Shown here: piece by piece, positions 1-64,000 of the stretch
How the letters are laid out: each line of letters starts with the position of its first letter
Numbering within the stretch: the stretch's first letter is position 1
Source of the DNA: a virus
DNA: 64,000 nt
Reading direction: 5' to 3' (one strand)
IMG/VR virus record: IMGVR_UViG_3300032770_000014
Span: 29,617-93,616 of that record
The notes under the pieces: model-generated
Told to the model about the DNA's origin: nothing
Seen by the model: only the letters and a program-made list of their open reading frames with translations
Database searches by the model: none
Program-made: the position numbers and the translations under genes

Positions 1-1976
1 TAACCGACGTGGCCTCGCCAACCGTCAATGGTACATACACGCTTGGATGGGTAGTGACTGGAAGCGCAGCCTTAGCGCCGACTGCCATCAACGCTAACAC
101 GCTGTCCGTGAGCAGCGCGTCTACCGCAACCACAGCCACGAACGCAACCAATGTAGCGACCACGACCACGAGCAGCAACACGACGTACTATTTGGCGTTG
201 CTCGCGGCGAACGCCACGGAGAATCAAGGCGTGCTGGTAGCTTCGGGTCCGACCTACAATCCTTCGACTGGCGCGTTCTCGGTTGGCGGCGGCTCATCGC
301 ATGGCATCACCATCCCGGCTGGATCAGCGGTAGCAGGTAGCTCTGGGAACGTGGTCATCTCCTCGGATGCCACTTATGGATACTTGGAAGCTAACGAGAA
401 CAACACCGGCGCATCGCGTGTTTGCACAGCGGCAAACGGCATCTGCGCCCCTGCTTCAGCGATCCCGATAGCCGATGTAGGCAGCACAGGCTTGCAAGGC
501 ACAGCGCCTATCTCGGTAGCGTCCACGGGCACGATCTCGGTAGCGGCGGCGACGACAAGCGCCTTGGGCGTAGTCGAAACGGACGCGGCGGGAACGCTCT
601 CGAACTCCAGCGGCCTGATCGCGGTAGCCAAGGTGCCTTATGCGCTGACGTTCAACAATGGCGGATCTGGAGCGGCCAGCGGTCAGACCTTCGACGGCAG
701 CGCGGCATATACGATTAGCTACAACACTCTGGGCGCGGCTCCCACGGCGAACCCGACCTTTACCGGGACACTGAATGCGGCTGCCCTTACCGCCAGCGGG
801 ACGATCACGCTTTCTGGGATTGAAGGCGTATCAACCTACTGCGTGCAGGTTAGTTCGACAGGCGTCCTGAGCAACACGGGAGCAGCGTGCGGCAGCGGCG
901 GAGGCGGCGCGGTTAACTCGGTTAGCAACTCCGATGGGAGCCTGACGATCTCACCAACTACCGGCTCCGTCGTGGCTTCGCTGAATCTTGGGAATGCGCA
1001 GACTTGGACCGCGAAACAGACCTTCGGGACCAACATCAGCATCGGCGGCGTAACACCCTCCGGCGCAACCGGCACAGGCAACGTCGTGTTCTCAGCGTCT
1101 CCGGCGCTCACTGGCACACCGACCTTCGCCAGCGGCTTTGCGGCAGCTACGGCGGGAACCGGATCAGCGGGAACCTCGACGGCTTGGCTGAGTGCCCTCT
1201 ACATTGGCAACGGAACTTACTACTCGGAAATCACGCCTGCCAGCCCTGCGGCGAATGAGAGTATCGCCATGCCGACGACAGCCACGAGCACGGACACCTT
1301 CGCAGTTCTGGGTACGCAGCAGACCTTCACGGCAGGCCCAAAATTCAGCACGGTCGCTCCCACGATTGCGATGACGAGCAATCAACTGATCACCGGGACT
1401 GGCTCGAACCTCACCACGCTGACCTTCCCCGTGCCGTCGGGCGGGGTTACGCTGACCTTCCCGATTACGAGCGAGTACATGGTCGGGGCGAACTCGGATA
1501 CGACTACGACCCACGTTCTCCATGCAACGGCTGTAGCGGGAGTCTTCAACTCCGCAGCGATTGCGGCGGGTGATCTTCCGGCTGCTGGAACTGCCACGTT
1601 AGGCGCGGTGAGCACGGGTACATCCACGAGCAGCGGTATTGCAAACTCTAGCGGCGCAATCAGCGTGGTGAACTTTGTCGCCGATGTGACATTCACAATC
1701 GCTTCGAGCACCACTATTAACGCCAACTCCTGCTCTCCGGCATCGAGCAGCAGTGGAACCTCAGTCAACATGACGGGGCTTACCTCGACGATGGCGATGA
1801 TGGTCACGCCGAACACAGACCTTACAAACATAACAGGATGGGGCAACCCCGCAGCGGGCGTGCTCTACATTACCGTCGCTCCCGGCTCTGGGGCGTTCAC
1901 TTATCACGTCTGCAACAACACGGGTTCAAACATCACGACCGGTGGCTCGGCAACCTTCAACGTGAGTGCGCGATGA
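1..1976 (+). CDS. Tail fibre/adhesin-like Thr/Ser/Ala/Gly-rich protein (5'-truncated)
   Basis: Frame is open from the window edge. Low-complexity beta-rich repeats, paired Cys (YCVQVSSTGVLSNTGAAC) and a compact C-terminal domain; lies upstream of lysis-like genes. Confidence 0.6.
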   Translation, partial: TDVASPTVNGTYTLGWVVTGSAALAPTAINANTLSVSSASTATTATNATNVATTTTSSNTTYYLALLAANATENQGVLVASGPTYNPSTGAFSVGGGSSHGITIPAGSAVAGSSGNVVISSDATYGYLEANENNTGASRVCTAANGICAPASAIPIADVGSTGLQGTAPISVASTGTISVAAATTSALGVVETDAAGTLSNSSGLIAVAKVPYALTFNNGGSGAASGQTFDGSAAYTISYNTLGAAPTANPTFTGTLNAAALTASGTITLSGIEGVSTYCVQVSSTGVLSNTGAACGSGGGGAVNSVSNSDGSLTISPTTGSVVASLNLGNAQTWTAKQTFGTNISIGGVTPSGATGTGNVVFSASPALTGTPTFASGFAAATAGTGSAGTSTAWLSALYIGNGTYYSEITPASPAANESIAMPTTATSTDTFAVLGTQQTFTAGPKFSTVAPTIAMTSNQLITGTGSNLTTLTFPVPSGGVTLTFPITSEYMVGANSDTTTTHVLHATAVAGVFNSAAIAAGDLPAAGTATLGAVSTGTSTSSGIANSSGAISVVNFVADVTFTIASSTTINANSCSPASSSSGTSVNMTGLTSTMAMMVTPNTDLTNITGWGNPAAGVLYITVAPGSGAFTYHVCNNTGSNITTGGSATFNVSAR

Positions 1977-3496
1977 AAAAGATTCTCTCAATCCTGCTCC
2001 TTTTTCCGCTGCCTATATTGGCGCAGTACACGGTTCCGACGTATGTGATGGGGCCAATTTCCTTGCCCCCTCCTGCTATAACCAAGGCCATCGTCACCGC
2101 GTCCACCACGAACGCGAACTCCTACACCACCGGCTCGTTCTCGCCAGCGTCCGGCGTCCTGCTCTATGTCGAAGTGATCGCTTCGGGCACCACGGACCCC
2201 GGCACCAGCGTCACCGAATCCGCTTCGGAGACAACCTTCTCCCTGATCGGGACGGCGGTCACGGCGAGCAGCGCAAACACGCTCTATGCCTATGTGTCGA
2301 ACGGCAAGACTACTTCGACAACCTCGCGCACAGTGACATTCAACTGTCCTAATACCGCTGCGACGGGTGCTTTGGTCGGTGTCTACGCGATTACCAACAT
2401 GACGGCTCTGGGCCTAAGCGCCTTCGTACAAGAGGCAGTCGCTAACAACGTCGGCGCTTCGACAACCCCGGCGCCTGTCTTTCCTTCGGCCGTGCTAACC
2501 GCCGACCCTGTGCTGGCCTTTGTCGGCAACGCAACCAACCCCGGCGGCATCACGGCTCCCTCAAGCTGGCATACGACCGACTCCTACGGGTATGCCACAC
2601 CGACGACTGGCTTCAGCGGCTCCTATATCAACTCTGGGTTCACGGGCACGACGGTGACATGGGGCAGCACGTCCACCGCCCATGGCGACTTCGCGGTAGA
2701 GCTTACCAGCGGATCAGGGCCAGCCGCCGCGACCAAGACCTTCTACGCTGTCGATTCGATCATCACCGCAAATGGGACACCCGTGGGCACGACGGCGACT
2801 GTAGCGAACATGAATGCCGGAACCTATGGGAAACTGCATTCGTGGAGTTCAAGTTCCATAGGTGATTTCTCATTTGCTGCGAGCCAGGTTGCCCTGCCGG
2901 CCAGCGTGCCTGTGAACAGTTGCGGGACGTGGCCGCAGAACATGTCTTTGCAGAGCATAGCGTGGAACGATACAGTGACATACGCATATCCGCAAATGGA
3001 TATTTCCAGCACATCACCCGCAAAGGCCGTCTTTACTGGATACTTTAAGTTCAACACTCCGGATCAGGGCGGCAGTGGGGGTCAGATGGATCGTGTCTAC
3101 GCGGCGTTTGAAAGCGGCGATTACTGTGTGATCCAACAGCAAACAGGCACCGGAGCGGGAGCACCCTGTAGTGGTTATGGAGTTGAGATTGAAGGGAAGA
3201 ACACTGGCGCTGGCGGCACGGTACACAGCTCTGGCTGTGTGCCTATGACTCCGGGTACAGGTTATTGGTATACCTTTCTTGTGGACAGCACGGATAAGGT
3301 CTGCAAGTTACAGGTGTACGACTCGACTTTCACAACGCAGGTGGGGAGTGAACTCACGCTCACAATCTCAACAAGTGACACTCTAGGTGTGATTAAGTAC
3401 GGTAACGGCGAAGGCGCGTCCAGTTCGACCACTTCGTATTATCAGTATGGTATGGTGGATGTGACCAATGCGACCTATCCGAACATCCCGCATTAA
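1973..3496 (+). CDS. Exported Ser/Thr-rich beta-sandwich protein (possible lectin-like C-terminal domain)
   Basis: ATGA overlap with the upstream stop; signal peptide MKKILSILLLFPLPILA|Q. Start taken at 1973 rather than the ORF-track 1838. Confidence 0.6.
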   Translation: MKKILSILLLFPLPILAQYTVPTYVMGPISLPPPAITKAIVTASTTNANSYTTGSFSPASGVLLYVEVIASGTTDPGTSVTESASETTFSLIGTAVTASSANTLYAYVSNGKTTSTTSRTVTFNCPNTAATGALVGVYAITNMTALGLSAFVQEAVANNVGASTTPAPVFPSAVLTADPVLAFVGNATNPGGITAPSSWHTTDSYGYATPTTGFSGSYINSGFTGTTVTWGSTSTAHGDFAVELTSGSGPAAATKTFYAVDSIITANGTPVGTTATVANMNAGTYGKLHSWSSSSIGDFSFAASQVALPASVPVNSCGTWPQNMSLQSIAWNDTVTYAYPQMDISSTSPAKAVFTGYFKFNTPDQGGSGGQMDRVYAAFESGDYCVIQQQTGTGAGAPCSGYGVEIEGKNTGAGGTVHSSGCVPMTPGTGYWYTFLVDSTDKVCKLQVYDSTFTTQVGSELTLTISTSDTLGVIKYGNGEGASSSTTSYYQYGMVDVTNATYPNIPH

Positions 3497-3497
3497 C

Positions 3498-5555
3498 ATG
3501 AAAAGCCTCGCTCTCATCCCGTTCCTCTTCGCTTCGCTCGCCTTTGGGCAGGCATGGTCCGGAATCCTCGCTACTTCTCGCGCGATGGACTGGACCACGG
3601 CCGGCGCAGGAACAATCCCTACCCGCACAACCTACTGCACGACGACTGCCTGCACGACGCTATGCGGTACCCCGCAATCTGACAACACCTGTCACGGCGG
3701 AACGGTCACGGCGACGACGATCACGAACGCGGTCAACTCGGCCAGTAGCGGCCAAGTCGTGCGTATTCCCGACGGATCGTTCACCGTTGCGGGGTTCAAG
3801 ATCGGGGTCAGCAACATCTCACTGCGGGGTGCAGGTCCGAACAAGACTTTCCTTGTCCTCTCTGGCAGCGGCTACAACTGCAACGGTCCTGATGCGGCGA
3901 TCTGCGTCTGGAACGGTGACGGTAGTTGGTGGGGAGGGCCGGACAATGGCCCAGTGAGTTGGACGGCGAGCAGCTATGCTCAAGGCACCACAACCATCAC
4001 CCTTGCCAGCCACGCGAACCTGAAAGTCGGAACGCTGCTCACGCTGATTCAGGAGGACGACACGTCAAACTCCGGTACCGGCTGGCTGGACTGCGGAGCC
4101 GAAGCGACGTGGTGCTCGCAGCAGGGCGCATCGAACAGCCAATGGGTCACTTACTACTATTCAGGGAATGGAGCGACCGAGGCCGAGAACGTGACAGTGA
4201 CCGCCTGCGGTACCTCGACCTACGGCGCATCCTGCAGCAGCAACACTGTGACCTTTACGCCGGGTCTGCGAGCGCCTAACTGGACTTCGAGCAAGACGCC
4301 GGAAGCGACTTGGCCGAGCAGTCTTCCGCTGACAGGTGTCGGCCTTGAAAGTTTCTCCATGGATTGCTCTGGCGCGACTGTGGATTGCGTGCAGTTCGAG
4401 GGCGATACGGCAAGTTGGGCCGAGTACCTGCGGACTAACTCGATCGGCTCCCTTCATTACGCCTTGGACATGTCCTCGCACATCACCGTTTTTTCGAGCT
4501 ACATGTACGGCGGTTCGGGATCTTCGGAAGCCTATGGCGTGGACAGCGAGAACGGGAGCGCGGACAACCTCGCTCTGAATAACATCTGCAACCACAATGC
4601 GAACTGCATGGCGGCGGAAGGGGGCGACTCCGGCACAGTCTTTGCCTACAACTACTCAGTCGATGACTACTTTGGGCCGGGGCAATACCAGCAGGGACCG
4701 TTCACGCACTCGGCCGGGAACCACATGGAACTCTGGGAAGGCAACGACTTTCCCGACATCCAGAACGACATCATCCACGGGCCGAGCAATGCCGGCACAG
4801 TCTACCGCAACCACCTGACGGGCCTCGACCCGATTACCAGCGCGAACAACGGCGGCGACGGGCCAAAGACCATCGGGACGACTGCCCTCAACATCGGGGC
4901 CACAAATCGCTACTACAACGTCGTCGCCAACGTTCTCGGTACCTTAACGCACCACACTCTCTATCAGGACTCTGCGCCGAGCACGTCCGCCTGCACGCTC
5001 ACGAACGAATGGACTTCAGTCTTCCCGGTCTACCTGCTTGGCTATTCGGACCAGTGGGGCGGGGCGTTCACTTCAGGTTGCGGTCTGGGAAGTCCAAATA
5101 TCAACAACGACCTTGCGGTAGGCACCACCCTGATGCGGTGGGGGAACTACGATACTGTGACCGGGACGATCAGGGAATGCTCTGCCGCGTCGCCCTGCTC
5201 CGGCGTGGACGAGGCGGGGGACGGCGCGAACACCTACCCGGCCCTCAGCAGCCCTGCCACGAGCTTTCCGGCGAGCTTCTTTCTCTCGGCCGAGCCTTCG
5301 TGGTGGGTGTTTCCATCGGGAACCGCGGCGCCGTGGCCCGGAACCGGCCCGGACGTGACCGGCGGGGATATCTCAGGGACCGGCGGGCACGCCAACCTCA
5401 ACCCGGCAGCCAACTGCTACCTGAACGTCATGGGCGGATCGACAACAGGGTCTAGCGGCTGGCTCACGTTCAATCCAAGCGCGTGCTATCCGACGAGTCC
5501 GGCTGCGCCGACAGGATTGACGGCGGTAATTATGACAGGAGTGAGCGCACAATGA
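3498..5555 (+). CDS. Exported parallel beta-helix (pectin lyase-like) protein, possible depolymerase/tailspike
   Basis: Signal peptide MKSLALIPFLFASLAFG|Q; beta-helix N-cap-like TITNAVNSASSGQVVRIPDGSF...ISLRGAG; Asn/Gly ladders; many Cys. Confidence 0.65.
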   Translation: MKSLALIPFLFASLAFGQAWSGILATSRAMDWTTAGAGTIPTRTTYCTTTACTTLCGTPQSDNTCHGGTVTATTITNAVNSASSGQVVRIPDGSFTVAGFKIGVSNISLRGAGPNKTFLVLSGSGYNCNGPDAAICVWNGDGSWWGGPDNGPVSWTASSYAQGTTTITLASHANLKVGTLLTLIQEDDTSNSGTGWLDCGAEATWCSQQGASNSQWVTYYYSGNGATEAENVTVTACGTSTYGASCSSNTVTFTPGLRAPNWTSSKTPEATWPSSLPLTGVGLESFSMDCSGATVDCVQFEGDTASWAEYLRTNSIGSLHYALDMSSHITVFSSYMYGGSGSSEAYGVDSENGSADNLALNNICNHNANCMAAEGGDSGTVFAYNYSVDDYFGPGQYQQGPFTHSAGNHMELWEGNDFPDIQNDIIHGPSNAGTVYRNHLTGLDPITSANNGGDGPKTIGTTALNIGATNRYYNVVANVLGTLTHHTLYQDSAPSTSACTLTNEWTSVFPVYLLGYSDQWGGAFTSGCGLGSPNINNDLAVGTTLMRWGNYDTVTGTIRECSAASPCSGVDEAGDGANTYPALSSPATSFPASFFLSAEPSWWVFPSGTAAPWPGTGPDVTGGDISGTGGHANLNPAANCYLNVMGGSTTGSSGWLTFNPSACYPTSPAAPTGLTAVIMTGVSAQ

Positions 5556-6157
5556 AGACTATCATCGCAATCGCGCTCTGTCTTGGTTCGCTCGCATGGG
5601 GCCAGCGCAACGAGCTTGGCGTCTACGCGACCGGCAACCTCAACCCGCAGTACATCGTGAACCTTGAGCACGGGGCTAACCCGATCCTGGGCAGCAACAA
5701 GTCCACATGGGGCTACGGCTTCAGCTATGACCGCTTCTGGGGGAACTTCGGCGCTGGCTTCCTCTACGAGCAGAACCCGAAGTCAGACGGCAAGCTGGTG
5801 GTGCCAGACGGTTGCTGTTCGCTCTTGCAGGCCAAGACCTATATCTGGCCGCTCGATCGATGGGACTTGGCGGCGCTCGCCACGTACCGGATGCCCGTCG
5901 GGAAAAGCCGCTGGACCGTCTTCGCGCAGGCAGGACCGGGGTGGGTCATCACCAATGGCGGGTCGAACTCTGGGGTCAGTGAAGACTTTGCACTGGTATC
6001 CGGCCTGGGCGTGGACTACCGGATTCGTAGTCGGTGGAAGCTCCGGGCGGGTGAGACGTTCCTGAACACGCATCAGGGATGTTATGGCGATCCAACGTGC
6101 TCTGAAACATGGAGCCTGATTCAAGACTTGCGAGTAGGGGTTGTGACCACTTTCTGA
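5552..6157 (+). CDS. Outer-membrane beta-barrel protein (8-stranded type)
   Basis: Signal peptide MKTIIAIALCLGSLAWG|Q; amphipathic strands (WTVFAQAGPG, GLGVDYRI); terminal Phe (LRVGVVTTF), consistent with a Bam beta-signal. Confidence 0.7.
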   Translation: MKTIIAIALCLGSLAWGQRNELGVYATGNLNPQYIVNLEHGANPILGSNKSTWGYGFSYDRFWGNFGAGFLYEQNPKSDGKLVVPDGCCSLLQAKTYIWPLDRWDLAALATYRMPVGKSRWTVFAQAGPGWVITNGGSNSGVSEDFALVSGLGVDYRIRSRWKLRAGETFLNTHQGCYGDPTCSETWSLIQDLRVGVVTTF

Positions 6158-6167
6158 GAGGTGCTAG

Positions 6168-6428
6168 GTGGCTGAAAATGAGGTTGAGTGTCCAAAGCAG
6201 GAAGGATGTCCACTTGGACTCACCGGAGGCAAGGTTGCCCTCATGGAGGAGCATGTGAGTAAACTGATGAAGACCGTCTATGGAGATGGCAACGGCAACG
6301 AAGGACTACAGCCGCTCGCACAACGCCGCGAGGCTCAGATGGCTCTCCTGCTCTACGTCTTTGGACCATCCAGCATCCTTGGCCTGATATTTGCTTTCAT
6401 CACTCTGATTTTGCAAGCAAGACACTAA
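6168..6428 (+). CDS. Small membrane protein with C-terminal TM helix
   Basis: GTG start with RBS; VYGDGNGNEGL motif followed by a hydrophobic C-terminus; located in the lysis region. Confidence 0.55.
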   Translation: MAENEVECPKQEGCPLGLTGGKVALMEEHVSKLMKTVYGDGNGNEGLQPLAQRREAQMALLLYVFGPSSILGLIFAFITLILQARH

Positions 6429-6437
6429 GGAGAATCT

Positions 6438-6953
6438 ATGAAAAACCGTATCTACGCAGCCCTCGCCTCGCTCTTGGCGCTGACCATCGTCGCCGGGTGC
6501 CGCGCACAGCAGCCGCCCTCGCCCACGGCTTACACCTGTCCCACGGCTGTCAGCGGTGGGACCACCTACACGGAGATCAACCCGCCAGCCAGCAACCTCG
6601 TAGCGGCCTCAATTACCACCACCAGCTACAAGTGGACCCCCTCCACAGTAGGCCCGTATTGCGCCATAGTCCAGGCGTGGGGGCTTCCTGCCGGGGCGAC
6701 GGTCTATCAGGTCAGTTCGCCATCAAACGTCGTCCAGATCACGAATACGGCGACTGACCCGGTAATCGACTTCAGTTGGACAGCCCCCGCCACGAACGGC
6801 ACCTACTCGTCCTACACGTACATCCTGAGCTATGCGGCGGCGACGGCAGTAACGACGGTCCCGACGGCTCCAGCCTTGGCAACACCGACCATCAGCACGT
6901 CCATGGTGGAGAGCCCGCAAATAATTCTCTCCGCCAGCCTTGGAAAGCGGTAA
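6438..6953 (+). CDS. Exported/lipoprotein-like protein with possible FnIII-like fold
   Basis: AAGGAG RBS; signal with a lipobox-like VAGC, or alternatively an SPI site GCRA|Q. Confidence 0.6.
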   Translation: MKNRIYAALASLLALTIVAGCRAQQPPSPTAYTCPTAVSGGTTYTEINPPASNLVAASITTTSYKWTPSTVGPYCAIVQAWGLPAGATVYQVSSPSNVVQITNTATDPVIDFSWTAPATNGTYSSYTYILSYAAATAVTTVPTAPALATPTISTSMVESPQIILSASLGKR

Positions 6954-6975
6954 ACTCTAACTCGAAAGGATTGCT

Positions 6976-7182
6976 ATGAACTGGAGTGATCTTCTCAGCA
7001 ACAAGTATTTCACCGCAATCGAGGCTGCGGTCGCTGCGTTCCTTGTGACGTTCTTCTACAACTGGTGGACCGCTGGCGCAGCGTGGCCGATCAACTGGCA
7101 TTCGCTGGTCACGGGCGTAGTCGGGGCGGTGATCCTCGCCGTCTATAACCTGTACAAGCAGTCGCCGACAGCGAAGCCATGA
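6976..7182 (+). CDS. Putative holin (2 TM)
   Basis: 68 aa, two hydrophobic helices, basic C-terminus, upstream of peptidase and lysozyme-like genes. Confidence 0.55.
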   Translation: MNWSDLLSNKYFTAIEAAVAAFLVTFFYNWWTAGAAWPINWHSLVTGVVGAVILAVYNLYKQSPTAKP

Positions 7183-7358
7183 GCACCCCTATCAACTTTG
7201 GCGCAGCCTTGCAGCAGCTCTCTGACGATCTGCACCAGTTCTTCGTGAAGGCCAACACGGCGCTCGATACGGTCAACTTAGTGCTCAACGAGGCTGTGCA
7301 GGTGGAGAAGGACGCTGACGACAAGATCATCTCAATCCACTGGCGCTGGCCGTTTTAG
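7179..7358 (+). CDS. Hypothetical protein (59 aa, below ORF-track cutoff)
   Basis: ATGA overlap with the holin-like gene; MSTPINFGAALQQ...HWRWPF*; exactly fills the gap to the next RBS. Confidence 0.55.
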   Translation: MSTPINFGAALQQLSDDLHQFFVKANTALDTVNLVLNEAVQVEKDADDKIISIHWRWPF

Positions 7359-7368
7359 GAGAGAATCA

Positions 7369-8157
7369 ATGGCATTCGACATCTTCAAAGGCGGCAAGCT
7401 CGCGCCAGTTCACCTGCCGTGGCACGTCGCCCTCAGTGACCACCTTGACGCCGCCGCCAGTTGGCCCCCAGTCCCGCCGCAGGGATGGGAATACGCCGTA
7501 CCCCAGTCCGAGATGAGTGTGCTCGGCAACGACCAGTATGGATGCTGCGCCGAGTCCGGAGCGTGCGGCCTAGCGCAGATACAAAGCTGCAACGCTAATC
7601 CCACTGACCCCTTCGTTCCCACGACCGCCGAGGCGCTGGCGCTCTACACTGCCGTCACCGGGTTCAACCCGAACGATCCGAACAGCGACCAAGGGACAGT
7701 CTTAACCGACCTGCTCACCTACTGGCAGAACACCGGCTTCGAGTTGACTACCCGCTCCGGCAAGACGCGCCTAAGCCAGATCGTCGGGTGGGCCTCGCTC
7801 GACATTTCCAGCTTCGCGCTGCTGCGGTGGGCCGCGTACACGTTCGGCGGCTCCTACCTTGGCATCCAGTGCCCACAGAAGTGCGAGACGGACACAACCA
7901 ACTGGAACTTCGGTCCTGGTCTGCCTATCGCTGGCGGTCACTGCATTGTGCAAGCGGGCGAGGGCGCAGCTGGCGGCAAGATGCGCACGTGGGGTCTGTT
8001 CATTCCCGCATCGGCTGGCTTTATGGGCGCGTACATCGACGAGGCCTATATCATTTGCTCAAAAGACTGGGTTAATAATCAAGATAAGAGTCCGTCAGGC
8101 TTAAATCTGGATAGCCTTCTTGCAGCAATGAAACTAGCGGGATCGAGTTCACAATGA
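7369..8157 (+). CDS. Papain-like cysteine peptidase-fold protein
   Basis: GNDQYGCCA (catalytic Cys region), GGHCI (His), and a TWG motif. Confidence 0.6.
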   Translation: MAFDIFKGGKLAPVHLPWHVALSDHLDAAASWPPVPPQGWEYAVPQSEMSVLGNDQYGCCAESGACGLAQIQSCNANPTDPFVPTTAEALALYTAVTGFNPNDPNSDQGTVLTDLLTYWQNTGFELTTRSGKTRLSQIVGWASLDISSFALLRWAAYTFGGSYLGIQCPQKCETDTTNWNFGPGLPIAGGHCIVQAGEGAAGGKMRTWGLFIPASAGFMGAYIDEAYIICSKDWVNNQDKSPSGLNLDSLLAAMKLAGSSSQ

Positions 8158-8900
8158 GTAGAGCGAAAATTCATTCCGGCGTTTGCCTTGCCTGTTGTTG
8201 CTCTTTCCCATCCGAGAGAACCAAGACACAATTTTGTAGTCGAAGCTGTGCATCGAAGGCTACGCAGCGTATGCGCAAGGAACGCGGAGACTTTAAAAAC
8301 AAAATCTTGGATCATGTAATTCTTCGCGCAGTGAATTTAATTAACTCAGGTATGACTTGGAAGAACGCGGCCAAAGCTATAGGGTTGGACCATACGACCT
8401 TGCGCAAAAGAGTTAGACTCCTTGGTTGTCCTGTTCGCCGTGGACTCCGTGGCAGCAGACTACCAAGGACTTTGAATGTTCCCACCGATGACGCTACTCT
8501 AGCCTATATTGCAGCGATGATTGATGGAGAGGGATCAGTCCAAATGTGTAGGGGGAAACGGCTCTCGCTTTGCGTCTACATTTACAACACTAGTCTTGAT
8601 TTGATGAAATGGCTTGCTTTGGTTGGCGGCGTGTATGTGCCTCGGCACACGTTGCCGCATCGTAAGCAGGGCTATGAGTGGCGAGTAAAAGGCAGGGAAG
8701 ACGCCCTTGCTTTGCTCATGGCCGTTGAGCCTTTCATGATTATTAAAAAGAAACAGGCCCACGAAGCTATTGAATTTTTGCAAAGGGAAATCGGAAAGAA
8801 CTATTTCAACGCGCAAAACGTATCACCAACGGGCTTGAATCTCAACAGCCTTGTCGCCGCCATGCAAGCGGCCAAGCGCAACAGACCACCTGCAATTTGA
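8154..8900 (+). CDS. Free-standing LAGLIDADG homing endonuclease with N-terminal Zn finger and HTH
   Basis: LAYIAAMIDGEGSV motif, VEPFMIIKKKQA, CxxC...FCSRSC; AT-richer than its neighbours. Confidence 0.85.
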   Translation: MSRAKIHSGVCLACCCSFPSERTKTQFCSRSCASKATQRMRKERGDFKNKILDHVILRAVNLINSGMTWKNAAKAIGLDHTTLRKRVRLLGCPVRRGLRGSRLPRTLNVPTDDATLAYIAAMIDGEGSVQMCRGKRLSLCVYIYNTSLDLMKWLALVGGVYVPRHTLPHRKQGYEWRVKGREDALALLMAVEPFMIIKKKQAHEAIEFLQREIGKNYFNAQNVSPTGLNLNSLVAAMQAAKRNRPPAI

Positions 8901-8915
8901 AAAGGAGCTAACCAC

Positions 8916-9482
8916 ATGAAATCGCTTTTCGCAGCACTCGCAGCACTCATCCTGCTCATGCTCGTGATCCCTGGGTACGCGCAAGTCACCACGCAAGCTA
9001 CCGCCTCAGCGATCCACTACGACGGCGCTTGGACCGCCGGAACCGAAGAGACGGAGAGCCTGCCGGTGGTCTACCTCGGCGCAGCGAAGAACAACATCGT
9101 ATCGCTCGGCGCACGGGAGATCATTAATCCGGGCTACTGGAACATGTATGGCGCTCTCGGCAACTACCAGCCTGACCTGACGTGGCTATTCAAGCACACG
9201 GCGCTCGATCCGTCGCAGTTCACGCTTTCCTTCGATGTGGATGGTGGGATAGCTACGCTGACAGATGGCGGGACAAAACCGGCAGTCGAGGGCCGCGCTA
9301 ACTTCCAGTACGCGCTGACGGCCAACACCGCGCTCACAGGCGGCTACGCTGGCGGCGGCATGATTGGCGGCAAGCCATTTGGCGTGGTCAGCGTGGGATT
9401 CGCGTACCTGTTTGGTGATCCTAACTCGACGCAGAGCATGAGCCGGAAACGGTTTCTGCTCAGGCAAGCAATCAAGAAGTAA
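8916..9482 (+). CDS. Exported protein, probable beta-barrel
   Basis: AAAGGAG RBS; signal MKSLFAALAALILLMLVIPGYA|Q; amphipathic strands ending VSVGFAYLF plus a basic tail. Confidence 0.55.
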   Translation: MKSLFAALAALILLMLVIPGYAQVTTQATASAIHYDGAWTAGTEETESLPVVYLGAAKNNIVSLGAREIINPGYWNMYGALGNYQPDLTWLFKHTALDPSQFTLSFDVDGGIATLTDGGTKPAVEGRANFQYALTANTALTGGYAGGGMIGGKPFGVVSVGFAYLFGDPNSTQSMSRKRFLLRQAIKK

Positions 9483-9485
9483 GCC

Positions 9486-9800
9486 ATGCCCTCCATAACC
9501 CCACTCACGCCCGCCGAGTGCCGCCAGATCGACTGGGAAGTCTCGCACTACCCGTGGTGGCGCAAGCGGCTTATCGAACTGGACATCTTCATCAATGTCT
9601 GGTTCCTCAATGGCCTGCTCGGCGAAACAATCTCAGCCCGCGCCGGCCGGATGGCCTACCGGCACCGGTGGTGGGCCGAGTGGCTCTGCGACTTTCTGGA
9701 CCTGATCGAGAATAACCATGGCCCAAAGGCGGTAGAGGCTGATCGCTACCGCGCCTGGCTGGTCGAGCAGGCCGAGCTTAATTCGGGGTTGCTGACATGA
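9486..9800 (+). CDS. Conserved phage hypothetical protein
   Basis: ETISARAG...WLCDFLDLIENNH pattern, recognised from small phage proteins near lysis genes. Confidence 0.55.
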   Translation: MPSITPLTPAECRQIDWEVSHYPWWRKRLIELDIFINVWFLNGLLGETISARAGRMAYRHRWWAEWLCDFLDLIENNHGPKAVEADRYRAWLVEQAELNSGLLT

Positions 9801-10171
9801 CCATCATGCAAGGAATCGCGCGAGAAGAGGGATTCTACGTTGAGGACAGCCGGTCCCTAAGGAACTTTAACCCCGGAAACCTCGACCTCGAACCATGGCT
9901 TGAGCGTCCCCCCTACAACGCCGTCCTTGAGACGATCCCACACGGCTACCACGAGACGCCGCGCTTTGCCAGCTTCCCGTCCGCTAACGCTGGCTGGAGC
10001 GCCATGCGCGACCTGCTCACGAAGGACTATATCGGCATGAACGTGGCCGCAGCAATGAACAAGTGGGCGCCGCCGAGCGACGGCAACGACACTTCAGCCT
10101 ACACGGAGACGATCTGCAAACTGTGCAGCGTCACGCCAGAGACGATCCTGACGGCTGAGTTGATCGGGTAG
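9797..10171 (+). CDS. Lysozyme-like protein (P5-like family), candidate endolysin
   Basis: RNFNPGNL...FASFPS..AGWSAM...KWAPPSDGNDTSAY motifs. Confidence 0.7.
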   Translation: MTIMQGIAREEGFYVEDSRSLRNFNPGNLDLEPWLERPPYNAVLETIPHGYHETPRFASFPSANAGWSAMRDLLTKDYIGMNVAAAMNKWAPPSDGNDTSAYTETICKLCSVTPETILTAELIG

Positions 10172-10231
10172 AGCTTCACTGCAAGGGGAAGAGAAAGGAG
10201 GCGGAGCAGAGCCGTACAAACCGCATTGCAC

Positions 10232-10260
10232 GCGAGGGCCGGAGCAATCCGGCCTTTCGC
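10232..10260. terminator. Hairpin between convergent gene blocks (probable terminator)
   Basis: GCGAGGGCCGGA-GCAA-TCCGGCCTTTCGC: GC stem with a GNRA loop at the +/- convergence. No long U-tract. Confidence 0.55.
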
Positions 10261-10270
10261 GTCGGTGGGG

Positions 10271-10633
10271 TCACTTCTTCGCCGGTTCTTCCTTCGATGT
10301 CACCGATGGCTGTAGCGGCTTTGCTACGCACGCCGGGTCGCCGCTTCCATCAAGCTGCGGTATAAGATTCTCGCCACACGCTTTCACTAGCTCTTGGATT
10401 ACGCCCTGAAGGGCAACAGACGTATCCTGTAGCTTTTTCTGTGCCGCCTGAAATTCGGCCTGCGCCTGCCGGTTCAGGTCATCAACCTTGAAATACTTGG
10501 CCTTCAATTCAAGGGAGATAGTGGGAGCTTCCGGAGCCTTCGCTGGCGGCGATGTAGGCGGCTGCTGTGCGGTTGCGGCGTAGGCAGCGAGGCAGAGCGC
10601 GGTGAGGGCGATGAGGCGGATGAACAACTTCAT
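10271..10633 (-). CDS. Exported coiled-coil protein
   Basis: Signal MKLFIRLIALTALCLAAYAATA|QQ; coiled coil; Cys pair. Confidence 0.6.
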   Translation of the reverse strand: MKLFIRLIALTALCLAAYAATAQQPPTSPPAKAPEAPTISLELKAKYFKVDDLNRQAQAEFQAAQKKLQDTSVALQGVIQELVKACGENLIPQLDGSGDPACVAKPLQPSVTSKEEPAKK

Positions 10634-11106
10634 TTCGATTTCTCCTTTTTGGATGGTTGATCTTGGTCTGAAAAGTACCAGTCTGCATCGCCTGTGATGT
10701 AGCCGCAGGGCATATCCTTCTTTGGCGATGCTGTGGTTTTCCTAGATGTGAGTATCTTATCGATCTCACACAAGTCTCTCTCATGAGCGTCTAGCTCCTT
10801 ACGGAAAGCATCGTATATCTGATCGCGGTTTGCGGACACTTCGTCGTATCGCCGCTGGAGATCAGCAATGTACGCCGCCACATCATCGAGGGTGCGACCT
10901 TCGGGTAAAGTGCATTTGGTCAAATCACCCCTCGCACAGATGATTAGCACGCCCCCATCTGAGGGCAATGCTGGACTGATGGTGGTGTAGTACGTTTCTA
11001 CTGATGGGAGAGGTGCCCGCGAGGAGCCGTCATAGGTTGTTGCTGGTACGCTCTGCCCCAGGACCGGCAACGCCGCGAGCAAAAGTGACGCGATGAGATG
11101 TTTCAT
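10630..11106 (-). CDS. Exported protein
   Basis: AAGGAG RBS; signal MKHLIASLLLAALPVLG|Q. Start taken at 11106. Confidence 0.6.
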   Translation of the reverse strand: MKHLIASLLLAALPVLGQSVPATTYDGSSRAPLPSVETYYTTISPALPSDGGVLIICARGDLTKCTLPEGRTLDDVAAYIADLQRRYDEVSANRDQIYDAFRKELDAHERDLCEIDKILTSRKTTASPKKDMPCGYITGDADWYFSDQDQPSKKEKSK

Positions 11107-11135
11107 GTTTCTCCTTCCCAGTCCTGGTCGCGGTT

Positions 11136-11537
11136 CTAGTCGTCGGTGGCCTTCATGCCGCGCTGCAAGTCGTCTAAGGCTGCACGCTCGCGAATAAGGA
11201 TTGCTGTGCCGTGCTGGCTCCATGTTGCGCGGACTCGCCCAACGCGAAATAACCACACAATATCTTTTTTGCGCTCTGCGATCTGGCGCTCCCGCTCCAC
11301 GGTGAAGAGGTAGGCGGCGTGGATAGCTTTCGCTCTTCCTTCAGGGCTATCATCCTCCTGCCATTCTTTAAAAGAATTGTCATGCCACTTGGCGTCTGCT
11401 GGCATGAGGAATATGCCGATATGAAATTGGTCAGTTCCATAGGAATCAAGATCACGAACCCACGTTCTGACGTATTTCCACCGCGCTTTTATGTACTTCC
11501 GCTCCTGCTGCTCGGTAAGTGGCTGCTGCTCAATCAT
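11136..11537 (-). CDS. Hypothetical protein
   Basis: Tightly packed ORF within the minus-strand operon. Confidence 0.5.
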   Translation of the reverse strand: MIEQQPLTEQQERKYIKARWKYVRTWVRDLDSYGTDQFHIGIFLMPADAKWHDNSFKEWQEDDSPEGRAKAIHAAYLFTVERERQIAERKKDIVWLFRVGRVRATWSQHGTAILIRERAALDDLQRGMKATDD

Positions 11538-11673
11538 CGTCTTTCCCTACCTTTCTTATAGCCGCCTTCAAGTCCTGAAGATAGCAGATAATCACGAACG
11601 CGAGTACGCCGCTCCATACAAATAGGAGCACGAACGAGCAAAAGATAACATTCGCCAATCTATCCAGCGTCAT
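11530..11673 (-). CDS. Small membrane protein
   Basis: MTLDRLAN... with a single TM segment; overlapping start/stop packing. Confidence 0.45.
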   Translation of the reverse strand: MTLDRLANVIFCSFVLLFVWSGVLAFVIICYLQDLKAAIRKVGKDDD

Positions 11674-12085
11674 GCTCGGCTCCCTTCGCTTGCACGGAAC
11701 GGGGGCTGTAAGAAGTGCGTGGATTACAGCAATTTGCCGCATTAATGGAATCCACGATAGACTGCGGATCGTTCTCTTCATACCATTTGCGATCTCGCTC
11801 CTGTTCGACTTCTTGGAATCCGCCAGATTCCCCTAAAAATTTTTCGCCTCGTGGTTGGTCATCACCCTCTATCACATCTTTCTCGCTGACCGGCGCTTTC
11901 AGCCGCGCGTTCTCAGCCTCTAGCTCGGTGATGCGCAACCGTAAATCAGCGATGCCCTTGGTATGTTCGATAAGTTCGCCTATCTCTTCATGGTTAATTC
12001 TTATCGAAACACACTCATCTTCACGAGCAAACTTACTCCTCAATTCAAGGGCTTCCAAGATAGTCTCAATCGGCGTCTCAGTCAT
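11660..12085 (-). CDS. Hypothetical coiled-coil protein
   Basis: RBS before MTETPIET; LRITELEAENARLK heptads. Confidence 0.5.
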   Translation of the reverse strand: MTETPIETILEALELRSKFAREDECVSIRINHEEIGELIEHTKGIADLRLRITELEAENARLKAPVSEKDVIEGDDQPRGEKFLGESGGFQEVEQERDRKWYEENDPQSIVDSINAANCCNPRTSYSPRSVQAKGAEHDAG

Positions 12086-12266
12086 GCTTCCCTTCCTTCT
12101 GCTTCTGGATGTTCCGCCATGCGTCGGCCCATGCTTGTCGATCCTGTCGATTGTATCCAACGCGTTCGCCTAAGAGCCTACCACCGGAAAACACACAGAT
12201 GGATCGAATGCTATATTCAAGACGGGCATCCGGGTAGACCTGCTTCACTCTCTGCTCTGAAGTCAC
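12078..12266 (-). CDS. Hypothetical protein
   Basis: MTSEQRVKQVYPDA...AWADAW small phage-type ORF with coupled start/stop. Confidence 0.5.
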   Translation of the reverse strand: MTSEQRVKQVYPDARLEYSIRSICVFSGGRLLGERVGYNRQDRQAWADAWRNIQKQKEGKHD

Positions 12267-12703
12267 TTCCGTTCTCCCTTCTGCCCTAGCAGGCGAGTGC
12301 TAACCCTAGCAATCTCTGCTGCTATCCACGCTGGTGATTCTTTTCGCAGCCGCTCATCGTAGTGGCGCAGAGCGGCGAGCATCCCCGCTTCACCACTGCG
12401 TCCGGATGGGCCAATCTGCTGCTCAAAAGTATCCAGACACTCGCTCACCATATCCTGCTCGATCACGCGATGCAAAAAAGCAGGCGCGACGAGCGGCTCA
12501 GCGGGCGATTCATACTTTTTACGCGCTTCGCCAAAAGTGCGCGGCTCGGTAGCGAGCGCGGTCTGGCTGCATAGCTCTAAATCTTTAATTCGTTTCGCAA
12601 GGTTGATTACCGCCCCTGCGATAATCTCTGGCTCATTTGTATGGTTAAGTATTTCCCTCACCACATCCAAGTCGCCATACATCACTTCACTGAGTTGACT
12701 CAT
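12263..12703 (-). CDS. Hypothetical protein
   Basis: Coupled ORF within the operon. Confidence 0.5.
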   Translation of the reverse strand: MSQLSEVMYGDLDVVREILNHTNEPEIIAGAVINLAKRIKDLELCSQTALATEPRTFGEARKKYESPAEPLVAPAFLHRVIEQDMVSECLDTFEQQIGPSGRSGEAGMLAALRHYDERLRKESPAWIAAEIARVSTRLLGQKGERK

Positions 12704-12704
12704 A

Positions 12705-12875
12705 TTATTTTCCCTTCTCCACCAGCCTCTCGCCGTCCCACACCAGCCGCCGTTCCGCTGCTACCTCGCCATACTTCGTGCTCCGCCGCTCCCACGTCAC
12801 TCGACTTACCCTGCACCGGCAGACCTCAACGCCGTCGATCACGCGCGGGGCCTGGTTGCAGATGGGGCAGGTCAC
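12705..12875 (-). CDS. Small Cys-containing protein (56 aa)
   Basis: GTG start overlapping the upstream stop; CPIC...CRC; fills the gap. Confidence 0.45.
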   Translation of the reverse strand: MTCPICNQAPRVIDGVEVCRCRVSRVTWERRSTKYGEVAAERRLVWDGERLVEKGK

Positions 12876-13171
12876 TTCAACGCCTCAGAGATTTCTTCTC
12901 GCATGATTTCGCGTATTACTTCTTCCAGTGTCGGTGGAATAACTGGCGCGGTTTCTTTTGGTAAACCAAAACTGCCGGGGTGCATGATACCCATCGCTAC
13001 AATGCACTCCTCGCACCAGTGCCGCGTGGGAATCGCCGCGTCAACCCACCCATCCCGGCTCCATGACGCCCCTATTCTCACTGTGATAGGTTTCAAGAAC
13101 CTGTCATTATCAACTGCCGACTTGCCGCATCGATCACATGTGTACGTTGTTGTTTTTGCCATCACGTTCAC
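12872..13171 (-). CDS. Zn-finger protein
   Basis: CDRC...CEEC. Confidence 0.55.
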   Translation of the reverse strand: MNVMAKTTTYTCDRCGKSAVDNDRFLKPITVRIGASWSRDGWVDAAIPTRHWCEECIVAMGIMHPGSFGLPKETAPVIPPTLEEVIREIMREEISEALK

Positions 13172-13485
13172 TCTCCTCTCTGCTCCCTGTCAGATGGTCT
13201 TACCTTCTCCCGCCCCCCTGTCCCCTCTGCCTCTTCTGCCTCGTCCTCATCTTCTTCCTCATCCTCGCCCTCTCCCTCCTCCTCTTCCTCGCCTCCATGA
13301 AACTCGTCGCAGCAATCCTGCCCACAGAACACGTTCCCTTCCTCGTCCCACACCACCATAGCCTCGTCCCAGAATTCGTCCTCGGGGGGGTCATATCCGT
13401 TGTAGCCACCACTACCATTAGGCAAGGCAGGATAGGCCCGGCCGATCGCATCGCCGCAGTTCGAGCATTCAATCAACTGGCTCAT
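13168..13485 (-). CDS. Acidic Zn-finger protein
   Basis: MSQLIECSNC...FCGQDCC followed by a poly-Glu tail. Confidence 0.5.
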   Translation of the reverse strand: MSQLIECSNCGDAIGRAYPALPNGSGGYNGYDPPEDEFWDEAMVVWDEEGNVFCGQDCCDEFHGGEEEEEGEGEDEEEDEDEAEEAEGTGGREKVRPSDREQRGE

Positions 13486-13937
13486 AGGATCTCTCCGGCG
13501 GAGGCCGCTGCTTGCTGCGCATGCTTCTGGGTTAGATCGTCCACAGTGGCCAGTGCGCGCTCGGTAAAGGTGACGTCCTGCCCCAGCTCCCTTCCCGGCT
13601 CCCGCTCCCCCTCCTTCCCGCATCCCCTTGCCTGCAAACTAGCCGCGTCCTCGATCATCACCTGGGCGCCATCCAGCGAGCGGAACTCCAGCTCGGCCAC
13701 CGGCACGATCTCATAGCGATCCGGCTTGTAGGTCCAGCCCCAGAGAGCGATCATCTCGGCGTTCTTTCTCTCCCACGACTCTTTCCGCGCCCGCTCGCGC
13801 CGACCGATCGCCTTCTCAGCATCCTCGCGCGACAACCACAACCCCACCAGCTGCGCGTCTGCCTCTTCGATCTCCCCACGCTCGTCGCGCTCGATCTCAA
13901 CCGTGCAGACGGCGTAACATGCGAAGTTAAATCTCAT
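13482..13937 (-). CDS. Hypothetical protein
   Basis: Coupled ORF within the operon. Confidence 0.5.
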   Translation of the reverse strand: MRFNFACYAVCTVEIERDERGEIEEADAQLVGLWLSREDAEKAIGRRERARKESWERKNAEMIALWGWTYKPDRYEIVPVAELEFRSLDGAQVMIEDAASLQARGCGKEGEREPGRELGQDVTFTERALATVDDLTQKHAQQAAASAGEIL

Positions 13938-14197
13938 GACCGCGACCTCCCCCCTCCCTCACGTCCGCCTCCAGTTCCTCCTCTACTTCCCCCTCTACCC
14001 TTCCTGCTCGCCAGCGCCTCTCGGACCAGCACCCGGATCGTCGCCAGGACCGTCCGGTCCTCTGCCGCAGCCAGCCGCTCGATCTCTGTCATGGTCTCGG
14101 CGTCGAAATATACGTGGGCGTCGCGCTTGGGTTCAGACTTGCTGTCAGCCCCCTCAGCCCTCCCTTGCTTGCTCTCGCTCCTGCTTCCTGTCTTCAT
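13934..14197 (-). CDS. Ribbon-helix-helix (Arc/CopG-like) regulator
   Basis: AHVYFDAETMTEIERLAAAEDRTVLATIRVLVREAL fits the RHH pattern. Confidence 0.7.
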   Translation of the reverse strand: MKTGSRSESKQGRAEGADSKSEPKRDAHVYFDAETMTEIERLAAAEDRTVLATIRVLVREALASRKGRGGSRGGTGGGREGGGRSRS

Positions 14198-14203
14198 AAG
14201 CCA

Positions 14204-14231
14204 ATACTAGACCTTTCTTTAGGATTGTCAA
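14204..14231 (-). promoter_or_regulatory. Sigma70-type promoter, probably leaderless
   Basis: TTGACA-16 nt-TAGTAT, with ATG (14197) 6 nt downstream. Confidence 0.6.
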
Positions 14232-14245
14232 GGATAAAATGGGAA

Positions 14246-17200
14246 TTATCTTTTCAGGTCCACTTCTGCCATCTCGGCCCAGTTCTTGCCCACGGCGCAA
14301 TCGACCCCGATCCACAATCCCCCTGGCGCCGCCGGGCCGCGCAATACCTTGCTGGGAGACTCCAGAATCGGCCGTACCCGCGCCAAGTGTTCCTCCAGCA
14401 GCGCCTCGTCGAAGTGGAACAGGAAACTGTCGTGAATGTTATCGCAGAGCCCGTACCTGTCCACTAGCCCTTCCCGGTCCAGCTCCTTCATCTTCTCTCT
14501 GATATGCCCGAACGCGATATTGCTCAACCAGAACGAAATGGCCTCCTCGCCTTGATCGCCGTGGCCCCACTCCGACTTCCTAGCGTCCCAGCGGAACACC
14601 TCGTAGTAATGCCGCAAGTGTCCAAACTCGGTCTGTAGGAAGTTCTGCTTATGAGCTAACTCCTGTACCCACTCCTGCCACGCAAACACCTTGGGGAAAA
14701 CCTCCTTATAAGATTCCAGAATGGATGTCGCCTCGAAGAGTCCAGAGAAAAATTCTATATACCTCGTATACAATCCGTTGTCCTTGAGCCCGTTGCCTAT
14801 TCCCAAGCCGGCGTGCTTGACCTTGGAGTCGCGTATCTCCCTGAACTTCTCATTCGACTTCAGCCACTTGCATCGCTCCTTCAGTTCCTCATCGGACTCG
14901 TGTAGGATTTCTTGCACACGCCACAACTTCAGGAAGTGCCCGGTCATGATGCTGTGCATGTCGATGCGTGCGAGGCGGATATAATTCGGGTCGTTGGCGA
15001 GGTAACCCAGGGTCAGGACGTGGCAGGACTTGAAATCCCATTCGCTCAGGAGTTTCCCCGGCTCGGCTGCGATCATGGATCGCGTAGCCTTGGCCAGCCG
15101 CCCATGCTTGGGAAAGTTCTGAATGTTGGGATTGCGACTGCTCAACTGTCCAATAGCTGTGGCAAACGTGAAAGTCGTATGCACTCGACCATCTGCGTGC
15201 GGCCTGAACCCTTCCACGTAAGTTCCCTTGGCCTTTCCAATTTCACGGCACTCGATCACCTTGACGTAGAAATTGTCCTTATAGCGCGCAGATAACCGCA
15301 TCAACTCCTTCTTCCCGGTCGTCTTCTTGCCATCCTTGGACTGAGGGATCTTGTGCCGTCGAGCGGTCATGTAGGCCATCAATTGAGGAGATGAGTTGGG
15401 CGAGAACTCGTAGACCCGGCACCAGCGGCGGTCAGTCGAACCAGTCGAGCCCTCCGAGCCCTCCGAGAACGGACGGAGGTCGTAGAAGTACCTCTCGCCC
15501 TCTTCCAGTTCGCCGTCCTCGTTCTTGGTCGGCGGCTCTTGGAACCGCTCCTGCCTGACTTGGGTCAGCTCGTTCTCCGTGATGGCCTGCCAGCGAGCCA
15601 GCTTCCCTGCCCTCTCTGCCTTCTCGCGCTGGGCCTTGGTCAGGGGCCTCTCTGTAGGCCCAGTGGCAGGAAGGGGCAATTCCGGGGCAGCAATGACCCT
15701 CTCCAGCACCTCCTTCAGCCCCGCAGGGACCGTCTTGTACCCGCCCTTGGGATGGATCTTCCGGGCCTCGTCAGGGAACTTCTGGTCCAGCTCCGCCCTG
15801 GCCTCCCGCTCCGCCTGCTCGAACTCTGCCCCCAACGCCATTCGCTTCTGGTCGTTTATCGGCAACCCCTGATCCTCCATCTTCGCCAAGATTGGCCGTA
15901 CCTGCTCGACCTGAGCGACATAACCAGCTGACTGCCGACCGGGAACCGAGTCCCACCAAATCTTGCGGTCCTCCATCGTCTTGCGCGTGGTCCGGTAAAC
16001 GCGCAAGGAAGCGTCCGTATCCACAATTCCATAGAATTCCAGACACTGATCGTTGTAGTGCTTCCACGGAAAGGGGAACGAGGAGAAGGAGGCCGAGAAC
16101 TGAAGGTGGGCTGGCAGGTCCGGCTGTGCGAAGTGGTGCTGCTGGAGGGTATCATGGACCGTACCAGTAGGCAGGAAATAAGAGGGATCTGAGAAGTCAC
16201 GCTCCCCGACCGCGCGCAAGACCTTCTGGTCGAACAGCCAGTAGTTATGACCGCACTTGGGCAGCGATAGTCGCAGCAGCCACCTCGTCGCTGCAATCCC
16301 GTCCTGGTCCCACTGCAAGGCAATCCCTTGACCCGGCTCGATCGAGAACTGACTCAGCCTGACTTGCGTGTCCGTGAACCCGTCCGTCGCGTCCTCGTCC
16401 AAGGAGGCCGATTCGTAGGTCTCGATGTCATGGCTCAGGCACAGGTACGACCTCTCCCGTTCGTCAGGGCTCAGGGCCAGCCAGGCGTCCGACCGCGCTT
16501 TGACGTCCCGGCAGAACAGGTCGATCTCGCGGCGGGTCGGGTGGAGCTGGTAGCGGAGGGAGTGACGCCGGAGCCAGCAGGTTAAGTCAGCCTGCACTTG
16601 CTGCTTCCGCTTCTGCTCCCAGTCCGAGTAGTTCGCGTCCCAAGCATCCGGGTTATCCACTGGATCATAAGGACCGTCGTAGTTCTTCAGTGAGAGGTCC
16701 GGCAGGTCCAGTATGAACTGCTGATCCCTCCCCGCCGCCACGTTCACGGCCCGAGCGATATCCCTGGCCAGCACCCCCGTAAGGTGAATGGCGCCGCGGC
16801 GGAGGAAAGCTGGGTGGTAAGTTGGGACAACCAGCAGGGGGTCGGCCTCGTGGTCCCTCCCGGCTGCCTGCTCGTAGACCTCCAGCGCGCGTAAGACATA
16901 TCCCCGGAGATGCCCTACCCCTCGGTGCTCTCCTGACAGCCCGGTCATTGTCCGCGTCGGCACGTTCCCCAGAGTCAGCACGACCTTGGGCTTGAACTTT
17001 CTCAAGAAATCCAATACGTTCTGTTCGCAATGCTGGATCGCCTCGTACTCGTAGCTGGCTCCATCGAGCGCGTTCCCAAAGGGGCGGCAGAAGATTGTGT
17101 TGGCGATAGCGAACTGGTCGCGAGCCAGCCCTATCCGGCGGATAGTACGTTCGAGCACCGATCCGCTGGCTGCGTATGGCCGGAAGGGGAGCTGGTCGCG

Positions 17201-17338
17201 GGCTTCGTTTTCTCCGCTGGCCTCCCCCAAGATGGCTACCTTGAGTGTGCCAAATCCTTCAGGAGAGAGGAAATCGGAGCCAGCGGACTCCAGCGGACAG
17301 CCGTAGCACGTGAGACATTCTTTCTTCCGAGGGGTCAT
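14246..17338 (-). CDS. polA: Family A DNA polymerase with N-terminal family-4 uracil-DNA-glycosylase domain and 3'-5' exonuclease
   Basis: UDG: GEASGENE..PF, CRP, TYHPAF and Fe-S-type Cys. Exo: HDIET, GHNY.FD, YGIVD. Pol: GQLSSRNPNIQN, motif A WDFKSCH, motif C IHDS. Confidence 0.92.
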   Translation of the reverse strand: MTPRKKECLTCYGCPLESAGSDFLSPEGFGTLKVAILGEASGENEARDQLPFRPYAASGSVLERTIRRIGLARDQFAIANTIFCRPFGNALDGASYEYEAIQHCEQNVLDFLRKFKPKVVLTLGNVPTRTMTGLSGEHRGVGHLRGYVLRALEVYEQAAGRDHEADPLLVVPTYHPAFLRRGAIHLTGVLARDIARAVNVAAGRDQQFILDLPDLSLKNYDGPYDPVDNPDAWDANYSDWEQKRKQQVQADLTCWLRRHSLRYQLHPTRREIDLFCRDVKARSDAWLALSPDERERSYLCLSHDIETYESASLDEDATDGFTDTQVRLSQFSIEPGQGIALQWDQDGIAATRWLLRLSLPKCGHNYWLFDQKVLRAVGERDFSDPSYFLPTGTVHDTLQQHHFAQPDLPAHLQFSASFSSFPFPWKHYNDQCLEFYGIVDTDASLRVYRTTRKTMEDRKIWWDSVPGRQSAGYVAQVEQVRPILAKMEDQGLPINDQKRMALGAEFEQAEREARAELDQKFPDEARKIHPKGGYKTVPAGLKEVLERVIAAPELPLPATGPTERPLTKAQREKAERAGKLARWQAITENELTQVRQERFQEPPTKNEDGELEEGERYFYDLRPFSEGSEGSTGSTDRRWCRVYEFSPNSSPQLMAYMTARRHKIPQSKDGKKTTGKKELMRLSARYKDNFYVKVIECREIGKAKGTYVEGFRPHADGRVHTTFTFATAIGQLSSRNPNIQNFPKHGRLAKATRSMIAAEPGKLLSEWDFKSCHVLTLGYLANDPNYIRLARIDMHSIMTGHFLKLWRVQEILHESDEELKERCKWLKSNEKFREIRDSKVKHAGLGIGNGLKDNGLYTRYIEFFSGLFEATSILESYKEVFPKVFAWQEWVQELAHKQNFLQTEFGHLRHYYEVFRWDARKSEWGHGDQGEEAISFWLSNIAFGHIREKMKELDREGLVDRYGLCDNIHDSFLFHFDEALLEEHLARVRPILESPSKVLRGPAAPGGLWIGVDCAVGKNWAEMAEVDLKR

Positions 17339-17339
17339 C

Positions 17340-18908
17340 TTAGAGCCACCTCAACGCCAACGGGTCAACCTTGCATCTCTCCGCCAGCATGTCCATCGGC
17401 CCCACGAGCCGCAACCCTTCCAGACTCCTGGCACGACTAAGCGCGACATATAGCATAGCGTGCTGCCGGGCGAACATCCACCCACGGAAATCGACCTGCA
17501 CCCGGTCCAGACTCAGCCCCTGCGCGCGATGAACCGTACTCGCATAGGCCAGCCTCAGCGGGAAATACTCGATCTGGCCTACCACCCATCTCCGCTTTGA
17601 CTTACGGTAGTAGGGCTGGGCTAGGAATCTCCCGTCCCCCTCGCCTCCCTGATCGATCCACGCCCCGTTGTACCAGTCCGGCTTGTCCCCGAAGTCCATT
17701 GCGCGAACCAAGCTCTCTACTCCCACGACCTCTCCGGTGCGCACCAGCTCGACCAGCACAGTCGGCGCCATGCCACCTTCCCGGCTTGACTGAATCCCCC
17801 GGACCCATCCACAATCCCCATTCGCGTAGACGATCTGCCGGTCCTCGTACTTGTTGGCCAGGATCATCACGTAGCAGCCCTCACGCAAGATGGTCCGCTC
17901 GGGGATGATCTGCCACTCTTTCCTGATCCTTCCTCCTGCGGCCCAGCGGCGGCTCGGCAACTGGATCAGCCTCCCCCGCTCCCGGTCCAGCCTCAGTTGG
18001 TTGATCCGGTCCACCTCGTCGTTCTTGCCCACGATCGTTGTCCCGCGAAACTCGTTATCGACGAAGCTCTCAAACCTCTGGCCGCAGGACTGGAACACCT
18101 GCAGGCAGTCCTGCCCCCGGCCGGCGCGCGCGAAGTTCAGCGCGGCCAGAAATCTCTGATCGGCTTGGCGCCAGACCTTGGTCAGGCGGGTCTCGTTCTT
18201 GGCGAAGCGGTCCCAGAACTGGGAGAGGAAGGCCCACGGGATAGGCTGGGCAGCACGGCGTCGGCCTCCGTTCGTGCTCCCCGCTGGCCGATCTGCGATT
18301 GCCGGCAGCTGCATGAAATCTCCAACCAGAATCAGTCCTACCGGCCTAGCTCCATCCTCGGCCCGGTGTAGGTTTACGTCGTCGAACACCCGAACCAGCA
18401 GGTCCAGTGTCTCCCTCGAAACCATTGAGCACTCGTCGAGCACGACATTCCGGTATCCCTCTTCAGCCAGCTTCTTCAGCCGACGTTGCGCCGTCCCCTG
18501 AATATAGGCGTCGCGCAGGGAGTCGGTGTCGAAGAATCCCAGCAGGGAGTGGATCGTGATCGTGTTCAGGTTAACGGCTGAGATCCCGGTCGAAGAGGAA
18601 AGTGCTGCATAGCGAGGGTCCGAGGCACAGCGTTCGCGGCACAGGAAAGTCTTCCCACTCCCGGCGATCCCGGTCACGAAAGCGCAGGGGGTGGGGGCGT
18701 CGGAATCAAGCGGGATGTCGTGCAGGGAAGAGAGAGACTCGGCAAGACCGGCTTCGTCGGCGACTTGGCTGTGCTGCAGGTGGCCGGTGGAGATTTCCAG
18801 CTGGTCGAGAAAGGCGTCGGCGGCAGCGGCAGCAGAAGCAGCGGCGGAGGCCGGTTCCACAATCTCGTCATTGGTCTTGGTCTTGGTCTCGGTCTCGGTC
18901 TCGCTCAT
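17340..18908 (-). CDS. Pif1/RecD-like SF1B helicase
   Basis: GIAGSGKT, DECSM, GDFMQLP, KVWRQ, LAYASTVHRAQG, YVALSR. Confidence 0.9.
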   Translation of the reverse strand: MSETETETKTKTNDEIVEPASAAASAAAAADAFLDQLEISTGHLQHSQVADEAGLAESLSSLHDIPLDSDAPTPCAFVTGIAGSGKTFLCRERCASDPRYAALSSSTGISAVNLNTITIHSLLGFFDTDSLRDAYIQGTAQRRLKKLAEEGYRNVVLDECSMVSRETLDLLVRVFDDVNLHRAEDGARPVGLILVGDFMQLPAIADRPAGSTNGGRRRAAQPIPWAFLSQFWDRFAKNETRLTKVWRQADQRFLAALNFARAGRGQDCLQVFQSCGQRFESFVDNEFRGTTIVGKNDEVDRINQLRLDRERGRLIQLPSRRWAAGGRIRKEWQIIPERTILREGCYVMILANKYEDRQIVYANGDCGWVRGIQSSREGGMAPTVLVELVRTGEVVGVESLVRAMDFGDKPDWYNGAWIDQGGEGDGRFLAQPYYRKSKRRWVVGQIEYFPLRLAYASTVHRAQGLSLDRVQVDFRGWMFARQHAMLYVALSRARSLEGLRLVGPMDMLAERCKVDPLALRWL

Positions 18909-19140
18909 CCCTCTCCCCCTTCTCTACCTTCCCCGCCTCCGCGCGCCTGACCCACCTCAACTCGAATCCTAGTCCCGCGGCGACCTTCTGGTTGATCGGC
19001 TCCGTTCCTGACTTGATCGCACGGAGGCGGCCAGCCTCCACGCCCAGCCGCCTTGCCAGCCGCGCACCGTTCCCATAGCCGAGCATCCGCCGGTCGAGTT
19101 CTTGGAGGACCAGATCGGGATTGACGGGACGGAGAGACAT
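18868..19140 (-). CDS. HTH DNA-binding protein
   Basis: ARLARRLGVEAGRLRAIKSG XRE-like helix-turn-helix. Confidence 0.55.
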   Translation of the reverse strand: MSLRPVNPDLVLQELDRRMLGYGNGARLARRLGVEAGRLRAIKSGTEPINQKVAAGLGFELRWVRRAEAGKVEKGERDERDRDRDQDQDQ

Positions 19141-19160
19141 GACAACCGAATCAGATTGAA

Positions 19161-19340
19161 CTAAAACCACGCGCCCCAGCGGGCCATTTCCGTGGGCACT
19201 CGATGAATGCAACCCAGATGCACAAGAAGCTCCGCCACCAGATCACCATTGTACTGGCGAGCCGCATTGGAGTCAGAGATGGCTTGGGTCAACCGAGCTA
19301 GTTCCGCGTCGTACTCCTTCTTCTGCTTTGTTGTCACCAT
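19161..19340 (-). CDS. Hypothetical protein (59 aa)
   Basis: GAGG RBS; MVTTKQKKEY...WGAWF*. Confidence 0.45.
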   Translation of the reverse strand: MVTTKQKKEYDAELARLTQAISDSNAARQYNGDLVAELLVHLGCIHRVPTEMARWGAWF

Positions 19341-19401
19341 GACTTACCTCTCTTAATCGAATTTCTATTTTAAACAAGCCACCTCGCTCCCTCTCAATCA
19401 A

Positions 19402-19618
19402 GAAGGCCGCCACGCAGACTCTCGCCCCGTGGCGGCCTTCGTTGCAGCCTCGGCCCAGAGTGAAGGAGGCCGTCACAATCCCCGGACCTTGTAACCTCTC
19501 TCAGGAAGGGGCGAAGAAACTGAGAGAGGGCGGCTGCAAAGTCAAACGCGCAAGGATCAGGCCGGTGCAGGTCTCTCTGCTGTAAGTGATTTGCCCGTCT
19601 CACCGATCCTTGCGCGAC
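19402..19618 (-). ncRNA. Candidate structured RNA (or ssDNA) element
   Basis: Nested perfect stems of 13, 8, 10 and 12 bp plus shorter stems, filling the intergenic gap. Confidence 0.5.
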
Positions 19619-19621
19619 CTG

Positions 19622-20434
19622 TTAGCGCCCTTTCGGCCCGTACTCCACTCCACTGGCCTTGGCTGACCCGACCGCGAAATACCCGTTGATCCTCGGTCTG
19701 GCATGCAAATGGACCTTCCCGAGCTTGGTATCCACGTCCATATCCGGAATTGAGTTGCCCTTGGAGTCCGGTGGGAACCGGTGCTGGCCCAGCACTCTCG
19801 GCAACCGCTCCCCGGCCGTGTCGAACCGCTCCTGGGTGTCCTGATCCGGACTCCCTTCCCAGACCGTCTCGACTTCCAGCATGGGCTCGGCGGCCGTGGC
19901 CTTGAAGAACTCGTCGAGGAGGGTCCGGGCCGTGATCCTGGCTGGCAACTGGACCTTCAACTGGGCCAAGATCCAAGCCAGCGGAATCGCCCCGCCCTTT
20001 CTGGAGTCAGCTCGGGTCGAGACAAAGTAGTCAGTCAGCGAAATCCCGTCCCACTTGCCACTCGCGTCCACGACCGTCGCATCCAGGGCCGTGAATGCAT
20101 AGACCTGGCCCCCCTTGTCGGTCGCGACCTTGTACCGCGCCGGCTGTCCGTCCTGACCCTTGACGTCGCGCTGCTTGATCTTGACCAGCCACCGTCCGTC
20201 CGGTAGCGGCGGAGGCGCGGCATACGGGTCCACGTCCGCGTGTGTGTCCATCTCCTGCATGAGCAGGTTCGGATCGTCGAGGTTGAGGACCGGCGCGTCG
20301 AGGCCCGAGGCAGCAGACCCTCCGCCGCCAGCGCCGTCCACCTGCTGGTCCATGTAAATCGGCTGGGCGAAGTCGTCGGCGGTGCTGACCGTCGAGGGCT
20401 GGCCGGAGCCGGGTACTGCTGTCGAAGTTGCCAT
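19622..20434 (-). CDS. Single-stranded DNA-binding-like protein
   Basis: PPLPDGRWLVKIKQRDVK OB-fold-type start; position downstream of the Sak4-like ATPase. Confidence 0.55.
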   Translation of the reverse strand: MATSTAVPGSGQPSTVSTADDFAQPIYMDQQVDGAGGGGSAASGLDAPVLNLDDPNLLMQEMDTHADVDPYAAPPPLPDGRWLVKIKQRDVKGQDGQPARYKVATDKGGQVYAFTALDATVVDASGKWDGISLTDYFVSTRADSRKGGAIPLAWILAQLKVQLPARITARTLLDEFFKATAAEPMLEVETVWEGSPDQDTQERFDTAGERLPRVLGQHRFPPDSKGNSIPDMDVDTKLGKVHLHARPRINGYFAVGSAKASGVEYGPKGR

Positions 20435-20496
20435 ATCAGTAAATCTCCTTTGATATCGTTTCGATGGTGCTTGGTTAACGTCAGATTCGCTGCGAA

Positions 20497-20802
20497 CTAG
20501 AATTTCATTCGCTCGAACTTCTCTACTGCTGCTATAGCATCTGCGGTCTCAGCGAACAGAACAGCTTGCATTGCCGAATGAAATGCCGAATCTACAGCAT
20601 CCGTCACTTGATCCCTTAACTTGTCGCAATGCCTATTCCAGTCTGCCAATATCTTCTTTGCTTTCTCCATCTGTGCATTGGCCCGCTTTACCTTGGGAGG
20701 GATAGGCGGAATAGGAATTTTCTTATCGCCGTATCGGCTTGGTTTAGCCCGTTTAGCTTCATCGAGTCGGTTTAACAAAAACCGTTTTTGAGATGAATTC
20801 AC
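20497..20802 (-). CDS. Hypothetical protein
   Basis: AAAGGAG RBS with GTG start. Confidence 0.5.
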   Translation of the reverse strand: MNSSQKRFLLNRLDEAKRAKPSRYGDKKIPIPPIPPKVKRANAQMEKAKKILADWNRHCDKLRDQVTDAVDSAFHSAMQAVLFAETADAIAAVEKFERMKF

Positions 20803-20907
20803 GGCTGAGTACTCCTTTCTTGTGGCCTAGCTTCTGGCATACTGTGTTGCTCTGTTGCCAGTCGCCGCCGTTGTTTGCGTCGTTACCGCCTCCGTTACCG
20901 CCCTCCA

Positions 20908-21342
20908 CTATTGCTGCTCGACGACTCTATCGGTGACCCTGACTTCCGGGTACTCAAAGCTCTGTATCCGGTTCTGCTGTTGCGCTATAGACGACTCTGG
21001 CATCTGGCGACTGGCCTGACTAGCCGTCATCTGCTGTCGCAGTTGCCTGAGCTGCCATGCCACGTACTTCTGCACGCTGGGCTCATACGGCGCCTGACTG
21101 GCCTGCTGCTCGTACCACTCGACAACATCCTTGGGTAGGGTGATGGTGATGGTCCGCGAGTTAGAATCGGCGTCGTTGCTGGCTGCCGGCTTCGCCTTGC
21201 CTGGGCGATGCGTCCGACGGCCAGAGGTCCGGGCCGGAGCTGGCGTCTCGGCCGAGGCCTGCGAAGCCAGCGATGACCCTGCAGCGCCGCTGACCTGGTT
21301 GCCGATTCCCGCTCCGGGGAGCGTTCCTGTTACTGTAGACAT
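20908..21342 (-). CDS. Hypothetical protein with possible RHH-like segment
   Basis: AAGGAGG RBS; TITITLPKDVVEWYEQQA. Confidence 0.55.
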   Translation of the reverse strand: MSTVTGTLPGAGIGNQVSGAAGSSLASQASAETPAPARTSGRRTHRPGKAKPAASNDADSNSRTITITLPKDVVEWYEQQASQAPYEPSVQKYVAWQLRQLRQQMTASQASRQMPESSIAQQQNRIQSFEYPEVRVTDRVVEQQ

Positions 21343-21407
21343 GAGATAGGTTTCCTCCTTTCTTGAGAGATGATGGTGCTTTAGAAACTCAACTCGTCCA
21401 CGCGACC

Positions 21408-21983
21408 CTATCGCAGACGTCCTTCAAACTTCGGCTCGTCCCACGCTTCGACGTAATAAGCCTCGACATCCTCAGAATACTTATACGCCCCCGATTCCCT
21501 TTGAGTCTGAGTACAGACAACCAAGAAGGGATCTGGTGACTCATTCAACCACTCAACAAAAATCGCCACGTCTGGTACAGCCTTCTTGATCTGAATGGCC
21601 TTGTCCAACACAAACTCAGGGATGGGTTCTTTGTACTCGTCGATCTTGGTACGCATCCAAGTCGGGATCGAGTACCAGGAAGAATCGGAAGTCATCCATG
21701 CCGCAAAGGTTCGTGCAGCCACTTCCTTCAGATGTTCCTTCTTGTATTTCTCCACGTCGGCCTTGTCAAGCACGTCCATTTCCAGCCGGGCCAGGGCGCT
21801 CGCCAAGGGCATCTCGGCAACTTCCTCGCCGTTCTTGATCAGAGCCTTCTTTGCTGAATAGCCGAGGACTTCTTCAGCCTCTGTCAGTAATCCTGCCACC
21901 AGTGAATCGGAACTCAACACGGCCAAGGAACTGCGCTTGATTTCCGCGTGGGTCATTGTCGTTGTCATTGTTGTCGTTGCCAT
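21408..21983 (-). CDS. Hypothetical protein
   Basis: Clean ORF with RBS; DPFLVV...EAWDEPKF C-terminus. Confidence 0.6.
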   Translation of the reverse strand: MATTTMTTTMTHAEIKRSSLAVLSSDSLVAGLLTEAEEVLGYSAKKALIKNGEEVAEMPLASALARLEMDVLDKADVEKYKKEHLKEVAARTFAAWMTSDSSWYSIPTWMRTKIDEYKEPIPEFVLDKAIQIKKAVPDVAIFVEWLNESPDPFLVVCTQTQRESGAYKYSEDVEAYYVEAWDEPKFEGRLR

Positions 21984-22023
21984 TCTGATTCCCCCTTCTT
22001 CGCAACCCCTCCGTTGCCGTCTG

Positions 22024-23106
22024 TTACTTCGTTGCTGTTGAGGTCAGTACAGGTACGGACTCAGGCCTAACCGCTTGCTGCCCTGCCTGTCCAACCTGCC
22101 CGGCCTGACCCCCTACCGCCTGCTTCCCCCTGAACCTCTCATCGACCTTCTTCCGCCATTCGTCCATAGCGTTCCCTTGTTCTGACTGTAACTTGTCAAC
22201 TGTGTGCAGGAACTCGTCGAACCCCCCCTCCAGCGTTGGTACAAAGTACCCACCGGGATACTTTTTTAACAAATCCGGCAGCTTCGCCGACACAACCCGA
22301 GGATTTGCGGGATAAAGTATGTTCGTGACTGGATCAGGGTGCTTCATAAAATACATTCTGACAACATTTTCGATCTCGTCCACTACCATCTTCTTCTTCG
22401 GATCGGCGGGATCAGGAACCTCTACAGGCTTGCGAACCATGTAATCCTGCGCGTGAATGCAGTGACCGACCCAAGTAGGAACCTTTGCCGTAGCTTTCTT
22501 GCCTGCCACATCAGGGCCATAGATCGGTGTTCGGTCCTCTTCCTCTGACTTCGAGGAATGCGCCGTCCACAACACGTACTCTACCGGCCACGAAGCAAAC
22601 TTCATCACTAGAGAATAAAGATGATTTTGTGTAAATCCGTAGTGCCCACGTGAATTACCGGCAAACTTGACCATTGTTTCTCTGCCGTTAACCCAGACAT
22701 TGAGTCCGAATTGATTGGTCGCGTCCTCGCCCGTCTTGACTCCGTTATCAGCCAGGTAGCGCAACACAGTCTGCGAAACCGAGGACAATCCTTCGATTGC
22801 CAAGCCCCCGTATTCATCCCAGTTTGTAGGAATGAGATTAGTATGGGAGCTTGAGTCCTCTGGATGCTCAGGCCAGTAACCCTCCGCGATCTTGTAAAGG
22901 AATGGGAGAGGAACCTGAACATTACAGCGATGTGGCACAAGCAAGCCTCCACGAATCTCTCCCTCGATGGGGTCAAGTCCACCGCCATCCGTAGTCAACA
23001 GTAGCGTCCTCTTATGGGTTTTCTCGTAGATATACTTTGAGAAATGTCCCACTGCCGTTGATTTGTAAGTGTTTGTGTCACCGTAGATGAGTCCTGTCCT
23101 TGCCAT
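22024..23106 (-). CDS. Sak4-like (AAA_24-type) P-loop recombination ATPase
   Basis: [12 protein letters not shown] Walker A variant, LAIEGLS Walker B variant, [12 protein letters not shown]. Confidence 0.75.
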
Positions 23107-23139
23107 TGCCAATCCCCCCTTCACATAGTTGCTTTGTAT

Positions 23140-23298
23140 TTACTTGCTCCAGCTCCGGCTCCAGCTCCGGCTCCCGCTCCGGCTCCAGCTCCGGCTCCCG
23201 CTCCCGCTCCCGCTCCCGCTCCGGCTCCGGCTCCGGCTCCGGCTCCAGCTCCAGCTCCGGCTCCTTACCCACCCAATGAACAAGACGGCTTGATTCAT
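23140..23298 (-). CDS. Ser/Arg/Trp/Gly dipeptide-repeat peptide (52 aa)
   Basis: AGGAGG 6 nt before the ATG selects the RSWS frame. Confidence 0.6.
23147..23263. repeat. Hexamer tandem repeat (GCTCCN)n
   Basis: About 19 consecutive GCTCC[A/G/C] units. Confidence 0.9.
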
Positions 23299-23308
23299 GC
23301 CCAGCCTC

Positions 23309-23650
23309 CTACTTCTGTTTTCTAGGCAGGTTGGCGATTTGCACCGCGTCAATTACAGAACCGCGACCGACGATAACCCTTCCCTCAGGAAAAGGCTCAA
23401 CTTCATTGAATTCACATGAGGTAAGCGAACCAGAAAATCGTCCAGTGTCTGCGACCCACGCCGCTGACTCCAGAACCAATTCCCGTGGTCCAACTGCAAC
23501 CAGTTTTCCGGTGTCAATCATGGTCACTGTACGAATGAGGTAGTTCTTACCAATCTCCCAAGGCCCAAGCGTATCGGTCGGGATTGTCTGCGTTGAAAAC
23601 ATTGAGGCCAATTGCCGCGCTTCGCCGATTGTTAGTTCATCGAGTTTCAT
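23309..23650 (-). CDS. Conserved phage protein with a small beta-barrel (Sm-like) domain
   Basis: [17 protein letters not shown]......[15 protein letters not shown] pattern; fold assignment is tentative. Confidence 0.6.
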
Positions 23651-23708
23651 CTGACTCCCCTTAATCCCTCAGTTAATGTTGCTGCTCATCTTTCTCTTCC
23701 TGCGTAGC

Positions 23709-23963
23709 CTATCCGTGCCTGCGCACCCACCCGTCCAGCACATCCCTGACCAAGGCCGCCGTGCTCCAGCCCCGCGCCTTGGCCGCCTTCTCCAGCCGCT
23801 CGACCGTGCTCCTCTTCAGCTTGTAAGTCTGATAGTTGACCAAAGGCTCCTCGTCGGTTGACCGTAGCCTCGCGGGAGGAGTCCTAGCAGTGGGAGGGCG
23901 GCGTAGACCATCCGGCCTGCCATTCTTGCTACCTGAAATATCGTTGTGGCTTCTCGTCCTCAT
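23709..23963 (-). CDS. Ribbon-helix-helix regulator
   Basis: QTYKLKRSTVERLEKAAKARGWSTAALVRDVLDGW. Confidence 0.7.
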   Translation of the reverse strand: MRTRSHNDISGSKNGRPDGLRRPPTARTPPARLRSTDEEPLVNYQTYKLKRSTVERLEKAAKARGWSTAALVRDVLDGWVRRHG

Positions 23964-23996
23964 GTGCTGCTCTCCACTCTTTACTGAGATTTGTTG

Positions 23997-24025
23997 ATAC
24001 TAGACCCAGGCCGGGGCGATGTCAA
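23997..24025 (-). promoter_or_regulatory. Sigma70-type promoter
   Basis: TTGACA-17 nt-TAGTAT. Confidence 0.65.
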
Positions 24026-24258
24026 GAGGAAAACGGGGGAGGAGGGAGATTATTTTTCTCTGCTGTCTGCTCTCTGGCCTGTTCCTCCGCCCGCTCCTCT
24101 TCCCACTCCCTGACCGCCGCTTCGCACTCCTGTCGGGCCTCGTCCTCGGTCCGCCCCCAGCCATAGAACCGGGTCTCCTCCTCGCGGTCGGCGAGAAAGG
24201 CCAGCCAGTCGTGCGAACGGTCAGGGATGGGCGGGAAGACGGGGCAAAGAGTAATCAC
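24022..24258 (-). CDS. Hypothetical protein
   Basis: GTG start coupled to the upstream stop; PPIP...DW...GWGRTE motif. Confidence 0.5.
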   Translation of the reverse strand: MITLCPVFPPIPDRSHDWLAFLADREEETRFYGWGRTEDEARQECEAAVREWEEERAEEQAREQTAEKNNLPPPPFSS

Positions 24259-24497
24259 TTGACTGACTCCTCGGCCGGCTCCCCCGCCTGTCCCAGCTCC
24301 CCCAGATTCTGCGTCAGCCACTTATGCAGACACCCCTCCCCGCACAGGATATCCCCGCCCTCGTGCGCCTCACTGAGCGAGTAACTCAGAATGACAAGGG
24401 ACTGGCGCCCGCCTCCGTGCCGCCCGAGGAACCAGTGATTGCAGGCCTGCCTGACCGCTCCGCAGAGGTCGCACTTGGCTATGGTTTCAATGGCCAT
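24255..24497 (-). CDS. Zn-finger protein
   Basis: CDLC...NHWF...CGEGC. Confidence 0.55.
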   Translation of the reverse strand: MAIETIAKCDLCGAVRQACNHWFLGRHGGGRQSLVILSYSLSEAHEGGDILCGEGCLHKWLTQNLGELGQAGEPAEESVK

Positions 24498-25212
24498 CGA
24501 TCTCGACCAGCCCTTCCTTCGGGTGGTTAGGCCTTTCTGACTCAGGCCACAAAATTTCGTTAATGATCCTACTCACATGCGCTGGATGGCAACCAAACAT
24601 CTTGCCTAACTCCTTTTGGTTGGCCTGCTTTTCACGGTAGAGAGTTCTCATCCGACCTACATCCTCCCAAGTCAAGTGGCGCTCGTAAGGATTCGTCCGT
24701 CCATTGCGGTGCGCAGCTCGCCATATCTCACAAACGCTCCTCACCTTCTTCCGCTTGCGCCGCATTTCTGCCACGTCGTCAGGAGTTGCGGTAAGAAGCC
24801 ACGCAATCTCAGTTTGGGAGCGCCCTTCATCAAAAAACCATACAGCAATCTGATCCATTTGCTCAGGAGTAAAATGATGTTTTCGGTTACCAATTTTGAA
24901 CGCATGGTGTTGGTTGCCTTGAACTGTGACGTATTCCAGATTCTCTGGGTTATTGTGTGTATGTACAGCATCAAGGTGGTTGACTTGGTAGCCTATTGGA
25001 CGCGGACCAATAAACGCCGCTGCAACCAAAAAGTGAACATAAGCTCGTGCTTGGTCGCGCTGCTTACCGCCTGGTAGATGAACTACTGGATAACCGTTTC
25101 CTGTAGCAGGACTAGCCTTCAACACTCTCAGTGATCGGACTCGTCCAAGTGAACTCACCTGTAACCTTCCTTCAAATCCAGGAACATCCCTCCAAACCTC
25201 TTGATTGTCCAT
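24487..25212 (-). CDS. NUMOD4-HNH homing endonuclease with C-terminal HTHs
   Basis: EVWRDVPGFEGRLQVSSLGRVRS; VHFLVAAAF; VNHLD...NNPENLEY; AT-rich. Confidence 0.88.
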   Translation of the reverse strand: MDNQEVWRDVPGFEGRLQVSSLGRVRSLRVLKASPATGNGYPVVHLPGGKQRDQARAYVHFLVAAAFIGPRPIGYQVNHLDAVHTHNNPENLEYVTVQGNQHHAFKIGNRKHHFTPEQMDQIAVWFFDEGRSQTEIAWLLTATPDDVAEMRRKRKKVRSVCEIWRAAHRNGRTNPYERHLTWEDVGRMRTLYREKQANQKELGKMFGCHPAHVSRIINEILWPESERPNHPKEGLVEIDGH

Positions 25213-25224
25213 AAAGCAACTGTA

Positions 25225-27207
25225 CTACTTTTCCTGAATCTGGACAAGTACATTTTCTTTTGGGTGGTTTGGAACTCTCGTCCTGAAGTGTTCTAATACA
25301 GCAGGATCATGCTCTGGGTCGGGGGGACCAAAACAAAATCCTGGCTGAGTTGGCATACTTCTGAAATTACAAACTCCAGGATATGAACAGGCGGTCCGCG
25401 TCTGTGGAAAATATTTGTTTAACGCACTCCTTTTGGAGGAATAGCCGCCTTCACGTTCGGCCTGTCTGACCTTCTCTACATCTTGCGCGACTTGCGTTTC
25501 GGCGCTTGCGAGTTGCTCCAGCAGGTCTAGGGTCTCGTCCCGGTTGCGATATTGCACGAGCACCGGCACCAGTTGCTCGGCCAGCGCGTCCAGCTCCTCG
25601 CCATCCTCTCCGAGCGCGCCTTCTTGAACCTTACCCTGATCCAAGAGGTCGATCCACTCGGCCACCTTCATCGTCCTCCACACGGGACTCTTCTGCCACG
25701 ACCGGTAATCCAACCTTCTCCCCCTCCCCGACTCGTCCTTCCACTCGTAGGTCCAGGCCCAGCGCCGGTCGTCCGAGGTGATCCCTTCCTGCTTGTAGGC
25801 GCGGACCAGCACCGACTCCTGATTCCAGCGCGGCTCTCCGGGCTGCGCCTTCTTGTTTTCCTTCCGGCTGCCCTTGAGGAGGTATTCGTAGCGGACGCCG
25901 AGGACGGTGGGGGGGTCAGGAAGGGAGGAGAGCCAATCAGCAGTACGGTCTGAGACCAGCTCGCCGATTCTTGTTTGTAAGATATTTACTTTCGCTGACA
26001 ATTCCTCCATGCGGGAATGATCAAAGTCCGAAGCGCCAGCAGAGTCAATACAAGTACACTCTTCCCGATACTTTCCGCACACGCGACACTCGTGGTCTTC
26101 TCCCAACTCATCATAATGAGCGTCTTCTTGCATCTCAGATGCGTGCTGCTCGGCTACTTCCTTCAATTCCCGCTGTAGATCCCACGCCCCTTCCAGCCTC
26201 TTCTCCACGTCCACCGCCTCGCTCAGACCCTGCATATCGACCTGCGCGTCCAGTTCCTTCCTGCGGTCCCACGAACCGGTGGTCTTGAACGACTGTAGAT
26301 AGAGATAGCCGGTCGATCGTTCGTGCAGCAGAGCGTCGTGGCGGGAGAGGAAATGCAACTCGAACTCTACACCACTCCCCCCACATTTGGGACAAGTCAG
26401 CTTAACGGAGTGGTCAAACGTAGAGTCAAACTGCAGCTTACCGCCAGCACAGAATTTGCAAGGCTCCTCTGCCAATTTCCAACAGCCCTCTCTTTCCACT
26501 TCCAAAATGGTGAACGCCTCGTGGATTCCACGCCATCGCCTTCTCGCCCAGCACCTCACCATCGCCTCGACCAGCGCGGCCATCTCTTCCTTCAACCACT
26601 GGTCCTGATCGAACGGCTGATACTGTGCCACTCCCCCCGCGGTCGATTCCATGTTGCACGCAACCGCGACAGGTGGTACCGCTCCTGGCGCCAGATCCCC
26701 AAACTCCACCACGATCGGCGACTCGGCCGCCGGGCCACCCCTTGCAATCGGATTCGCCATCAGATCCGCGAAGTCATTGACCACCTCGGGCTGACCCCCG
26801 GCGACCGCTGCCGCTGCCTGCCTCTGCCTAGCCTCTTCAGGGTCTAACTCGACTCCCTCGGACCACTCGGCGGTGAAGTCGGCAAGGGCCGCAGCGACAG
26901 CGCGATCCTCGATCTGGCGCGCAGCAGTTTGGCCGTCACCATAGCGGTAATCGAACAGTGCAATCAACTGGTCGGCTAGGGACAGCTCTGGATACTTTTT
27001 GGAAATGTTGTCGAGACCCTGTTGGCCATCGCGCAACAGGATTTCCATGCCGCTGTGCACCGCCGACCCCACGACCAAGTGACTCGACTTCCTCGCCGGC
27101 ACGAGTCCGACCCCAGCAGCGCCCTCGTGATACTCTAGCCATCTAAGACGGCGGCATCTCTGGGCAGCCTGTACTCTCGACCGATCCGTGAATATCGTCT
27201 GTGTCAT
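25225..27207 (-). CDS. PD-(D/E)XK Cas4/AddB-like exonuclease with insertions
   Basis: N-terminal RC.R and GSAVH; RHDALL...SFKT; C-terminal Cys cluster (C.....C.........C). Confidence 0.7.
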   Translation of the reverse strand: MTQTIFTDRSRVQAAQRCRRLRWLEYHEGAAGVGLVPARKSSHLVVGSAVHSGMEILLRDGQQGLDNISKKYPELSLADQLIALFDYRYGDGQTAARQIEDRAVAAALADFTAEWSEGVELDPEEARQRQAAAAVAGGQPEVVNDFADLMANPIARGGPAAESPIVVEFGDLAPGAVPPVAVACNMESTAGGVAQYQPFDQDQWLKEEMAALVEAMVRCWARRRWRGIHEAFTILEVEREGCWKLAEEPCKFCAGGKLQFDSTFDHSVKLTCPKCGGSGVEFELHFLSRHDALLHERSTGYLYLQSFKTTGSWDRRKELDAQVDMQGLSEAVDVEKRLEGAWDLQRELKEVAEQHASEMQEDAHYDELGEDHECRVCGKYREECTCIDSAGASDFDHSRMEELSAKVNILQTRIGELVSDRTADWLSSLPDPPTVLGVRYEYLLKGSRKENKKAQPGEPRWNQESVLVRAYKQEGITSDDRRWAWTYEWKDESGRGRRLDYRSWQKSPVWRTMKVAEWIDLLDQGKVQEGALGEDGEELDALAEQLVPVLVQYRNRDETLDLLEQLASAETQVAQDVEKVRQAEREGGYSSKRSALNKYFPQTRTACSYPGVCNFRSMPTQPGFCFGPPDPEHDPAVLEHFRTRVPNHPKENVLVQIQEK

Positions 27208-27425
27208 CTCTCCTGTTCCCCCTTCTCCTCTTCTTGCTCCCCCTCCGCTTCCCTCCACTCGGCCTCCCGCGCCGCCTTCTCTTCTCTCTCCTGGGCCAGC
27301 TTCCCTTGGATCATCCCCACCGTCCGGCAGACCTGCTCCCAGTTCGTCGCCGGCCGGATGCCTGGCTGGTCGAGGGGTTGGGGCGGAGGGAGAGAGGAAT
27401 CAGAACCATTTTCACAACCATTCAT
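27204..27425 (-). CDS. Hypothetical protein
   Basis: First ORF after a promoter; coupled to the exonuclease. Confidence 0.45.
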   Translation of the reverse strand: MNGCENGSDSSLPPPQPLDQPGIRPATNWEQVCRTVGMIQGKLAQEREEKAAREAEWREAEGEQEEEKGEQER

Positions 27426-27440
27426 ATATCACCAAACTGA

Positions 27441-27470
27441 ACCCTACCACCCCTCTTCACTACTTGTCAA
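27441..27470 (-). promoter_or_regulatory. Putative promoter of the replication arm
   Basis: TTGACA-18 nt (ending TGG)-TAGGGT. Confidence 0.45.
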
Positions 27471-27818
27471 TACCAAAATTACCATAATCTTCAGTTTGTC
27501 TGCAGACCTTCTATAGTTGGCAACCTTCCCAACCCCCTCCGCCCCCTTCCACCCCCCCCCCTCCTCCAAGAATCCCCTTGCGTTCCCGCCGCTCCCGGTC
27601 TACAATTCCTTTCGTCCGGGTCGATCTGGCCAGGAAAAGCCCAGACAGCCTGCCCTAACAGGTCGCGTGAATGGGATCGGGCCGGTCCCCCAAGGCCGGC
27701 CCAGTCACCTTCCAAGACCTCGGTCAGGCAAATTCACGCGATTATCCACGCCGTCAGATTCCCCCACCGACGCCACGGGATATTTGTGCTCATGCAACTC
27801 CAGAAAAGGAGCACGCTG

Positions 27819-29039
27819 ATGTACGACGACGAGTATGACGACCATCATGACAATGACTATTCTGGTGACTATTCTGATGACTATTCTGGTGATCCTACAG
27901 ACTTTAGAAATTTTGATACCGCGTCAATCTATAATCCCGAGGAGCCGGACACCTCCCCGGCTCCGGCAGCGGCCTTACCCCCTCCTCTCCCCCTCTCCAC
28001 CCGCGCCCCTGCCCCCGTCCCGGCCCCAGCTCTAGCCCCTCCTCCCTCCCTCCTCTATTCCCTTGACGCGACCGTGCCCGGCCTGTTCGCGCGCCGATCG
28101 ATCAATATCATCGTGGGAGACGCCAAGACCGGCCGACTGCGCTTCGCCCTGACTCACCTCAATACCTATGCCGATCCTGAGAATCCACTCTTCCTTGACC
28201 ACCCCGTATCCAGACCCGTCCAGCTTGGCTGCCTTCTCTGCCTCCGCGATGATAGCCGCACCTTCAACGACATCCGCGGCATGGCGCTTTCCAACCTTGA
28301 GCGGCCAGGAGTCTTCCCTACGGAGCGCTGGTACCCCTCCAAAGTCGATGAGAGCGAGCCGCTGCACTTCCTGAAACAGCCATACGATCTGCTCTCCAAC
28401 TCACATAAAGGACGCATTCGCAACGGCCCTCCGCACTTCATCCTTATCGAGAACCTGCAGCTCCTCCTCCACGGCGACACGACCAAAGAGAAGGATGTGG
28501 TCGTGTTTCTGGATCTTCTGCGCGAGTTCTGCAACGACAAGGACGTGACCATACTGGGGACTGTTGGCACTCCCAAGATGCAGAAAGGCACATCCTATTC
28601 TTCCCACTGCCAGCGCATCCGCGGCGCTTCAGTGTGGGCCGAAGGCGCCGACACGGTAATCAGTATCGAAGAGGCGCGCGCCAGTTCCAAGACTGGCCTG
28701 ACGCCTATGGATGCCGAACTCTATCGCCGGGTGACCTTAATCCCACCAGGCCAGCCCCGCTCTTACCTATGGACCCGGTTCACCCTCGACGGCCAGCTCC
28801 CTCTTGTCAGCGCACCCCAGGCCGAGATGATCACGGGACAGGGACTCATGGACCAGATGCTCGACCTGGTTGAACCCAACGCCGTGCTCAGTCGGTCAGA
28901 TTTCATGTCGTGGGGAGCCAAAGCAGGGTCCAGCGGTCGAACGGTAGACAGGTGGATCGCGGCGTGCGTCAGGTTCAATCTGCTACAGAAAAACGGCAGC
29001 GGACCAGCCACAACGTACACCAAATCGGTGCCAAATTAG
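27819..29039 (+). CDS. RepA-like (AAA_25-type) protein with degenerate P-loop and C-terminal winged-helix-like segment
   Basis: AAGGAG RBS; VPGLFARRSINIIVGDAKTGRL, FILIE, RIRGASVWAEGADTVI. Confidence 0.65.
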   Translation: MYDDEYDDHHDNDYSGDYSDDYSGDPTDFRNFDTASIYNPEEPDTSPAPAAALPPPLPLSTRAPAPVPAPALAPPPSLLYSLDATVPGLFARRSINIIVGDAKTGRLRFALTHLNTYADPENPLFLDHPVSRPVQLGCLLCLRDDSRTFNDIRGMALSNLERPGVFPTERWYPSKVDESEPLHFLKQPYDLLSNSHKGRIRNGPPHFILIENLQLLLHGDTTKEKDVVVFLDLLREFCNDKDVTILGTVGTPKMQKGTSYSSHCQRIRGASVWAEGADTVISIEEARASSKTGLTPMDAELYRRVTLIPPGQPRSYLWTRFTLDGQLPLVSAPQAEMITGQGLMDQMLDLVEPNAVLSRSDFMSWGAKAGSSGRTVDRWIAACVRFNLLQKNGSGPATTYTKSVPN

Positions 29040-29085
29040 CGCACCACAATATACGACGCCATCCCACATAATGAAACGTGCTCTA

Positions 29086-29287
29086 TACACTAGATAGATA
29101 TAGGGTGGCAACATGTCAACATAGACTTAACTTCAATCCCACCACAGAGTTAATGTTGCCACGGGCTTGGCAACATATGGCTGTATTCGTAGCCACCTCG
29201 CCTAATCTTGCCAACCCAATTGGCAACATTAAACCGCACATTACACTAGACTTAACCCTATGTTGCCATCTTGCCACTATATTGCCC
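29086..29287. repeat. Iteron-like array, candidate replication origin
   Basis: Five perfect TGGCAACAT/ATGTTGCCA copies plus three variants; TAGACTTAAC x2; TACACTAGA x2; AT-rich. Confidence 0.65.
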
Positions 29288-29447
29288 CGTTACACTTTAG
29301 TACCTTTCCATTTCCTTCGCCTTCACCATCACCTCTTCACTGCCTCCCTGCCACCTCCCCCGCCACCTCTAGCTTGCACTCCGCCGCCGTCTTCCAGACC
29401 GCTCCCCGCTCCCCTCCGACCCCTCGGAACTGCCAGCCTCCCAGGAC

Positions 29448-30185
29448 TTGCTGAATCCGTCCGGCCAGCCGTCCCTGCTGCCTGACTTCGATAACGATTC
29501 GCACCCGGCCATTGGGCAACGGCTTAACAATACGGCGGAAATCGATCCCCTGATCTGTCATACTGGACTTGTGACCCTCGCCGTTGAGTCCGTCCCGCTT
29601 GTTCTGACCCCTCGACTTTTGCATCTTCCTCCTCGTGCCTCTACTGGCACTACCACCACCACCACTGCCACCGCTACCACCGTCGAACCACCCGCCTGCG
29701 CGATCCGCTGGCCTTCGCTCGGCGTCCAGCTCCGATTCCAGGTCTCCCTCTCTGGCGACGGCGTGCCCAGTTCCCTCGTCCTCCCTCGCCAGCCCATCAG
29801 CATCAGCCCCCCGCGGTGGATTCCCAGCCAGACCATTCGCCTCTGCTCCGACCTCATCCCTCCCTACCCCCCGCGCCAACTCCCCTCTCGCCGACTGTGG
29901 TTCTGCTGCCCGAGCCGCGGCTGCCATCGCCGCTGCTCCCGGCTCTACCTGCCCGACCGCGCTGGCCGCTTCCGCTGCCGCCTCTGCTACCACCTCCAGC
30001 ATGCCTCCCTGCTCCAGCATCGTCACCGGCTGGTCGCCGCAGCCCGAGCCCCCCTGCCCCCCTCTACTCTTCGCCTCCTGCCGGCCCTCCCGCTCTGGTA
30101 CCGTTGGCACACGAACGGGAAATGGTGGAAGAATTGCTGGCGCGGCGCGGAGTGGGAAGTCGTTATGGAGCAGCCGTTGCCCTAA
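29448..30185 (+). CDS. Zn-finger hypothetical protein (start uncertain)
   Basis: WFCCP..C.RR...LY.....FRCRLC..L.HAS pattern, recognised from a widespread mobile-element family. Confidence 0.55.
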   Translation: MLNPSGQPSLLPDFDNDSHPAIGQRLNNTAEIDPLICHTGLVTLAVESVPLVLTPRLLHLPPRASTGTTTTTTATATTVEPPACAIRWPSLGVQLRFQVSLSGDGVPSSLVLPRQPISISPPRWIPSQTIRLCSDLIPPYPPRQLPSRRLWFCCPSRGCHRRCSRLYLPDRAGRFRCRLCYHLQHASLLQHRHRLVAAARAPLPPSTLRLLPALPLWYRWHTNGKWWKNCWRGAEWEVVMEQPLP

Positions 30186-30477
30186 GAGGAACACTGGCCA
30201 GGATGGTTGTCGGCTGACCCTCTTCCTTCCTGCTCCCTCCCCGGCCCTCCCGCAGGATCTCTAGGCAGACCTGCGCGGTCCATTCCGCGCACTCCAGAGT
30301 CCCACGCAAGAACTTCTCTTCCTCTCGATCGTGCTCTTGGGCTAGCTTGGCACGGCAGTCGGCCGCTTGGGCCAGCGAGTCCCTCCGGACCCGGCGCGCC
30401 AAGGCCAGGTCGCGGCTGTAAAGGGAATAGTCGGCAGACTGATGCGCCGGACGAGTGCACTGCTTTGGTGATTTCAT
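30163..30477 (-). CDS. Hypothetical protein
   Basis: GGAGGAGG RBS before MKSPKQ. Confidence 0.4.
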   Translation of the reverse strand: MKSPKQCTRPAHQSADYSLYSRDLALARRVRRDSLAQAADCRAKLAQEHDREEEKFLRGTLECAEWTAQVCLEILREGRGGSRKEEGQPTTILASVPLRATAAP

Positions 30478-30721
30478 TCCAAAATTCCTCCTCCTCCGTT
30501 GATGTTGCAAACCCTAGTTCCTCCCTCCCTTGCCTGCCCACTTGCCCACCCCCCTCCCCTCGACCAAGGCGGGAGGGAGGCCGGCCGGGCCAATCCCCAG
30601 CGGCCTCCCCTCTTGGCGGGCGCCCGTGAGAGCTGCCGTTCGCCATTCCTGGTGAACCTCTCCGGGCGGGTGCAGGTGGGCGGTGGTGCGAGAGGTTGAG
30701 TGAGGATTCCGCTGGGCGCGG

Positions 30722-30874
30722 TTAGTCTTCGTCTTCTTTCATTTTGACGTGGAGTTCTTCCAGCGTTTCTCTCAACTGGTCGCACTCGTAGATGATTTGC
30801 CCGATTCCAATGTCAGTGAGTTCTTCCGGTTCAACGAATTTGTCTTCCAAGTCGATGATCTTTAGGCGTACCAT
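30722..30874 (-). CDS. Small acidic protein (50 aa)
   Basis: GGAG RBS; MVRLKIIDLEDKF...EDED*. Confidence 0.45.
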   Translation of the reverse strand: MVRLKIIDLEDKFVEPEELTDIGIGQIIYECDQLRETLEELHVKMKEDED

Positions 30875-30893
30875 CTTTTCTCCTCCCCCTCAA

Positions 30894-31151
30894 TTAGGAA
30901 GCCAAAATCACCCCAGCCAGCAAAACCCCTGCCAGCCAGACCCAGACCCAGGCCGGCACCCTGCCCCAGCTCCTGCCCCAGCTCCGCCATATCCCCGGCC
31001 GGCAATAAACCACCCCGGCCAGCCGGTACGGCCGTTGCTCGCGGATCTCGGCCAGCAAAACCGCTTCCCGGTCGGGCCGATGCTGCCCTGCCTGCTCTGT
31101 CTGGCCTGCCTGCCCGGCCTGCCATAGCGCATTACATCGATCTTGCGTCAT
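30894..31151 (-). CDS. Small membrane protein
   Basis: Trp-rich repeat and C-terminal TM segment. Confidence 0.4.
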   Translation of the reverse strand: MTQDRCNALWQAGQAGQTEQAGQHRPDREAVLLAEIREQRPYRLAGVVYCRPGIWRSWGRSWGRVPAWVWVWLAGVLLAGVILAS

Positions 31152-31152
31152 T

Positions 31153-31842
31153 TCACCGTACCCCCACCGATAAATCATGCCCAAAGTAGTCAATTCCTAA
31201 CTTCTCCTCGATTCCATAAGGCAAGAATGGGTTATACACCCGCGGATTGACCCCACGGCCCCAACACGCTTTCATCCAATCCTTGAGACTTTGCGCCGGC
31301 CTGCGCTTCAACAGTTCCCATCCTGCGGTGCTGCAATCGACAAACACACCCCAGTCTTGATAGGTAATACCCCACTTGTCTCTAAATGGAGTGCCAACCT
31401 TCCGCAGTTCAGCCTTGAATCCGTTAAACCTCGCTCGCTCTGCCTGGTGCTCTGCAGCCTCCCGCGTGTACTTCTCGCACCCATACCCCTGTGAGGCATA
31501 AGATCCTGAATAGACAGTAGAGACGTGGTTTAGCTCCAGCGTGTGATCTGGGAGGCACTCTCGTGCAATAGCGTCTAGTTTCTCCTCTAGTGCCTTCTCT
31601 GCCGGCCGGTATACTTCTTTCAGCCATACGTCCGCGCGCGCCCTGAAGTCAGCGTCAATGGCTACCCCGTTTGGGCACTGCGAAAATTTTTCTCGTGAAT
31701 ACCGGCGCCGCGGAAAAGCTGTCTTGTAATCCGCTGCCAGTGCTGCGGTCAGCTCTCCGTTCATCTCGTCTGACTTTTGCCGCAGTGTAGGCCATAATGC
31801 CTGCAGTTCTGTTAGTGTTTTCTCAAAGTCTTGAAAGTTCAT
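31153..31842 (-). CDS. Hypothetical protein
   Basis: AAGGAGG RBS; 229-aa clean ORF. Confidence 0.6.
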   Translation of the reverse strand: MNFQDFEKTLTELQALWPTLRQKSDEMNGELTAALAADYKTAFPRRRYSREKFSQCPNGVAIDADFRARADVWLKEVYRPAEKALEEKLDAIARECLPDHTLELNHVSTVYSGSYASQGYGCEKYTREAAEHQAERARFNGFKAELRKVGTPFRDKWGITYQDWGVFVDCSTAGWELLKRRPAQSLKDWMKACWGRGVNPRVYNPFLPYGIEEKLGIDYFGHDLSVGVR

Positions 31843-31878
31843 CTTACAATCCTCCTTCGCGTGTGATCTCTCTCTGTC

Positions 31879-32166
31879 TCACAGCATCCCCCAGACTCGC
31901 GCCCACCACCACGGCGCCAGAATCACCCCCCAAGCCACGACGGCCAGCGCGAGCAGGATCAGCAGCACTCCCCACGGCGGGAGAGCAAACTTAGGCCTGC
32001 CCTCCTCGACCTCGACCTCGACCTCTGCCTGCGCTCCTGCCCCTATCCCTCCCCGCGCCCTCTCTCCCGCGCGCGCCATTGCCTGCATCTCTGCCAGCTC
32101 CGCCGGCCGTGGCATGATCCCGTACCGCGCCAGCACTCGTAACGTCACTAACTGAGTCTCTGTCAT
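31879..32166 (-). CDS. Small membrane protein
   Basis: C-terminal TM helix. Confidence 0.5.
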   Translation of the reverse strand: MTETQLVTLRVLARYGIMPRPAELAEMQAMARAGERARGGIGAGAQAEVEVEVEEGRPKFALPPWGVLLILLALAVVAWGVILAPWWWARVWGML

Positions 32167-32169
32167 CTC

Positions 32170-32361
32170 TCATCGCCTCCATTCTGCCTGCTCGGCGTAC
32201 CACTCGGACCTCGGCCGCTCCGCTGGCCCGAACTCTCCCCGGACCCACTCAACCCGGCGCAGATACTTGCGACCCCGCCGGGTCAGCACAAGCGGAATAC
32301 TCTCTGCGACTATCCAGCTGATAGTGATAGTCCAAGGAATCCAATGCATTAGATCGTACAT
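32170..32361 (-). CDS. Small membrane protein
   Basis: N-terminal hydrophobic segment and RBS. Confidence 0.45.
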   Translation of the reverse strand: MYDLMHWIPWTITISWIVAESIPLVLTRRGRKYLRRVEWVRGEFGPAERPRSEWYAEQAEWRR

Positions 32362-32457
32362 GGTCTAACCTCTCGCTCGCCAGCTCTCGCCTGCGCACAT
32401 TTCCTGTATGCGGGGGATTCGCGCCCCCCCCCCTCGCCTGCCCTTCCCTTAACCCCG

Positions 32458-33087
32458 CTAACTCATCTCTCTAACCGCTGCCGCAATGGCTCTCTTGTTG
32501 AATCCCATCTCGTACAAGATCCTCCTCAGCTCGCTCAACTGATTCCGTTCCTCTTCGCGGATGTAGGACTCTTCAGAGTCAGACTCGATCCCCCAGAGTC
32601 CGCCCGAGGTCACTTTCTGACAGACTCCGCCGATAACCACTTCGGCCTTGGCGCCGATGCCAATGAATACCCAGTTTCCCCTCTGCAAACCTTCCATCCG
32701 CGCGTAGTCCTGCGCGACATACTTCCGGATCTCTTCCGGAGTGTTGCCGTCAATCGGCTGCCCTTTTTCGTCAACGTAATTGAAAGAGGGATTGAAATAA
32801 CGATACTCGCGGTGATTCCATTCCCCACACTCGCACTCATATTCTGGACATACTTCGCTGCAGTCGGTTGCCTCACATTTCAAGCAACGTCCCTCTGCCT
32901 CACTCCAATCGTGCGTGTTCGTGTAATCGCCCTGAGACGTGCGTAGTGGGCAATCCTCCTCGTGCGCGCGGTCAATCGAGAATTCGCTTGTCCGCCGATT
33001 CGAGTACTCCCCCAACCAACTCGTGTCAGGGTCTGTGTCGTCCATCCGCTCTAGTTCGATCTTGAGAATGCGTTTCGTCTGTTTCAT
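32458..33087 (-). CDS. Conserved phage hypothetical protein
   Basis: DTDPDTSWLG...QDYARME...W.FIGI...GLWGIESD motifs; RBS before MKQTK. Confidence 0.6.
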   Translation of the reverse strand: MKQTKRILKIELERMDDTDPDTSWLGEYSNRRTSEFSIDRAHEEDCPLRTSQGDYTNTHDWSEAEGRCLKCEATDCSEVCPEYECECGEWNHREYRYFNPSFNYVDEKGQPIDGNTPEEIRKYVAQDYARMEGLQRGNWVFIGIGAKAEVVIGGVCQKVTSGGLWGIESDSEESYIREEERNQLSELRRILYEMGFNKRAIAAAVREMS

Positions 33088-33137
33088 GGCGTCTTTTCTC
33101 CTCTTCGTCGGCACCTCCGCCGGCCGGTTTACCTGCG

Positions 33138-33386
33138 TTACGCTTTGACCCACATGTGAAACGGACCGTCAAACCTGTATTCTTGTCCGTTTGGCGCCAT
33201 GGCGCGCAATGTAGGCAGATTCCCGTTATACCCTTGCTCATCCATCCACATGGCGAATCCCCAGTCTTGCAAAGATTCGCCACACCAGAACTTGACCGTG
33301 CAGGAGATCCGGTTAATGTCCGTGCGCATCGCAACCTGAATGCGCGCCAAGCGTGCAGCTGATGTATCGCTGTAGGCCATTGTCAT
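33138..33386 (-). CDS. Hypothetical protein
   Basis: AAGGAGG RBS. Confidence 0.5.
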   Translation of the reverse strand: MTMAYSDTSAARLARIQVAMRTDINRISCTVKFWCGESLQDWGFAMWMDEQGYNGNLPTLRAMAPNGQEYRFDGPFHMWVKA

Positions 33387-33735
33387 TTCCTCCTTACCTG
33401 CGAGTCTGAATCCGTGCCAGCGCAACGGCCAGCACGAGGAAAACTGCGGGTATTGCGTACACGGGGCAGACAGTCATAACTTGCGTCATTTCTACTTGCT
33501 CCACGTCTGGTACTCGTCCATGGTCGCAAACACCGCGTATCCTCCACACACCTTGACGATCTTCGCGGCATCGCGGTACCAGTCTTTAATCTGTTTCAGT
33601 GTGTACCCAGTTATCAGTCTCATCTCACTCCCTCCTCCTCTGCTACCCATACCCCCCAAGCATGACCCCTACTCCATCCATACTTCTCACATCTCCCAGC
33701 CATCCCCTAGCCCCCCCCCCGGCCCTCTTGTTGAT

Positions 33736-34308
33736 TTAGTCCGCTCCAACCGCAACCTCTTTAGAATCAGCAAGATACTTATACAAACTCTGTCTACTGA
33801 CTCCCATCTCTCTCGAAACACGAGACTTAGACACCCCCGCTGCCAGTTTCCCTCGAATCTCGTCTATATCCTGTTGATTTAAAACGGGTTTGCGCCCTTT
33901 ATACTTCCCAGCCAATTTTGCCAGTGCTATTCCCTCGCGCTGCCTCTCAAGAATCAAACTGCGCTCAAATTCGGCTACCGCTCCGAGTAAGTTCAACAAT
34001 AATATAGACATAGGCGAATCTTGTCCGGTGAATTGGACATTCTCTTTTACAAACTCGACTCGGACTCCCTTGACGATCAACTGGTCTACAATTTTCCGTA
34101 GATCGATCAAATTGCGCGCCAGGCGGTCCATCGAATGCACCAGGACGGTATCGCCGGCGCGCGCAAACTCTATCATTTCCAGTAACTTAGGACGCGCACA
34201 GTCTTTGCCTGAGGCTTTGTCTTCGAAGATCCGGTCAACCTGGGCGCCCTCGAGCTGGCGCGCTGTGTTCTGGTCGATCGTTGAGACGCGGCGGTATCCG
34301 ATGCGCAT
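33736..34308 (-). CDS. Small serine recombinase (resolvase/invertase)
   Basis: GYRRVST.DQN..RQ, RP.L, DRLAR, VAEFER..I.ERQREG, C-terminal HTH. Confidence 0.95.
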   Translation of the reverse strand: MRIGYRRVSTIDQNTARQLEGAQVDRIFEDKASGKDCARPKLLEMIEFARAGDTVLVHSMDRLARNLIDLRKIVDQLIVKGVRVEFVKENVQFTGQDSPMSILLLNLLGAVAEFERSLILERQREGIALAKLAGKYKGRKPVLNQQDIDEIRGKLAAGVSKSRVSREMGVSRQSLYKYLADSKEVAVGAD

Positions 34309-34329
34309 GACGGTGACTCGACTCTCTGG

Positions 34330-34356
34330 TAAGTTAGTCTAAGTTGGACTAACTTA
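34330..34356. repeat. Inverted repeat upstream of the resolvase (res-like site)
   Basis: TAAGTTAGTC-N7-GACTAACTTA. Confidence 0.6.
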
Positions 34357-34361
34357 GGTAG

Positions 34362-34628
34362 TTATGCTGCCAAGTTATCCGCGTGAGTGGTATCGACACT
34401 AACCACTGTCCGCTCGCCTTTGCGAATGATATAGCAGGTTCCGATGTTAGAGTAAATGCAGCAATAGACACGCTGCCACACGTGGCCGGCCCAAACCTTG
34501 TATCGAGTAGGGATCTTATCGCCGTAGCCTGTGGCTGTATAAGTTAGTCCCGCGCGCTGCCAAGGTAGCTCTACTCTCTTGACGTTTGCTCCGCTGAATT
34601 CTAATCTATCTTCGGTCCAAGTCGCCAT
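34362..34628 (-). CDS. Conserved phage hypothetical protein
   Basis: TATGYG.KIPTRY...W.RVYC..YSN.GT.YI motif. Confidence 0.6.
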   Translation of the reverse strand: MATWTEDRLEFSGANVKRVELPWQRAGLTYTATGYGDKIPTRYKVWAGHVWQRVYCCIYSNIGTCYIIRKGERTVVSVDTTHADNLAA

Positions 34629-34716
34629 AATCCTCTTCCCTTCCGCGCGGACTTGTGACCGCGCTATGTGCATTAGACGGCCTGAGTTGGCAGGCCGCTC
34701 ACTCTGCTGTGCTTTG

Positions 34717-35298
34717 TTACTTAGCGTAGTGCTTCCGTTCCATTTCCGCACCAGCGTAATCCCTTGCTGCCTGATAGTCGTTCCAGAATCTTTGCTCGCC
34801 TACATACCATGCCTGATAACATTGACTAGGCTTGCCGTCCTGGTCTTCCCACTTGTTGACTAACTGCAATTCTGGGAATCTCTCAGCGAACAGATCATAG
34901 CGGACATCCGTAAGCATGGCGCAATCAAAGCATTCATGGATCTCATCTTTAATATCGTTCCGATTGCGTCCACTAATACGGATGTTGAAACGGAATTGCA
35001 GACTAGGAGTAACGGTAACAGTGTGCTCTGTCCAGCCGTCATAGTATCCGCTGTCGCTCATGTGATGGAAGCTAGTATGGAAAACTAACTTGTCCGCATG
35101 ACTGGCATCTAGGTCAATCGTAGTACCGGAATCAAAGCCAGATCCATGTGGGCAATGTTGCTTGACTAACTTCTCAATCTTTTCTTCATGCCGGTCAAAC
35201 CATTCCCGATTGACTGGGTTACTCTGCGCACAATTGCGCCTTGCTGCTACTAGGCTTGCTAACTCGCTGTAAAGGTAGCGTGCCTGATTCATGGTCAT
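34717..35298 (-). CDS. Conserved phage hypothetical protein
   Basis: PHGSGFD...FHHM...GYYDGWTEH motif. Confidence 0.65.
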   Translation of the reverse strand: MTMNQARYLYSELASLVAARRNCAQSNPVNREWFDRHEEKIEKLVKQHCPHGSGFDSGTTIDLDASHADKLVFHTSFHHMSDSGYYDGWTEHTVTVTPSLQFRFNIRISGRNRNDIKDEIHECFDCAMLTDVRYDLFAERFPELQLVNKWEDQDGKPSQCYQAWYVGEQRFWNDYQAARDYAGAEMERKHYAK

Positions 35299-35340
35299 TC
35301 CCCTTTCAACATTCCCTTGTGTCCAACCTTTGCCAATCCG

Positions 35341-35655
35341 TTAGACAGCATTGTTATAGCCGCATCGATGTGACCGCTCCACCATTTGTCCGCAGCAATC
35401 ACACTTAATCGGCGGTACGCGGTGCATTGGAGTCTTGTTAGCATCGGCCTGAAAGTAACCACGGTCAATTTGCGCTTGCATGGCCGTGATAGCTTCCAGT
35501 TCAGTCTGTGCCGTGATCCCTCCACTACAACCATGCCCCCGATAATGGGCATCGACTACAGTCTCGCCATTGGCGAGTCTGAATGATGGATTGAAGTATA
35601 GATCGATCCAATACTTCCCTCCGCGAGACTCCCACCGCGCTAACTTGTATTCCAT
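35341..35655 (-). CDS. Hypothetical protein
   Basis: GGAGG RBS; ARWESRGGKYW. Confidence 0.55.
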   Translation of the reverse strand: MEYKLARWESRGGKYWIDLYFNPSFRLANGETVVDAHYRGHGCSGGITAQTELEAITAMQAQIDRGYFQADANKTPMHRVPPIKCDCCGQMVERSHRCGYNNAV

Positions 35656-36184
35656 AACTCTTACCCTCCCTCATCAATCCTTATCACTTCCCTGTGTGTC
35701 AACCTTACTTTCCTATACTCTCCCACAATCTCCTAAATCTGTCAAGCAAAATCTTAGAACTATTTTCAGAAGTGTCAGAATGGGCAAAGGGAATGTCAGT
35801 CAGACAGCGACAGCATCATATATATGTGGTCAACTTAGCCTACGCCTTAGATGGACAGCGAGCGGGACTGGGACCGGGCGCCAGGCGGACTCGGACTAGG
35901 CGGACTAGCTATAGATCTCCCTGCCCCTCCCCTCCCCCTGCCGGCCAGCTCCTCCCCCCTCCCCAGCTCCCCAGCTCCCAGTCAGACTCGCTCGCAGATC
36001 GCTCAGACCACCGCTCGCCCGCGCCGGCGCCAGCGCGTTCTCAGGGGGGTGCGCGAGCGGCTGGACGTGGCCAAGATGTTGGACTCCTAGCCATCTTACT
36101 CATTCCATTATATTTATTTCACATTTTATTCATTTCGTATTAAGGTTGACTTATTTTTATGCTTGACACAATCCATTGGCTTGT

Positions 36185-36200
36185 TACATGATTCCGTGTA
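36185..36200. promoter_or_regulatory. Palindromic operator copy
   Basis: TACATGATTCCGTGTA; its reverse complement is 15/16 identical to TACATGGAATCATGTA. Confidence 0.55.
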
Positions 36201-36243
36201 GGGCTGTGAGAGTTGGCATCAAGGAACTAGGAGAAATGTTGAT

Positions 36244-36272
36244 TTGACTTGACTTACACTGGATTCTATACT
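36244..36272 (+). promoter_or_regulatory. Sigma70-type promoter
   Basis: TTGACT-17 nt-TATACT. Confidence 0.7.
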
Positions 36273-36307
36273 GTCTGTAGGCGGTATGGTTATCGTCTGG
36301 AGGCGGT

Positions 36308-36775
36308 ATGAAACCTATGGCAGATGCGGACGGCCAGCACTATCTGAACCTTGAAACCGAAGAGATGGTCCGGCTGGTTCCGGTCAAGCACCGCGGCGTT
36401 CGCTTCGCCTACCCTGGAGGGTATCTGACTATGAGTTTGATTGATGCAAAGAGACTTATTGAGTTGAGGCTACCGGCAGATGGATACCGGCTGGCGATCT
36501 CGGTAGCCACTAAGGCGACTGTAGCGACTGGGCTGGTCCACTTCTCGAACGCGGAGTTCGGAGCGGAGTTGGGACTCAGACCACAGCGCGTGTCCGACCT
36601 GTTCGCGATCCTGAAGAAGCATGGCTTTGTGCGGCGGTTGTCATCGCGGGTCGTGTTGGTCAATCCGCGCTGGTGCTTCCGCGGCAACCCTGAACAGCAA
36701 CGTGCGGCGATCGAGGAATGGGCGCAGTTCAATCCTCCGGCGATGGTACGGAAGGGAAAAGGAAAAGCCGCATGA
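36308..36775 (+). CDS. RepL-like winged-HTH protein
   Basis: GGAGG RBS; HTH (EFGAELGLRPQRVSDLFAILKKHG) followed by VNPRWCFRG. Confidence 0.65.
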   Translation: MKPMADADGQHYLNLETEEMVRLVPVKHRGVRFAYPGGYLTMSLIDAKRLIELRLPADGYRLAISVATKATVATGLVHFSNAEFGAELGLRPQRVSDLFAILKKHGFVRRLSSRVVLVNPRWCFRGNPEQQRAAIEEWAQFNPPAMVRKGKGKAA

Positions 36776-37047
36776 ACGCTCTCACCCGCCTCGTCCTCAG
36801 CGTTCCCTGTCCCCGGTGCCGGGCCTCCGCGGGGGAGGCTTGCCAGACGTCCGCCGCAGAATGGGCTATCTCGAAATATCCGTGGCACTACGAGCGTTGG
36901 GCCAACCGGCCGCTGGCGCAGTCGGAGGAGGCGGTCAGTCGGCGCTATCGCGAGAAACTGTCCCCCGAGCGCCGCGCCGAGGTTGCGCGCCGACAGAGGG
37001 AGTCGCAGCGGAGGCTGCGGCGGGAACGGTTGGGGAGAGTGAACTGA
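36772..37047 (+). CDS. Zn-finger protein
   Basis: CPRC.A..G..C...H..R. Confidence 0.5.
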   Translation: MNALTRLVLSVPCPRCRASAGEACQTSAAEWAISKYPWHYERWANRPLAQSEEAVSRRYREKLSPERRAEVARRQRESQRRLRRERLGRVN

Positions 37048-37076
37048 CCCACCTGAAAATAATTATGCTTGACCTA

Positions 37077-37123
37077 TTGACAGGAAGGTCCGGGTCTGGC
37101 ATTCTTTTACATGGAACTGTGAA
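37077..37123 (+). promoter_or_regulatory. Promoter plus degenerate operator
   Basis: TTGACA-17 nt-CATTCT, followed by TACATGGAACTGTGAA (37108-37123). Confidence 0.45.
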
Positions 37124-37146
37124 TCGCCACCCCAAGGAGTCACCTT

Positions 37147-37491
37147 ATGTCGAGCGACAAGTACACCCTGAGTGAATCTGCTTTAGTGTTCACACTGGCG
37201 TTTCTCCTGATCTGCCTGACGGCGATCGCAATGCTCCCTCTACTGCTGCTGACGGCGTGGATGCGCGAGACAGTATGGAACTGGTATTGCGCGGCGGTTC
37301 ATCTCCCACCCGTTTCGATCTGGTTCATGTTCGTGGTCGGCCTGTTTGTGAGCATGTTCCTGCCTAGCTATCCGACGTTGAAGGATGACCTGCTGAAGTT
37401 CAAGTCGTGGCAGAATTCGCTGTTTTCGTTTACGGGGCAGGTGATTGTCTTTGTCATTATTGCTATAGTGCATATTTGGTTTAAGGGTTGA
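37147..37491 (+). CDS. Membrane protein (3 TM)
   Basis: AAGGAG RBS; three hydrophobic segments. Confidence 0.6.
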   Translation: MSSDKYTLSESALVFTLAFLLICLTAIAMLPLLLLTAWMRETVWNWYCAAVHLPPVSIWFMFVVGLFVSMFLPSYPTLKDDLLKFKSWQNSLFSFTGQVIVFVIIAIVHIWFKG

Positions 37492-37503
37492 GAGGGAGAG
37501 TAG

Positions 37504-37534
<31 letters not shown>

Positions 37535-37544
37535 GCTGACCATA

Positions 37545-38045
37545 ATGGCTACGGTTTCCATTAGTTCCATCAGTTCTATCAAATCCGAATTGGATCGAGG
37601 TCAGCTTGTGATCCGTGAGCGTCAGACTGGTAAGACTACTGCCCTGCTTGAGTGGGTCCGTGAGCACGACCCCGCGAACATGATCGTCGTCTGCGGCAAT
37701 TGGAATATGAGGGAACTGGCTCGTCGTCGTTACTGTGATATATATCCGTGCGAGCCGCAGCCCATCTTTCAGTCTGTCCATAGTGTCAGTGATCGCGACG
37801 TGTGTGGAACCATGCGCAAATGGGTCACCGATGAAGTCTGGCCTAGAGCGGTTATGCTGAGGGCTTTCTCTTACGTCGGTGCGGACTACTGTGGTGGAGT
37901 TGGAACGCCGATGTGCATGGACAATTTCAGCGGCATGTATCTTACCTATGCAGAGAACGAGAAGCCGGAGTTGCCGCAGCTATCGGAGTCTCCTGTCTTC
38001 ATGCAGGTCAGTGATGGCAGGACTAAGAAGAAAGGAAAGGACTGA
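37545..38045 (+). CDS. Small P-loop-like protein
   Basis: RQTGKTT motif and DE; follows a GA-repeat tract. Confidence 0.5.
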   Translation: MATVSISSISSIKSELDRGQLVIRERQTGKTTALLEWVREHDPANMIVVCGNWNMRELARRRYCDIYPCEPQPIFQSVHSVSDRDVCGTMRKWVTDEVWPRAVMLRAFSYVGADYCGGVGTPMCMDNFSGMYLTYAENEKPELPQLSESPVFMQVSDGRTKKKGKD

Positions 38046-38050
38046 CCCCA

Positions 38051-38287
38051 ATGCCTCATCGCAAGCTCGATTATCATGAAATCCTTTATGTCCACAGCCT
38101 TTACGTTGCGAGAGGAAGACCATGGCTGGAGAACCTTGCGCCGTTCTCGGTGCGATTGTTGGGCCATAAGAAGGACGCGCCTGACGGGACTTTCGCAGCG
38201 GTAGCTGGAGGGCTGTATCTTCCCAAGCGGAAGCGGGGCGAGAAATTCGTGGTTCGTTATGCGACCTTGCATGAGAAGGAGTTCTAG
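38051..38287 (+). CDS. Hypothetical protein
   Basis: Packed ORF with RBS. Confidence 0.4.
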   Translation: MPHRKLDYHEILYVHSLYVARGRPWLENLAPFSVRLLGHKKDAPDGTFAAVAGGLYLPKRKRGEKFVVRYATLHEKEF

Positions 38288-38291
38288 CCTG

Positions 38292-38486
38292 ATGACAAGT
38301 AAGCAGCAGGAGATTGAGAGGGCTTATATCGCTGCGCAGAAAATGAGCAACTGGCTCTACAACATGGCGCAACGTGAGGACTTCAAGTCGTTGAGTAGTC
38401 AGATGAGAGAGATGGTTGATGAGTGGGATAACGCAAAGTCCTCGATCGCATTAAAAACTGTACGAGGAAAGACGACGAGAGGTTAG
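38292..38486 (+). CDS. Hypothetical protein
   Basis: AAGGAG RBS; MSNWLYNMAQ. Confidence 0.5.
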   Translation: MTSKQQEIERAYIAAQKMSNWLYNMAQREDFKSLSSQMREMVDEWDNAKSSIALKTVRGKTTRG

Positions 38487-38488
38487 AG

Positions 38489-38788
38489 ATGGTAACGGTC
38501 AGATTTCCAACTGGATTCTCGGTGCAGTACAACAACCTTAATCAGATTGATTGGGATCGGGACGGTTCCCATGGAGCTATGCTCTACGGCTCCAAGACTG
38601 ACGGCACGAGAGATTCCGGATGGAGCGTGCATGTTCCTGCAGATTGCATTATTGAGTTTGTCACTCCCTGCCGCACCTACAATGCCGCGCGGGAGGAAAC
38701 AGAGAGCCAGTTGAAGTTGCAGATAGACGCCCTGCGCAAGGAGGTCCGGTCCTTGGCGCGGAAGATAGGCAAGCAGGGAGGAAAGTAA
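38489..38788 (+). CDS. Hypothetical protein
   Basis: MVTVRFPTGFSVQYN; RBS present. Confidence 0.55.
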   Translation: MVTVRFPTGFSVQYNNLNQIDWDRDGSHGAMLYGSKTDGTRDSGWSVHVPADCIIEFVTPCRTYNAAREETESQLKLQIDALRKEVRSLARKIGKQGGK

Positions 38789-38977
38789 GTGTCTGAGCGC
38801 CGCCACTATCTCGACCTGACTCCCTCCGAACGACAGGAAGTCCTCCGCCGCCTGAAGCGCGCCCCGGCGATGGCGAAGGAGGAACTGGGCGAGTACGCCT
38901 GCAAGGTCAGGCTGGCGGTGCTGGCGAAACGAGAGAAGAAGGAGCAGAAGGAGAAGAAGGAGCAGAACAGGAGATGA
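38789..38977 (+). CDS. Hypothetical basic protein
   Basis: Coupled ORF. Confidence 0.45.
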   Translation: MSERRHYLDLTPSERQEVLRRLKRAPAMAKEELGEYACKVRLAVLAKREKKEQKEKKEQNRR

Positions 38978-39303
38978 CCTGTCCAAGCCAGTCCGCCTCC
39001 CCGCGCCCTCCGCGCCCCCCGCGACCCATCCACCCCAACGAGCGCCTCGCCCTCGGCCGCGCCAGGAAGAATGAAGTCCGTCGCGAGCAGGTCCGCGAGC
39101 TGGTCGAGGAGTGGGTGGACAAGGAGACTGGCCTGCCGCTGTCGTTTGCCGCGATTGCTGACGAACTGGGATTGAGTAGAGAGAGGGTCAGGCAGTTGGC
39201 GCTGGAGGTGGCGGGCGTCAGAGGGCGCGTGCGGGTGAAAGGAAAGCTGACGTTGCGCGGACGGAGGAGATATTTCGGCGATGACAACCAATCCACTGGA
39301 TGA
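38974..39303 (+). CDS. Sigma70 region-4-like HTH protein
   Basis: SFAAIADELGLSRERVRQL. Confidence 0.65.
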   Translation: MTCPSQSASPRPPRPPRPIHPNERLALGRARKNEVRREQVRELVEEWVDKETGLPLSFAAIADELGLSRERVRQLALEVAGVRGRVRVKGKLTLRGRRRYFGDDNQSTG

Positions 39304-39559
39304 TCTTGCTGCATTCGACCCGGCCACCTTGACCAAGCATCATTCCTCCGGCCGCCGCGAACTCCGCGCGGCCATCCTAGCGCGCGGTATCCCCATCACG
39401 GCCAGAGCGCGGTCAGTCGTGGAACAGGAGCGCGCGATACTGACAGGAGAGATGGTGCCGACCCTGCCGGTCAAGCGCAAGGAGAGGAAACGGCCCGAGG
39501 GAATGTCGGCGAGGCAGTGGCGGAAGATGAAGCAATCGGCGCGAAAGGACTCTCAATGA
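39281..39559 (+). CDS. Hypothetical basic protein
   Basis: RBS; RPEGMSARQWRK. Confidence 0.5.
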   Translation: MTTNPLDDLAAFDPATLTKHHSSGRRELRAAILARGIPITARARSVVEQERAILTGEMVPTLPVKRKERKRPEGMSARQWRKMKQSARKDSQ

Positions 39560-39816
39560 CTAACCCTGTTTACTGGACCGGCTCTCAATCGTGGTGCTCT
39601 TGCTGTGGGTGCGTTCTCCTGGTAATCGACCGGGGTGACAAGAGTGGAAAAGTCACTGGTCGAGTCGTCGTAGAACATCCTGTACAGGGTTGTCCGAATG
39701 ATCGGCGCAAATTCGCTGCTCAATTTCAGGAAATGGTGGAGGTGGGCGCGAATGATCAACCCCCTCGGCTGGCTGCTCGGCTACCTCTGGGCCATTGCCA
39801 CTCGCATTCACGTTAG
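39556..39816 (+). CDS. Hypothetical Cys-containing protein
   Basis: ATGA coupling; CSCCG...HP...CPN. Confidence 0.4.
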   Translation: MTNPVYWTGSQSWCSCCGCVLLVIDRGDKSGKVTGRVVVEHPVQGCPNDRRKFAAQFQEMVEVGANDQPPRLAARLPLGHCHSHSR

Positions 39817-39967
39817 GCTCCATCCTGATGGCGGATCGATGTGGCTTCCCATCTGGATTCAGCCCTACTGGGCGCGCTGCATGGGATGGGAAGTGAGCGA
39901 GGAAGTGCTGGAGTCTCGTAAGAAGAAGGCGGCGGGAAAGGAGTCTTCTGATGTCTCGTCCCTCTAA
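39752..39967 (+). CDS. Small hydrophobic protein
   Basis: GGAGG RBS before MINPLGW. Confidence 0.4.
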   Translation: MINPLGWLLGYLWAIATRIHVRLHPDGGSMWLPIWIQPYWARCMGWEVSEEVLESRKKKAAGKESSDVSSL

Positions 39968-40433
39968 CTCCTTTCTGCATTTGTACAACTATGATCTTCA
40001 TCTTCCCTTTGTCGAGAAGTGGATGCGGCACTGGTATACTGTCCAACCGCCTGATCCGTTGCGACGCCGCTTGTTGGTCTTCTTGTGGATGTTTCGCCTA
40101 AGGCTCTCCTTTCGATCAGAACAAATCGACTGCAATCAGCGAATCCGGGGATTCTCCTGCGTTCTGTGGACACCGTTCTTCTCTATTGACTTCTGTTGGA
40201 AATACCCACGCTACTTCTCCTACCTCCCGTTGCAGACTTCTCTGGCCGTCCTGTGGCTCCCACAGAAGTGGTGGAATCTCGTCGATGGTGATAAGGCATA
40301 TCAATATGAATACTCATGGGTCTGGCAGAGATGGGAAATAATGCTGCGATACGAGGCGCGGGAGGATGGAGGATTCGATAAGGTGGCGTGGCTGGAGAAA
40401 ATTCCTCTCAAAAATAATTCTTGCATTTTATAA
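39951..40433 (+). CDS. Trp-rich hypothetical protein
   Basis: AAGGAG RBS. Confidence 0.45.
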   Translation: MSRPSNSFLHLYNYDLHLPFVEKWMRHWYTVQPPDPLRRRLLVFLWMFRLRLSFRSEQIDCNQRIRGFSCVLWTPFFSIDFCWKYPRYFSYLPLQTSLAVLWLPQKWWNLVDGDKAYQYEYSWVWQRWEIMLRYEAREDGGFDKVAWLEKIPLKNNSCIL

Positions 40434-40450
40434 ATGGTTTCATGTAAGAT
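40421..40450 (+). promoter_or_regulatory. Leaderless groES promoter with operator
   Basis: TTGCAT-18 nt-TAAGAT, ATG 7 nt later; TAAATGGTTTCATGTA at 40431-40446. Confidence 0.55.
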
Positions 40451-40457
40451 TCTCCGC

Positions 40458-40805
40458 ATGTCCGATTCCGTCGAAATCCTCTCTCCCCTCGCCCCGCGCG
40501 CCCTCTTGCGCCGCCTTGACTCCCCTGCCACTGCCTCCTCCCCCTACGTCGTCCCCGACAGCGCCAAGGAGCGCGGCACGGAATGCGAGGTCGTGGCCAT
40601 CCCCGACCCGCCTGTCTACGTGACCGAGTGGGGCATACGGCTGCTCTGCCCGGTCAAGGTTGGGGACCGGGTGCTGGTCGGCAAGTACGCCGGAGATTAC
40701 CGATTCAGGAATGAAGACGTGACCTTGGTTAGATGGGACGAGATTCTGGCCGTCATCGCCGACGAGAAGAACGATAAGAACGAGAAGGAAGAGCTGATCC
40801 CATGA
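40458..40805 (+). CDS. groES: Co-chaperonin GroES
   Basis: PL..R.L...VVPDSAKE....VVA...VKVGDRVLVGKYAG...DEILAV. Confidence 0.9.
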   Translation: MSDSVEILSPLAPRALLRRLDSPATASSPYVVPDSAKERGTECEVVAIPDPPVYVTEWGIRLLCPVKVGDRVLVGKYAGDYRFRNEDVTLVRWDEILAVIADEKNDKNEKEELIP

Positions 40806-42616
40806 GTTCGATCAATCCCAAGCAAATTGTCCTGTGCGATGAAGCGCGCGCCGCCCTCCTCAAGGGAGTCAATGCTCTGGCCGATGTGGTCGGGGCCACT
40901 CTCGGCCCCGGTGGCCGCGCGATCCTCCTTGATCGTGGCGCTTTTCAATCCCCGCGGTCCTCGCGCGATGGCGTGACGGTGGCCAAGGAGATCCGCCTTG
41001 CCGACCCGCTGGCTGACTTGGCTGTCCGGCTGCTCTACGAAACGGCCAAGCGCGCAGCCGACACTGCGGGCGATGGTACCACGACGGCGACCGTGATAGC
41101 GCAACGAATGTTCGTGGAAGGAATAAGGCTGGTTGCTGCCGGAGCCAACCCAACCCTGCTGAAACGCGGGATCGACGCGGCCACGCGCGCAATCGCGGGC
41201 GACCGGGGCGAGGACGGCAGGTACTCCGGCGGCACGCTGGCTTCCCTGACCATTCCCATCGCCTCGCCGGACCAGATCGCGCAGGTCGGCACCCTCTCGG
41301 CCAACTCCGACCCGGCCATCGGCCAGATGATCGCGGCGGCCCTCGCGCAGGTGGGGAAAGATGGCACGGTCACGGTGGAGGAAAGCCAGTCGCTGGAGAC
41401 CACTCTCGAAGTCGTCGAGGGCATGCAGTTCAACCAGGGCTACCTCTCTCCCTACTTCATCACTGATCCGGAGCGCATGGAAGCCGTGCTGCTCGGCGAC
41501 AGCGACGACAACTCTTCCTCTCCCCTCTATGTCTACCTGCATGAGAAACCGCTCCGGCACATGCAGGAAATCCTCCCAGTCCTGACCACTCTCGCTGGCG
41601 GGCCGGGGATCGCCTTCACCGGCTCCCTGCTGATCGTGGCCGAGGACATAACCGACTCCGCCCTCGCCTTCCTTGCCGTCAACAAGTACCAAGGCCGCCT
41701 CCGCGCCTGCGCCGTCAAGGGACCAGGGTTCGGGGACCGGCGCCGCGCCTTGTTCGACGATCTGGCCGTGCTGACCGGAGCCACCTTGATCTCGCCTGAA
41801 CTCGGCCTCAAGCCGGACAACATCACGCGCGAGATGCTGGGCCGCGCGACCAAGGTAACAGTAACTAAGGACGACTGCACCGTGGTCGGCGGCATGGGCC
41901 GGGCGGACCAGATCGACGCGCGACGGGCAGACCTGCGCGAACAGGTGGCTCGGGCCAGCGGCGACTACGACCGGGTTCGGCTGGAGGAGCGGCTGGCCAA
42001 GCTCACGGGCGGAGTGGCTGTGGTGAAGGTAGGTGGGCAGACCGAGGCCGAGATGAAGGAGAGGAAGGACCGCGCGGAGGACGCGATGTACGCGACCAGA
42101 GCGGCGGTCTTGGAAGGGATCGTGCCGGGAGGGGGGGTGGCGTTGATCCGGGCTGTGGACTCGCCGCAGTTCCAGAAGGAGATGCGCGAGAAGGCTGTCC
42201 TCAGCGATACGATAGCCGGCTGGCAGTTGGTTGTGCGGGCCTGCGAGGAACCTCTGCGCCGGATCGTCCAGAACGCGGGCGGCGAGGGAGGGGAAATTGT
42301 GGCCGAGTTCCGCCGCCGCATCCGAGAGGGACAGGACATTGTGGTGGCGGAGAACGCTGCTGGCGAGGAGCGCAAGCTCAGGATAGAAGGCTACGGCTAC
42401 AACGCGGCCACCGGGGAGTTTACCGACCTGTTGTCGGCCGGGATTATCGACCCAGCGCGGGTCACGCGGACGGCTCTGCTTGCAGCATCAAGCATAGCGG
42501 GACTGCTGCTTACCAACGAGGCCATCGTCGCGGATGACGTCGCGGCGGCGGCGGAGGTCAGGAAGTCGCTGACCCCGGTGATGCCTGGTGGGCAGCAGCA
42601 AATGCTGCAGTACTGA
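40802..42616 (+). CDS. groEL: Chaperonin GroEL
   Basis: TLGP.GR, DGVTVAKEI, GDGTTTAT, EGMQF..GYLSPYF, PGFGDRR, ERLAKL.GGVAV.KVG, EDA..ATRAA, GIIDP. Confidence 0.97.
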   Translation: MSSINPKQIVLCDEARAALLKGVNALADVVGATLGPGGRAILLDRGAFQSPRSSRDGVTVAKEIRLADPLADLAVRLLYETAKRAADTAGDGTTTATVIAQRMFVEGIRLVAAGANPTLLKRGIDAATRAIAGDRGEDGRYSGGTLASLTIPIASPDQIAQVGTLSANSDPAIGQMIAAALAQVGKDGTVTVEESQSLETTLEVVEGMQFNQGYLSPYFITDPERMEAVLLGDSDDNSSSPLYVYLHEKPLRHMQEILPVLTTLAGGPGIAFTGSLLIVAEDITDSALAFLAVNKYQGRLRACAVKGPGFGDRRRALFDDLAVLTGATLISPELGLKPDNITREMLGRATKVTVTKDDCTVVGGMGRADQIDARRADLREQVARASGDYDRVRLEERLAKLTGGVAVVKVGGQTEAEMKERKDRAEDAMYATRAAVLEGIVPGGGVALIRAVDSPQFQKEMREKAVLSDTIAGWQLVVRACEEPLRRIVQNAGGEGGEIVAEFRRRIREGQDIVVAENAAGEERKLRIEGYGYNAATGEFTDLLSAGIIDPARVTRTALLAASSIAGLLLTNEAIVADDVAAAAEVRKSLTPVMPGGQQQMLQY

Positions 42617-42641
42617 GATCAAGAAGTGGAGACAAAGAGCG

Positions 42642-42809
42642 ATGAAAATTCTCTACGTTGTTCACGTCTACAAGTGGAAGCGGTGGAACAAGACCATTTG
42701 GACTCCGGGGGGCAAGCCGGTGTCAAGGCATGCCGCAATGAAAGCGAAGGCAAGGGCCGAACGTGCATTTCCAAATGCGAGGTTTCGTATTAAGGAAGTC
42801 TCTGCCTGA
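42642..42809 (+). CDS. Small basic protein
   Basis: Packed ORF. Confidence 0.4.
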   Translation: MKILYVVHVYKWKRWNKTIWTPGGKPVSRHAAMKAKARAERAFPNARFRIKEVSA

Positions 42810-43061
42810 ATGACCCCCCTCCCCCCATCCCGTTCCCAGCCTCCCTCGCTCGACCGCCTCCTGACGCGCGCCCAAGTCATCGAGGAACTTCGCAAGGAGC
42901 GTGGAATGCTCGGGCTGACGGCAGTGGCAAAACGGTACGAACTCTCCCCACAGCAGATCGCCGACGTGCTGGCGATTCCTCCGAGAGCCAGGTTATCGCG
43001 CCGGATGTACACCAAGCTGCGCTGGAAATTGTGGGAACTATTTGAAAGGTTGCCGGAATGA
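42810..43061 (+). CDS. HTH protein
   Basis: LTAVAKRYELSPQQIADVL. Confidence 0.55.
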   Translation: MTPLPPSRSQPPSLDRLLTRAQVIEELRKERGMLGLTAVAKRYELSPQQIADVLAIPPRARLSRRMYTKLRWKLWELFERLPE

Positions 43062-44461
43062 CTGTCCCTCTATTACTACTCTCTGATGCTATCGCGTCCA
43101 ATACTGGCCTAAGCAGAATCGCTCGCGACCTCTCTACGCGCATCCATGCTGATCTCTCTGACACCTTCCGTATTGCAACTTTCGGTGTGGGTGGGTACAT
43201 TTCCACTTCCTCGCGCTTCCCTTTTCAGAATGGATCGATCCTGCGTCTCGATAGAATGGTTCCCAGAGATTTACCAGATTTCTGGATTGACCATGCAGGA
43301 CGTTATGGTGATGGGAAGCAGCAGGACAGCGAGACTGATCTAACTGAACGTGAAGGACAGGTTCGCAAGGGTATTCTGCTAACGTGCTGGAATCTTTCGT
43401 GGACCCCTTGGCTCTCTCAGCCCCACCTCCTCCCCCCGGACCATCCCTTGCGCCAGTTCCTTCTCCAGCGCCCTCAGTCGGTCAGCCTCGACCACTGGAA
43501 CCAGATCAGTAACCCCCAGTCCCCCTCGTTCTCGCCCCAGCTGCTCTCGCGGCTGGCCCAGTTTCCCTTTCGCCGCTGGCTCTACTGCCCAATAGACGGC
43601 AACCTCCCTGACGGTACTCTCGGCCACCAGCTCGCCCCGGTCCTGCAGGGATTCGACCGCCTCCTGGCCTACACGGGCTACGGCTCTCAGGTCATCGAGC
43701 GGACTCTGGAGAAGTGGGGCGGCCAGTCGGCCGTCACCACGATCAACTCCGTCCCCCACCTCCCTCACGGGCTGGACAAGGCAGTCTTCTACCCACGTGA
43801 TCGCCGCCTGGCCCGGCAGACCTTCATGTCGCGCGTCTCGAACGGAGTCAGCGCCCTCCCCCTGCGCGACGACCAAGTTCTCCTCTGCATGGTGGCTACC
43901 AACTCCTCGCGCAAGGACTGGGGGCTGGCATTCCAGACTGCGGCCGAGCTTCTCCGCCGCGGCAGACATGTCTTCCTCTGGGGGCATACCGACGCCTTGG
44001 TTCCGCATCCCGGCCTTCCCTCTATTCACTGGAACCTGCCCGCTCTTGCCAAGCAGTTCGGCATGGAGCAGCGCGTGGTCCTGACGGCGGAGCGGCTTTC
44101 TGACGAGGACATGGCTCAGGCCTACTCTGCCTGCGATGTGATGCTGGCGACCAGCAGCGAGGGCTTCGGGTATACCCCGTTCGAGGCGCTGGCTTGTGGG
44201 TTGCCCGTGGCCGGTACTTCCTACGCAGGTAGTTCGGAGTTTGTCCCGCCGGAGATGCAGGCCGAACCGGTCGCCTACTGTCTGGAGAATCCATACCTGA
44301 TCCAGCGCCCACTGTACGATCCGGAGAAGGTGGCGGATCTGGTGGAGAAATTGATGGCGGGCTATCCTGATCGCGCGCGGTCGCTGCTGGATGCGAGGTT
44401 CGAGTGGGAGAGCAACTGGGAGGGCTGGAAGAAGTGGTTGCTGGAGGGGGTGGAACGATGA
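43058..44461 (+). CDS. Glycosyltransferase, GT-B fold (GT4-like)
   Basis: LLSDA....TGLSR, PHGLD...FYP, RK, SEGFGYTPFEALACG (EX7E). Confidence 0.88.
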   Translation: MTVPLLLLSDAIASNTGLSRIARDLSTRIHADLSDTFRIATFGVGGYISTSSRFPFQNGSILRLDRMVPRDLPDFWIDHAGRYGDGKQQDSETDLTEREGQVRKGILLTCWNLSWTPWLSQPHLLPPDHPLRQFLLQRPQSVSLDHWNQISNPQSPSFSPQLLSRLAQFPFRRWLYCPIDGNLPDGTLGHQLAPVLQGFDRLLAYTGYGSQVIERTLEKWGGQSAVTTINSVPHLPHGLDKAVFYPRDRRLARQTFMSRVSNGVSALPLRDDQVLLCMVATNSSRKDWGLAFQTAAELLRRGRHVFLWGHTDALVPHPGLPSIHWNLPALAKQFGMEQRVVLTAERLSDEDMAQAYSACDVMLATSSEGFGYTPFEALACGLPVAGTSYAGSSEFVPPEMQAEPVAYCLENPYLIQRPLYDPEKVADLVEKLMAGYPDRARSLLDARFEWESNWEGWKKWLLEGVER

Positions 44462-44898
44462 GCGATTACAAATTTGGCTTCACGGGATTCAAGACGGGGC
44501 AGGAGGCAAGGCCGGATGTGGTGGTGCCGGAGGGGATGCTGGAGGCGGCGGAAAAGGCTGGACGAGATGAAGATGGATTTGTGGCAAACAATCTCCGCAC
44601 GACCATCACTGCCGCTCTACGTTGGCAGCGGGACAACCCGCCGGTGCCGACCGACGCGCAGTACACTGAATGTTTACGTGCAACCGATAAGCCGGGTTCT
44701 ATGGTGGTCCATTTATACGAGAAGGGGGAGCCGCAGAAGGCAATCGCTGAGTGGATCAGGAGAATGTACGATGCTAAATCAAGTCCGCGAGATAATCCGA
44801 CTGTCGAGCGAATCGTAGAGGGATTTCGCGGTGTCACGCTTTCCCGCGCTGAGGCTGGCTACATCATCGATCAACTTAACATGGTGACGCATGGCTGA
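44458..44898 (+). CDS. Conserved phage hypothetical protein
   Basis: VVPEGML.AA...AALRW...NP.VPT...EW.RRM. Confidence 0.55.
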   Translation: MSDYKFGFTGFKTGQEARPDVVVPEGMLEAAEKAGRDEDGFVANNLRTTITAALRWQRDNPPVPTDAQYTECLRATDKPGSMVVHLYEKGEPQKAIAEWIRRMYDAKSSPRDNPTVERIVEGFRGVTLSRAEAGYIIDQLNMVTHG

Positions 44899-45340
44899 TC
44901 TAAGAATTATTGTCGATCCAGAGGACGAGCCACTTCTAGGCCACTATGCTTGGTACGCGGAACAGGGAAATCGAAGCATCTGTATCGTCCGCAAAACGCG
45001 GTCGCGTGCCATGGGGACTCACATACGCATACCTCTTGCAGAGGCTATCTTGGGACACAAAGATGGCTTCATCATTGATCACATCAATGGCGATCCATTC
45101 GATAATCGCCGCTCAAATCTTCGTCACGCTACAATCGCGGAGAACAATCGAAACTCTAAGCAGCGGAAAAGCTCGACAGGTCTACGAGGCATTCGCCTGA
45201 CACCTTATGGGAAATGGTCAGCAAGGATTGTGTTTAATCGGAAAGTTACTGATAGATCATTTGATACCCGCGAAGAGGCGATTGCTTGGCGTAAACAAAT
45301 GGAGCGCGAATGCTTCGGTGAGTTTGTGAGGGCAGAATGA
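44891..45340 (+). CDS. HNH-AP2 homing endonuclease
   Basis: IDHINGDPFDNRRSNLR..T..EN.RN, then an AP2-like KWSARI...F.T.EEA..W segment. Confidence 0.88.
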   Translation: MADLRIIVDPEDEPLLGHYAWYAEQGNRSICIVRKTRSRAMGTHIRIPLAEAILGHKDGFIIDHINGDPFDNRRSNLRHATIAENNRNSKQRKSSTGLRGIRLTPYGKWSARIVFNRKVTDRSFDTREEAIAWRKQMERECFGEFVRAE

Positions 45341-45401
45341 GTCGCATCCTCGAAGCCTACCGCCGGGGCCAGCAATCGCCTATTGCCAAAGGGGGATAGA
45401 G

Positions 45402-45821
45402 ATGTTCGACTGCAGGTTCAAACGCGAAGTCCTCCACCTGTTGCGAGAAATTCTTGCCAGGCTTCCTCAACCCACAACCCCGATTACAATCAAATTCAAG
45501 GAGCTTACCATGAACCCAACCGAAGCCGGTCAGACACAGGTCTTCACCGGAACCCTTCAGCCGGCCGGGGCCGTCTTCCCGTCCGACTCTGTTTTCGCCG
45601 TCACCTCGAACGATCCAGCCGTCGCGCCTACCGTGGACGCGACCGGCCTGATCGTCAGCGTGACCTACCCTGCGGGATGGACCGAAAGCACGACTACTCC
45701 CCTCGCCTTCGCCTACACAGCCACCAGCGCCTCGACGGGGATGTCCCTCGCGGCGACGATCACTCCCAGCGCTCCGCCGCCGCCGATCCCGACCGGCATC
45801 ACGTTCGTGCAGACAAGCTGA
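45402..45821 (+). CDS. Ig-like small protein
   Basis: SNDPAVA.VDATG Big-2-like motif; second in-frame ATG with an AAGGAG RBS at 45510. Confidence 0.55.
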   Translation: MFDCRFKREVLHLLREILARLPQPTTPITIKFKELTMNPTEAGQTQVFTGTLQPAGAVFPSDSVFAVTSNDPAVAPTVDATGLIVSVTYPAGWTESTTTPLAFAYTATSASTGMSLAATITPSAPPPPIPTGITFVQTS

Positions 45822-45937
45822 CCCTCTAACCTTCAACCTCTAACCTTCTAACCCTTTGCCCCGGCGGCGCGGCCTGAAACTTCCTTAATCCTCCTGACCG
45901 CGCCGCCACTTTTTGATCCGTCACAGGAGACCGCGCA

Positions 45938-47170
45938 ATGCTTCCGTCCGAGTTCCCCTCCGAGGCCATCGACAAGGTAGCGATCGGTTACTTCTTCCGG
46001 CAGGGATTCCGCCCTCGCGGTGTCGTGCATGTCGGCGCCAACGACGGCTACGAGATTCAGTTCTATCTTGACCTTGGCGTGGAGCGCGTTCTTGCCTTCG
46101 AGCCGCTGGACTCCGCCTTCGAGATTCTGCAGCGGAAATTCTCCTCCGACTCGCGCGTGTTGCTCTCTCCCTACGCGCTGGGCGACGAGCCCGGAACCAG
46201 GACTCTCCGCGTGGCCCGCGGCGACGGCATGGACAGCACGTTCCTCGCGGCCGTCCCCGGCTCGGACAGGTTCATCGGCGACTTCATTGGCTTTCAGCAG
46301 GCCGACATCGCCCGGTTCGATTCCCTCGGCGTCAACCTTCTCGGCTACGATACTCTGGTCGTCGATACGCAGGGAATGGAACTGCACGTCCTGCGCGGGT
46401 TCGGCGAGCAGTTGTCCGCGTTCAGCTTCCTCAATATCGAATGCTCTCGTACTCCAATCTACGCAGAGGGCCATGCGGCGCAGGAGATTATCGACTACCT
46501 CGACGCCCGAGGTTTCCAGCAGGAGACTCCCATCGAGGACCATAACGATATTCTGTTCTGCAGGCGAGGATTGGACCAGAGAGACCAGGCAGCCGCGCCC
46601 GAGGAAACCCCCCTCTGCCGCATTGCTGCCCGCTACTGCTGCGACAAGTGCCCCGCGATCCGGCATCATTACACTCCCTTCTACCACCAGTTACTCGGCA
46701 ACTGCGAAATCCGCCGCGTCCTAGAAGTCGGCGTCTACGGCGGGGCCAGCCTGCGCACGTGGCGCGACTACTTCCCCCAGGCGCAGGTCTTCGGGCTGGA
46801 TTTCAACTCCCTCTACATCTCCGACCCTTACTTCGCCTTCAACGAGGAGCGCATTCATACCTACCTCTGCGATGCGCTGGTGAAAGAACAGGTGGACCGG
46901 GTGGTTGGTGGGCTGTGCGGCCCCGGCGGCCTCGACGGCGGTTTAGATCTCATCATCGACGACGCGGGCCACGCGCCTGTGGAACAGCTGATCATGCTTG
47001 ACAATCTGATCCCCTACCTCCGTCCGGGCGGCCTCTACATCATCGAGGACGTGATCGCTGACTACGCAAGCGCGCTCTCCGCGGCGATCTCCTTCCCCCA
47101 CGAGGTCCACAAGTTCGGCCATATCCCTCCCCCAGACGACGACTGCCTGATTGTAGTGAGAAAGGAATAA
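45938..47170 (+). CDS. FkbM-family methyltransferase fused to a second class I SAM methyltransferase
   Basis: VHVGANDG...AFEP...VDTQGMEL.VLRG; then VLEVGVYGGASL..W, IIDDAGH, PGGLYIIED. Confidence 0.85.
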   Translation: MLPSEFPSEAIDKVAIGYFFRQGFRPRGVVHVGANDGYEIQFYLDLGVERVLAFEPLDSAFEILQRKFSSDSRVLLSPYALGDEPGTRTLRVARGDGMDSTFLAAVPGSDRFIGDFIGFQQADIARFDSLGVNLLGYDTLVVDTQGMELHVLRGFGEQLSAFSFLNIECSRTPIYAEGHAAQEIIDYLDARGFQQETPIEDHNDILFCRRGLDQRDQAAAPEETPLCRIAARYCCDKCPAIRHHYTPFYHQLLGNCEIRRVLEVGVYGGASLRTWRDYFPQAQVFGLDFNSLYISDPYFAFNEERIHTYLCDALVKEQVDRVVGGLCGPGGLDGGLDLIIDDAGHAPVEQLIMLDNLIPYLRPGGLYIIEDVIADYASALSAAISFPHEVHKFGHIPPPDDDCLIVVRKE

Positions 47171-47179
47171 GCGAAGAAG

Positions 47180-47725
47180 ATGACCCTCTACGAGCCGAAA
47201 TTCTGGGTGGACTTTCCCAACCTGCCGCAAGTCCCGACCTCTTGGAGAGGCTTGGAGAAGATCCTGCCCGACATCATCACGCGGTTCAGCCTCAAGACCG
47301 ACCTTGCCGTGGAATTCGGCGTGTGGCATGGGTTCTCAACCGCTGCCTTGGCCTGCAACTTCGCGCGCGTGATCGGCGTGGAGCCGTTTACCGGGGACCG
47401 GCTACCGGGCACCGAGGACGTGCCGATGATCGAGACCACTCGCAAGACCCTCGCTCCGTGGCCGAACGTCGAGCTGGTGGAGTCCGGATTCTTCGAGTAC
47501 GCCTGCCCGGACGCAGACCTGATCCACACCGACATCGTTCACACCTACCCCATGACCTTTGCCTGCGGGGTACTGGCTCTCAAGCACACCCGCTGCGGAA
47601 TTTTCCACGACACGGAATCCTTCCCTGAGGTCAAGGCCGCGCTGGCGGACCTGGCTCAGATCAGCGGGTTCACATTCTATAACTATCCCTACCACGAGGG
47701 ACTGGGCATACTGGTGAAGGAGTAA
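47180..47725 (+). CDS. Class I SAM methyltransferase
   Basis: VEFGVWHGFST, DLIHTD..HTY, FHD. Confidence 0.8.
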   Translation: MTLYEPKFWVDFPNLPQVPTSWRGLEKILPDIITRFSLKTDLAVEFGVWHGFSTAALACNFARVIGVEPFTGDRLPGTEDVPMIETTRKTLAPWPNVELVESGFFEYACPDADLIHTDIVHTYPMTFACGVLALKHTRCGIFHDTESFPEVKAALADLAQISGFTFYNYPYHEGLGILVKE

Positions 47726-47730
47726 GTGGC

Positions 47731-48765
47731 ATGATCAACGTACTTGTTAGCGGGGGTGCAGGATTCTTGGGCAGTCACCTGACCGACTACCTGCTCAACT
47801 CCGGCTACAACGTGGTAGTGCTGGACGATCTCTCGGGCGGCTTCCTTGAGAACCTGGAATGCCGCGCCTCGGGCAAGCCGGGGGACGAGCCCGTGGTCCA
47901 GCGAGACTGCATCTTCGTCAAGGGATCGATCACGGATGCGAGGTTCGTGGACCGCCTGTTCGAGCAGTACAAGTTCACCTACGTCTGGCATCTGGCTGCG
48001 TTCGCCACCGAAGGCCTCTCACATTTCATCAAGCGTTTCATTCACGAAAACATCCTCATCGGCTCGGTCAACCTGATCAACGCTTCGGTCAACCATGGCG
48101 TCAAGTGTTTCATCTACACGTCCTCGATGGCGGTCTACGGGACCAACCAAGTCCCCTTCGACGAAGCCATGCCGCCCCATCCCGAAGACTCTTACGGCAT
48201 CGCCAAGGCCGCGGTGGAGCGCGAACTAGTCATCACCAAGGAAATGTTCGGGCTGGACTACGTGATCTTCCGTCCGCATTCAATCTTCGGCCCCCGGCAG
48301 AATATCGGCGATAAGTATCGCAACGTGGTCGGGATATTCATGAACCGGATACTGCATGGACTGCCCATGCGCGTCTTTGGCGACGGCGAGCAGGTCCGGG
48401 CCTTCACCTATGTCTGCGATATTATTCCCATGATCGCGCAGGCTCCGACCGTCCCCGCGGCCTATGGCCGGATCTTTAACGCTGGCGGCGAGACCCCTAT
48501 TACTATAAATCACTTGGCCGAGCTGGTGGCCGAGTCGATGGGAGTTCCTCTGAGCGTCGAGCATACCGAGCCGAGGTACGAAGTCAAGCTGGCCTATTGC
48601 GATCACCGGCCGGCGCGGGAGGTCTTCGGATTCGAGCCGGTTACGTCGCTGGAAGACGGCATGCGCGAGATGGCGGCTTGGGCGAAGAAGCGCGGGGCGC
48701 GGCAAAGCAAGGACTTCCAGAACATTGAAATCACAAAGAATCTGCCGAGTTTTTGGAGGAAGTAA
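47731..48765 (+). CDS. NAD-dependent nucleotide-sugar epimerase/dehydratase
   Basis: GGAGFLG, SSMAVYG, YGIAK, FGDGEQ.R.F. Confidence 0.92.
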   Translation: MINVLVSGGAGFLGSHLTDYLLNSGYNVVVLDDLSGGFLENLECRASGKPGDEPVVQRDCIFVKGSITDARFVDRLFEQYKFTYVWHLAAFATEGLSHFIKRFIHENILIGSVNLINASVNHGVKCFIYTSSMAVYGTNQVPFDEAMPPHPEDSYGIAKAAVERELVITKEMFGLDYVIFRPHSIFGPRQNIGDKYRNVVGIFMNRILHGLPMRVFGDGEQVRAFTYVCDIIPMIAQAPTVPAAYGRIFNAGGETPITINHLAELVAESMGVPLSVEHTEPRYEVKLAYCDHRPAREVFGFEPVTSLEDGMREMAAWAKKRGARQSKDFQNIEITKNLPSFWRK

Positions 48766-49469
48766 TGCATTCACTCGTTCTGGGAAACGCTACTCTGCAC
48801 TGGCAGGACGCTACCGATCCGGCGCACAACTGGAAGGCCTGCGTGGAATCCTGGCAGTCCTCTGCCTCGCGCTGCTATCCCGTGTACGAGGTCTACCACA
48901 AGCCGATGATGATCGCCTATCAGGAGATCTTTGAGAACACGGCGGAAGACATAATCGGCTACGTGCATGACGACGTTTCGATTTACGAGCCGGACTGGGA
49001 CTTGCGCGTGCTGCGCGAGTTCGATGATCCGACGGTCGGGGCGGTGGGATTCTTTGGGGCGCTCGGCCACTGCTATCCATTTCTCTATGAAGTCCCGTTC
49101 GAGGTCGGCAACATGACCCGGATCGAAACCCGGTCCAACATGCGCCGCGATGCCGAACGCCATGGTAGGCGATTCGCCGGGGAGTGTGACGTGGCGGTGT
49201 TCGATGGATTCGGAATATTCGTGCGCCGATCCGTGATTGAGAAATGGGGTGGGTGGCCGCAGGGAATCCCTTGCTCGTACTGGTGCTACGATTACGCTAT
49301 CTCCTGCGAGGTGCGCCGACAAGGTTTGCGTAATCGCCTCGTCGGCATCGACTGCGATCACTGGGGCGGCAAGAGTCCTTCTATTATTGCTGAAGACGCC
49401 GTGGCCGCGCATCGGTGGCTTTATGACAACTACCGCGACGTCCTGCCGTATTACGCGGAGGTCCGCTAA
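48765..49469 (+). CDS. GT-A fold glycosyltransferase
   Basis: YVHDDV, VAVFDG, YDY.IS. Confidence 0.7.
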   Translation: MHSLVLGNATLHWQDATDPAHNWKACVESWQSSASRCYPVYEVYHKPMMIAYQEIFENTAEDIIGYVHDDVSIYEPDWDLRVLREFDDPTVGAVGFFGALGHCYPFLYEVPFEVGNMTRIETRSNMRRDAERHGRRFAGECDVAVFDGFGIFVRRSVIEKWGGWPQGIPCSYWCYDYAISCEVRRQGLRNRLVGIDCDHWGGKSPSIIAEDAVAAHRWLYDNYRDVLPYYAEVR

Positions 49470-50215
49470 TGCCCAACCCAGTTCTGATCCTTTCCTACAA
49501 CCAACTCCCCCTTCTGCAACGCTGCATCAAGTCAGTCCGGGCGCAGGATATTCCTACTTCTCTCTACGTCGTGGATAACGGCTCGACCGATGGCAGCAGG
49601 GAATGGCTGGGAAGCGACGAGTACGAAGGGATTGCTGCAATCAATTCCAATAACACAGGAGTGAGCAAGGGCTGGAATCAGGGACTGCGGCATATTTTTG
49701 CGACGTCTCCTCAAGAGGGATACCACCATATCGCCGCGGATCACTGCCTCGTTCTCAATCAGGATGTGATCCTCCCTCCCTTCTTCTATCGCGAACTCCT
49801 GAATTGCCAAGTCCCGCTGGTCACCGGCTATCCTGTGGAGACAATGGAAGAGCTGGGTAAGTTCCGCCTCAATCTTACTCCTGCCCCTTGTTTCTCTGCC
49901 TTCCTGATCCGGCGCAAGTGCTGGGAGACTGTAGGCCCGTTCGACGAGCGGCTCTGGAGCTGGGCCGGGGACTGCGCCTATCACGTAGAGGGCCATCAGC
50001 GCGGAGTCAGCATGCAGAAGGCCGAGATTCCCTTCTTCCATCAGGCCGGTACTACCATGCGCACGGCCTCGCCCGAAGAGCGAGAGTGGTTCGGACGTCG
50101 TGCCGAAGCGGACAGGGAAACCTTCAAGTCGATCTACGGCTGCAAGCCGGACGATCCGCAGTACGCGCTGTTGTTCATACCGGAACTCTTTGGGTCCAGA
50201 AAGGTGCAACGATGA
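49469..50215 (+). CDS. Glycosyltransferase family 2
   Basis: ILSYN, VVDNGSTDGS, WNQG, LNQD, GPFDE. Confidence 0.88.
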   Translation: MPNPVLILSYNQLPLLQRCIKSVRAQDIPTSLYVVDNGSTDGSREWLGSDEYEGIAAINSNNTGVSKGWNQGLRHIFATSPQEGYHHIAADHCLVLNQDVILPPFFYRELLNCQVPLVTGYPVETMEELGKFRLNLTPAPCFSAFLIRRKCWETVGPFDERLWSWAGDCAYHVEGHQRGVSMQKAEIPFFHQAGTTMRTASPEEREWFGRRAEADRETFKSIYGCKPDDPQYALLFIPELFGSRKVQR

Positions 50216-50970
50216 ACTCAACCATGAACGATCTTGCCCTGCTCGCCATTGGCATTGGAATGGGACTCGCGCTTGCCCTTGTAGCCGTGATGGTCTACTC
50301 TCTCTACCGCCTAGTCACCCAGTTCCGTTCCTCCGCTGCCGCCCTCCTCGCCCGCGTTCACGAGGCCCTCGCCGCCGACAAATTCTCCATGGACCAGCTC
50401 CGCGGCGAAGTCACCTTGGCCCTCTCGCGCGTGGACGCCGAACGCCTTTACTCGGCCTCTCTCACGCTCAACCGGCTCGTCAAGTCTCTGGCCTCCCAAG
50501 TCGATACCCTCCAGCGCGCGCTGTTCGCGCAGCCTCCTGCACCGGCGATCGACTGGACTTCTCCCGGCACCGGCCTCGACGACGAGGCCGCAGACGACGC
50601 GCGGATGCTGGCCGAGCGCGCCAGGTGGCAGCCGATCAGCCAGCCAGCCAGTCAGCCGACCAACCAGCCTCCCCCCGACCCCCTCGTCAGCCTGACCGAA
50701 GAAGAGAAATCCCTCCGCGTGCAGCAGTTCTTCGAGCGCCGTCGAGCGGAACAGGCCGCTGCTGGAATGACCGTCGGCAGCGGCGCCTACCAACCCTTTA
50801 CCGGCTCCGTTCTCCCACCCTCTACCCCTCCCGCTGCGGGTTCTGGAATCTATTCCTCCCTCTTGGACGAAGCCGGCCAGCGCCCGCAGCCTCCCTCCCA
50901 GCCAGCGGATTTCAGTGGACTGGAGATGGAAGAGGGGGTAGAGTTGTCGGGGAAGGGAGAACTCGGCTGA
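50212..50970 (+). CDS. Membrane-anchored coiled-coil protein
   Basis: ATGA coupling; N-terminal TM segment, then helical and Pro/Gln-rich regions. Confidence 0.55.
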   Translation: MNSTMNDLALLAIGIGMGLALALVAVMVYSLYRLVTQFRSSAAALLARVHEALAADKFSMDQLRGEVTLALSRVDAERLYSASLTLNRLVKSLASQVDTLQRALFAQPPAPAIDWTSPGTGLDDEAADDARMLAERARWQPISQPASQPTNQPPPDPLVSLTEEEKSLRVQQFFERRRAEQAAAGMTVGSGAYQPFTGSVLPPSTPPAAGSGIYSSLLDEAGQRPQPPSQPADFSGLEMEEGVELSGKGELG

Positions 50971-51428
50971 TGACAGAACGCTGGCGGACTCCACCAGAAA
51001 TATTTGATCCGCTTAACGCCGAGTTTCATTTCGATCTCGACGCAGCCGCGGATCTTGAACTTAGACAGTCGGCGCTGTTCTTGACTGACGCCCTTGCCGC
51101 TTACGATTGGCCGGGGCAGCGAATCTGGCTCAATCCCCCCTATGGGCGCAAACTAGAGCCATTTGTTCGTAGAGCCGCTGCTGAGGCAGCAAAGGGCAAA
51201 TTGATAGTTGCCCTGATTCCGTTTCGTTGTCGAGCGGCATGGTGGCACGAGTGCGTACTAGGTCGAGCCTCGGAAGTGCGTTGTGTTCGTAAACGTATCC
51301 GATTCTTGCGTCCTGATGGGTCGCGTCCGAAGTACACTGGATCATGTGATTCGTGCATTGTTATTTGGCGTGGAGCTACGGCGCAGACTCTATTAACTGG
51401 GACGCTGGAGAAGGGAGAACTCACCTGA
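50970..51428 (+). CDS. Phage N6-adenine DNA methyltransferase (phage Dam type)
   Basis: WRTP..IF..L..EF.FDLDAAA, WLNPPY, RIRF. True start at 50970, coupled via TGATG. Confidence 0.85.
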   Translation: MTERWRTPPEIFDPLNAEFHFDLDAAADLELRQSALFLTDALAAYDWPGQRIWLNPPYGRKLEPFVRRAAAEAAKGKLIVALIPFRCRAAWWHECVLGRASEVRCVRKRIRFLRPDGSRPKYTGSCDSCIVIWRGATAQTLLTGTLEKGELT

Positions 51429-52243
51429 TGGCAACGGCCTCGCAGTCACCGGAACCGCAGCCGCCACAGCCGGCCGACTCCCCTGCCGAATCCGCTCCCC
51501 CGCCCGACTCTACCCCCGCCGACTCCTCCCCTACCGAACCCACCCTCGCCGACCGCCACCGTCACTGGGCGGCCTCCGCCGGCCAGTCCATCGCCGAGAT
51601 CGCCAAGCAGGAAGGTGTCCCTGAATCCGAGATCCTCCTCTCCATCCAGCGCGTGCGCAACGACAACGAGCAGTACTCCTCCGCCTGGGCCGGTATCGAA
51701 ACCCGCAAGCTCTACATCCAGACCCTGCCCAAGATCAACTCTGCCATCGGCGAGGCTCTCTCGGCGACCAAGCTCCACGGCAAGAAAGTCGTGATGATCG
51801 ACAAGGAGACCGGCGATGCGGTTACGATGGAGGAGACAGTAGAGCGGCCCGACCACGACGTTCGCCTGCGTGCGATTGATGGGGTGCGTTATCTCCTGTC
51901 TGTCGTCCAGCCGAAAGATCCGGCCGTCCAGATCACCTCGAACTCGCAGACCAACATCCTCAATCAGGCTCCCCAAGTCGCTGCGGGCGCGGGAGGGCAC
52001 GCTGGGCTGACCAGCCCGGAGGCGGTGATCCGCGCCATTGTGACGGCGAGGCAGCATTCGCTGACCTCGGGCAATCCAGCCAGTCAACCCGCAACCTTGG
52101 AAGGAGAACCTGTTATGGATCGTAGCACGGAAGAACTTCCCGACGATGACCAAGTGCCTGTCGATGATGATGATAATGACGACGAGGAATACGATGAAGA
52201 GAGCGAAGACGAAGAAGAGGAAGCAGACGACGAAGAAGAGTGA
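51428..52243 (+). CDS. Putative terminase small subunit
   Basis: HTH (IAEIAKQEGV), PDHDVRLRAID, acidic tail; upstream of TerL. Confidence 0.5.
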   Translation: MATASQSPEPQPPQPADSPAESAPPPDSTPADSSPTEPTLADRHRHWAASAGQSIAEIAKQEGVPESEILLSIQRVRNDNEQYSSAWAGIETRKLYIQTLPKINSAIGEALSATKLHGKKVVMIDKETGDAVTMEETVERPDHDVRLRAIDGVRYLLSVVQPKDPAVQITSNSQTNILNQAPQVAAGAGGHAGLTSPEAVIRAIVTARQHSLTSGNPASQPATLEGEPVMDRSTEELPDDDQVPVDDDDNDDEEYDEESEDEEEEADDEEE

Positions 52244-52586
52244 ACTCTGGAACAATGCCGACCTGCGTGAAGTCTTCTCCATTTACAACGAGCGGTACTT
52301 AGGCGGTAAGCTGGCCTTATACAACCTCTCCTTTTCTCCTATCGATGAACTTGGGCATGCGTTCCGCTATCGGACTGTAGGCAAGCGTCGTGACGAATCC
52401 GATGCATGGGAGATTCACATTAGTAGTAGGCTCCGCTACTCGCGCCGACTCTGGGCGACGACTCTCCTGCACGAGATGGTTCATCTTAAAATGCGTAACC
52501 GGCATAGTTGTGGTCTACGCGGGCGGCGGTTTAACAAGCGGATGCGTGAGTTGGCTATGGCTGGCGCGTTCGATGGACTTTGGTGA
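52194..52586 (+). CDS. SprT-like Zn metallopeptidase
   Basis: YNERY, TLLHEMVH, F...M..L. Confidence 0.7.
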   Translation: MKRAKTKKRKQTTKKSELWNNADLREVFSIYNERYLGGKLALYNLSFSPIDELGHAFRYRTVGKRRDESDAWEIHISSRLRYSRRLWATTLLHEMVHLKMRNRHSCGLRGRRFNKRMRELAMAGAFDGLW

Positions 52587-52607
52587 GAAGGGGGAGGAGG
52601 AGGACGA

Positions 52608-53063
52608 ATGAAGGCACGTGTCGCTAACAACATTCGTGAATTGATTGGCCATCTCATCGGAAAGAGGCTAATTGAGATTACGTCTGAAGATGAAGAGGAT
52701 CGTGTTGCGGGGAGGGACAGATTCGTAACCTTGATGTTCGACGATGGGAATACAGCTACGTTCTACTTTGCCAAGGATTCGTCAGTCTATCGAGGAAATT
52801 CTCCGATGTCCTTCAGCGATCCTGACAACAAGGATCAGAGTTTTGAGGATGGTTATTTCCATCCCACGCCAGAAGATAAAGCGCGGCACATGTGGATTGC
52901 GGTCGATTGGAGAGATGCAACTGGAACAGAGCAGCATGTCCTGCCGGGGTGGACCGAGGATCACTTTCTTGATGAGGGGTGTTGGTGTAAGCCAGCTAAA
53001 AAATTCCGCGATGATGGCTCTTGGTATTGGGGACATAATGAGAAGGAAGGGGAGAAGGAGTAA
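52608..53063 (+). CDS. Hypothetical protein
   Basis: Strong RBS; HVLP....H....CWCKP....H. Confidence 0.55.
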   Translation: MKARVANNIRELIGHLIGKRLIEITSEDEEDRVAGRDRFVTLMFDDGNTATFYFAKDSSVYRGNSPMSFSDPDNKDQSFEDGYFHPTPEDKARHMWIAVDWRDATGTEQHVLPGWTEDHFLDEGCWCKPAKKFRDDGSWYWGHNEKEGEKE

Positions 53064-53072
53064 ACTTCCTCC

Positions 53073-56000
53073 ATGCGCCTGCACCGTGCAGATCCTCTGA
53101 TTAACGACGCCATCGAAGCTCTCGACCAGCGCCTTGCCCAGGCCAAGCACACTCTCCCCAAAGGCTCCGACGACGAGCGCAAGGAATATGCATGGACCCT
53201 GCTCTCTGCCGTCGAGCGGCAATTCGTCTACGACGAAACCGCGCGCTGCGTTCGTGACCGTGTTTACTATCTCCAGAACTACCATGTGATCCAGCCCGAG
53301 GGCGGCGTTCTTACCTGCATGGCTCCTCTCTATGACCTCCAGTGGATGATCGAGGAGATGCTTGCGAGGAAACTGGCCGAAGAGGGCCGCGCCTTCCTCG
53401 TCATCGATAAGCCGCGCCAATCCGGCGGAACAGAGTATTGCAACGGGGTCATGTGCTGGCGGACTTTCTTTCTGCCCAATGCCTTTACCTTATCAGTAGC
53501 ACAGAACCCTAAGACTGCGGCGTGGATACAACGTAAGGTAAACATCGCCTACGAAAACTTGCCTTGGTGGATGCGGGCTGAAAAGCAATATCACACCCGC
53601 GGCGAGTACCTAGAGTATTCGCGAAAAGATGAGAGTCGTAGGTTTGCTGACCCTGGCTTGGGAACCATTCTAGTTACGACGCATTCAGGCGAAACTGGGG
53701 GAGTTGCAATCGGACGGACTGTGCGCAGTTTGCATATGTGTCTAAGCGAGTCCAACTTCGTTATTGATTCAGAAGGCTATCATAAGTCTATATCCTCTGT
53801 TGTGGTTGGTTCAACAATCAGAACTCCAACGGGGTTGGCCAAGATAACAGCATTTACCAGCAAAGATGCTGCTACGATATATCCCGGCTCGGAGATAGGT
53901 TACCGTATAACTCCGTGGTGCGGTTCTGCGTTTCCTATCGAGGGTACTGGAAATCATCGTGTGATGGTAACGGAGCGTGTAGGTCTGTGGAGACTTGAGA
54001 AACGGCGTAAGCGTAATGGGGAAGGCATATCTGACAAGTCAGTCGTGTGGACTGGGATGTGTCAGTTGGCGGATTTGACCAAAGGGCATGAACTCGTCTA
54101 TCCTGTTCGTCCAATTACTAGACACGGAGTAGGCTGTAACGTTTTCTCTGAATCTTTGTCCGGGCACGAGCGCAGACAAAAGGGTGGAGTGATAAGCAGG
54201 TGGACTCCTCCGAAGCCTTCACGTGAGTTTGGGTTTGCTATTGGATTGTATCTCGCAGAGGGCTGTATATCTAGGAATAGACATGGTTGCCTTAGTCTGG
54301 CGCTGGACAGTGATGAGCGGCAACTGGCCGATAGGTTTGCGGCTTGTGTGGGAATGAAATATAGTAGAGATTTGAGAAGTCCATCGCGGACGGTAGACTA
54401 CAACTTCTACTCTGCTGCCTTGTCTGGTTGGTTTGACCGCTACATCGGCTGTAAGGATTTTAAGCACATTCCTCAATGGGCATGGACAAATGGAAAAGAG
54501 TTCGCCAAGGGCATTGTTGAGGGGATGATTCTAGGCGATGGGCACGTCAATCCTAAATTTCATATAGTGCAATTCACAACTATTCGTGCTCACTTGGCGG
54601 TAGAATTGCGCGATCTAGTTGCCTCCTTGGGATTTGGTTGGGGAGGATTGCACCGTAGGGAAGCAGGCATATACTATGGCAGGAATTGTCGGACTCGCTT
54701 CGATCTTATATTCAATCGGTATTCCAATGATCGTATTAGGAAGGAATTTGGGTGGAAGCCTTCTAGTTATCACGATTCTAGGGATCGAGAACTTACACAC
54801 TGGACGTACTCAGACGACAAGACAAAGGTATTTGTAGCCATCCGTAAAATTGAGCGAGTACCTTTGGATTGTGTATATGACATTGAAGTTGATTCCCCTG
54901 AGCATGAGTTCTTACTCCCTTGTGTGTGGACGCATAACTCAGAAACGTCGAGATGGCCCGCCTCAGATATTTTTTCGAGTGACATCAAGCCGTCCCTTGA
55001 AAAGGCTCCCGACCCGATCGTCCTCGCCGAGTCCACCCCCAACGGCATGTCCAACTTCCATCATGACCTCTGGGTGGCCGCCACCGACGATCACGACGAA
55101 GATACCGACTGGACCCCTCTCTTCCTTCCGGCCTATCGCGACAGCAAGAACCGCCGTCGCATTCGCATCGCCCAGCAGCCGTTTGTCCTGACAGAAGAGG
55201 AGCAGAAGGTCCAGGCGCGCGTTCAGATCGAGGAAAATTTCACGATCCCGCCTGAGTTCTGGAACTTCCGTCGTCGCGGCATCAAAGACTCCATCGCCGA
55301 GTCCGGCTTCCCCTACGGCCATCTCGAATGCTATGCGATCACGGCGCGCGAGTCCTTCCAGGCCTCGGGTTACTCGGCCTTCGCCCGGCACAAGCTGGAT
55401 CAGCAGGAGTCCAACGTTCGCAAGCCTCTCTGGGTCGGGGAGATCGTCTACCAGGGCCGGGGAGCCATTCCCAAAATCCATCTCGAATACATGCTCGACA
55501 AGGAGGGACGTTATCGGGATGTCATGTTGCCGAAGCGCGGGAGCGTGGGGAGCCGGTTCTATCTCTGGCAGCAGCCTGACTCGAGCGCGATCTACTACAT
55601 CGGAGCCGATGCGGGTGAGGGTATCGGCCAAGACTTCTCAGTGGCCGAGATTCTCCGCGCCGGCTTCCTGAACGAACCTGACATCCAGGTAGCCGAGTGG
55701 GTCGGGAACGACGAGCCCCCTGAAGCCTTCGGGCGCATTCTCTACGCCATCGGCCACTATTTCAACCGCTCGGAGATCGCCGTCGAGTACAACGGGCCGG
55801 GCCGCTCGACCGCTGATCACCTGATGAACCAACTGGAATATCCCAACCTCTACATCCCCCGCCACACCGACCGCTTCAAGGGACAGTTCGCTGCGTACAT
55901 GCACTGGCAGACCACGCCTAAGACCAAGCCTCTGTTGCGCAACAAGATGAACGAGACTCTGCTGGAAGACGGCATTCTGATCCAGTCGGAGTACCTGCTG

Positions 56001-56585
56001 AACCAACTACGTGCCTGCGAGGCGGAGGGCGAGTCGTTCTCGGCGATGGAAGGGAACGACGATGCGGCGGTCTCGATGACCATCTGCCTCTATTGCCTGC
56101 GTCAGACTGCTCCTGACCTGCGTCGGCCGGTGGGACAGTCCGCCTCCACTTCTACCTCCTCCACCTCGGCTACAGCCTTGGTCAAGGCTCTCCACCCTCC
56201 CCTTGGCGCCGTGATCTACGGCGTCTATGACCCTCTGTATCGCCTCCGCCATCAGAAGCGGTCACTCCAAGAGGCCGAGGACATCGTGAAGGCTAACCCC
56301 GGCTGGCAAATCCGTCCGATCTGCGTCTCCAAGGCCAACACCGCCTTCTCCGTCATCCATCACGGGCGCGGGTTGGAGCACGAACTCTACGCCGGGGGGA
56401 TGGCAGACCGCGAGATCACTCCCCAGATCGTCACGCAGTATGCTGCGGCCACGGGGCGGCTGGACGGGATGTTCCGAGGACAGGGCTGGGGGGCGGCCTC
56501 GCCCGGTGCTGACGCGGCGCAGTGGGATTCCAATCTGGGTGATCTGGGTGGCGGGGAACTGGGAGAGTGGTCGGAGATGGTCTAG
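53073..56585 (+). CDS. terL: Terminase large subunit containing an intein
   Basis: KPRQSGGT, Walker B LHM/SE, ESTPNG, nuclease IGADAGEG..QDFS, VEYN, DDAA. Confidence 0.9.
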   Translation: MRLHRADPLINDAIEALDQRLAQAKHTLPKGSDDERKEYAWTLLSAVERQFVYDETARCVRDRVYYLQNYHVIQPEGGVLTCMAPLYDLQWMIEEMLARKLAEEGRAFLVIDKPRQSGGTEYCNGVMCWRTFFLPNAFTLSVAQNPKTAAWIQRKVNIAYENLPWWMRAEKQYHTRGEYLEYSRKDESRRFADPGLGTILVTTHSGETGGVAIGRTVRSLHMCLSESNFVIDSEGYHKSISSVVVGSTIRTPTGLAKITAFTSKDAATIYPGSEIGYRITPWCGSAFPIEGTGNHRVMVTERVGLWRLEKRRKRNGEGISDKSVVWTGMCQLADLTKGHELVYPVRPITRHGVGCNVFSESLSGHERRQKGGVISRWTPPKPSREFGFAIGLYLAEGCISRNRHGCLSLALDSDERQLADRFAACVGMKYSRDLRSPSRTVDYNFYSAALSGWFDRYIGCKDFKHIPQWAWTNGKEFAKGIVEGMILGDGHVNPKFHIVQFTTIRAHLAVELRDLVASLGFGWGGLHRREAGIYYGRNCRTRFDLIFNRYSNDRIRKEFGWKPSSYHDSRDRELTHWTYSDDKTKVFVAIRKIERVPLDCVYDIEVDSPEHEFLLPCVWTHNSETSRWPASDIFSSDIKPSLEKAPDPIVLAESTPNGMSNFHHDLWVAATDDHDEDTDWTPLFLPAYRDSKNRRRIRIAQQPFVLTEEEQKVQARVQIEENFTIPPEFWNFRRRGIKDSIAESGFPYGHLECYAITARESFQASGYSAFARHKLDQQESNVRKPLWVGEIVYQGRGAIPKIHLEYMLDKEGRYRDVMLPKRGSVGSRFYLWQQPDSSAIYYIGADAGEGIGQDFSVAEILRAGFLNEPDIQVAEWVGNDEPPEAFGRILYAIGHYFNRSEIAVEYNGPGRSTADHLMNQLEYPNLYIPRHTDRFKGQFAAYMHWQTTPKTKPLLRNKMNETLLEDGILIQSEYLLNQLRACEAEGESFSAMEGNDDAAVSMTICLYCLRQTAPDLRRPVGQSASTSTSSTSATALVKALHPPLGAVIYGVYDPLYRLRHQKRSLQEAEDIVKANPGWQIRPICVSKANTAFSVIHHGRGLEHELYAGGMADREITPQIVTQYAAATGRLDGMFRGQGWGAASPGADAAQWDSNLGDLGGGELGEWSEMV
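53739..54938 (+). mobile_element. Intein (400 aa) with LAGLIDADG endonuclease
   Basis: Starts CLSES; block B TGNH; GLYLAEG and GMILGDG motifs; block F VYDIEV; ends THN followed by Ser +1. Confidence 0.93.
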
Positions 56586-56605
56586 GGGAAGTAGTGTGAA
56601 AGGTG

Positions 56606-56634
56606 TTGTAAAAGTTCATGGAATCATGTAGGCT
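56606..56634 (+). promoter_or_regulatory. Leaderless MTase promoter with operator
   Basis: TTGTAA-17 nt-TAGGCT, ATG 7 nt later; TTCATGGAATCATGTA at 56615-56630. Confidence 0.6.
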
Positions 56635-56641
56635 TTCTATT

Positions 56642-57922
56642 ATGCCTATCTGGTACGACTCTTCTAGCTATGCTGTGTTTCATGGGGACGCGCTGACAGA
56701 ATTGCGCGGATTCAGAGAGAGGACGTTTAATTGCTGCGTGACGAGTCCGCCATACTGGGGACTGCGGGATTACGGGACGGCAGAGTGGGAGGGCGGCAGT
56801 GTGGGGTGCGACCACAGGGCAAATGGCGAGCGCCGGCAGATACCCCACGGCGACGGGAGGCCGATTGAAACAGATGGCTATGCTCAGAATCGAACGCTGA
56901 TTGCTGGAGTGGGAGCGAACTTCAAAGAACGCTGCGGCAAGTGCGGCGCTACTCGTATCGACTGGCAGTTAGGACTGGAGAAAACGCCAGAGGAATATGT
57001 CGCCAAGATGGTTGAAGTGTTCCGCGAGGTCCGGCGAGTCCTGCGTGGGGATGGAACGCTGTGGCTCAATATGGGGGATTCTTATTGTTCGCAGCCAAAT
57101 CAGCGCGTGCAGAAGCCCAAGGGAAGAAACGACGTTGCTGGATACAAACAAGCAACAAATCATGGATCGCTCACGCAAGGGAGCAATTACGTTCCCGGTC
57201 TAAAAGCGAAGGACTTGATTGGCGTGCCCTGGCTCCTCGCCTTCGCCCTACGCGCCGATGGCTGGTATCTGCGGCAAGACATCATCTGGTCGAAACCAAA
57301 CCCGATGCCCGAGAGCGTGCGCGACCGCTGCACCAAGGCGCATGAGTACCTATTCCTACTCACCAAGAGCGCGCGGTATTACTACGACGCAGAGGCTATC
57401 AAGGAACCAGCGACTGCCGACCATCCCGCAGGGGGGAACAATAATCACAAAGGCACAACCGCTTACCTTGCGGGCGATGAGCGCCAAAGGACAAAGGCTG
57501 GATTGGTAGACTATGCGCAGCGAAGTAGGAATAATCGAGATAACTTCAGACGCGTGGGATCGAAGCGCGCAGCAGTAATTCCCAATCAAACAGTCGGAAC
57601 GCATCGACCCGACCGAGAAGATTCAGCCTATGATTTGGCAACTCGCAACAAGCGCGATGTATGGACCATTCCTACCTCTCCCTTTCTCGAAGCCCACTTC
57701 GCCACCTTTCCACCCAAACTGATCGAGCCTTGCATCCTCGCTGGTTGTCCTCCCTCTGGCCTTGTCCTCGACCCCTTCGCCGGTTCCGGTACCACCCTCG
57801 CTGTTGCTAAGTCTCTCTCGCGTCGCGCCGTCGGGATCGAACTCCAAGCCGACTACCTACCCATGATCCAGCGTCGAATCGAAGCGGCAAAGGAGGCGAC
57901 AACGGTGGTATCATCCTCCTAG
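56642..57922 (+). CDS. Beta-class N4-cytosine/N6-adenine DNA methyltransferase
   Basis: VTSPPYW before VLDPFAGSGTT; IIWSKPNPMPES; HFATFP. Confidence 0.92.
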   Translation: MPIWYDSSSYAVFHGDALTELRGFRERTFNCCVTSPPYWGLRDYGTAEWEGGSVGCDHRANGERRQIPHGDGRPIETDGYAQNRTLIAGVGANFKERCGKCGATRIDWQLGLEKTPEEYVAKMVEVFREVRRVLRGDGTLWLNMGDSYCSQPNQRVQKPKGRNDVAGYKQATNHGSLTQGSNYVPGLKAKDLIGVPWLLAFALRADGWYLRQDIIWSKPNPMPESVRDRCTKAHEYLFLLTKSARYYYDAEAIKEPATADHPAGGNNNHKGTTAYLAGDERQRTKAGLVDYAQRSRNNRDNFRRVGSKRAAVIPNQTVGTHRPDREDSAYDLATRNKRDVWTIPTSPFLEAHFATFPPKLIEPCILAGCPPSGLVLDPFAGSGTTLAVAKSLSRRAVGIELQADYLPMIQRRIEAAKEATTVVSSS

Positions 57923-57940
57923 CCCAAGGAGTACGTTCTC

Positions 57941-58735
57941 ATGTCTTCTCAATCAGGCTTCACCGGCATCTGGTGTCCCGCCTGTGATCGCGCGCAGACC
58001 CCGACTCGCCTCATTCGGCAGATGGCCGCCAAGCAGGAAGGGATGTTGCTGAAATGCCCGACCTGCTCCCGTACCTTCTCTTATGCCGCGCTCATGGCCA
58101 GTAATCCCAAGCCCCGGATGGACAAGGTGGAGTTCGTCGAGAAGCAGCCTCCCGGCACTCAGATCCTCCCGCTCTGGATCTACCCCGAAGTCATTGCGGC
58201 CCTTCAGCAGAAATTCCCCTCGAACCTGATGACCACCCTCTGCTCGGCTATAACCGCGCTGGCTGACCCTGACGCCGTGCTGATCGAGGGGGACTACGCC
58301 AGAGAGATGGCCTCCATCGGTGTCAAGCGCGGCCGGGAAGTTCTCGCCCTCGCCAAGGAGGTCAAGGAACTGCGCGAGGCTGTTGCCGCCGCCCGCTTGC
58401 GCGAACAGACCCTCCAGCAATTCTTCGGGTCGATAGGAATGGCGATGCCGCAGCCGCTGGCCCAGCAGCCAGCCCAGCAGCCAGCCAGTCAGTCAGTCAG
58501 TCAGCCAGCCAGTCCCTCCGCCGACCCTACCGCGCTCCCGGTGGACGAGCAAGGCAACCCCCTCGTCCCTCCCCATGCTCAGTTCTCCTCCCTGCGTGAG
58601 GACGGATCGGGAATGCTGGTTCCCTCGGACGGATCGGACCCGATGGCCTCGCCTGCCAGCCAGTTCTCCTTCCCCACCGGCGCGGTGCCGGCAGCCGACG
58701 CGCGACCAGGGTTCATCACAAGGAATCTGCGCTGA
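57941..58735 (+). CDS. Hypothetical Zn-ribbon protein
   Basis: AAGGAG RBS; CPAC...CPTC. Confidence 0.6.
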   Translation: MSSQSGFTGIWCPACDRAQTPTRLIRQMAAKQEGMLLKCPTCSRTFSYAALMASNPKPRMDKVEFVEKQPPGTQILPLWIYPEVIAALQQKFPSNLMTTLCSAITALADPDAVLIEGDYAREMASIGVKRGREVLALAKEVKELREAVAAARLREQTLQQFFGSIGMAMPQPLAQQPAQQPASQSVSQPASPSADPTALPVDEQGNPLVPPHAQFSSLREDGSGMLVPSDGSDPMASPASQFSFPTGAVPAADARPGFITRNLR

Positions 58736-58739
58736 GAAG

Positions 58740-58768
58740 TTGAAACTTTACATGGAATCATGTATGAT
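58740..58768 (+). promoter_or_regulatory. Leaderless MTase promoter with perfect operator
   Basis: TTGAAA-17 nt-TATGAT, ATG 6 nt later; TACATGGAATCATGTA at 58749-58764. Confidence 0.65.
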
Positions 58769-58774
58769 CCGTCT

Positions 58775-60256
58775 ATGTCTGTGTCCTCCTATCCCAGCCT
58801 GACTTATCTTTCTGTCTGTTCAGGCATCGAGGCGGCGACCGTTGCGTGGCACTCGCTCGGCTGGACCCCTCTTGGATTCGCCGAGATCGACAAGTTTCCT
58901 TCCGCAGTCCTTGCCTACCACTACCCGGAGATTCCCAACTATGGCGACTTCACGCAAATCACGCTCGACCAACTCCCCTCCCGCCCTGACATCCTTGTTG
59001 GAGGAACTCCGTGCCAGGATTTCTCCGTCGCTGGACTCCGCGCAGGGATGGGAGGAGTTCGTGGTCAACTCACAATTGAGTTCGTTCGACTTGCTGAACG
59101 TCTGCGGACCCGATGGCTGGTATGGGAGAACGTGCCCGGCGTCTTGTCGGCTGACGGAGGACGAGCGTTTGGAACCTTCCTTGGGGCGCTGGGGAAGATC
59201 GGGTATGGGTTCGCCTACCGAGTTCTTGACGCTCAATACTTTGGAGTTCCCCAGCGGCGCCGCCGCGTCTTCCTTGTCGGACATCTTGGAGACTGGCGAC
59301 GTGCCGCAGCGGTACTTTTTGAGCGCCAAAGCCTGTCAGGGGATTCTCCGCCGCGCCGAGAAGCGAGGCAAGGCGCTCCCAGGGGCGTTGAAATATGCGT
59401 TGGATTTAGTGGCGAATCCGACGGAAGCACCGTACGAAATGCTGAAGACGTTGCACGACCCCTCACTAACAGGCACGGCGATCCAGGATTTGTCGCCTTC
59501 TCTGAGTCCGCCCAAAGAGGATGTTTCTGGGATGGAGGACAAGTAACTCAGACCCTCGACGCCGTATTGCAGAAGGGCCAGACCATGCCTGAGAAGAACA
59601 GGTTCCCTGCGGTCCTCGTCCCGCAGGGAACCTTGAGTACGAACGGCGCGGATGTCGCTCACTCCCCCAGCGTCGACGGATTCGACGCCTTGGAGGATGG
59701 AACGGGGCGGGGGACGCCGCTGATACCGATAGCCTTCTCCTGCAAGGACTCCGGTCTCGACTCAGGTGACCAGGCTCCAACTCTCCGCAGCATGAACTTC
59801 GATCAGAGCCACGCCAATGCAGGAGGACAGGTTGCTGTTGCCTTCAACCTCCGAGGCCGCGACGGCGGATCGCAGCCGGAACTCGATCCTGACGGCAAGG
59901 CAAGCCTCCGCTCGCCGAGCGGAGGCAGCAGCAGGAGTTACGTGGCGACGGCTTTTACTGAGCGCACACGAGAAGGCGGACGCAATTTGGAATACCAAAA
60001 TGATCTGTCGTACTCGTTGAACAATCCCGGTGCGGGAGGACGTGCTCAGGAACGCAATATCATGACCCCCGCGATGGCCGTCAGGAGGCTATTGCCCGAA
60101 GAGTGTGAACTTTTACAGGGATTTTCTCGTGGATACACCAAGATCAGCGACAAAACCGCCGACGGCCCTCGCTACAAGGCTCTCGGCAACTCGATGGCCG
60201 TTCCTTGCATGGCCTGGATTGGACGGCGGATTCAACTTATAGATCGTTTGTCCTAG
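58775..60256 (+). CDS. C5-cytosine DNA methyltransferase (alpha chain)
   Basis: SVCSGI, GGTPCQDFS, WENV, QRRRRVF, RYKALGNS. Confidence 0.93.
   Translation: MSVSSYPSLTYLSVCSGIEAATVAWHSLGWTPLGFAEIDKFPSAVLAYHYPEIPNYGDFTQITLDQLPSRPDILVGGTPCQDFSVAGLRAGMGGVRGQLTIEFVRLAERLRTRWLVWENVPGVLSADGGRAFGTFLGALGKIGYGFAYRVLDAQYFGVPQRRRRVFLVGHLGDWRRAAAVLFERQSLSGDSPPRREARQGAPRGVEICVGFSGESDGSTVRNAEDVARPLTNRHGDPGFVAFSESAQRGCFWDGGQVTQTLDAVLQKGQTMPEKNRFPAVLVPQGTLSTNGADVAHSPSVDGFDALEDGTGRGTPLIPIAFSCKDSGLDSGDQAPTLRSMNFDQSHANAGGQVAVAFNLRGRDGGSQPELDPDGKASLRSPSGGSSRSYVATAFTERTREGGRNLEYQNDLSYSLNNPGAGGRAQERNIMTPAMAVRRLLPEECELLQGFSRGYTKISDKTADGPRYKALGNSMAVPCMAWIGRRIQLIDRLS
58941..59546 (+). CDS. Nested +1-frame ORF, M.EcoHK31I-type beta polypeptide
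   Basis: SSLSDILE...YFLSAKACQGILRRAEKRGK.LP..L..AL; GGAG upstream of the ATG; start uncertain. Confidence 0.65.
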   Translation: MATSRKSRSTNSPPALTSLLEELRARISPSLDSAQGWEEFVVNSQLSSFDLLNVCGPDGWYGRTCPASCRLTEDERLEPSLGRWGRSGMGSPTEFLTLNTLEFPSGAAASSLSDILETGDVPQRYFLSAKACQGILRRAEKRGKALPGALKYALDLVANPTEAPYEMLKTLHDPSLTGTAIQDLSPSLSPPKEDVSGMEDK

Positions 60257-60292
60257 CCTTACCGTTCGCCCTGCTCTATACTGACCCGCGAG

Positions 60293-62230
60293 ATGGCCAC
60301 CCAGTCCGTTCAGTTCGCTTCCTCCACCCGGCCACCTGCGACCCGCGTCGTCCCCTCCTACGCCAACCGCCCCGACCTTCCACTCCCTTGGCAGCGCCTC
60401 GAAGGTGATGTCGTGGCCTGGGCCGACAAGGCTCTCCTCCAGGCGCGCGAGAAGGCCTCTACCTCTCCCATAACCACTCTGATCCCGCGCATTATCCAAT
60501 ACCTCTCTGGCTCGCAGTGGCCGGCGCGCCCGACCGCTTATGGCAACTCGCGGCCCGTGACCAACCGGATGTTCCGTCAGTACTGGGAGCTGGTCTCTCT
60601 CCTGACGGACGGCAAGCCCGAGCCCCAGATCAAAGTCTGGGACACCGAGGACGGCTATTCAGAAACCCAGAAGCTCCTTCAGCTCCTCCTCGAACCGTGG
60701 GCCGCGAATCCCCTCTATCACGACGCCTTTCAGGACATTGTTGGGTTCGGCTTGCTCGCTTACGCCGTCGGCAAAGTCCAGTGGAACCGGCATCTCGCCG
60801 GTGGCCTCGGCGACACGGAACTCTGCGGGGTCAACCCGCTGCGATTTTACAAACTGGGCGTCGAGGGCATCTCCACTCCCATCCCCGAGTGCGAGTGCCT
60901 AATCGAATGCCGTCCTGTCACGATCGAGTCTCTTGTCCGGCGCTACGGCGAGGTGGCCCGGCTGATCAAGCCCGACGCCGACCTGTCCTCCTCCGGCCTC
61001 AAGCCGATGCGACCCAGCGGTGTCTCCTCCGAGCAGTGGGGAAAGTACTCTCCGCAAATGCAATCAGTCATCTCGCAGGTCGCTGGATCGCGCGGCATGT
61101 CCTCGACCACCGACCAGATCTACCCCACCGTTGAGGAACAGATTTTCTGGCTGCGCGACCCGGCGATCAACGAAGGGAAATCCACAATCCGTGTTGGTGC
61201 CCAAGTCCGCAGCAGGTCCGGCGAGATTGGCTATGCCAACTGGTCCTACCTCGTCGAGCCGGGCATGCCCCTGTTCCCGCGCGGCCGCGTCTTCTCTAAG
61301 GCTGGCGGCCGGATCATGGAGGACACCTGCAATCCCTACTTCCACAATCTCGGACCCGGCCCTTATGTCGAGTTCCTTCCTCTTCGCACCCCCTGGCAGA
61401 CACCACAGTCGATGTCAGTGATTGGCAACCTGATCGGCTCGCAGGACATTCTGAACCGGCTCATGGCGGGGATGCTAGAAACCATCAAAGCCGGTCTGAT
61501 CCCGACCATCATGACGCCGACCGACGCGATCTCGCGCGGCGACCTCGACAACCTTTCTACCACTATCTCCGGCGGCAAGATTGAGTTCGACCCGCGCCGC
61601 ACGATGGGCCAGAAGCCGGAGTTCCGCTCGCAGCCGAGTTTCCCCTCCGCCGCGCAATGGTACACCCAGACCCTGATGCGCGAGATGGACCAGACAACGG
61701 GATCGGCGGCTGTGGATGCCGCCGCACAGAAAGAGCAAATCCCCTCGCACGACACGATGGAGATGATTCAGAACTCGCGGTCGTCGATGGTACGACTGCT
61801 TGGTCGCCGCCTCGAAAACTTTATGAACCGCTCTGGTCAGATGGTGGTCAGCAACATGCTCCAGTTCTACTCGCTCGGCCATCGCCGTGCAATTCTCGGC
61901 GACAAGGGCGAAAGCCAGTGGGACTTCTCTCCCATGTACGGATCGCTGATGCAGCGCGGAATGGCTCCAGAGAAGTTCGTGCGCAAGTTCCAGTTCTCGA
62001 TCCGGCCCGGCAGCGCCCTCTCGTTCGACAAGGAAACCCGCCTGCAGGCGTCGATCATTCTCAACCGGCAGGGGATCATCTCGACCAAAAATGTCCTGCG
62101 CGCGCTCAACCAAGCCGGGGCCAATATCAATATCGAAGAAAACATGAAAGACCTGCAGCAGGAGGCCTTGCAGAAGATGGCGATGGCCGCGCTGATGGCG
62201 GGAGGGAAGAAAACGGGAGGGAGGAAGTAG
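60293..62230 (+). CDS. Portal protein
   Basis: 645 aa, downstream of TerL; helical profile with VTNRM, G.GKV.W, QDILNRL and a C-terminal helix. Assignment is by position and style. Confidence 0.75.
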   Translation: MATQSVQFASSTRPPATRVVPSYANRPDLPLPWQRLEGDVVAWADKALLQAREKASTSPITTLIPRIIQYLSGSQWPARPTAYGNSRPVTNRMFRQYWELVSLLTDGKPEPQIKVWDTEDGYSETQKLLQLLLEPWAANPLYHDAFQDIVGFGLLAYAVGKVQWNRHLAGGLGDTELCGVNPLRFYKLGVEGISTPIPECECLIECRPVTIESLVRRYGEVARLIKPDADLSSSGLKPMRPSGVSSEQWGKYSPQMQSVISQVAGSRGMSSTTDQIYPTVEEQIFWLRDPAINEGKSTIRVGAQVRSRSGEIGYANWSYLVEPGMPLFPRGRVFSKAGGRIMEDTCNPYFHNLGPGPYVEFLPLRTPWQTPQSMSVIGNLIGSQDILNRLMAGMLETIKAGLIPTIMTPTDAISRGDLDNLSTTISGGKIEFDPRRTMGQKPEFRSQPSFPSAAQWYTQTLMREMDQTTGSAAVDAAAQKEQIPSHDTMEMIQNSRSSMVRLLGRRLENFMNRSGQMVVSNMLQFYSLGHRRAILGDKGESQWDFSPMYGSLMQRGMAPEKFVRKFQFSIRPGSALSFDKETRLQASIILNRQGIISTKNVLRALNQAGANINIEENMKDLQQEALQKMAMAALMAGGKKTGGRK

Positions 62231-62232
62231 CA

Positions 62233-62445
62233 ATGCCAGTCGAGCGATTCCGCAGCAAGGAGGCCTATCGTCGTAACCTCGCGTATCGCCACGTCCACCA
62301 CATCCCCATGACTGCTGAGCGCGTCATAGTCGGAGGCCGTTCGCACAGGGTTAAGCATTCCCGTGACCCCAAGCGCCGCCAGATCAACGCGCGCCAGCGG
62401 AGGAAAGTAGCCAGCCGCTCGCATCGCAGGGAGGCTCGCCGATGA
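62233..62445 (+). CDS. Arg/His-rich small protein (70 aa)
   Basis: GGGAGG RBS; about one third Arg+Lys. Confidence 0.65.
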   Translation: MPVERFRSKEAYRRNLAYRHVHHIPMTAERVIVGGRSHRVKHSRDPKRRQINARQRRKVASRSHRREARR

Positions 62446-62609
62446 CCTCCACCCTTCGCCATCTCCCTGCTCGCCGCAAGTTCTCCCGTGGTCGCCAGCG
62501 CCGCCCAGTTCGCTCCATTCTCGGCGGACGCGGCCCTCTCTCCTTCCGCCGCGCCGCGCGGCAATCCCAGCGTATGCACTCGCGCCGAACCGGATTTCGC
62601 GGACTCTGA
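62442..62609 (+). CDS. Arg-rich small protein (55 aa)
   Basis: GGGAGG RBS, ATGA coupling; 16 Arg and no acidic residue. Confidence 0.6.
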   Translation: MTSTLRHLPARRKFSRGRQRRPVRSILGGRGPLSFRRAARQSQRMHSRRTGFRGL

Positions 62610-62788
62610 AAACTAGACATACCAGCAATTATGTGATTGACTTTCTGCGATGGGTAGAGCGTAGGCCGCAATCCTTCTCTTTGCCTGTCCGATGGTGGAG
62701 GCCACCGATACCAAAACCCCGTCGCGGCTAGAAGATTCATTTCATCGAGTCCCTCACCGCGAATTCCTACGAAAGGAGGACTCGGAAC

Positions 62789-62851
62789 ATGGCGCATCGT
62801 CGTCGGCATCGCAGTTCCGTGAAGCGCGAGGCAAAGCGCAAGAAACGCTAA
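62789..62851 (+). CDS. Protamine-like peptide MAHRRRHRSSVKREAKRKKR
   Basis: AAAGGAGG RBS; 11 of 20 residues are Arg/Lys. Confidence 0.6.
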   Translation: MAHRRRHRSSVKREAKRKKR

Positions 62852-62979
62852 GTCTCCCGTTTTAAGCCCCGATGAGGGGTCAACGGTTCCGAGTCAGCGC
62901 GGCAGCAAGACAGTCACCTGCCCTCTGTCGCGCTCGGAACTTTCATCACTACGATCTCATCACCAAAGGAGCACATCTC

Positions 62980-63201
62980 ATGCCCACAACCGACAAGTCC
63001 CCCGTCGAGAAGACTGGCCCGCGCGACGAGAAAGATCTCGAAGTCAGCTACGGCAGACCGGTCCCGCAGCCCAAGCAGAAGAAGGGCGATTACGTCGCTT
63101 TCGGTGAACTGGCTGGCTCGACCGACACGGCGACTTCCGTCGAAGGCGTTCGCTCGACCACGTTCGGCGACTCCGTAACCGACGCAGCGAAGAACATCTA
63201 A
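62980..63201 (+). CDS. Hypothetical protein
   Basis: AAAGGAG RBS. Confidence 0.55.
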   Translation: MPTTDKSPVEKTGPRDEKDLEVSYGRPVPQPKQKKGDYVAFGELAGSTDTATSVEGVRSTTFGDSVTDAAKNI

Positions 63202-63253
63202 CCGGCGGTCAGGTAGCCAGTAAGCCAGCGAACCAGAAAGGAACCAGATCGCC

Positions 63254-63679
63254 GTGGCCACTTCTCCCTTGCCGTCGTCTCCAGCCGCCTCCAGCCAGAC
63301 GCCTGCGACAGCCCCTCCCAATTTCTATGCCCAGGCCGCCACGGCCCAGCCAGCTCCCGCCCCCGGCCAAGCCGCTGGCGCCGAGGACGCGGCCAAGTTC
63401 CGCCGCGCCGTCGAGAAACTGCTGGACATCTTCGACAAGATGGAGAAGTTGAAACCCAACGGCATCGACATCTCGAAGAAGCTCAAGCCGGTGGCGCAGT
63501 CCCTCAAGGATTTGAAGAATGAAGTCTTCGAGGGCGAGGAAGGTGAGGAAGGCGCGGACACGGATTCTGGCCCAGTAGCCAGCGCGGGAGGAGGGACCGG
63601 TGCCGGAGCTGGCGCAGGGGCCGGTGCTGCCTCTCCTCCACCTGCCATGCCCGGCGGAGCACCCGGTACGGGCGCTTGA
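63254..63679 (+). CDS. Hypothetical head-module protein
   Basis: RBS with GTG start; helical core with Pro/Ala/Gly tails. Confidence 0.55.
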   Translation: MATSPLPSSPAASSQTPATAPPNFYAQAATAQPAPAPGQAAGAEDAAKFRRAVEKLLDIFDKMEKLKPNGIDISKKLKPVAQSLKDLKNEVFEGEEGEEGADTDSGPVASAGGGTGAGAGAGAGAASPPPAMPGGAPGTGA

Positions 63680-63720
63680 GTTTGATCGCAACTCTAACCT
63701 AACCCCAAGGAGAAAACATC

Positions 63721-64000
63721 ATGCCAGACCTCGACAATTCCCTGGACGACCTGCTCAACACCTTTGCTGAAGCCGATCGCCCTGCCGCGCGCGACCTTAT
63801 CACTCGCAATGCTGCGGCGCAATCCCATCTGACCTCGCGTGAGACTGTCTATCGCGCGTTTGTGGACAATGACCCGGTGAAGCTGCAACAGGCTGCGGCT
63901 GGGGCGGCAGGTAGCCAGAATCCTCCGGTCGTAGCAGCCCAGCCCAATCCTGCCAATCCCGCTAATCCCCCCGCCTCTCCTCTCAGCGTCTCCCTCGATC
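63721..64000 (+). CDS. Hypothetical protein, possible scaffold (3'-truncated)
   Basis: AAGGAG RBS; MPDLDNSLDDLL..., open to the window end. Confidence 0.5.
   Translation, partial: MPDLDNSLDDLLNTFAEADRPAARDLITRNAAAQSHLTSRETVYRAFVDNDPVKLQQAAAGAAGSQNPPVVAAQPNPANPANPPASPLSVSLD

Follow-up and report, generated by a model that had tools for sequence, protein, structure and literature searches.

Predicted Sec-exported proteins with glutamine at +1, including fibre-like, lectin-like and β-helix proteins, in a large short-tailed phage

Eight proteins of a large phage, among them a fibre-like, a lectin-like and a β-helix protein, are very probably exported through Sec-type leaders that end directly before a glutamine, as judged from their N-terminal sequences. 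It is almost certain that the host-recognition gear among them reaches its mature form outside the cytoplasm, the compartment in which tailed-phage particles are built. The account that we propose, which as a whole has about an even chance of being right, is that this exported host-recognition and glycan-cutting gear meets cytoplasm-built particles around lysis or in the lysate.

The genes were studied in a stretch of 64 000 nucleotides (the window), positions 29 617–93 616 of the IMG/VR record IMGVR_UViG_3300032770_000014. The record encodes a major head protein, a P22-like portal, an SU10-type adaptor and a terminase, which identify it as a phage. It represents an essentially complete short-tailed soil phage genome of ∼93.4 kb, with a CheckV completeness of 93% and a terminal repeat of 236 bp (235 of 236 positions identical) through which the contig closes on itself. 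No integrase was detected in the genome and the phage is apparently virulent.

Leaders, exposed glutamine and the host phylum

Seven signal peptides followed by Gln had been noted in the initial annotation, and all seven stand: each joins a basic n-region to a hydrophobic core without charged residues, and Gln directly follows the small-x-small site. The sites (a slash marks the predicted cut) are ILA/Q (gene start at 1973), AFG/Q (3498), AWG/Q (5552), CRA/Q (6438) and GYA/Q (8916) on the plus strand and ATA/Q (10633) and VLG/Q (11106) on the minus strand. Inspection of the N-terminus of the upstream fibre gene, which the window truncates, added an eighth case, with a Sec leader and then Gln (MSWSAKVACAIGMMLSVVLAPLSLWG/QASN, ending in PLSLWG/QASN). 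Signal peptides were called with a purpose-made heuristic that takes no account of the +1 residue; applied to E. coli Skp, Ivy and DpaA, it returned their known sites. By this heuristic the 93.6 kb genome contains no further credible signal peptide, so that Gln is exposed in eight of eight; the chance of this is P = 4 × 10⁻¹¹ at an E. coli-like rate of 5% and P = 0.0007 to 0.06 at a host-phylum rate of 0.4–0.7. AGGAG-type ribosome sites precede the five leader genes that lack coupled starts. Among homologues at 30–45% identity, all 11 viral relatives of the 685-aa β-helix protein retain leader and Gln, as do all checked relatives of the fibre N-terminal module and also the cellular homologues; both features occur in at least 12 of 19 relatives of the fibre body. 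The genes do not form the single system that had been suggested: four, one of them for an outer-membrane barrel, belong to an operon at the fibre position, another two are genes of the lysis region and the last two run on the opposite strand.

The many cysteines first remarked upon are indeed enriched in the leader proteins, although modestly (1.84% versus 1.34% in the other phage proteins). The mature proteins contain 34 (fibre-like, mostly in close pairs), 6 (507 aa), 20 (685 aa), 4 (201 aa), 2 (171 aa), 0 (188 aa), 2 (120 aa) and 4 (158 aa) Cys residues. These counts are all even, compared with 30 even and 29 odd counts among the other phage proteins (Fisher p = 0.015), and 83% of the cysteines have a partner within 2–25 residues, compared with 62% in the others (p = 0.0007). 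Both parity and pairing fit folding under oxidizing conditions, outside the cytoplasm.

The host is most likely to be a Terriglobia-type acidobacterium. Cellular homologues of the β-helix protein are labelled Acidobacteriota in 57 of 80 cases, the phage copy nests among Terriglobia genes in a tree, the Atlas cluster nearest to the phage tail protein is mostly acidobacterial and the GC content of the phage (58.2%) is close to that of two Acidobacteriota genomes (58.5 and 58.7%). The phage portal was not found among 401 sampled Acidobacteriota genomes, so that the host assignment is an indirect one. With the same +1-blind heuristic, Gln occupies +1 in 23 of 61 and 22 of 68 leader-like N-termini of two Acidobacteriota genomes compared with 3 of 53 in E. 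coli (raw rates of 32–38% versus 6%; Fisher p = 1.5 × 10⁻⁵), while Gln at +2 to +12 stays at ∼6% in all three. On these counts, Gln at +1 is a general preference of the host phylum and is not specific to the phage cassette.

The proposed link to the Q-rule of Bacteroidota was right in kind, but the exposed Gln is a general host habit and the host most likely belongs to the Acidobacteriota rather than the Bacteroidota. No Q-rule has been published for Acidobacteriota; the rule has been called exclusive to Bacteroidetes, where the bias spans all envelope compartments, and Acidobacteria were never examined (Bochtler et al., 2018, PMC5837995; Szczesniak et al., 2023, PMC10653852). The proteins described here share with the Bacteroidetes signal peptidase I substrates a Sec leader, a cut before Gln and an expected protective pyroglutamate cap; they differ in the probable host phylum, and both pyroglutamate and a cyclase are only expected here. 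A plant-type glutaminyl cyclase turned up in just one of five acidobacterial genomes and was not found in the phage genome. Phage genes with predicted leaders exposing Gln have also been described in Porphyromonas gingivalis phages (‘Nixviridae’), which are temperate and infect a Bacteroidota host; there they encode five proteins without a known function and were read as an adaptation to the host secretion system (Matrishin et al., 2023, PMC10367356); the present set, from a large, apparently virulent phage whose host probably belongs to another phylum, includes fibre-like, lectin-like and β-helix proteins at the fibre position.

The fibre-position operon

The tight coupling reported for this run is borne out: neighbouring genes overlap by ATGA at 1973/1976 and 5552/5555 and are separated by a 1 nt spacer at 3496/3498. 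The four genes are one translationally coupled operon, located where T7-like phages keep the fibre gene. The late motif TACCG-N12-TATCCT, found upstream of the fibre gene, also precedes the portal gene, and the operon would be expressed late.

The first gene (1–1976, plus strand) begins at contig position 25437, 4.2 kb before the window, which contains the C-terminal 657 of its 2051 residues. Its product combines a mosaic fibre body with a conserved N-terminal module of ∼95 residues that carries an invariant cysteine pair (Cys55 and Cys64). This module is 37–45% identical in relatives (G006–G009) and heads proteins of 520–1723 residues, all with a signal peptide followed by Gln; leader and Cys-paired module are conserved in related phages of ∼100 kb. 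In the relatives, the conserved module is joined to variable C-termini and the gene follows a pair encoding 802 and 994 residues. C-terminal segments of the fibre-like protein are 65–83% identical to parts of other giants, and the GDTMTG..YVD region of a relative matches a minor tail protein family (phrog_1446). Structure prediction of the module gave a pLDDT of 38 and no fold, which leaves a docking domain unsupported.

The 507-aa protein (1973–3496, plus strand; leader ending PILA/QYTV) probably consists of two LamG/concanavalin-like jelly-roll domains and is lectin-like. The Atlas clusters that resemble it are viral and of the Laminin_G_3 type (scores of 0.76–0.81), a resemblance that serves as a lead only. 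About 30 of its 42 relatives are leaderless, the leader with Gln being restricted to the closest (73–81% identity), and the leaderless ones sit in tail and head modules. In those modules a lectin-like protein of the cytoplasm would make little sense other than as a particle component.

The 685-aa protein (3498–5555, plus strand; leader ending LAFG/QAWSG) is predicted to form a right-handed β-helix and is a probable polysaccharide lyase or hydrolase. The AF2 model is confident over residues ∼40–390; the best Foldseek matches are LKA1 gp49, the K1 capsule lyase, GH110 and GH28, and a profile search matched pectin-lyase N-termini. Gln18 is invariant among 12 viral and 80 cellular homologues, and invariant cysteines recur across the family. 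Most closely related are genes, likewise with leaders, that lie in Wzx/Wzy polysaccharide clusters of Terriglobia (L054, L031, L030 and L101; 32 of 41 loci with full flanks), and we propose that the gene may have been captured from, or be common to, the exopolysaccharide clusters of the host. The concern that homologues might be ordinary chromosomal genes outside prophages applies to this protein only; relatives of the fibre-like and 507-aa proteins are genes of phage structural modules.

In fold and in its likely substrate, a surface polysaccharide, the 685-aa protein resembles β-helix tailspike depolymerases (LKA1 gp49, 4ru4; Klebsiella K1 lyase, 7w1c; HK620; CBA120). Those tailspikes, however, are leaderless proteins that fold in the cytoplasm and bind the particle through an N-terminal domain, whereas here the conserved core begins at the residue right after the leader and the nearest proteins are cellular enzymes encoded in polysaccharide-synthesis clusters. 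The match to these enzymes is collinear from residue 1, with no anchoring domain added at the N-terminus, so the phage enzyme may work free. Periplasmic polysaccharide-processing enzymes such as AlgG/AlgL, PslG, PelA and BcsZ are encoded within exopolysaccharide operons. They offer a parallel as leader-bearing glycan-active enzymes among glycosyltransferase, Wzx and Wzy genes, but there is no sequence link and the acidobacterial family is uncharacterized. We are not aware of an earlier report of such an enzyme being encoded by a phage.

The run ends with a gene (5552–6157, plus strand; leader ending LAWG/QRNE) for a 201-aa outer-membrane β-barrel (OMP_b-brl, PF13505; E = 7.6 × 10⁻⁹, 36.4 bits against a cutoff of 28.7) with the aromatic C-terminus usual in barrel proteins (VVTTF); its ATGA start overlaps the 685-aa gene. 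Phage outer-membrane proteins of the λ Lom/Bor type, whose genes adjoin tail-fibre genes, alter the outer membrane. The present gene is likewise a small barrel gene beside fibre genes, but it matches the general OMP_b-brl family and not Ail/Lom, and it is coupled to late genes in a phage without a detected integrase.

Particle or envelope

In the proposed account, the eight proteins would be made with cleavable Sec/signal peptidase I leaders, and cleavage would expose the Gln preferred by the host phylum, which presumably becomes a pyroglutamate guarding the new N-terminus, as in Bacteroidota. The products of the operon (the fibre-like protein, the lectin-like protein, the polysaccharide-cleaving β-helix enzyme and the barrel) would cross the inner membrane, shed their leaders and form periplasmic disulfides. 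The fibre-like and lectin-like proteins, and perhaps the β-helix enzyme, would be the host-recognition and polysaccharide-cutting gear, docking onto cytoplasm-built particles only once holin and lysis proteins have joined the two compartments, or in the lysate; the remaining exported products, namely the barrel and the four small proteins, would be ordinary envelope-directed accessory or lysis-region proteins. The cultured Cellulophaga phage phi18:3 (NC_021794) offers a precedent: gp085, gp086 and gp087, whose annotation as virion or tail proteins comes from MS/MS, are three consecutive large proteins with leaders followed by Gln that end the structural genes directly before the endolysin, while nine other MS-detected proteins lack a leader. 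They show no detectable sequence homology to the proteins described here, have few cysteines and come from a phage of a Bacteroidota host, and the annotation is silent on leader removal. Mass spectrometry of purified particles can also catch co-purifying envelope proteins.

We judge joining of the particle around lysis to be a fifty-fifty matter. A serious possibility, though well short of even, is that the β-helix, lectin-like and fibre-like proteins act free in the periplasm, on the surface or after release, cutting or masking the host's own exopolysaccharide or O-antigen-type receptor to stop superinfection, to stop progeny sticking to debris or to clear matrix for release, while the barrel and small proteins would modify the outer membrane in the manner of λ Lom and Bor. 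The Wzx/Wzy setting of the nearest β-helix relatives, the leader retained in viral copies without an extra anchoring domain, the co-translated barrel, a glycan-synthesis block on the phage (GT4, FkbM methyltransferase, epimerase and two GT2 genes) and the reading given by the authors to the P. gingivalis phage proteins (PMC10367356) all speak for such free action. Against it, most phage members of the 507-aa family are leaderless and belong to tail and head modules, the fibre-like protein has the conserved-N/variable-C architecture and mosaicism of virion fibres at the fibre position, leader-bearing proteins at the same position were detected in phi18:3 particles, and a Sec leader by itself takes a protein no further than the periplasm, with no evident route across the outer membrane. 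For the fibre-like and lectin-like proteins the evidence leans slightly to virion association. The barrel, which is not a possible virion part, is translationally coupled to the β-helix gene, and the genome contains another, leaderless fibre candidate (345 aa; tail-fibre N-terminal match to phrog_24607/28473) as well as a tail protein of 1393 aa without an assigned role; these observations weigh against a place in the virion.

Two further readings question the leaders or the locus itself. The hydrophobic N-termini might stay uncleaved and serve as membrane anchors or as handles for the assembly of cytoplasmic fibres, or they might result from wrong starts, with Gln incidental; leader calls come from a heuristic predictor, and in two relatives a small upstream ORF continues in frame into the fibre ORF, so that the fibre start is uncertain there. 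This is improbable given the n–h–c architecture, small-x-small site and Gln kept across viral and cellular homologues, the ribosome sites or ATGA coupling at the proposed starts, the cysteine pattern that differs from that of the phage's cytoplasmic proteins, and cellular homologues in polysaccharide clusters that must be extracytoplasmic. Still less credible is an origin as host DNA, either a chromosomal surface-protein island mis-assembled onto a phage or a prophage with host flanks. The many chromosomal homologues of one gene and the ‘linear’ label in IMG/VR would fit, but the terminal repeat closes the contig. The cassette has tail genes on one side and the lysis block on the other, keeps its gene order in two complete relatives that also have terminal repeats, shows even GC across its junctions and is flanked by no host-type genes.

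Small exported proteins and the lysis region

Small membrane and coiled-coil ORFs (6168–7358, plus strand), recognized from translations and position, span the gene for a 171-aa exported protein (6438–6953, plus strand; leader ending AGCRA/QQPPSP) with a Pro/Thr-rich start. A homologue of the latter adjoins a β-helix gene in contig L008 (37% identity), where the lipobox is missing but VVCRA/Q is kept. The small ORFs encode 86 (tail-anchored), 68 (two hydrophobic segments) and 59 residues and gave no family match; the 68-aa product is a candidate holin. The 262-aa Cys-containing protein that follows (7369–8157, plus strand; phrog_19005, E = 1.6 × 10⁻²²), of unknown function, is conserved in L008 (79% identity) and L004 (tblastn). 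A 124-aa protein with a cell-wall hydrolase-like domain (9797–10171, plus strand; phrog_873 ‘endolysin’, E = 3.4 × 10⁻¹⁵) is a candidate endolysin.

No family match was obtained for the other three exported proteins: a β-rich protein of 188 residues (8916–9482, plus strand; leader ending IPGYA/QVTT), one of 120 residues with a coiled-coil-like middle (10271–10633, minus strand; AYAATA/QQPPTSPP) and one of 158 residues (10630–11106, minus strand; LPVLG/QSVP). The 120-aa gene has an AAGGAG ribosome site and is overlapped by 4 nt by the 158-aa gene.

Signal peptides, glutamine at +1 and the host phylum

Eight proteins of this phage are predicted to begin with an N-terminal Sec-type signal peptide that ends in a small-x-small cleavage site and is directly followed by Gln. 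They are a fibre-like protein of 2051 residues (start at position 25437 of the whole record) and, with starts given as window positions, proteins of 507 (1973), 685 (3498), 201 (5552), 171 (6438), 188 (8916), 120 (10633, minus strand) and 158 residues (11106, minus strand). Signal peptides were called with a heuristic of our own that ignores the +1 residue and correctly places the cleavage sites known for E. coli Skp, Ivy and DpaA; two independent versions of it found no further credible leader in the genome. Seven of these N-termini had been described in the initial annotation, and reading of the translations bore out every one of them. The eighth is that of the upstream fibre gene, truncated in the window, whose product starts MSWSAKVACAIGMMLSVVLAPLSLWG↓QASN (the arrow marks the predicted cleavage site). 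The tight coupling proposed for the run is also present, with two ATGA overlaps and one 1-nt spacer linking the fibre gene to the three genes behind it; leader genes outside the run have AGGAG-type ribosome sites.

The abundance of Cys noted earlier in the large members holds, but is more sharply expressed as parity and close pairing, with other phage proteins as controls. The eight mature proteins contain 34, 6, 20, 4, 2, 0, 2 and 4 Cys residues, every count being even, compared with 30 even and 29 odd counts elsewhere in the phage (Fisher p = 0.015), and 83% of the Cys residues in the leader set have a partner 2–25 residues away, compared with 62% in other phage proteins (p = 0.0007). Even and closely paired cysteines of this kind look like those of disulfide-bonded extracytoplasmic proteins. 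We consider export of the eight proteins to be very likely. A lipobox (IVAG↓C) in the 6438 product at first suggested a lipoprotein, but this was rejected, since the homologue in the comparison locus L008 has no lipobox yet keeps ...VVCRA↓Q, which makes the originally proposed cleavage site the better one. The density of the Bacteroidota-type O-glycosylation motif D[ST][AILVMT] (0.38 per 100 residues for the exported proteins, 0.24 for the rest) was set aside as too weak a signal.

The same +1-blind heuristic was applied to 400 kb from each of three genomes, namely G001:C1:1-400000 (L112–L131) and G004:C1:1000001-1400000 (L142–L161) from Acidobacteriota and W01 (L162–L181) from E. coli. Gln occupies the predicted +1 position in 23 of 61 leaders (38%) of the acidobacterial isolate KBS 89, 22 of 68 (32%) of an acidobacterial MAG chromosome and 3 of 53 (6%) of E. 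coli K-12, an excess in Acidobacteriota over E. coli with a Fisher p of 1.5e-5; from +2 to +12 the share of Gln is about 6% in each genome. Among the acidobacterial 'misses', many are plainly false positives or have the small-residue/Gln junction shifted by 1–3 residues, so the true rate lies above 32–38%. The chance of Gln in eight of eight leaders is 4e-11 at a rate of 5% and 0.02–0.06 at a true host rate of 0.6–0.7. Given this bias, Gln at +1 is a habit of the host phylum and its presence in all eight phage leaders is unremarkable; it is explained by the host, which we infer to be a member of the Acidobacteriota.

The initial annotation had connected these leaders with the Q-rule of Bacteroidota. 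The Sec leader with Gln at +1 and the Gln-rich +1 position of the host proteome both survive from that proposal, but the host is most likely one of the Acidobacteriota, as judged from the distribution of cellular homologues, the β-helix clade, the look-alikes of the 1393-residue tail protein and the GC content. Among 80 cellular loci homologous to the 685-residue protein none is from Bacteroidota and 57 are labelled Acidobacteriota (Terriglobia, Acidobacteriaceae, Bryobacterales and others). In the tree the phage β-helix gene sits within a well supported clade of Terriglobia genes, the Atlas look-alike cluster of the tail protein is mostly acidobacterial and the GC content of the phage matches acidobacterial genomes. 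The phage portal has no match in 401 sampled Acidobacteriota genomes and thus gives no prophage link to the host, which fits a virulent phage.

Published accounts describe the Q-rule as exclusive to Bacteroidetes, and Acidobacteria were never examined in them (PMC5837995, PMC10653852); our literature search found no paper joining the Q-rule or glutaminyl cyclase with Acidobacteria. A several-fold enrichment of Gln at +1 in Acidobacteriota would widen the rule, could make the residue at leader +1 a cue for host prediction and raises the question of the cyclising enzyme. The plant-type glutaminyl cyclase (PF05096) is found in one of five acidobacterial genomes and is absent from the phage genome, so cyclisation of the Gln to pyroglutamate is treated here as presumptive; the animal type is indistinguishable from other M28 peptidases in these data.

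Proteins of the fibre operon

The first ~125 residues of the 2051-residue protein comprise the leader and a conserved module of ~95 residues with an invariant Cys pair (the N-module). The module recurs with 37–45% identity in four related phage genomes (G006 and G008, which are complete, G007 and G009), where it heads proteins of 520, 902, 1321 and 1723 residues that all begin with a leader followed by Q-[AS]-x-N. In these relatives the fibre-type genes follow homologues of the 802- and 994-residue proteins and precede further ORFs with a leader and Gln at +1. The N-module is rare, being found in four metagenomic proteins in all, one of them named as a parallel β-helix repeat protein. Twenty giant proteins, encoded on contigs of phage size, have short segments 65–83% identical to parts of the C-terminal 657 residues; the leader and Gln are present in at least 12 of 19 giants, and several are leaderless. 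The 2051-residue protein thus combines a conserved N-terminal module, exchangeable C-terminal parts and a structural gene order, and this mosaicism, layout and gene position are those of virion fibres. It has no Pfam or PHROG match, and PDB sequence searches with it, with the 507-residue protein, with the 345-residue protein (a second, leaderless fibre candidate) and with the 1393-residue tail protein gave none either. When ten proteins with leaders from relatives were scanned against Pfam and PHROG, two weak matches resulted in total; the GDTMTG...YVD segment of the 520-residue protein matches phrog_1446, a minor tail protein (E = 6e-6), and another relative has a weak SGNH esterase match below the cut-off.

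The motif TACCG-N12-TATCCT lies upstream of both the fibre gene (record position 25115) and the portal gene (window 60260–60282); the looser pattern TACCG-N12-T(A/T)nnCT has one match in the window, which is not above chance (0.36 expected). A small conserved Cys/His ORF (...GREVCLNNPAGRAEY...WEPTGQLRDDRL...) at record positions 25200–25440 (L002:5200-5440) lies directly upstream of the fibre gene and overlaps its start; in two relatives (L135 and L136) it is in frame with the fibre with no intervening stop.

Atlas look-alikes with scores below 0.9 suggest, as a lead only, that the 507-residue protein consists of two LamG-type jelly rolls. About 30 of its 42 relatives have no leader and start the conserved domain at about residue 3, while the leader and Gln are confined to the closest relatives (73–81% identity). 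Leaderless relatives are encoded on 43 viral contigs with GC contents from 0.39 to 0.69 and lie in structural modules wherever the flanks are long enough, for example following a tape-measure gene and preceding a minor-tail/fibre gene (L225) or near genes for major head and internal virion proteins (L197 and L201). If made in the cytoplasm, a lectin-like phage protein has access to sugar only in the particle. The simplest reading is therefore that the family is a virion component and that phages of this type acquired the leader secondarily. One leader-bearing member, on a 104-kb soil phage contig with a GC content of 0.56 (L200, IMGVR_UViG_3300011271_000002), lies within a run of ORFs with leader and Gln; at 3300–13600 of this locus at least six leader-bearing ORFs follow one another, several with Gln at +1.

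The AlphaFold model of the 685-residue protein is confident only for residues ~40–390 (overall pLDDT 53, with a poor C-terminal half), and this part is predicted to be a right-handed parallel β-helix. In Foldseek it comes closest to tailspike depolymerases of phages and to polysaccharide lyases or hydrolases (LKA1 gp49, E = 1.5e-8), and the family profile weakly matches pectin-lyase N-termini. A structural test for trimeric tailspike or fibre folds had been proposed in the initial annotation: the 685-residue protein gives a β-helix, but the model of the fibre N-module reaches a pLDDT of only 38. The modelled helix is shared with tailspike depolymerases, whereas alignment with cellular homologues reveals no N-terminal particle-binding domain ahead of it such as a spike has. 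Viral homologues occur on 12 contigs, and all 11 with an intact start have the leader and an invariant Gln. The cellular homologues have the same start (...↓QxWSG), the common core QxWSG...RAxDW beginning at +1.

Most of the cellular genes with complete flanks lie in polysaccharide clusters: where both 10-kb flanks are complete (41 loci), Wzx or Wzy is nearby in 32 cases. In KBS 89 the surroundings of the homologue include glycosyltransferases, UDP-glucose dehydrogenase, the Wzx flippase and the Wzy polymerase. The capsid, portal and terminase genes of this phage are absent from all 80 loci; for this one gene the homologues are indeed ordinary chromosomal genes outside prophages, an outcome that the initial annotation had named as adverse to its proposal. 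In a FastTree phylogeny of 85 sequences, 12 of them viral, viral copies are scattered among cellular ones with at least nine label changes, no better than with shuffled labels, and the nearest neighbours of the phage gene (L054, L031, L030 and L101) are all Wzx/Wzy-cluster genes. This scatter indicates that the gene moved repeatedly between acidobacterial chromosomes and their phages, with the leader kept in the phages.

Near-identical copies of the gene also occur on short contigs in 'Methanobacteriota' and 'Thermoplasmata' archaeal MAGs, and there are others in MAGs of Eisenbacteria, Doudnabacteria and Saccharibacteria (L059, L061, L069 and L105, and also L089, L046 and L079). Mis-binning of acidobacterial or phage contigs is the probable cause. 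At least three large ORFs with leader and Gln lie on L089, which is sister to the viral L004.

Fate of the exported proteins

Tailed-phage particles are thought to assemble entirely in the cytoplasm. We give an even chance to the reading that the fibre operon encodes the phage's host-recognition gear, which would mature in the periplasm and join particles at about the time of lysis. The fibre-like layout of the 2051-residue protein and the virion-type contexts of the 507-residue family bear on this, as does a cultured phage. In Cellulophaga phage phi18:3 (NC_021794) gp085, gp086 and gp087, which are consecutive and lie just before the endolysin, begin MKNKITIIMILMSISFGYS↓Q, MKKTIYILSILLLTISGVSA↓Q and MKHTFSIVLFFILSIGLNA↓Q and are annotated in GenBank as virion, structural or tail proteins 'based on experimental MS/MS proteomics'; none of nine other MS-annotated phi18:3 proteins has a leader. 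The likeness to the proteins described here lies in leader, position and size and not in sequence homology (no tblastn match at E ≤ 0.01), so phi18:3 raises our estimate for a virion-bound fate by analogy only. It is possible, although we rate it as somewhat improbable, that the products are instead free or surface-acting enzymes that remodel or strip host polysaccharide. The kinship of the β-helix protein with polysaccharide-cluster genes and its lack of a particle-binding domain are the observations closest to this alternative, and Q-rule proteins of P. gingivalis phages have been published as secreted, with no function assigned by the authors (PMC10367356). A mixed outcome, in which the fibre and the lectin-like protein are particle-bound and the β-helix enzyme is free, is quite possible.

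Maturation in the periplasm with docking around lysis can be framed more generally, and in that form we hold it tentatively, at slightly less than even confidence. Tailed phages of Q-rule hosts (Bacteroidota and Acidobacteriota) would build receptor-binding fibres and depolymerases in a second compartment, and the gear of Acidobacteria phages would be partly recruited, leader included, from host exopolysaccharide-processing enzymes. Such proteins would be exported by Sec, capped with pyroglutamate and disulfide-bonded in the periplasm, and would dock onto cytoplasm-built particles only once lysis merges the compartments. If true, this would be a morphogenesis step of tailed phages that is absent from textbooks; our literature search turned up no account of Sec leaders on tail fibres. 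Fibre-like proteins with a conserved secretion leader are now seen in a second host phylum; together with the MS annotation in a cultured phage, this makes an extracytoplasmic branch of assembly directly testable. For soil ecology, it would offer phages of the abundant, exopolysaccharide-rich Acidobacteria a route to polysaccharide-cutting enzymes from host biosynthesis clusters, and in practice correct folding of their fibres and depolymerases may call for expression in the periplasm. What is new relative to the literature is the acidobacterial setting with its evidence of a Q-rule-like bias, a phage 'spike-like' enzyme directly related to genes of host polysaccharide clusters and the split between leaderless and leader-bearing members inside one structural protein family, that of the 507-residue protein.

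Lysis region and genome content

The 201-residue protein is predicted to be an outer-membrane β-barrel from its OMP_b-brl match (36.4 bits against a cut-off of 28.7), its leader and its C-terminal Phe. The 171-residue protein is a small partner that also lies beside the β-helix gene in L008, and the 188-, 120- and 158-residue proteins have no relatives among all loci retrieved for comparison. Otherwise window 6168–10171 looks, from position and weak matches, like a lysis block, with small membrane proteins, a conserved 262-residue protein (phrog_19005) and a 124-residue endolysin-like domain. A 248-residue ORF with a LAGLIDADG-like motif (...AAMIDGEGSV...) lies at 8154–8900, between the genes for the 262-residue protein and the exported 188-residue protein.

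The window covers bases 29617–93616 of a single virus record of 93,616 bp. The two ends of the record form a 236-bp direct repeat (235 of 236 positions identical) and CheckV gives it a completeness of 93%, so the genome is essentially whole and not a prophage with host flanks; a prophage or host-island reading was dropped on the strength of the repeat, the gene context and synteny in relatives. No deposited phage in INPHARED is related at the DNA or capsid-protein level, and IMG/VR holds 15 contigs with portals 52–83% identical, among them complete relatives of ~100 kb. The genome encodes a major head protein, a P22-like portal, an SU10-type adaptor and a family-A polymerase. The large terminase gene (window 53073–56585, 1170 residues) is interrupted in the middle by a LAGLIDADG domain (PF14528, residues 478–522), which would fit an intein or a homing endonuclease inserted in frame. 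No integrase was seen in the genome; a 190-residue serine recombinase of the resolvase/invertase type (Resolvase and HTH_7) is encoded at window 33736–34308 and a GroEL-like chaperonin (Cpn60_TCP1, E = 4e-54) at 40802–42616. A glycan-synthesis block at 43058–50215, with a GT4-type glycosyltransferase, an FkbM-type methyltransferase, an NDP-sugar epimerase/dehydratase and two GT2-type transferases, could target host surface polysaccharide, virion proteins or DNA.
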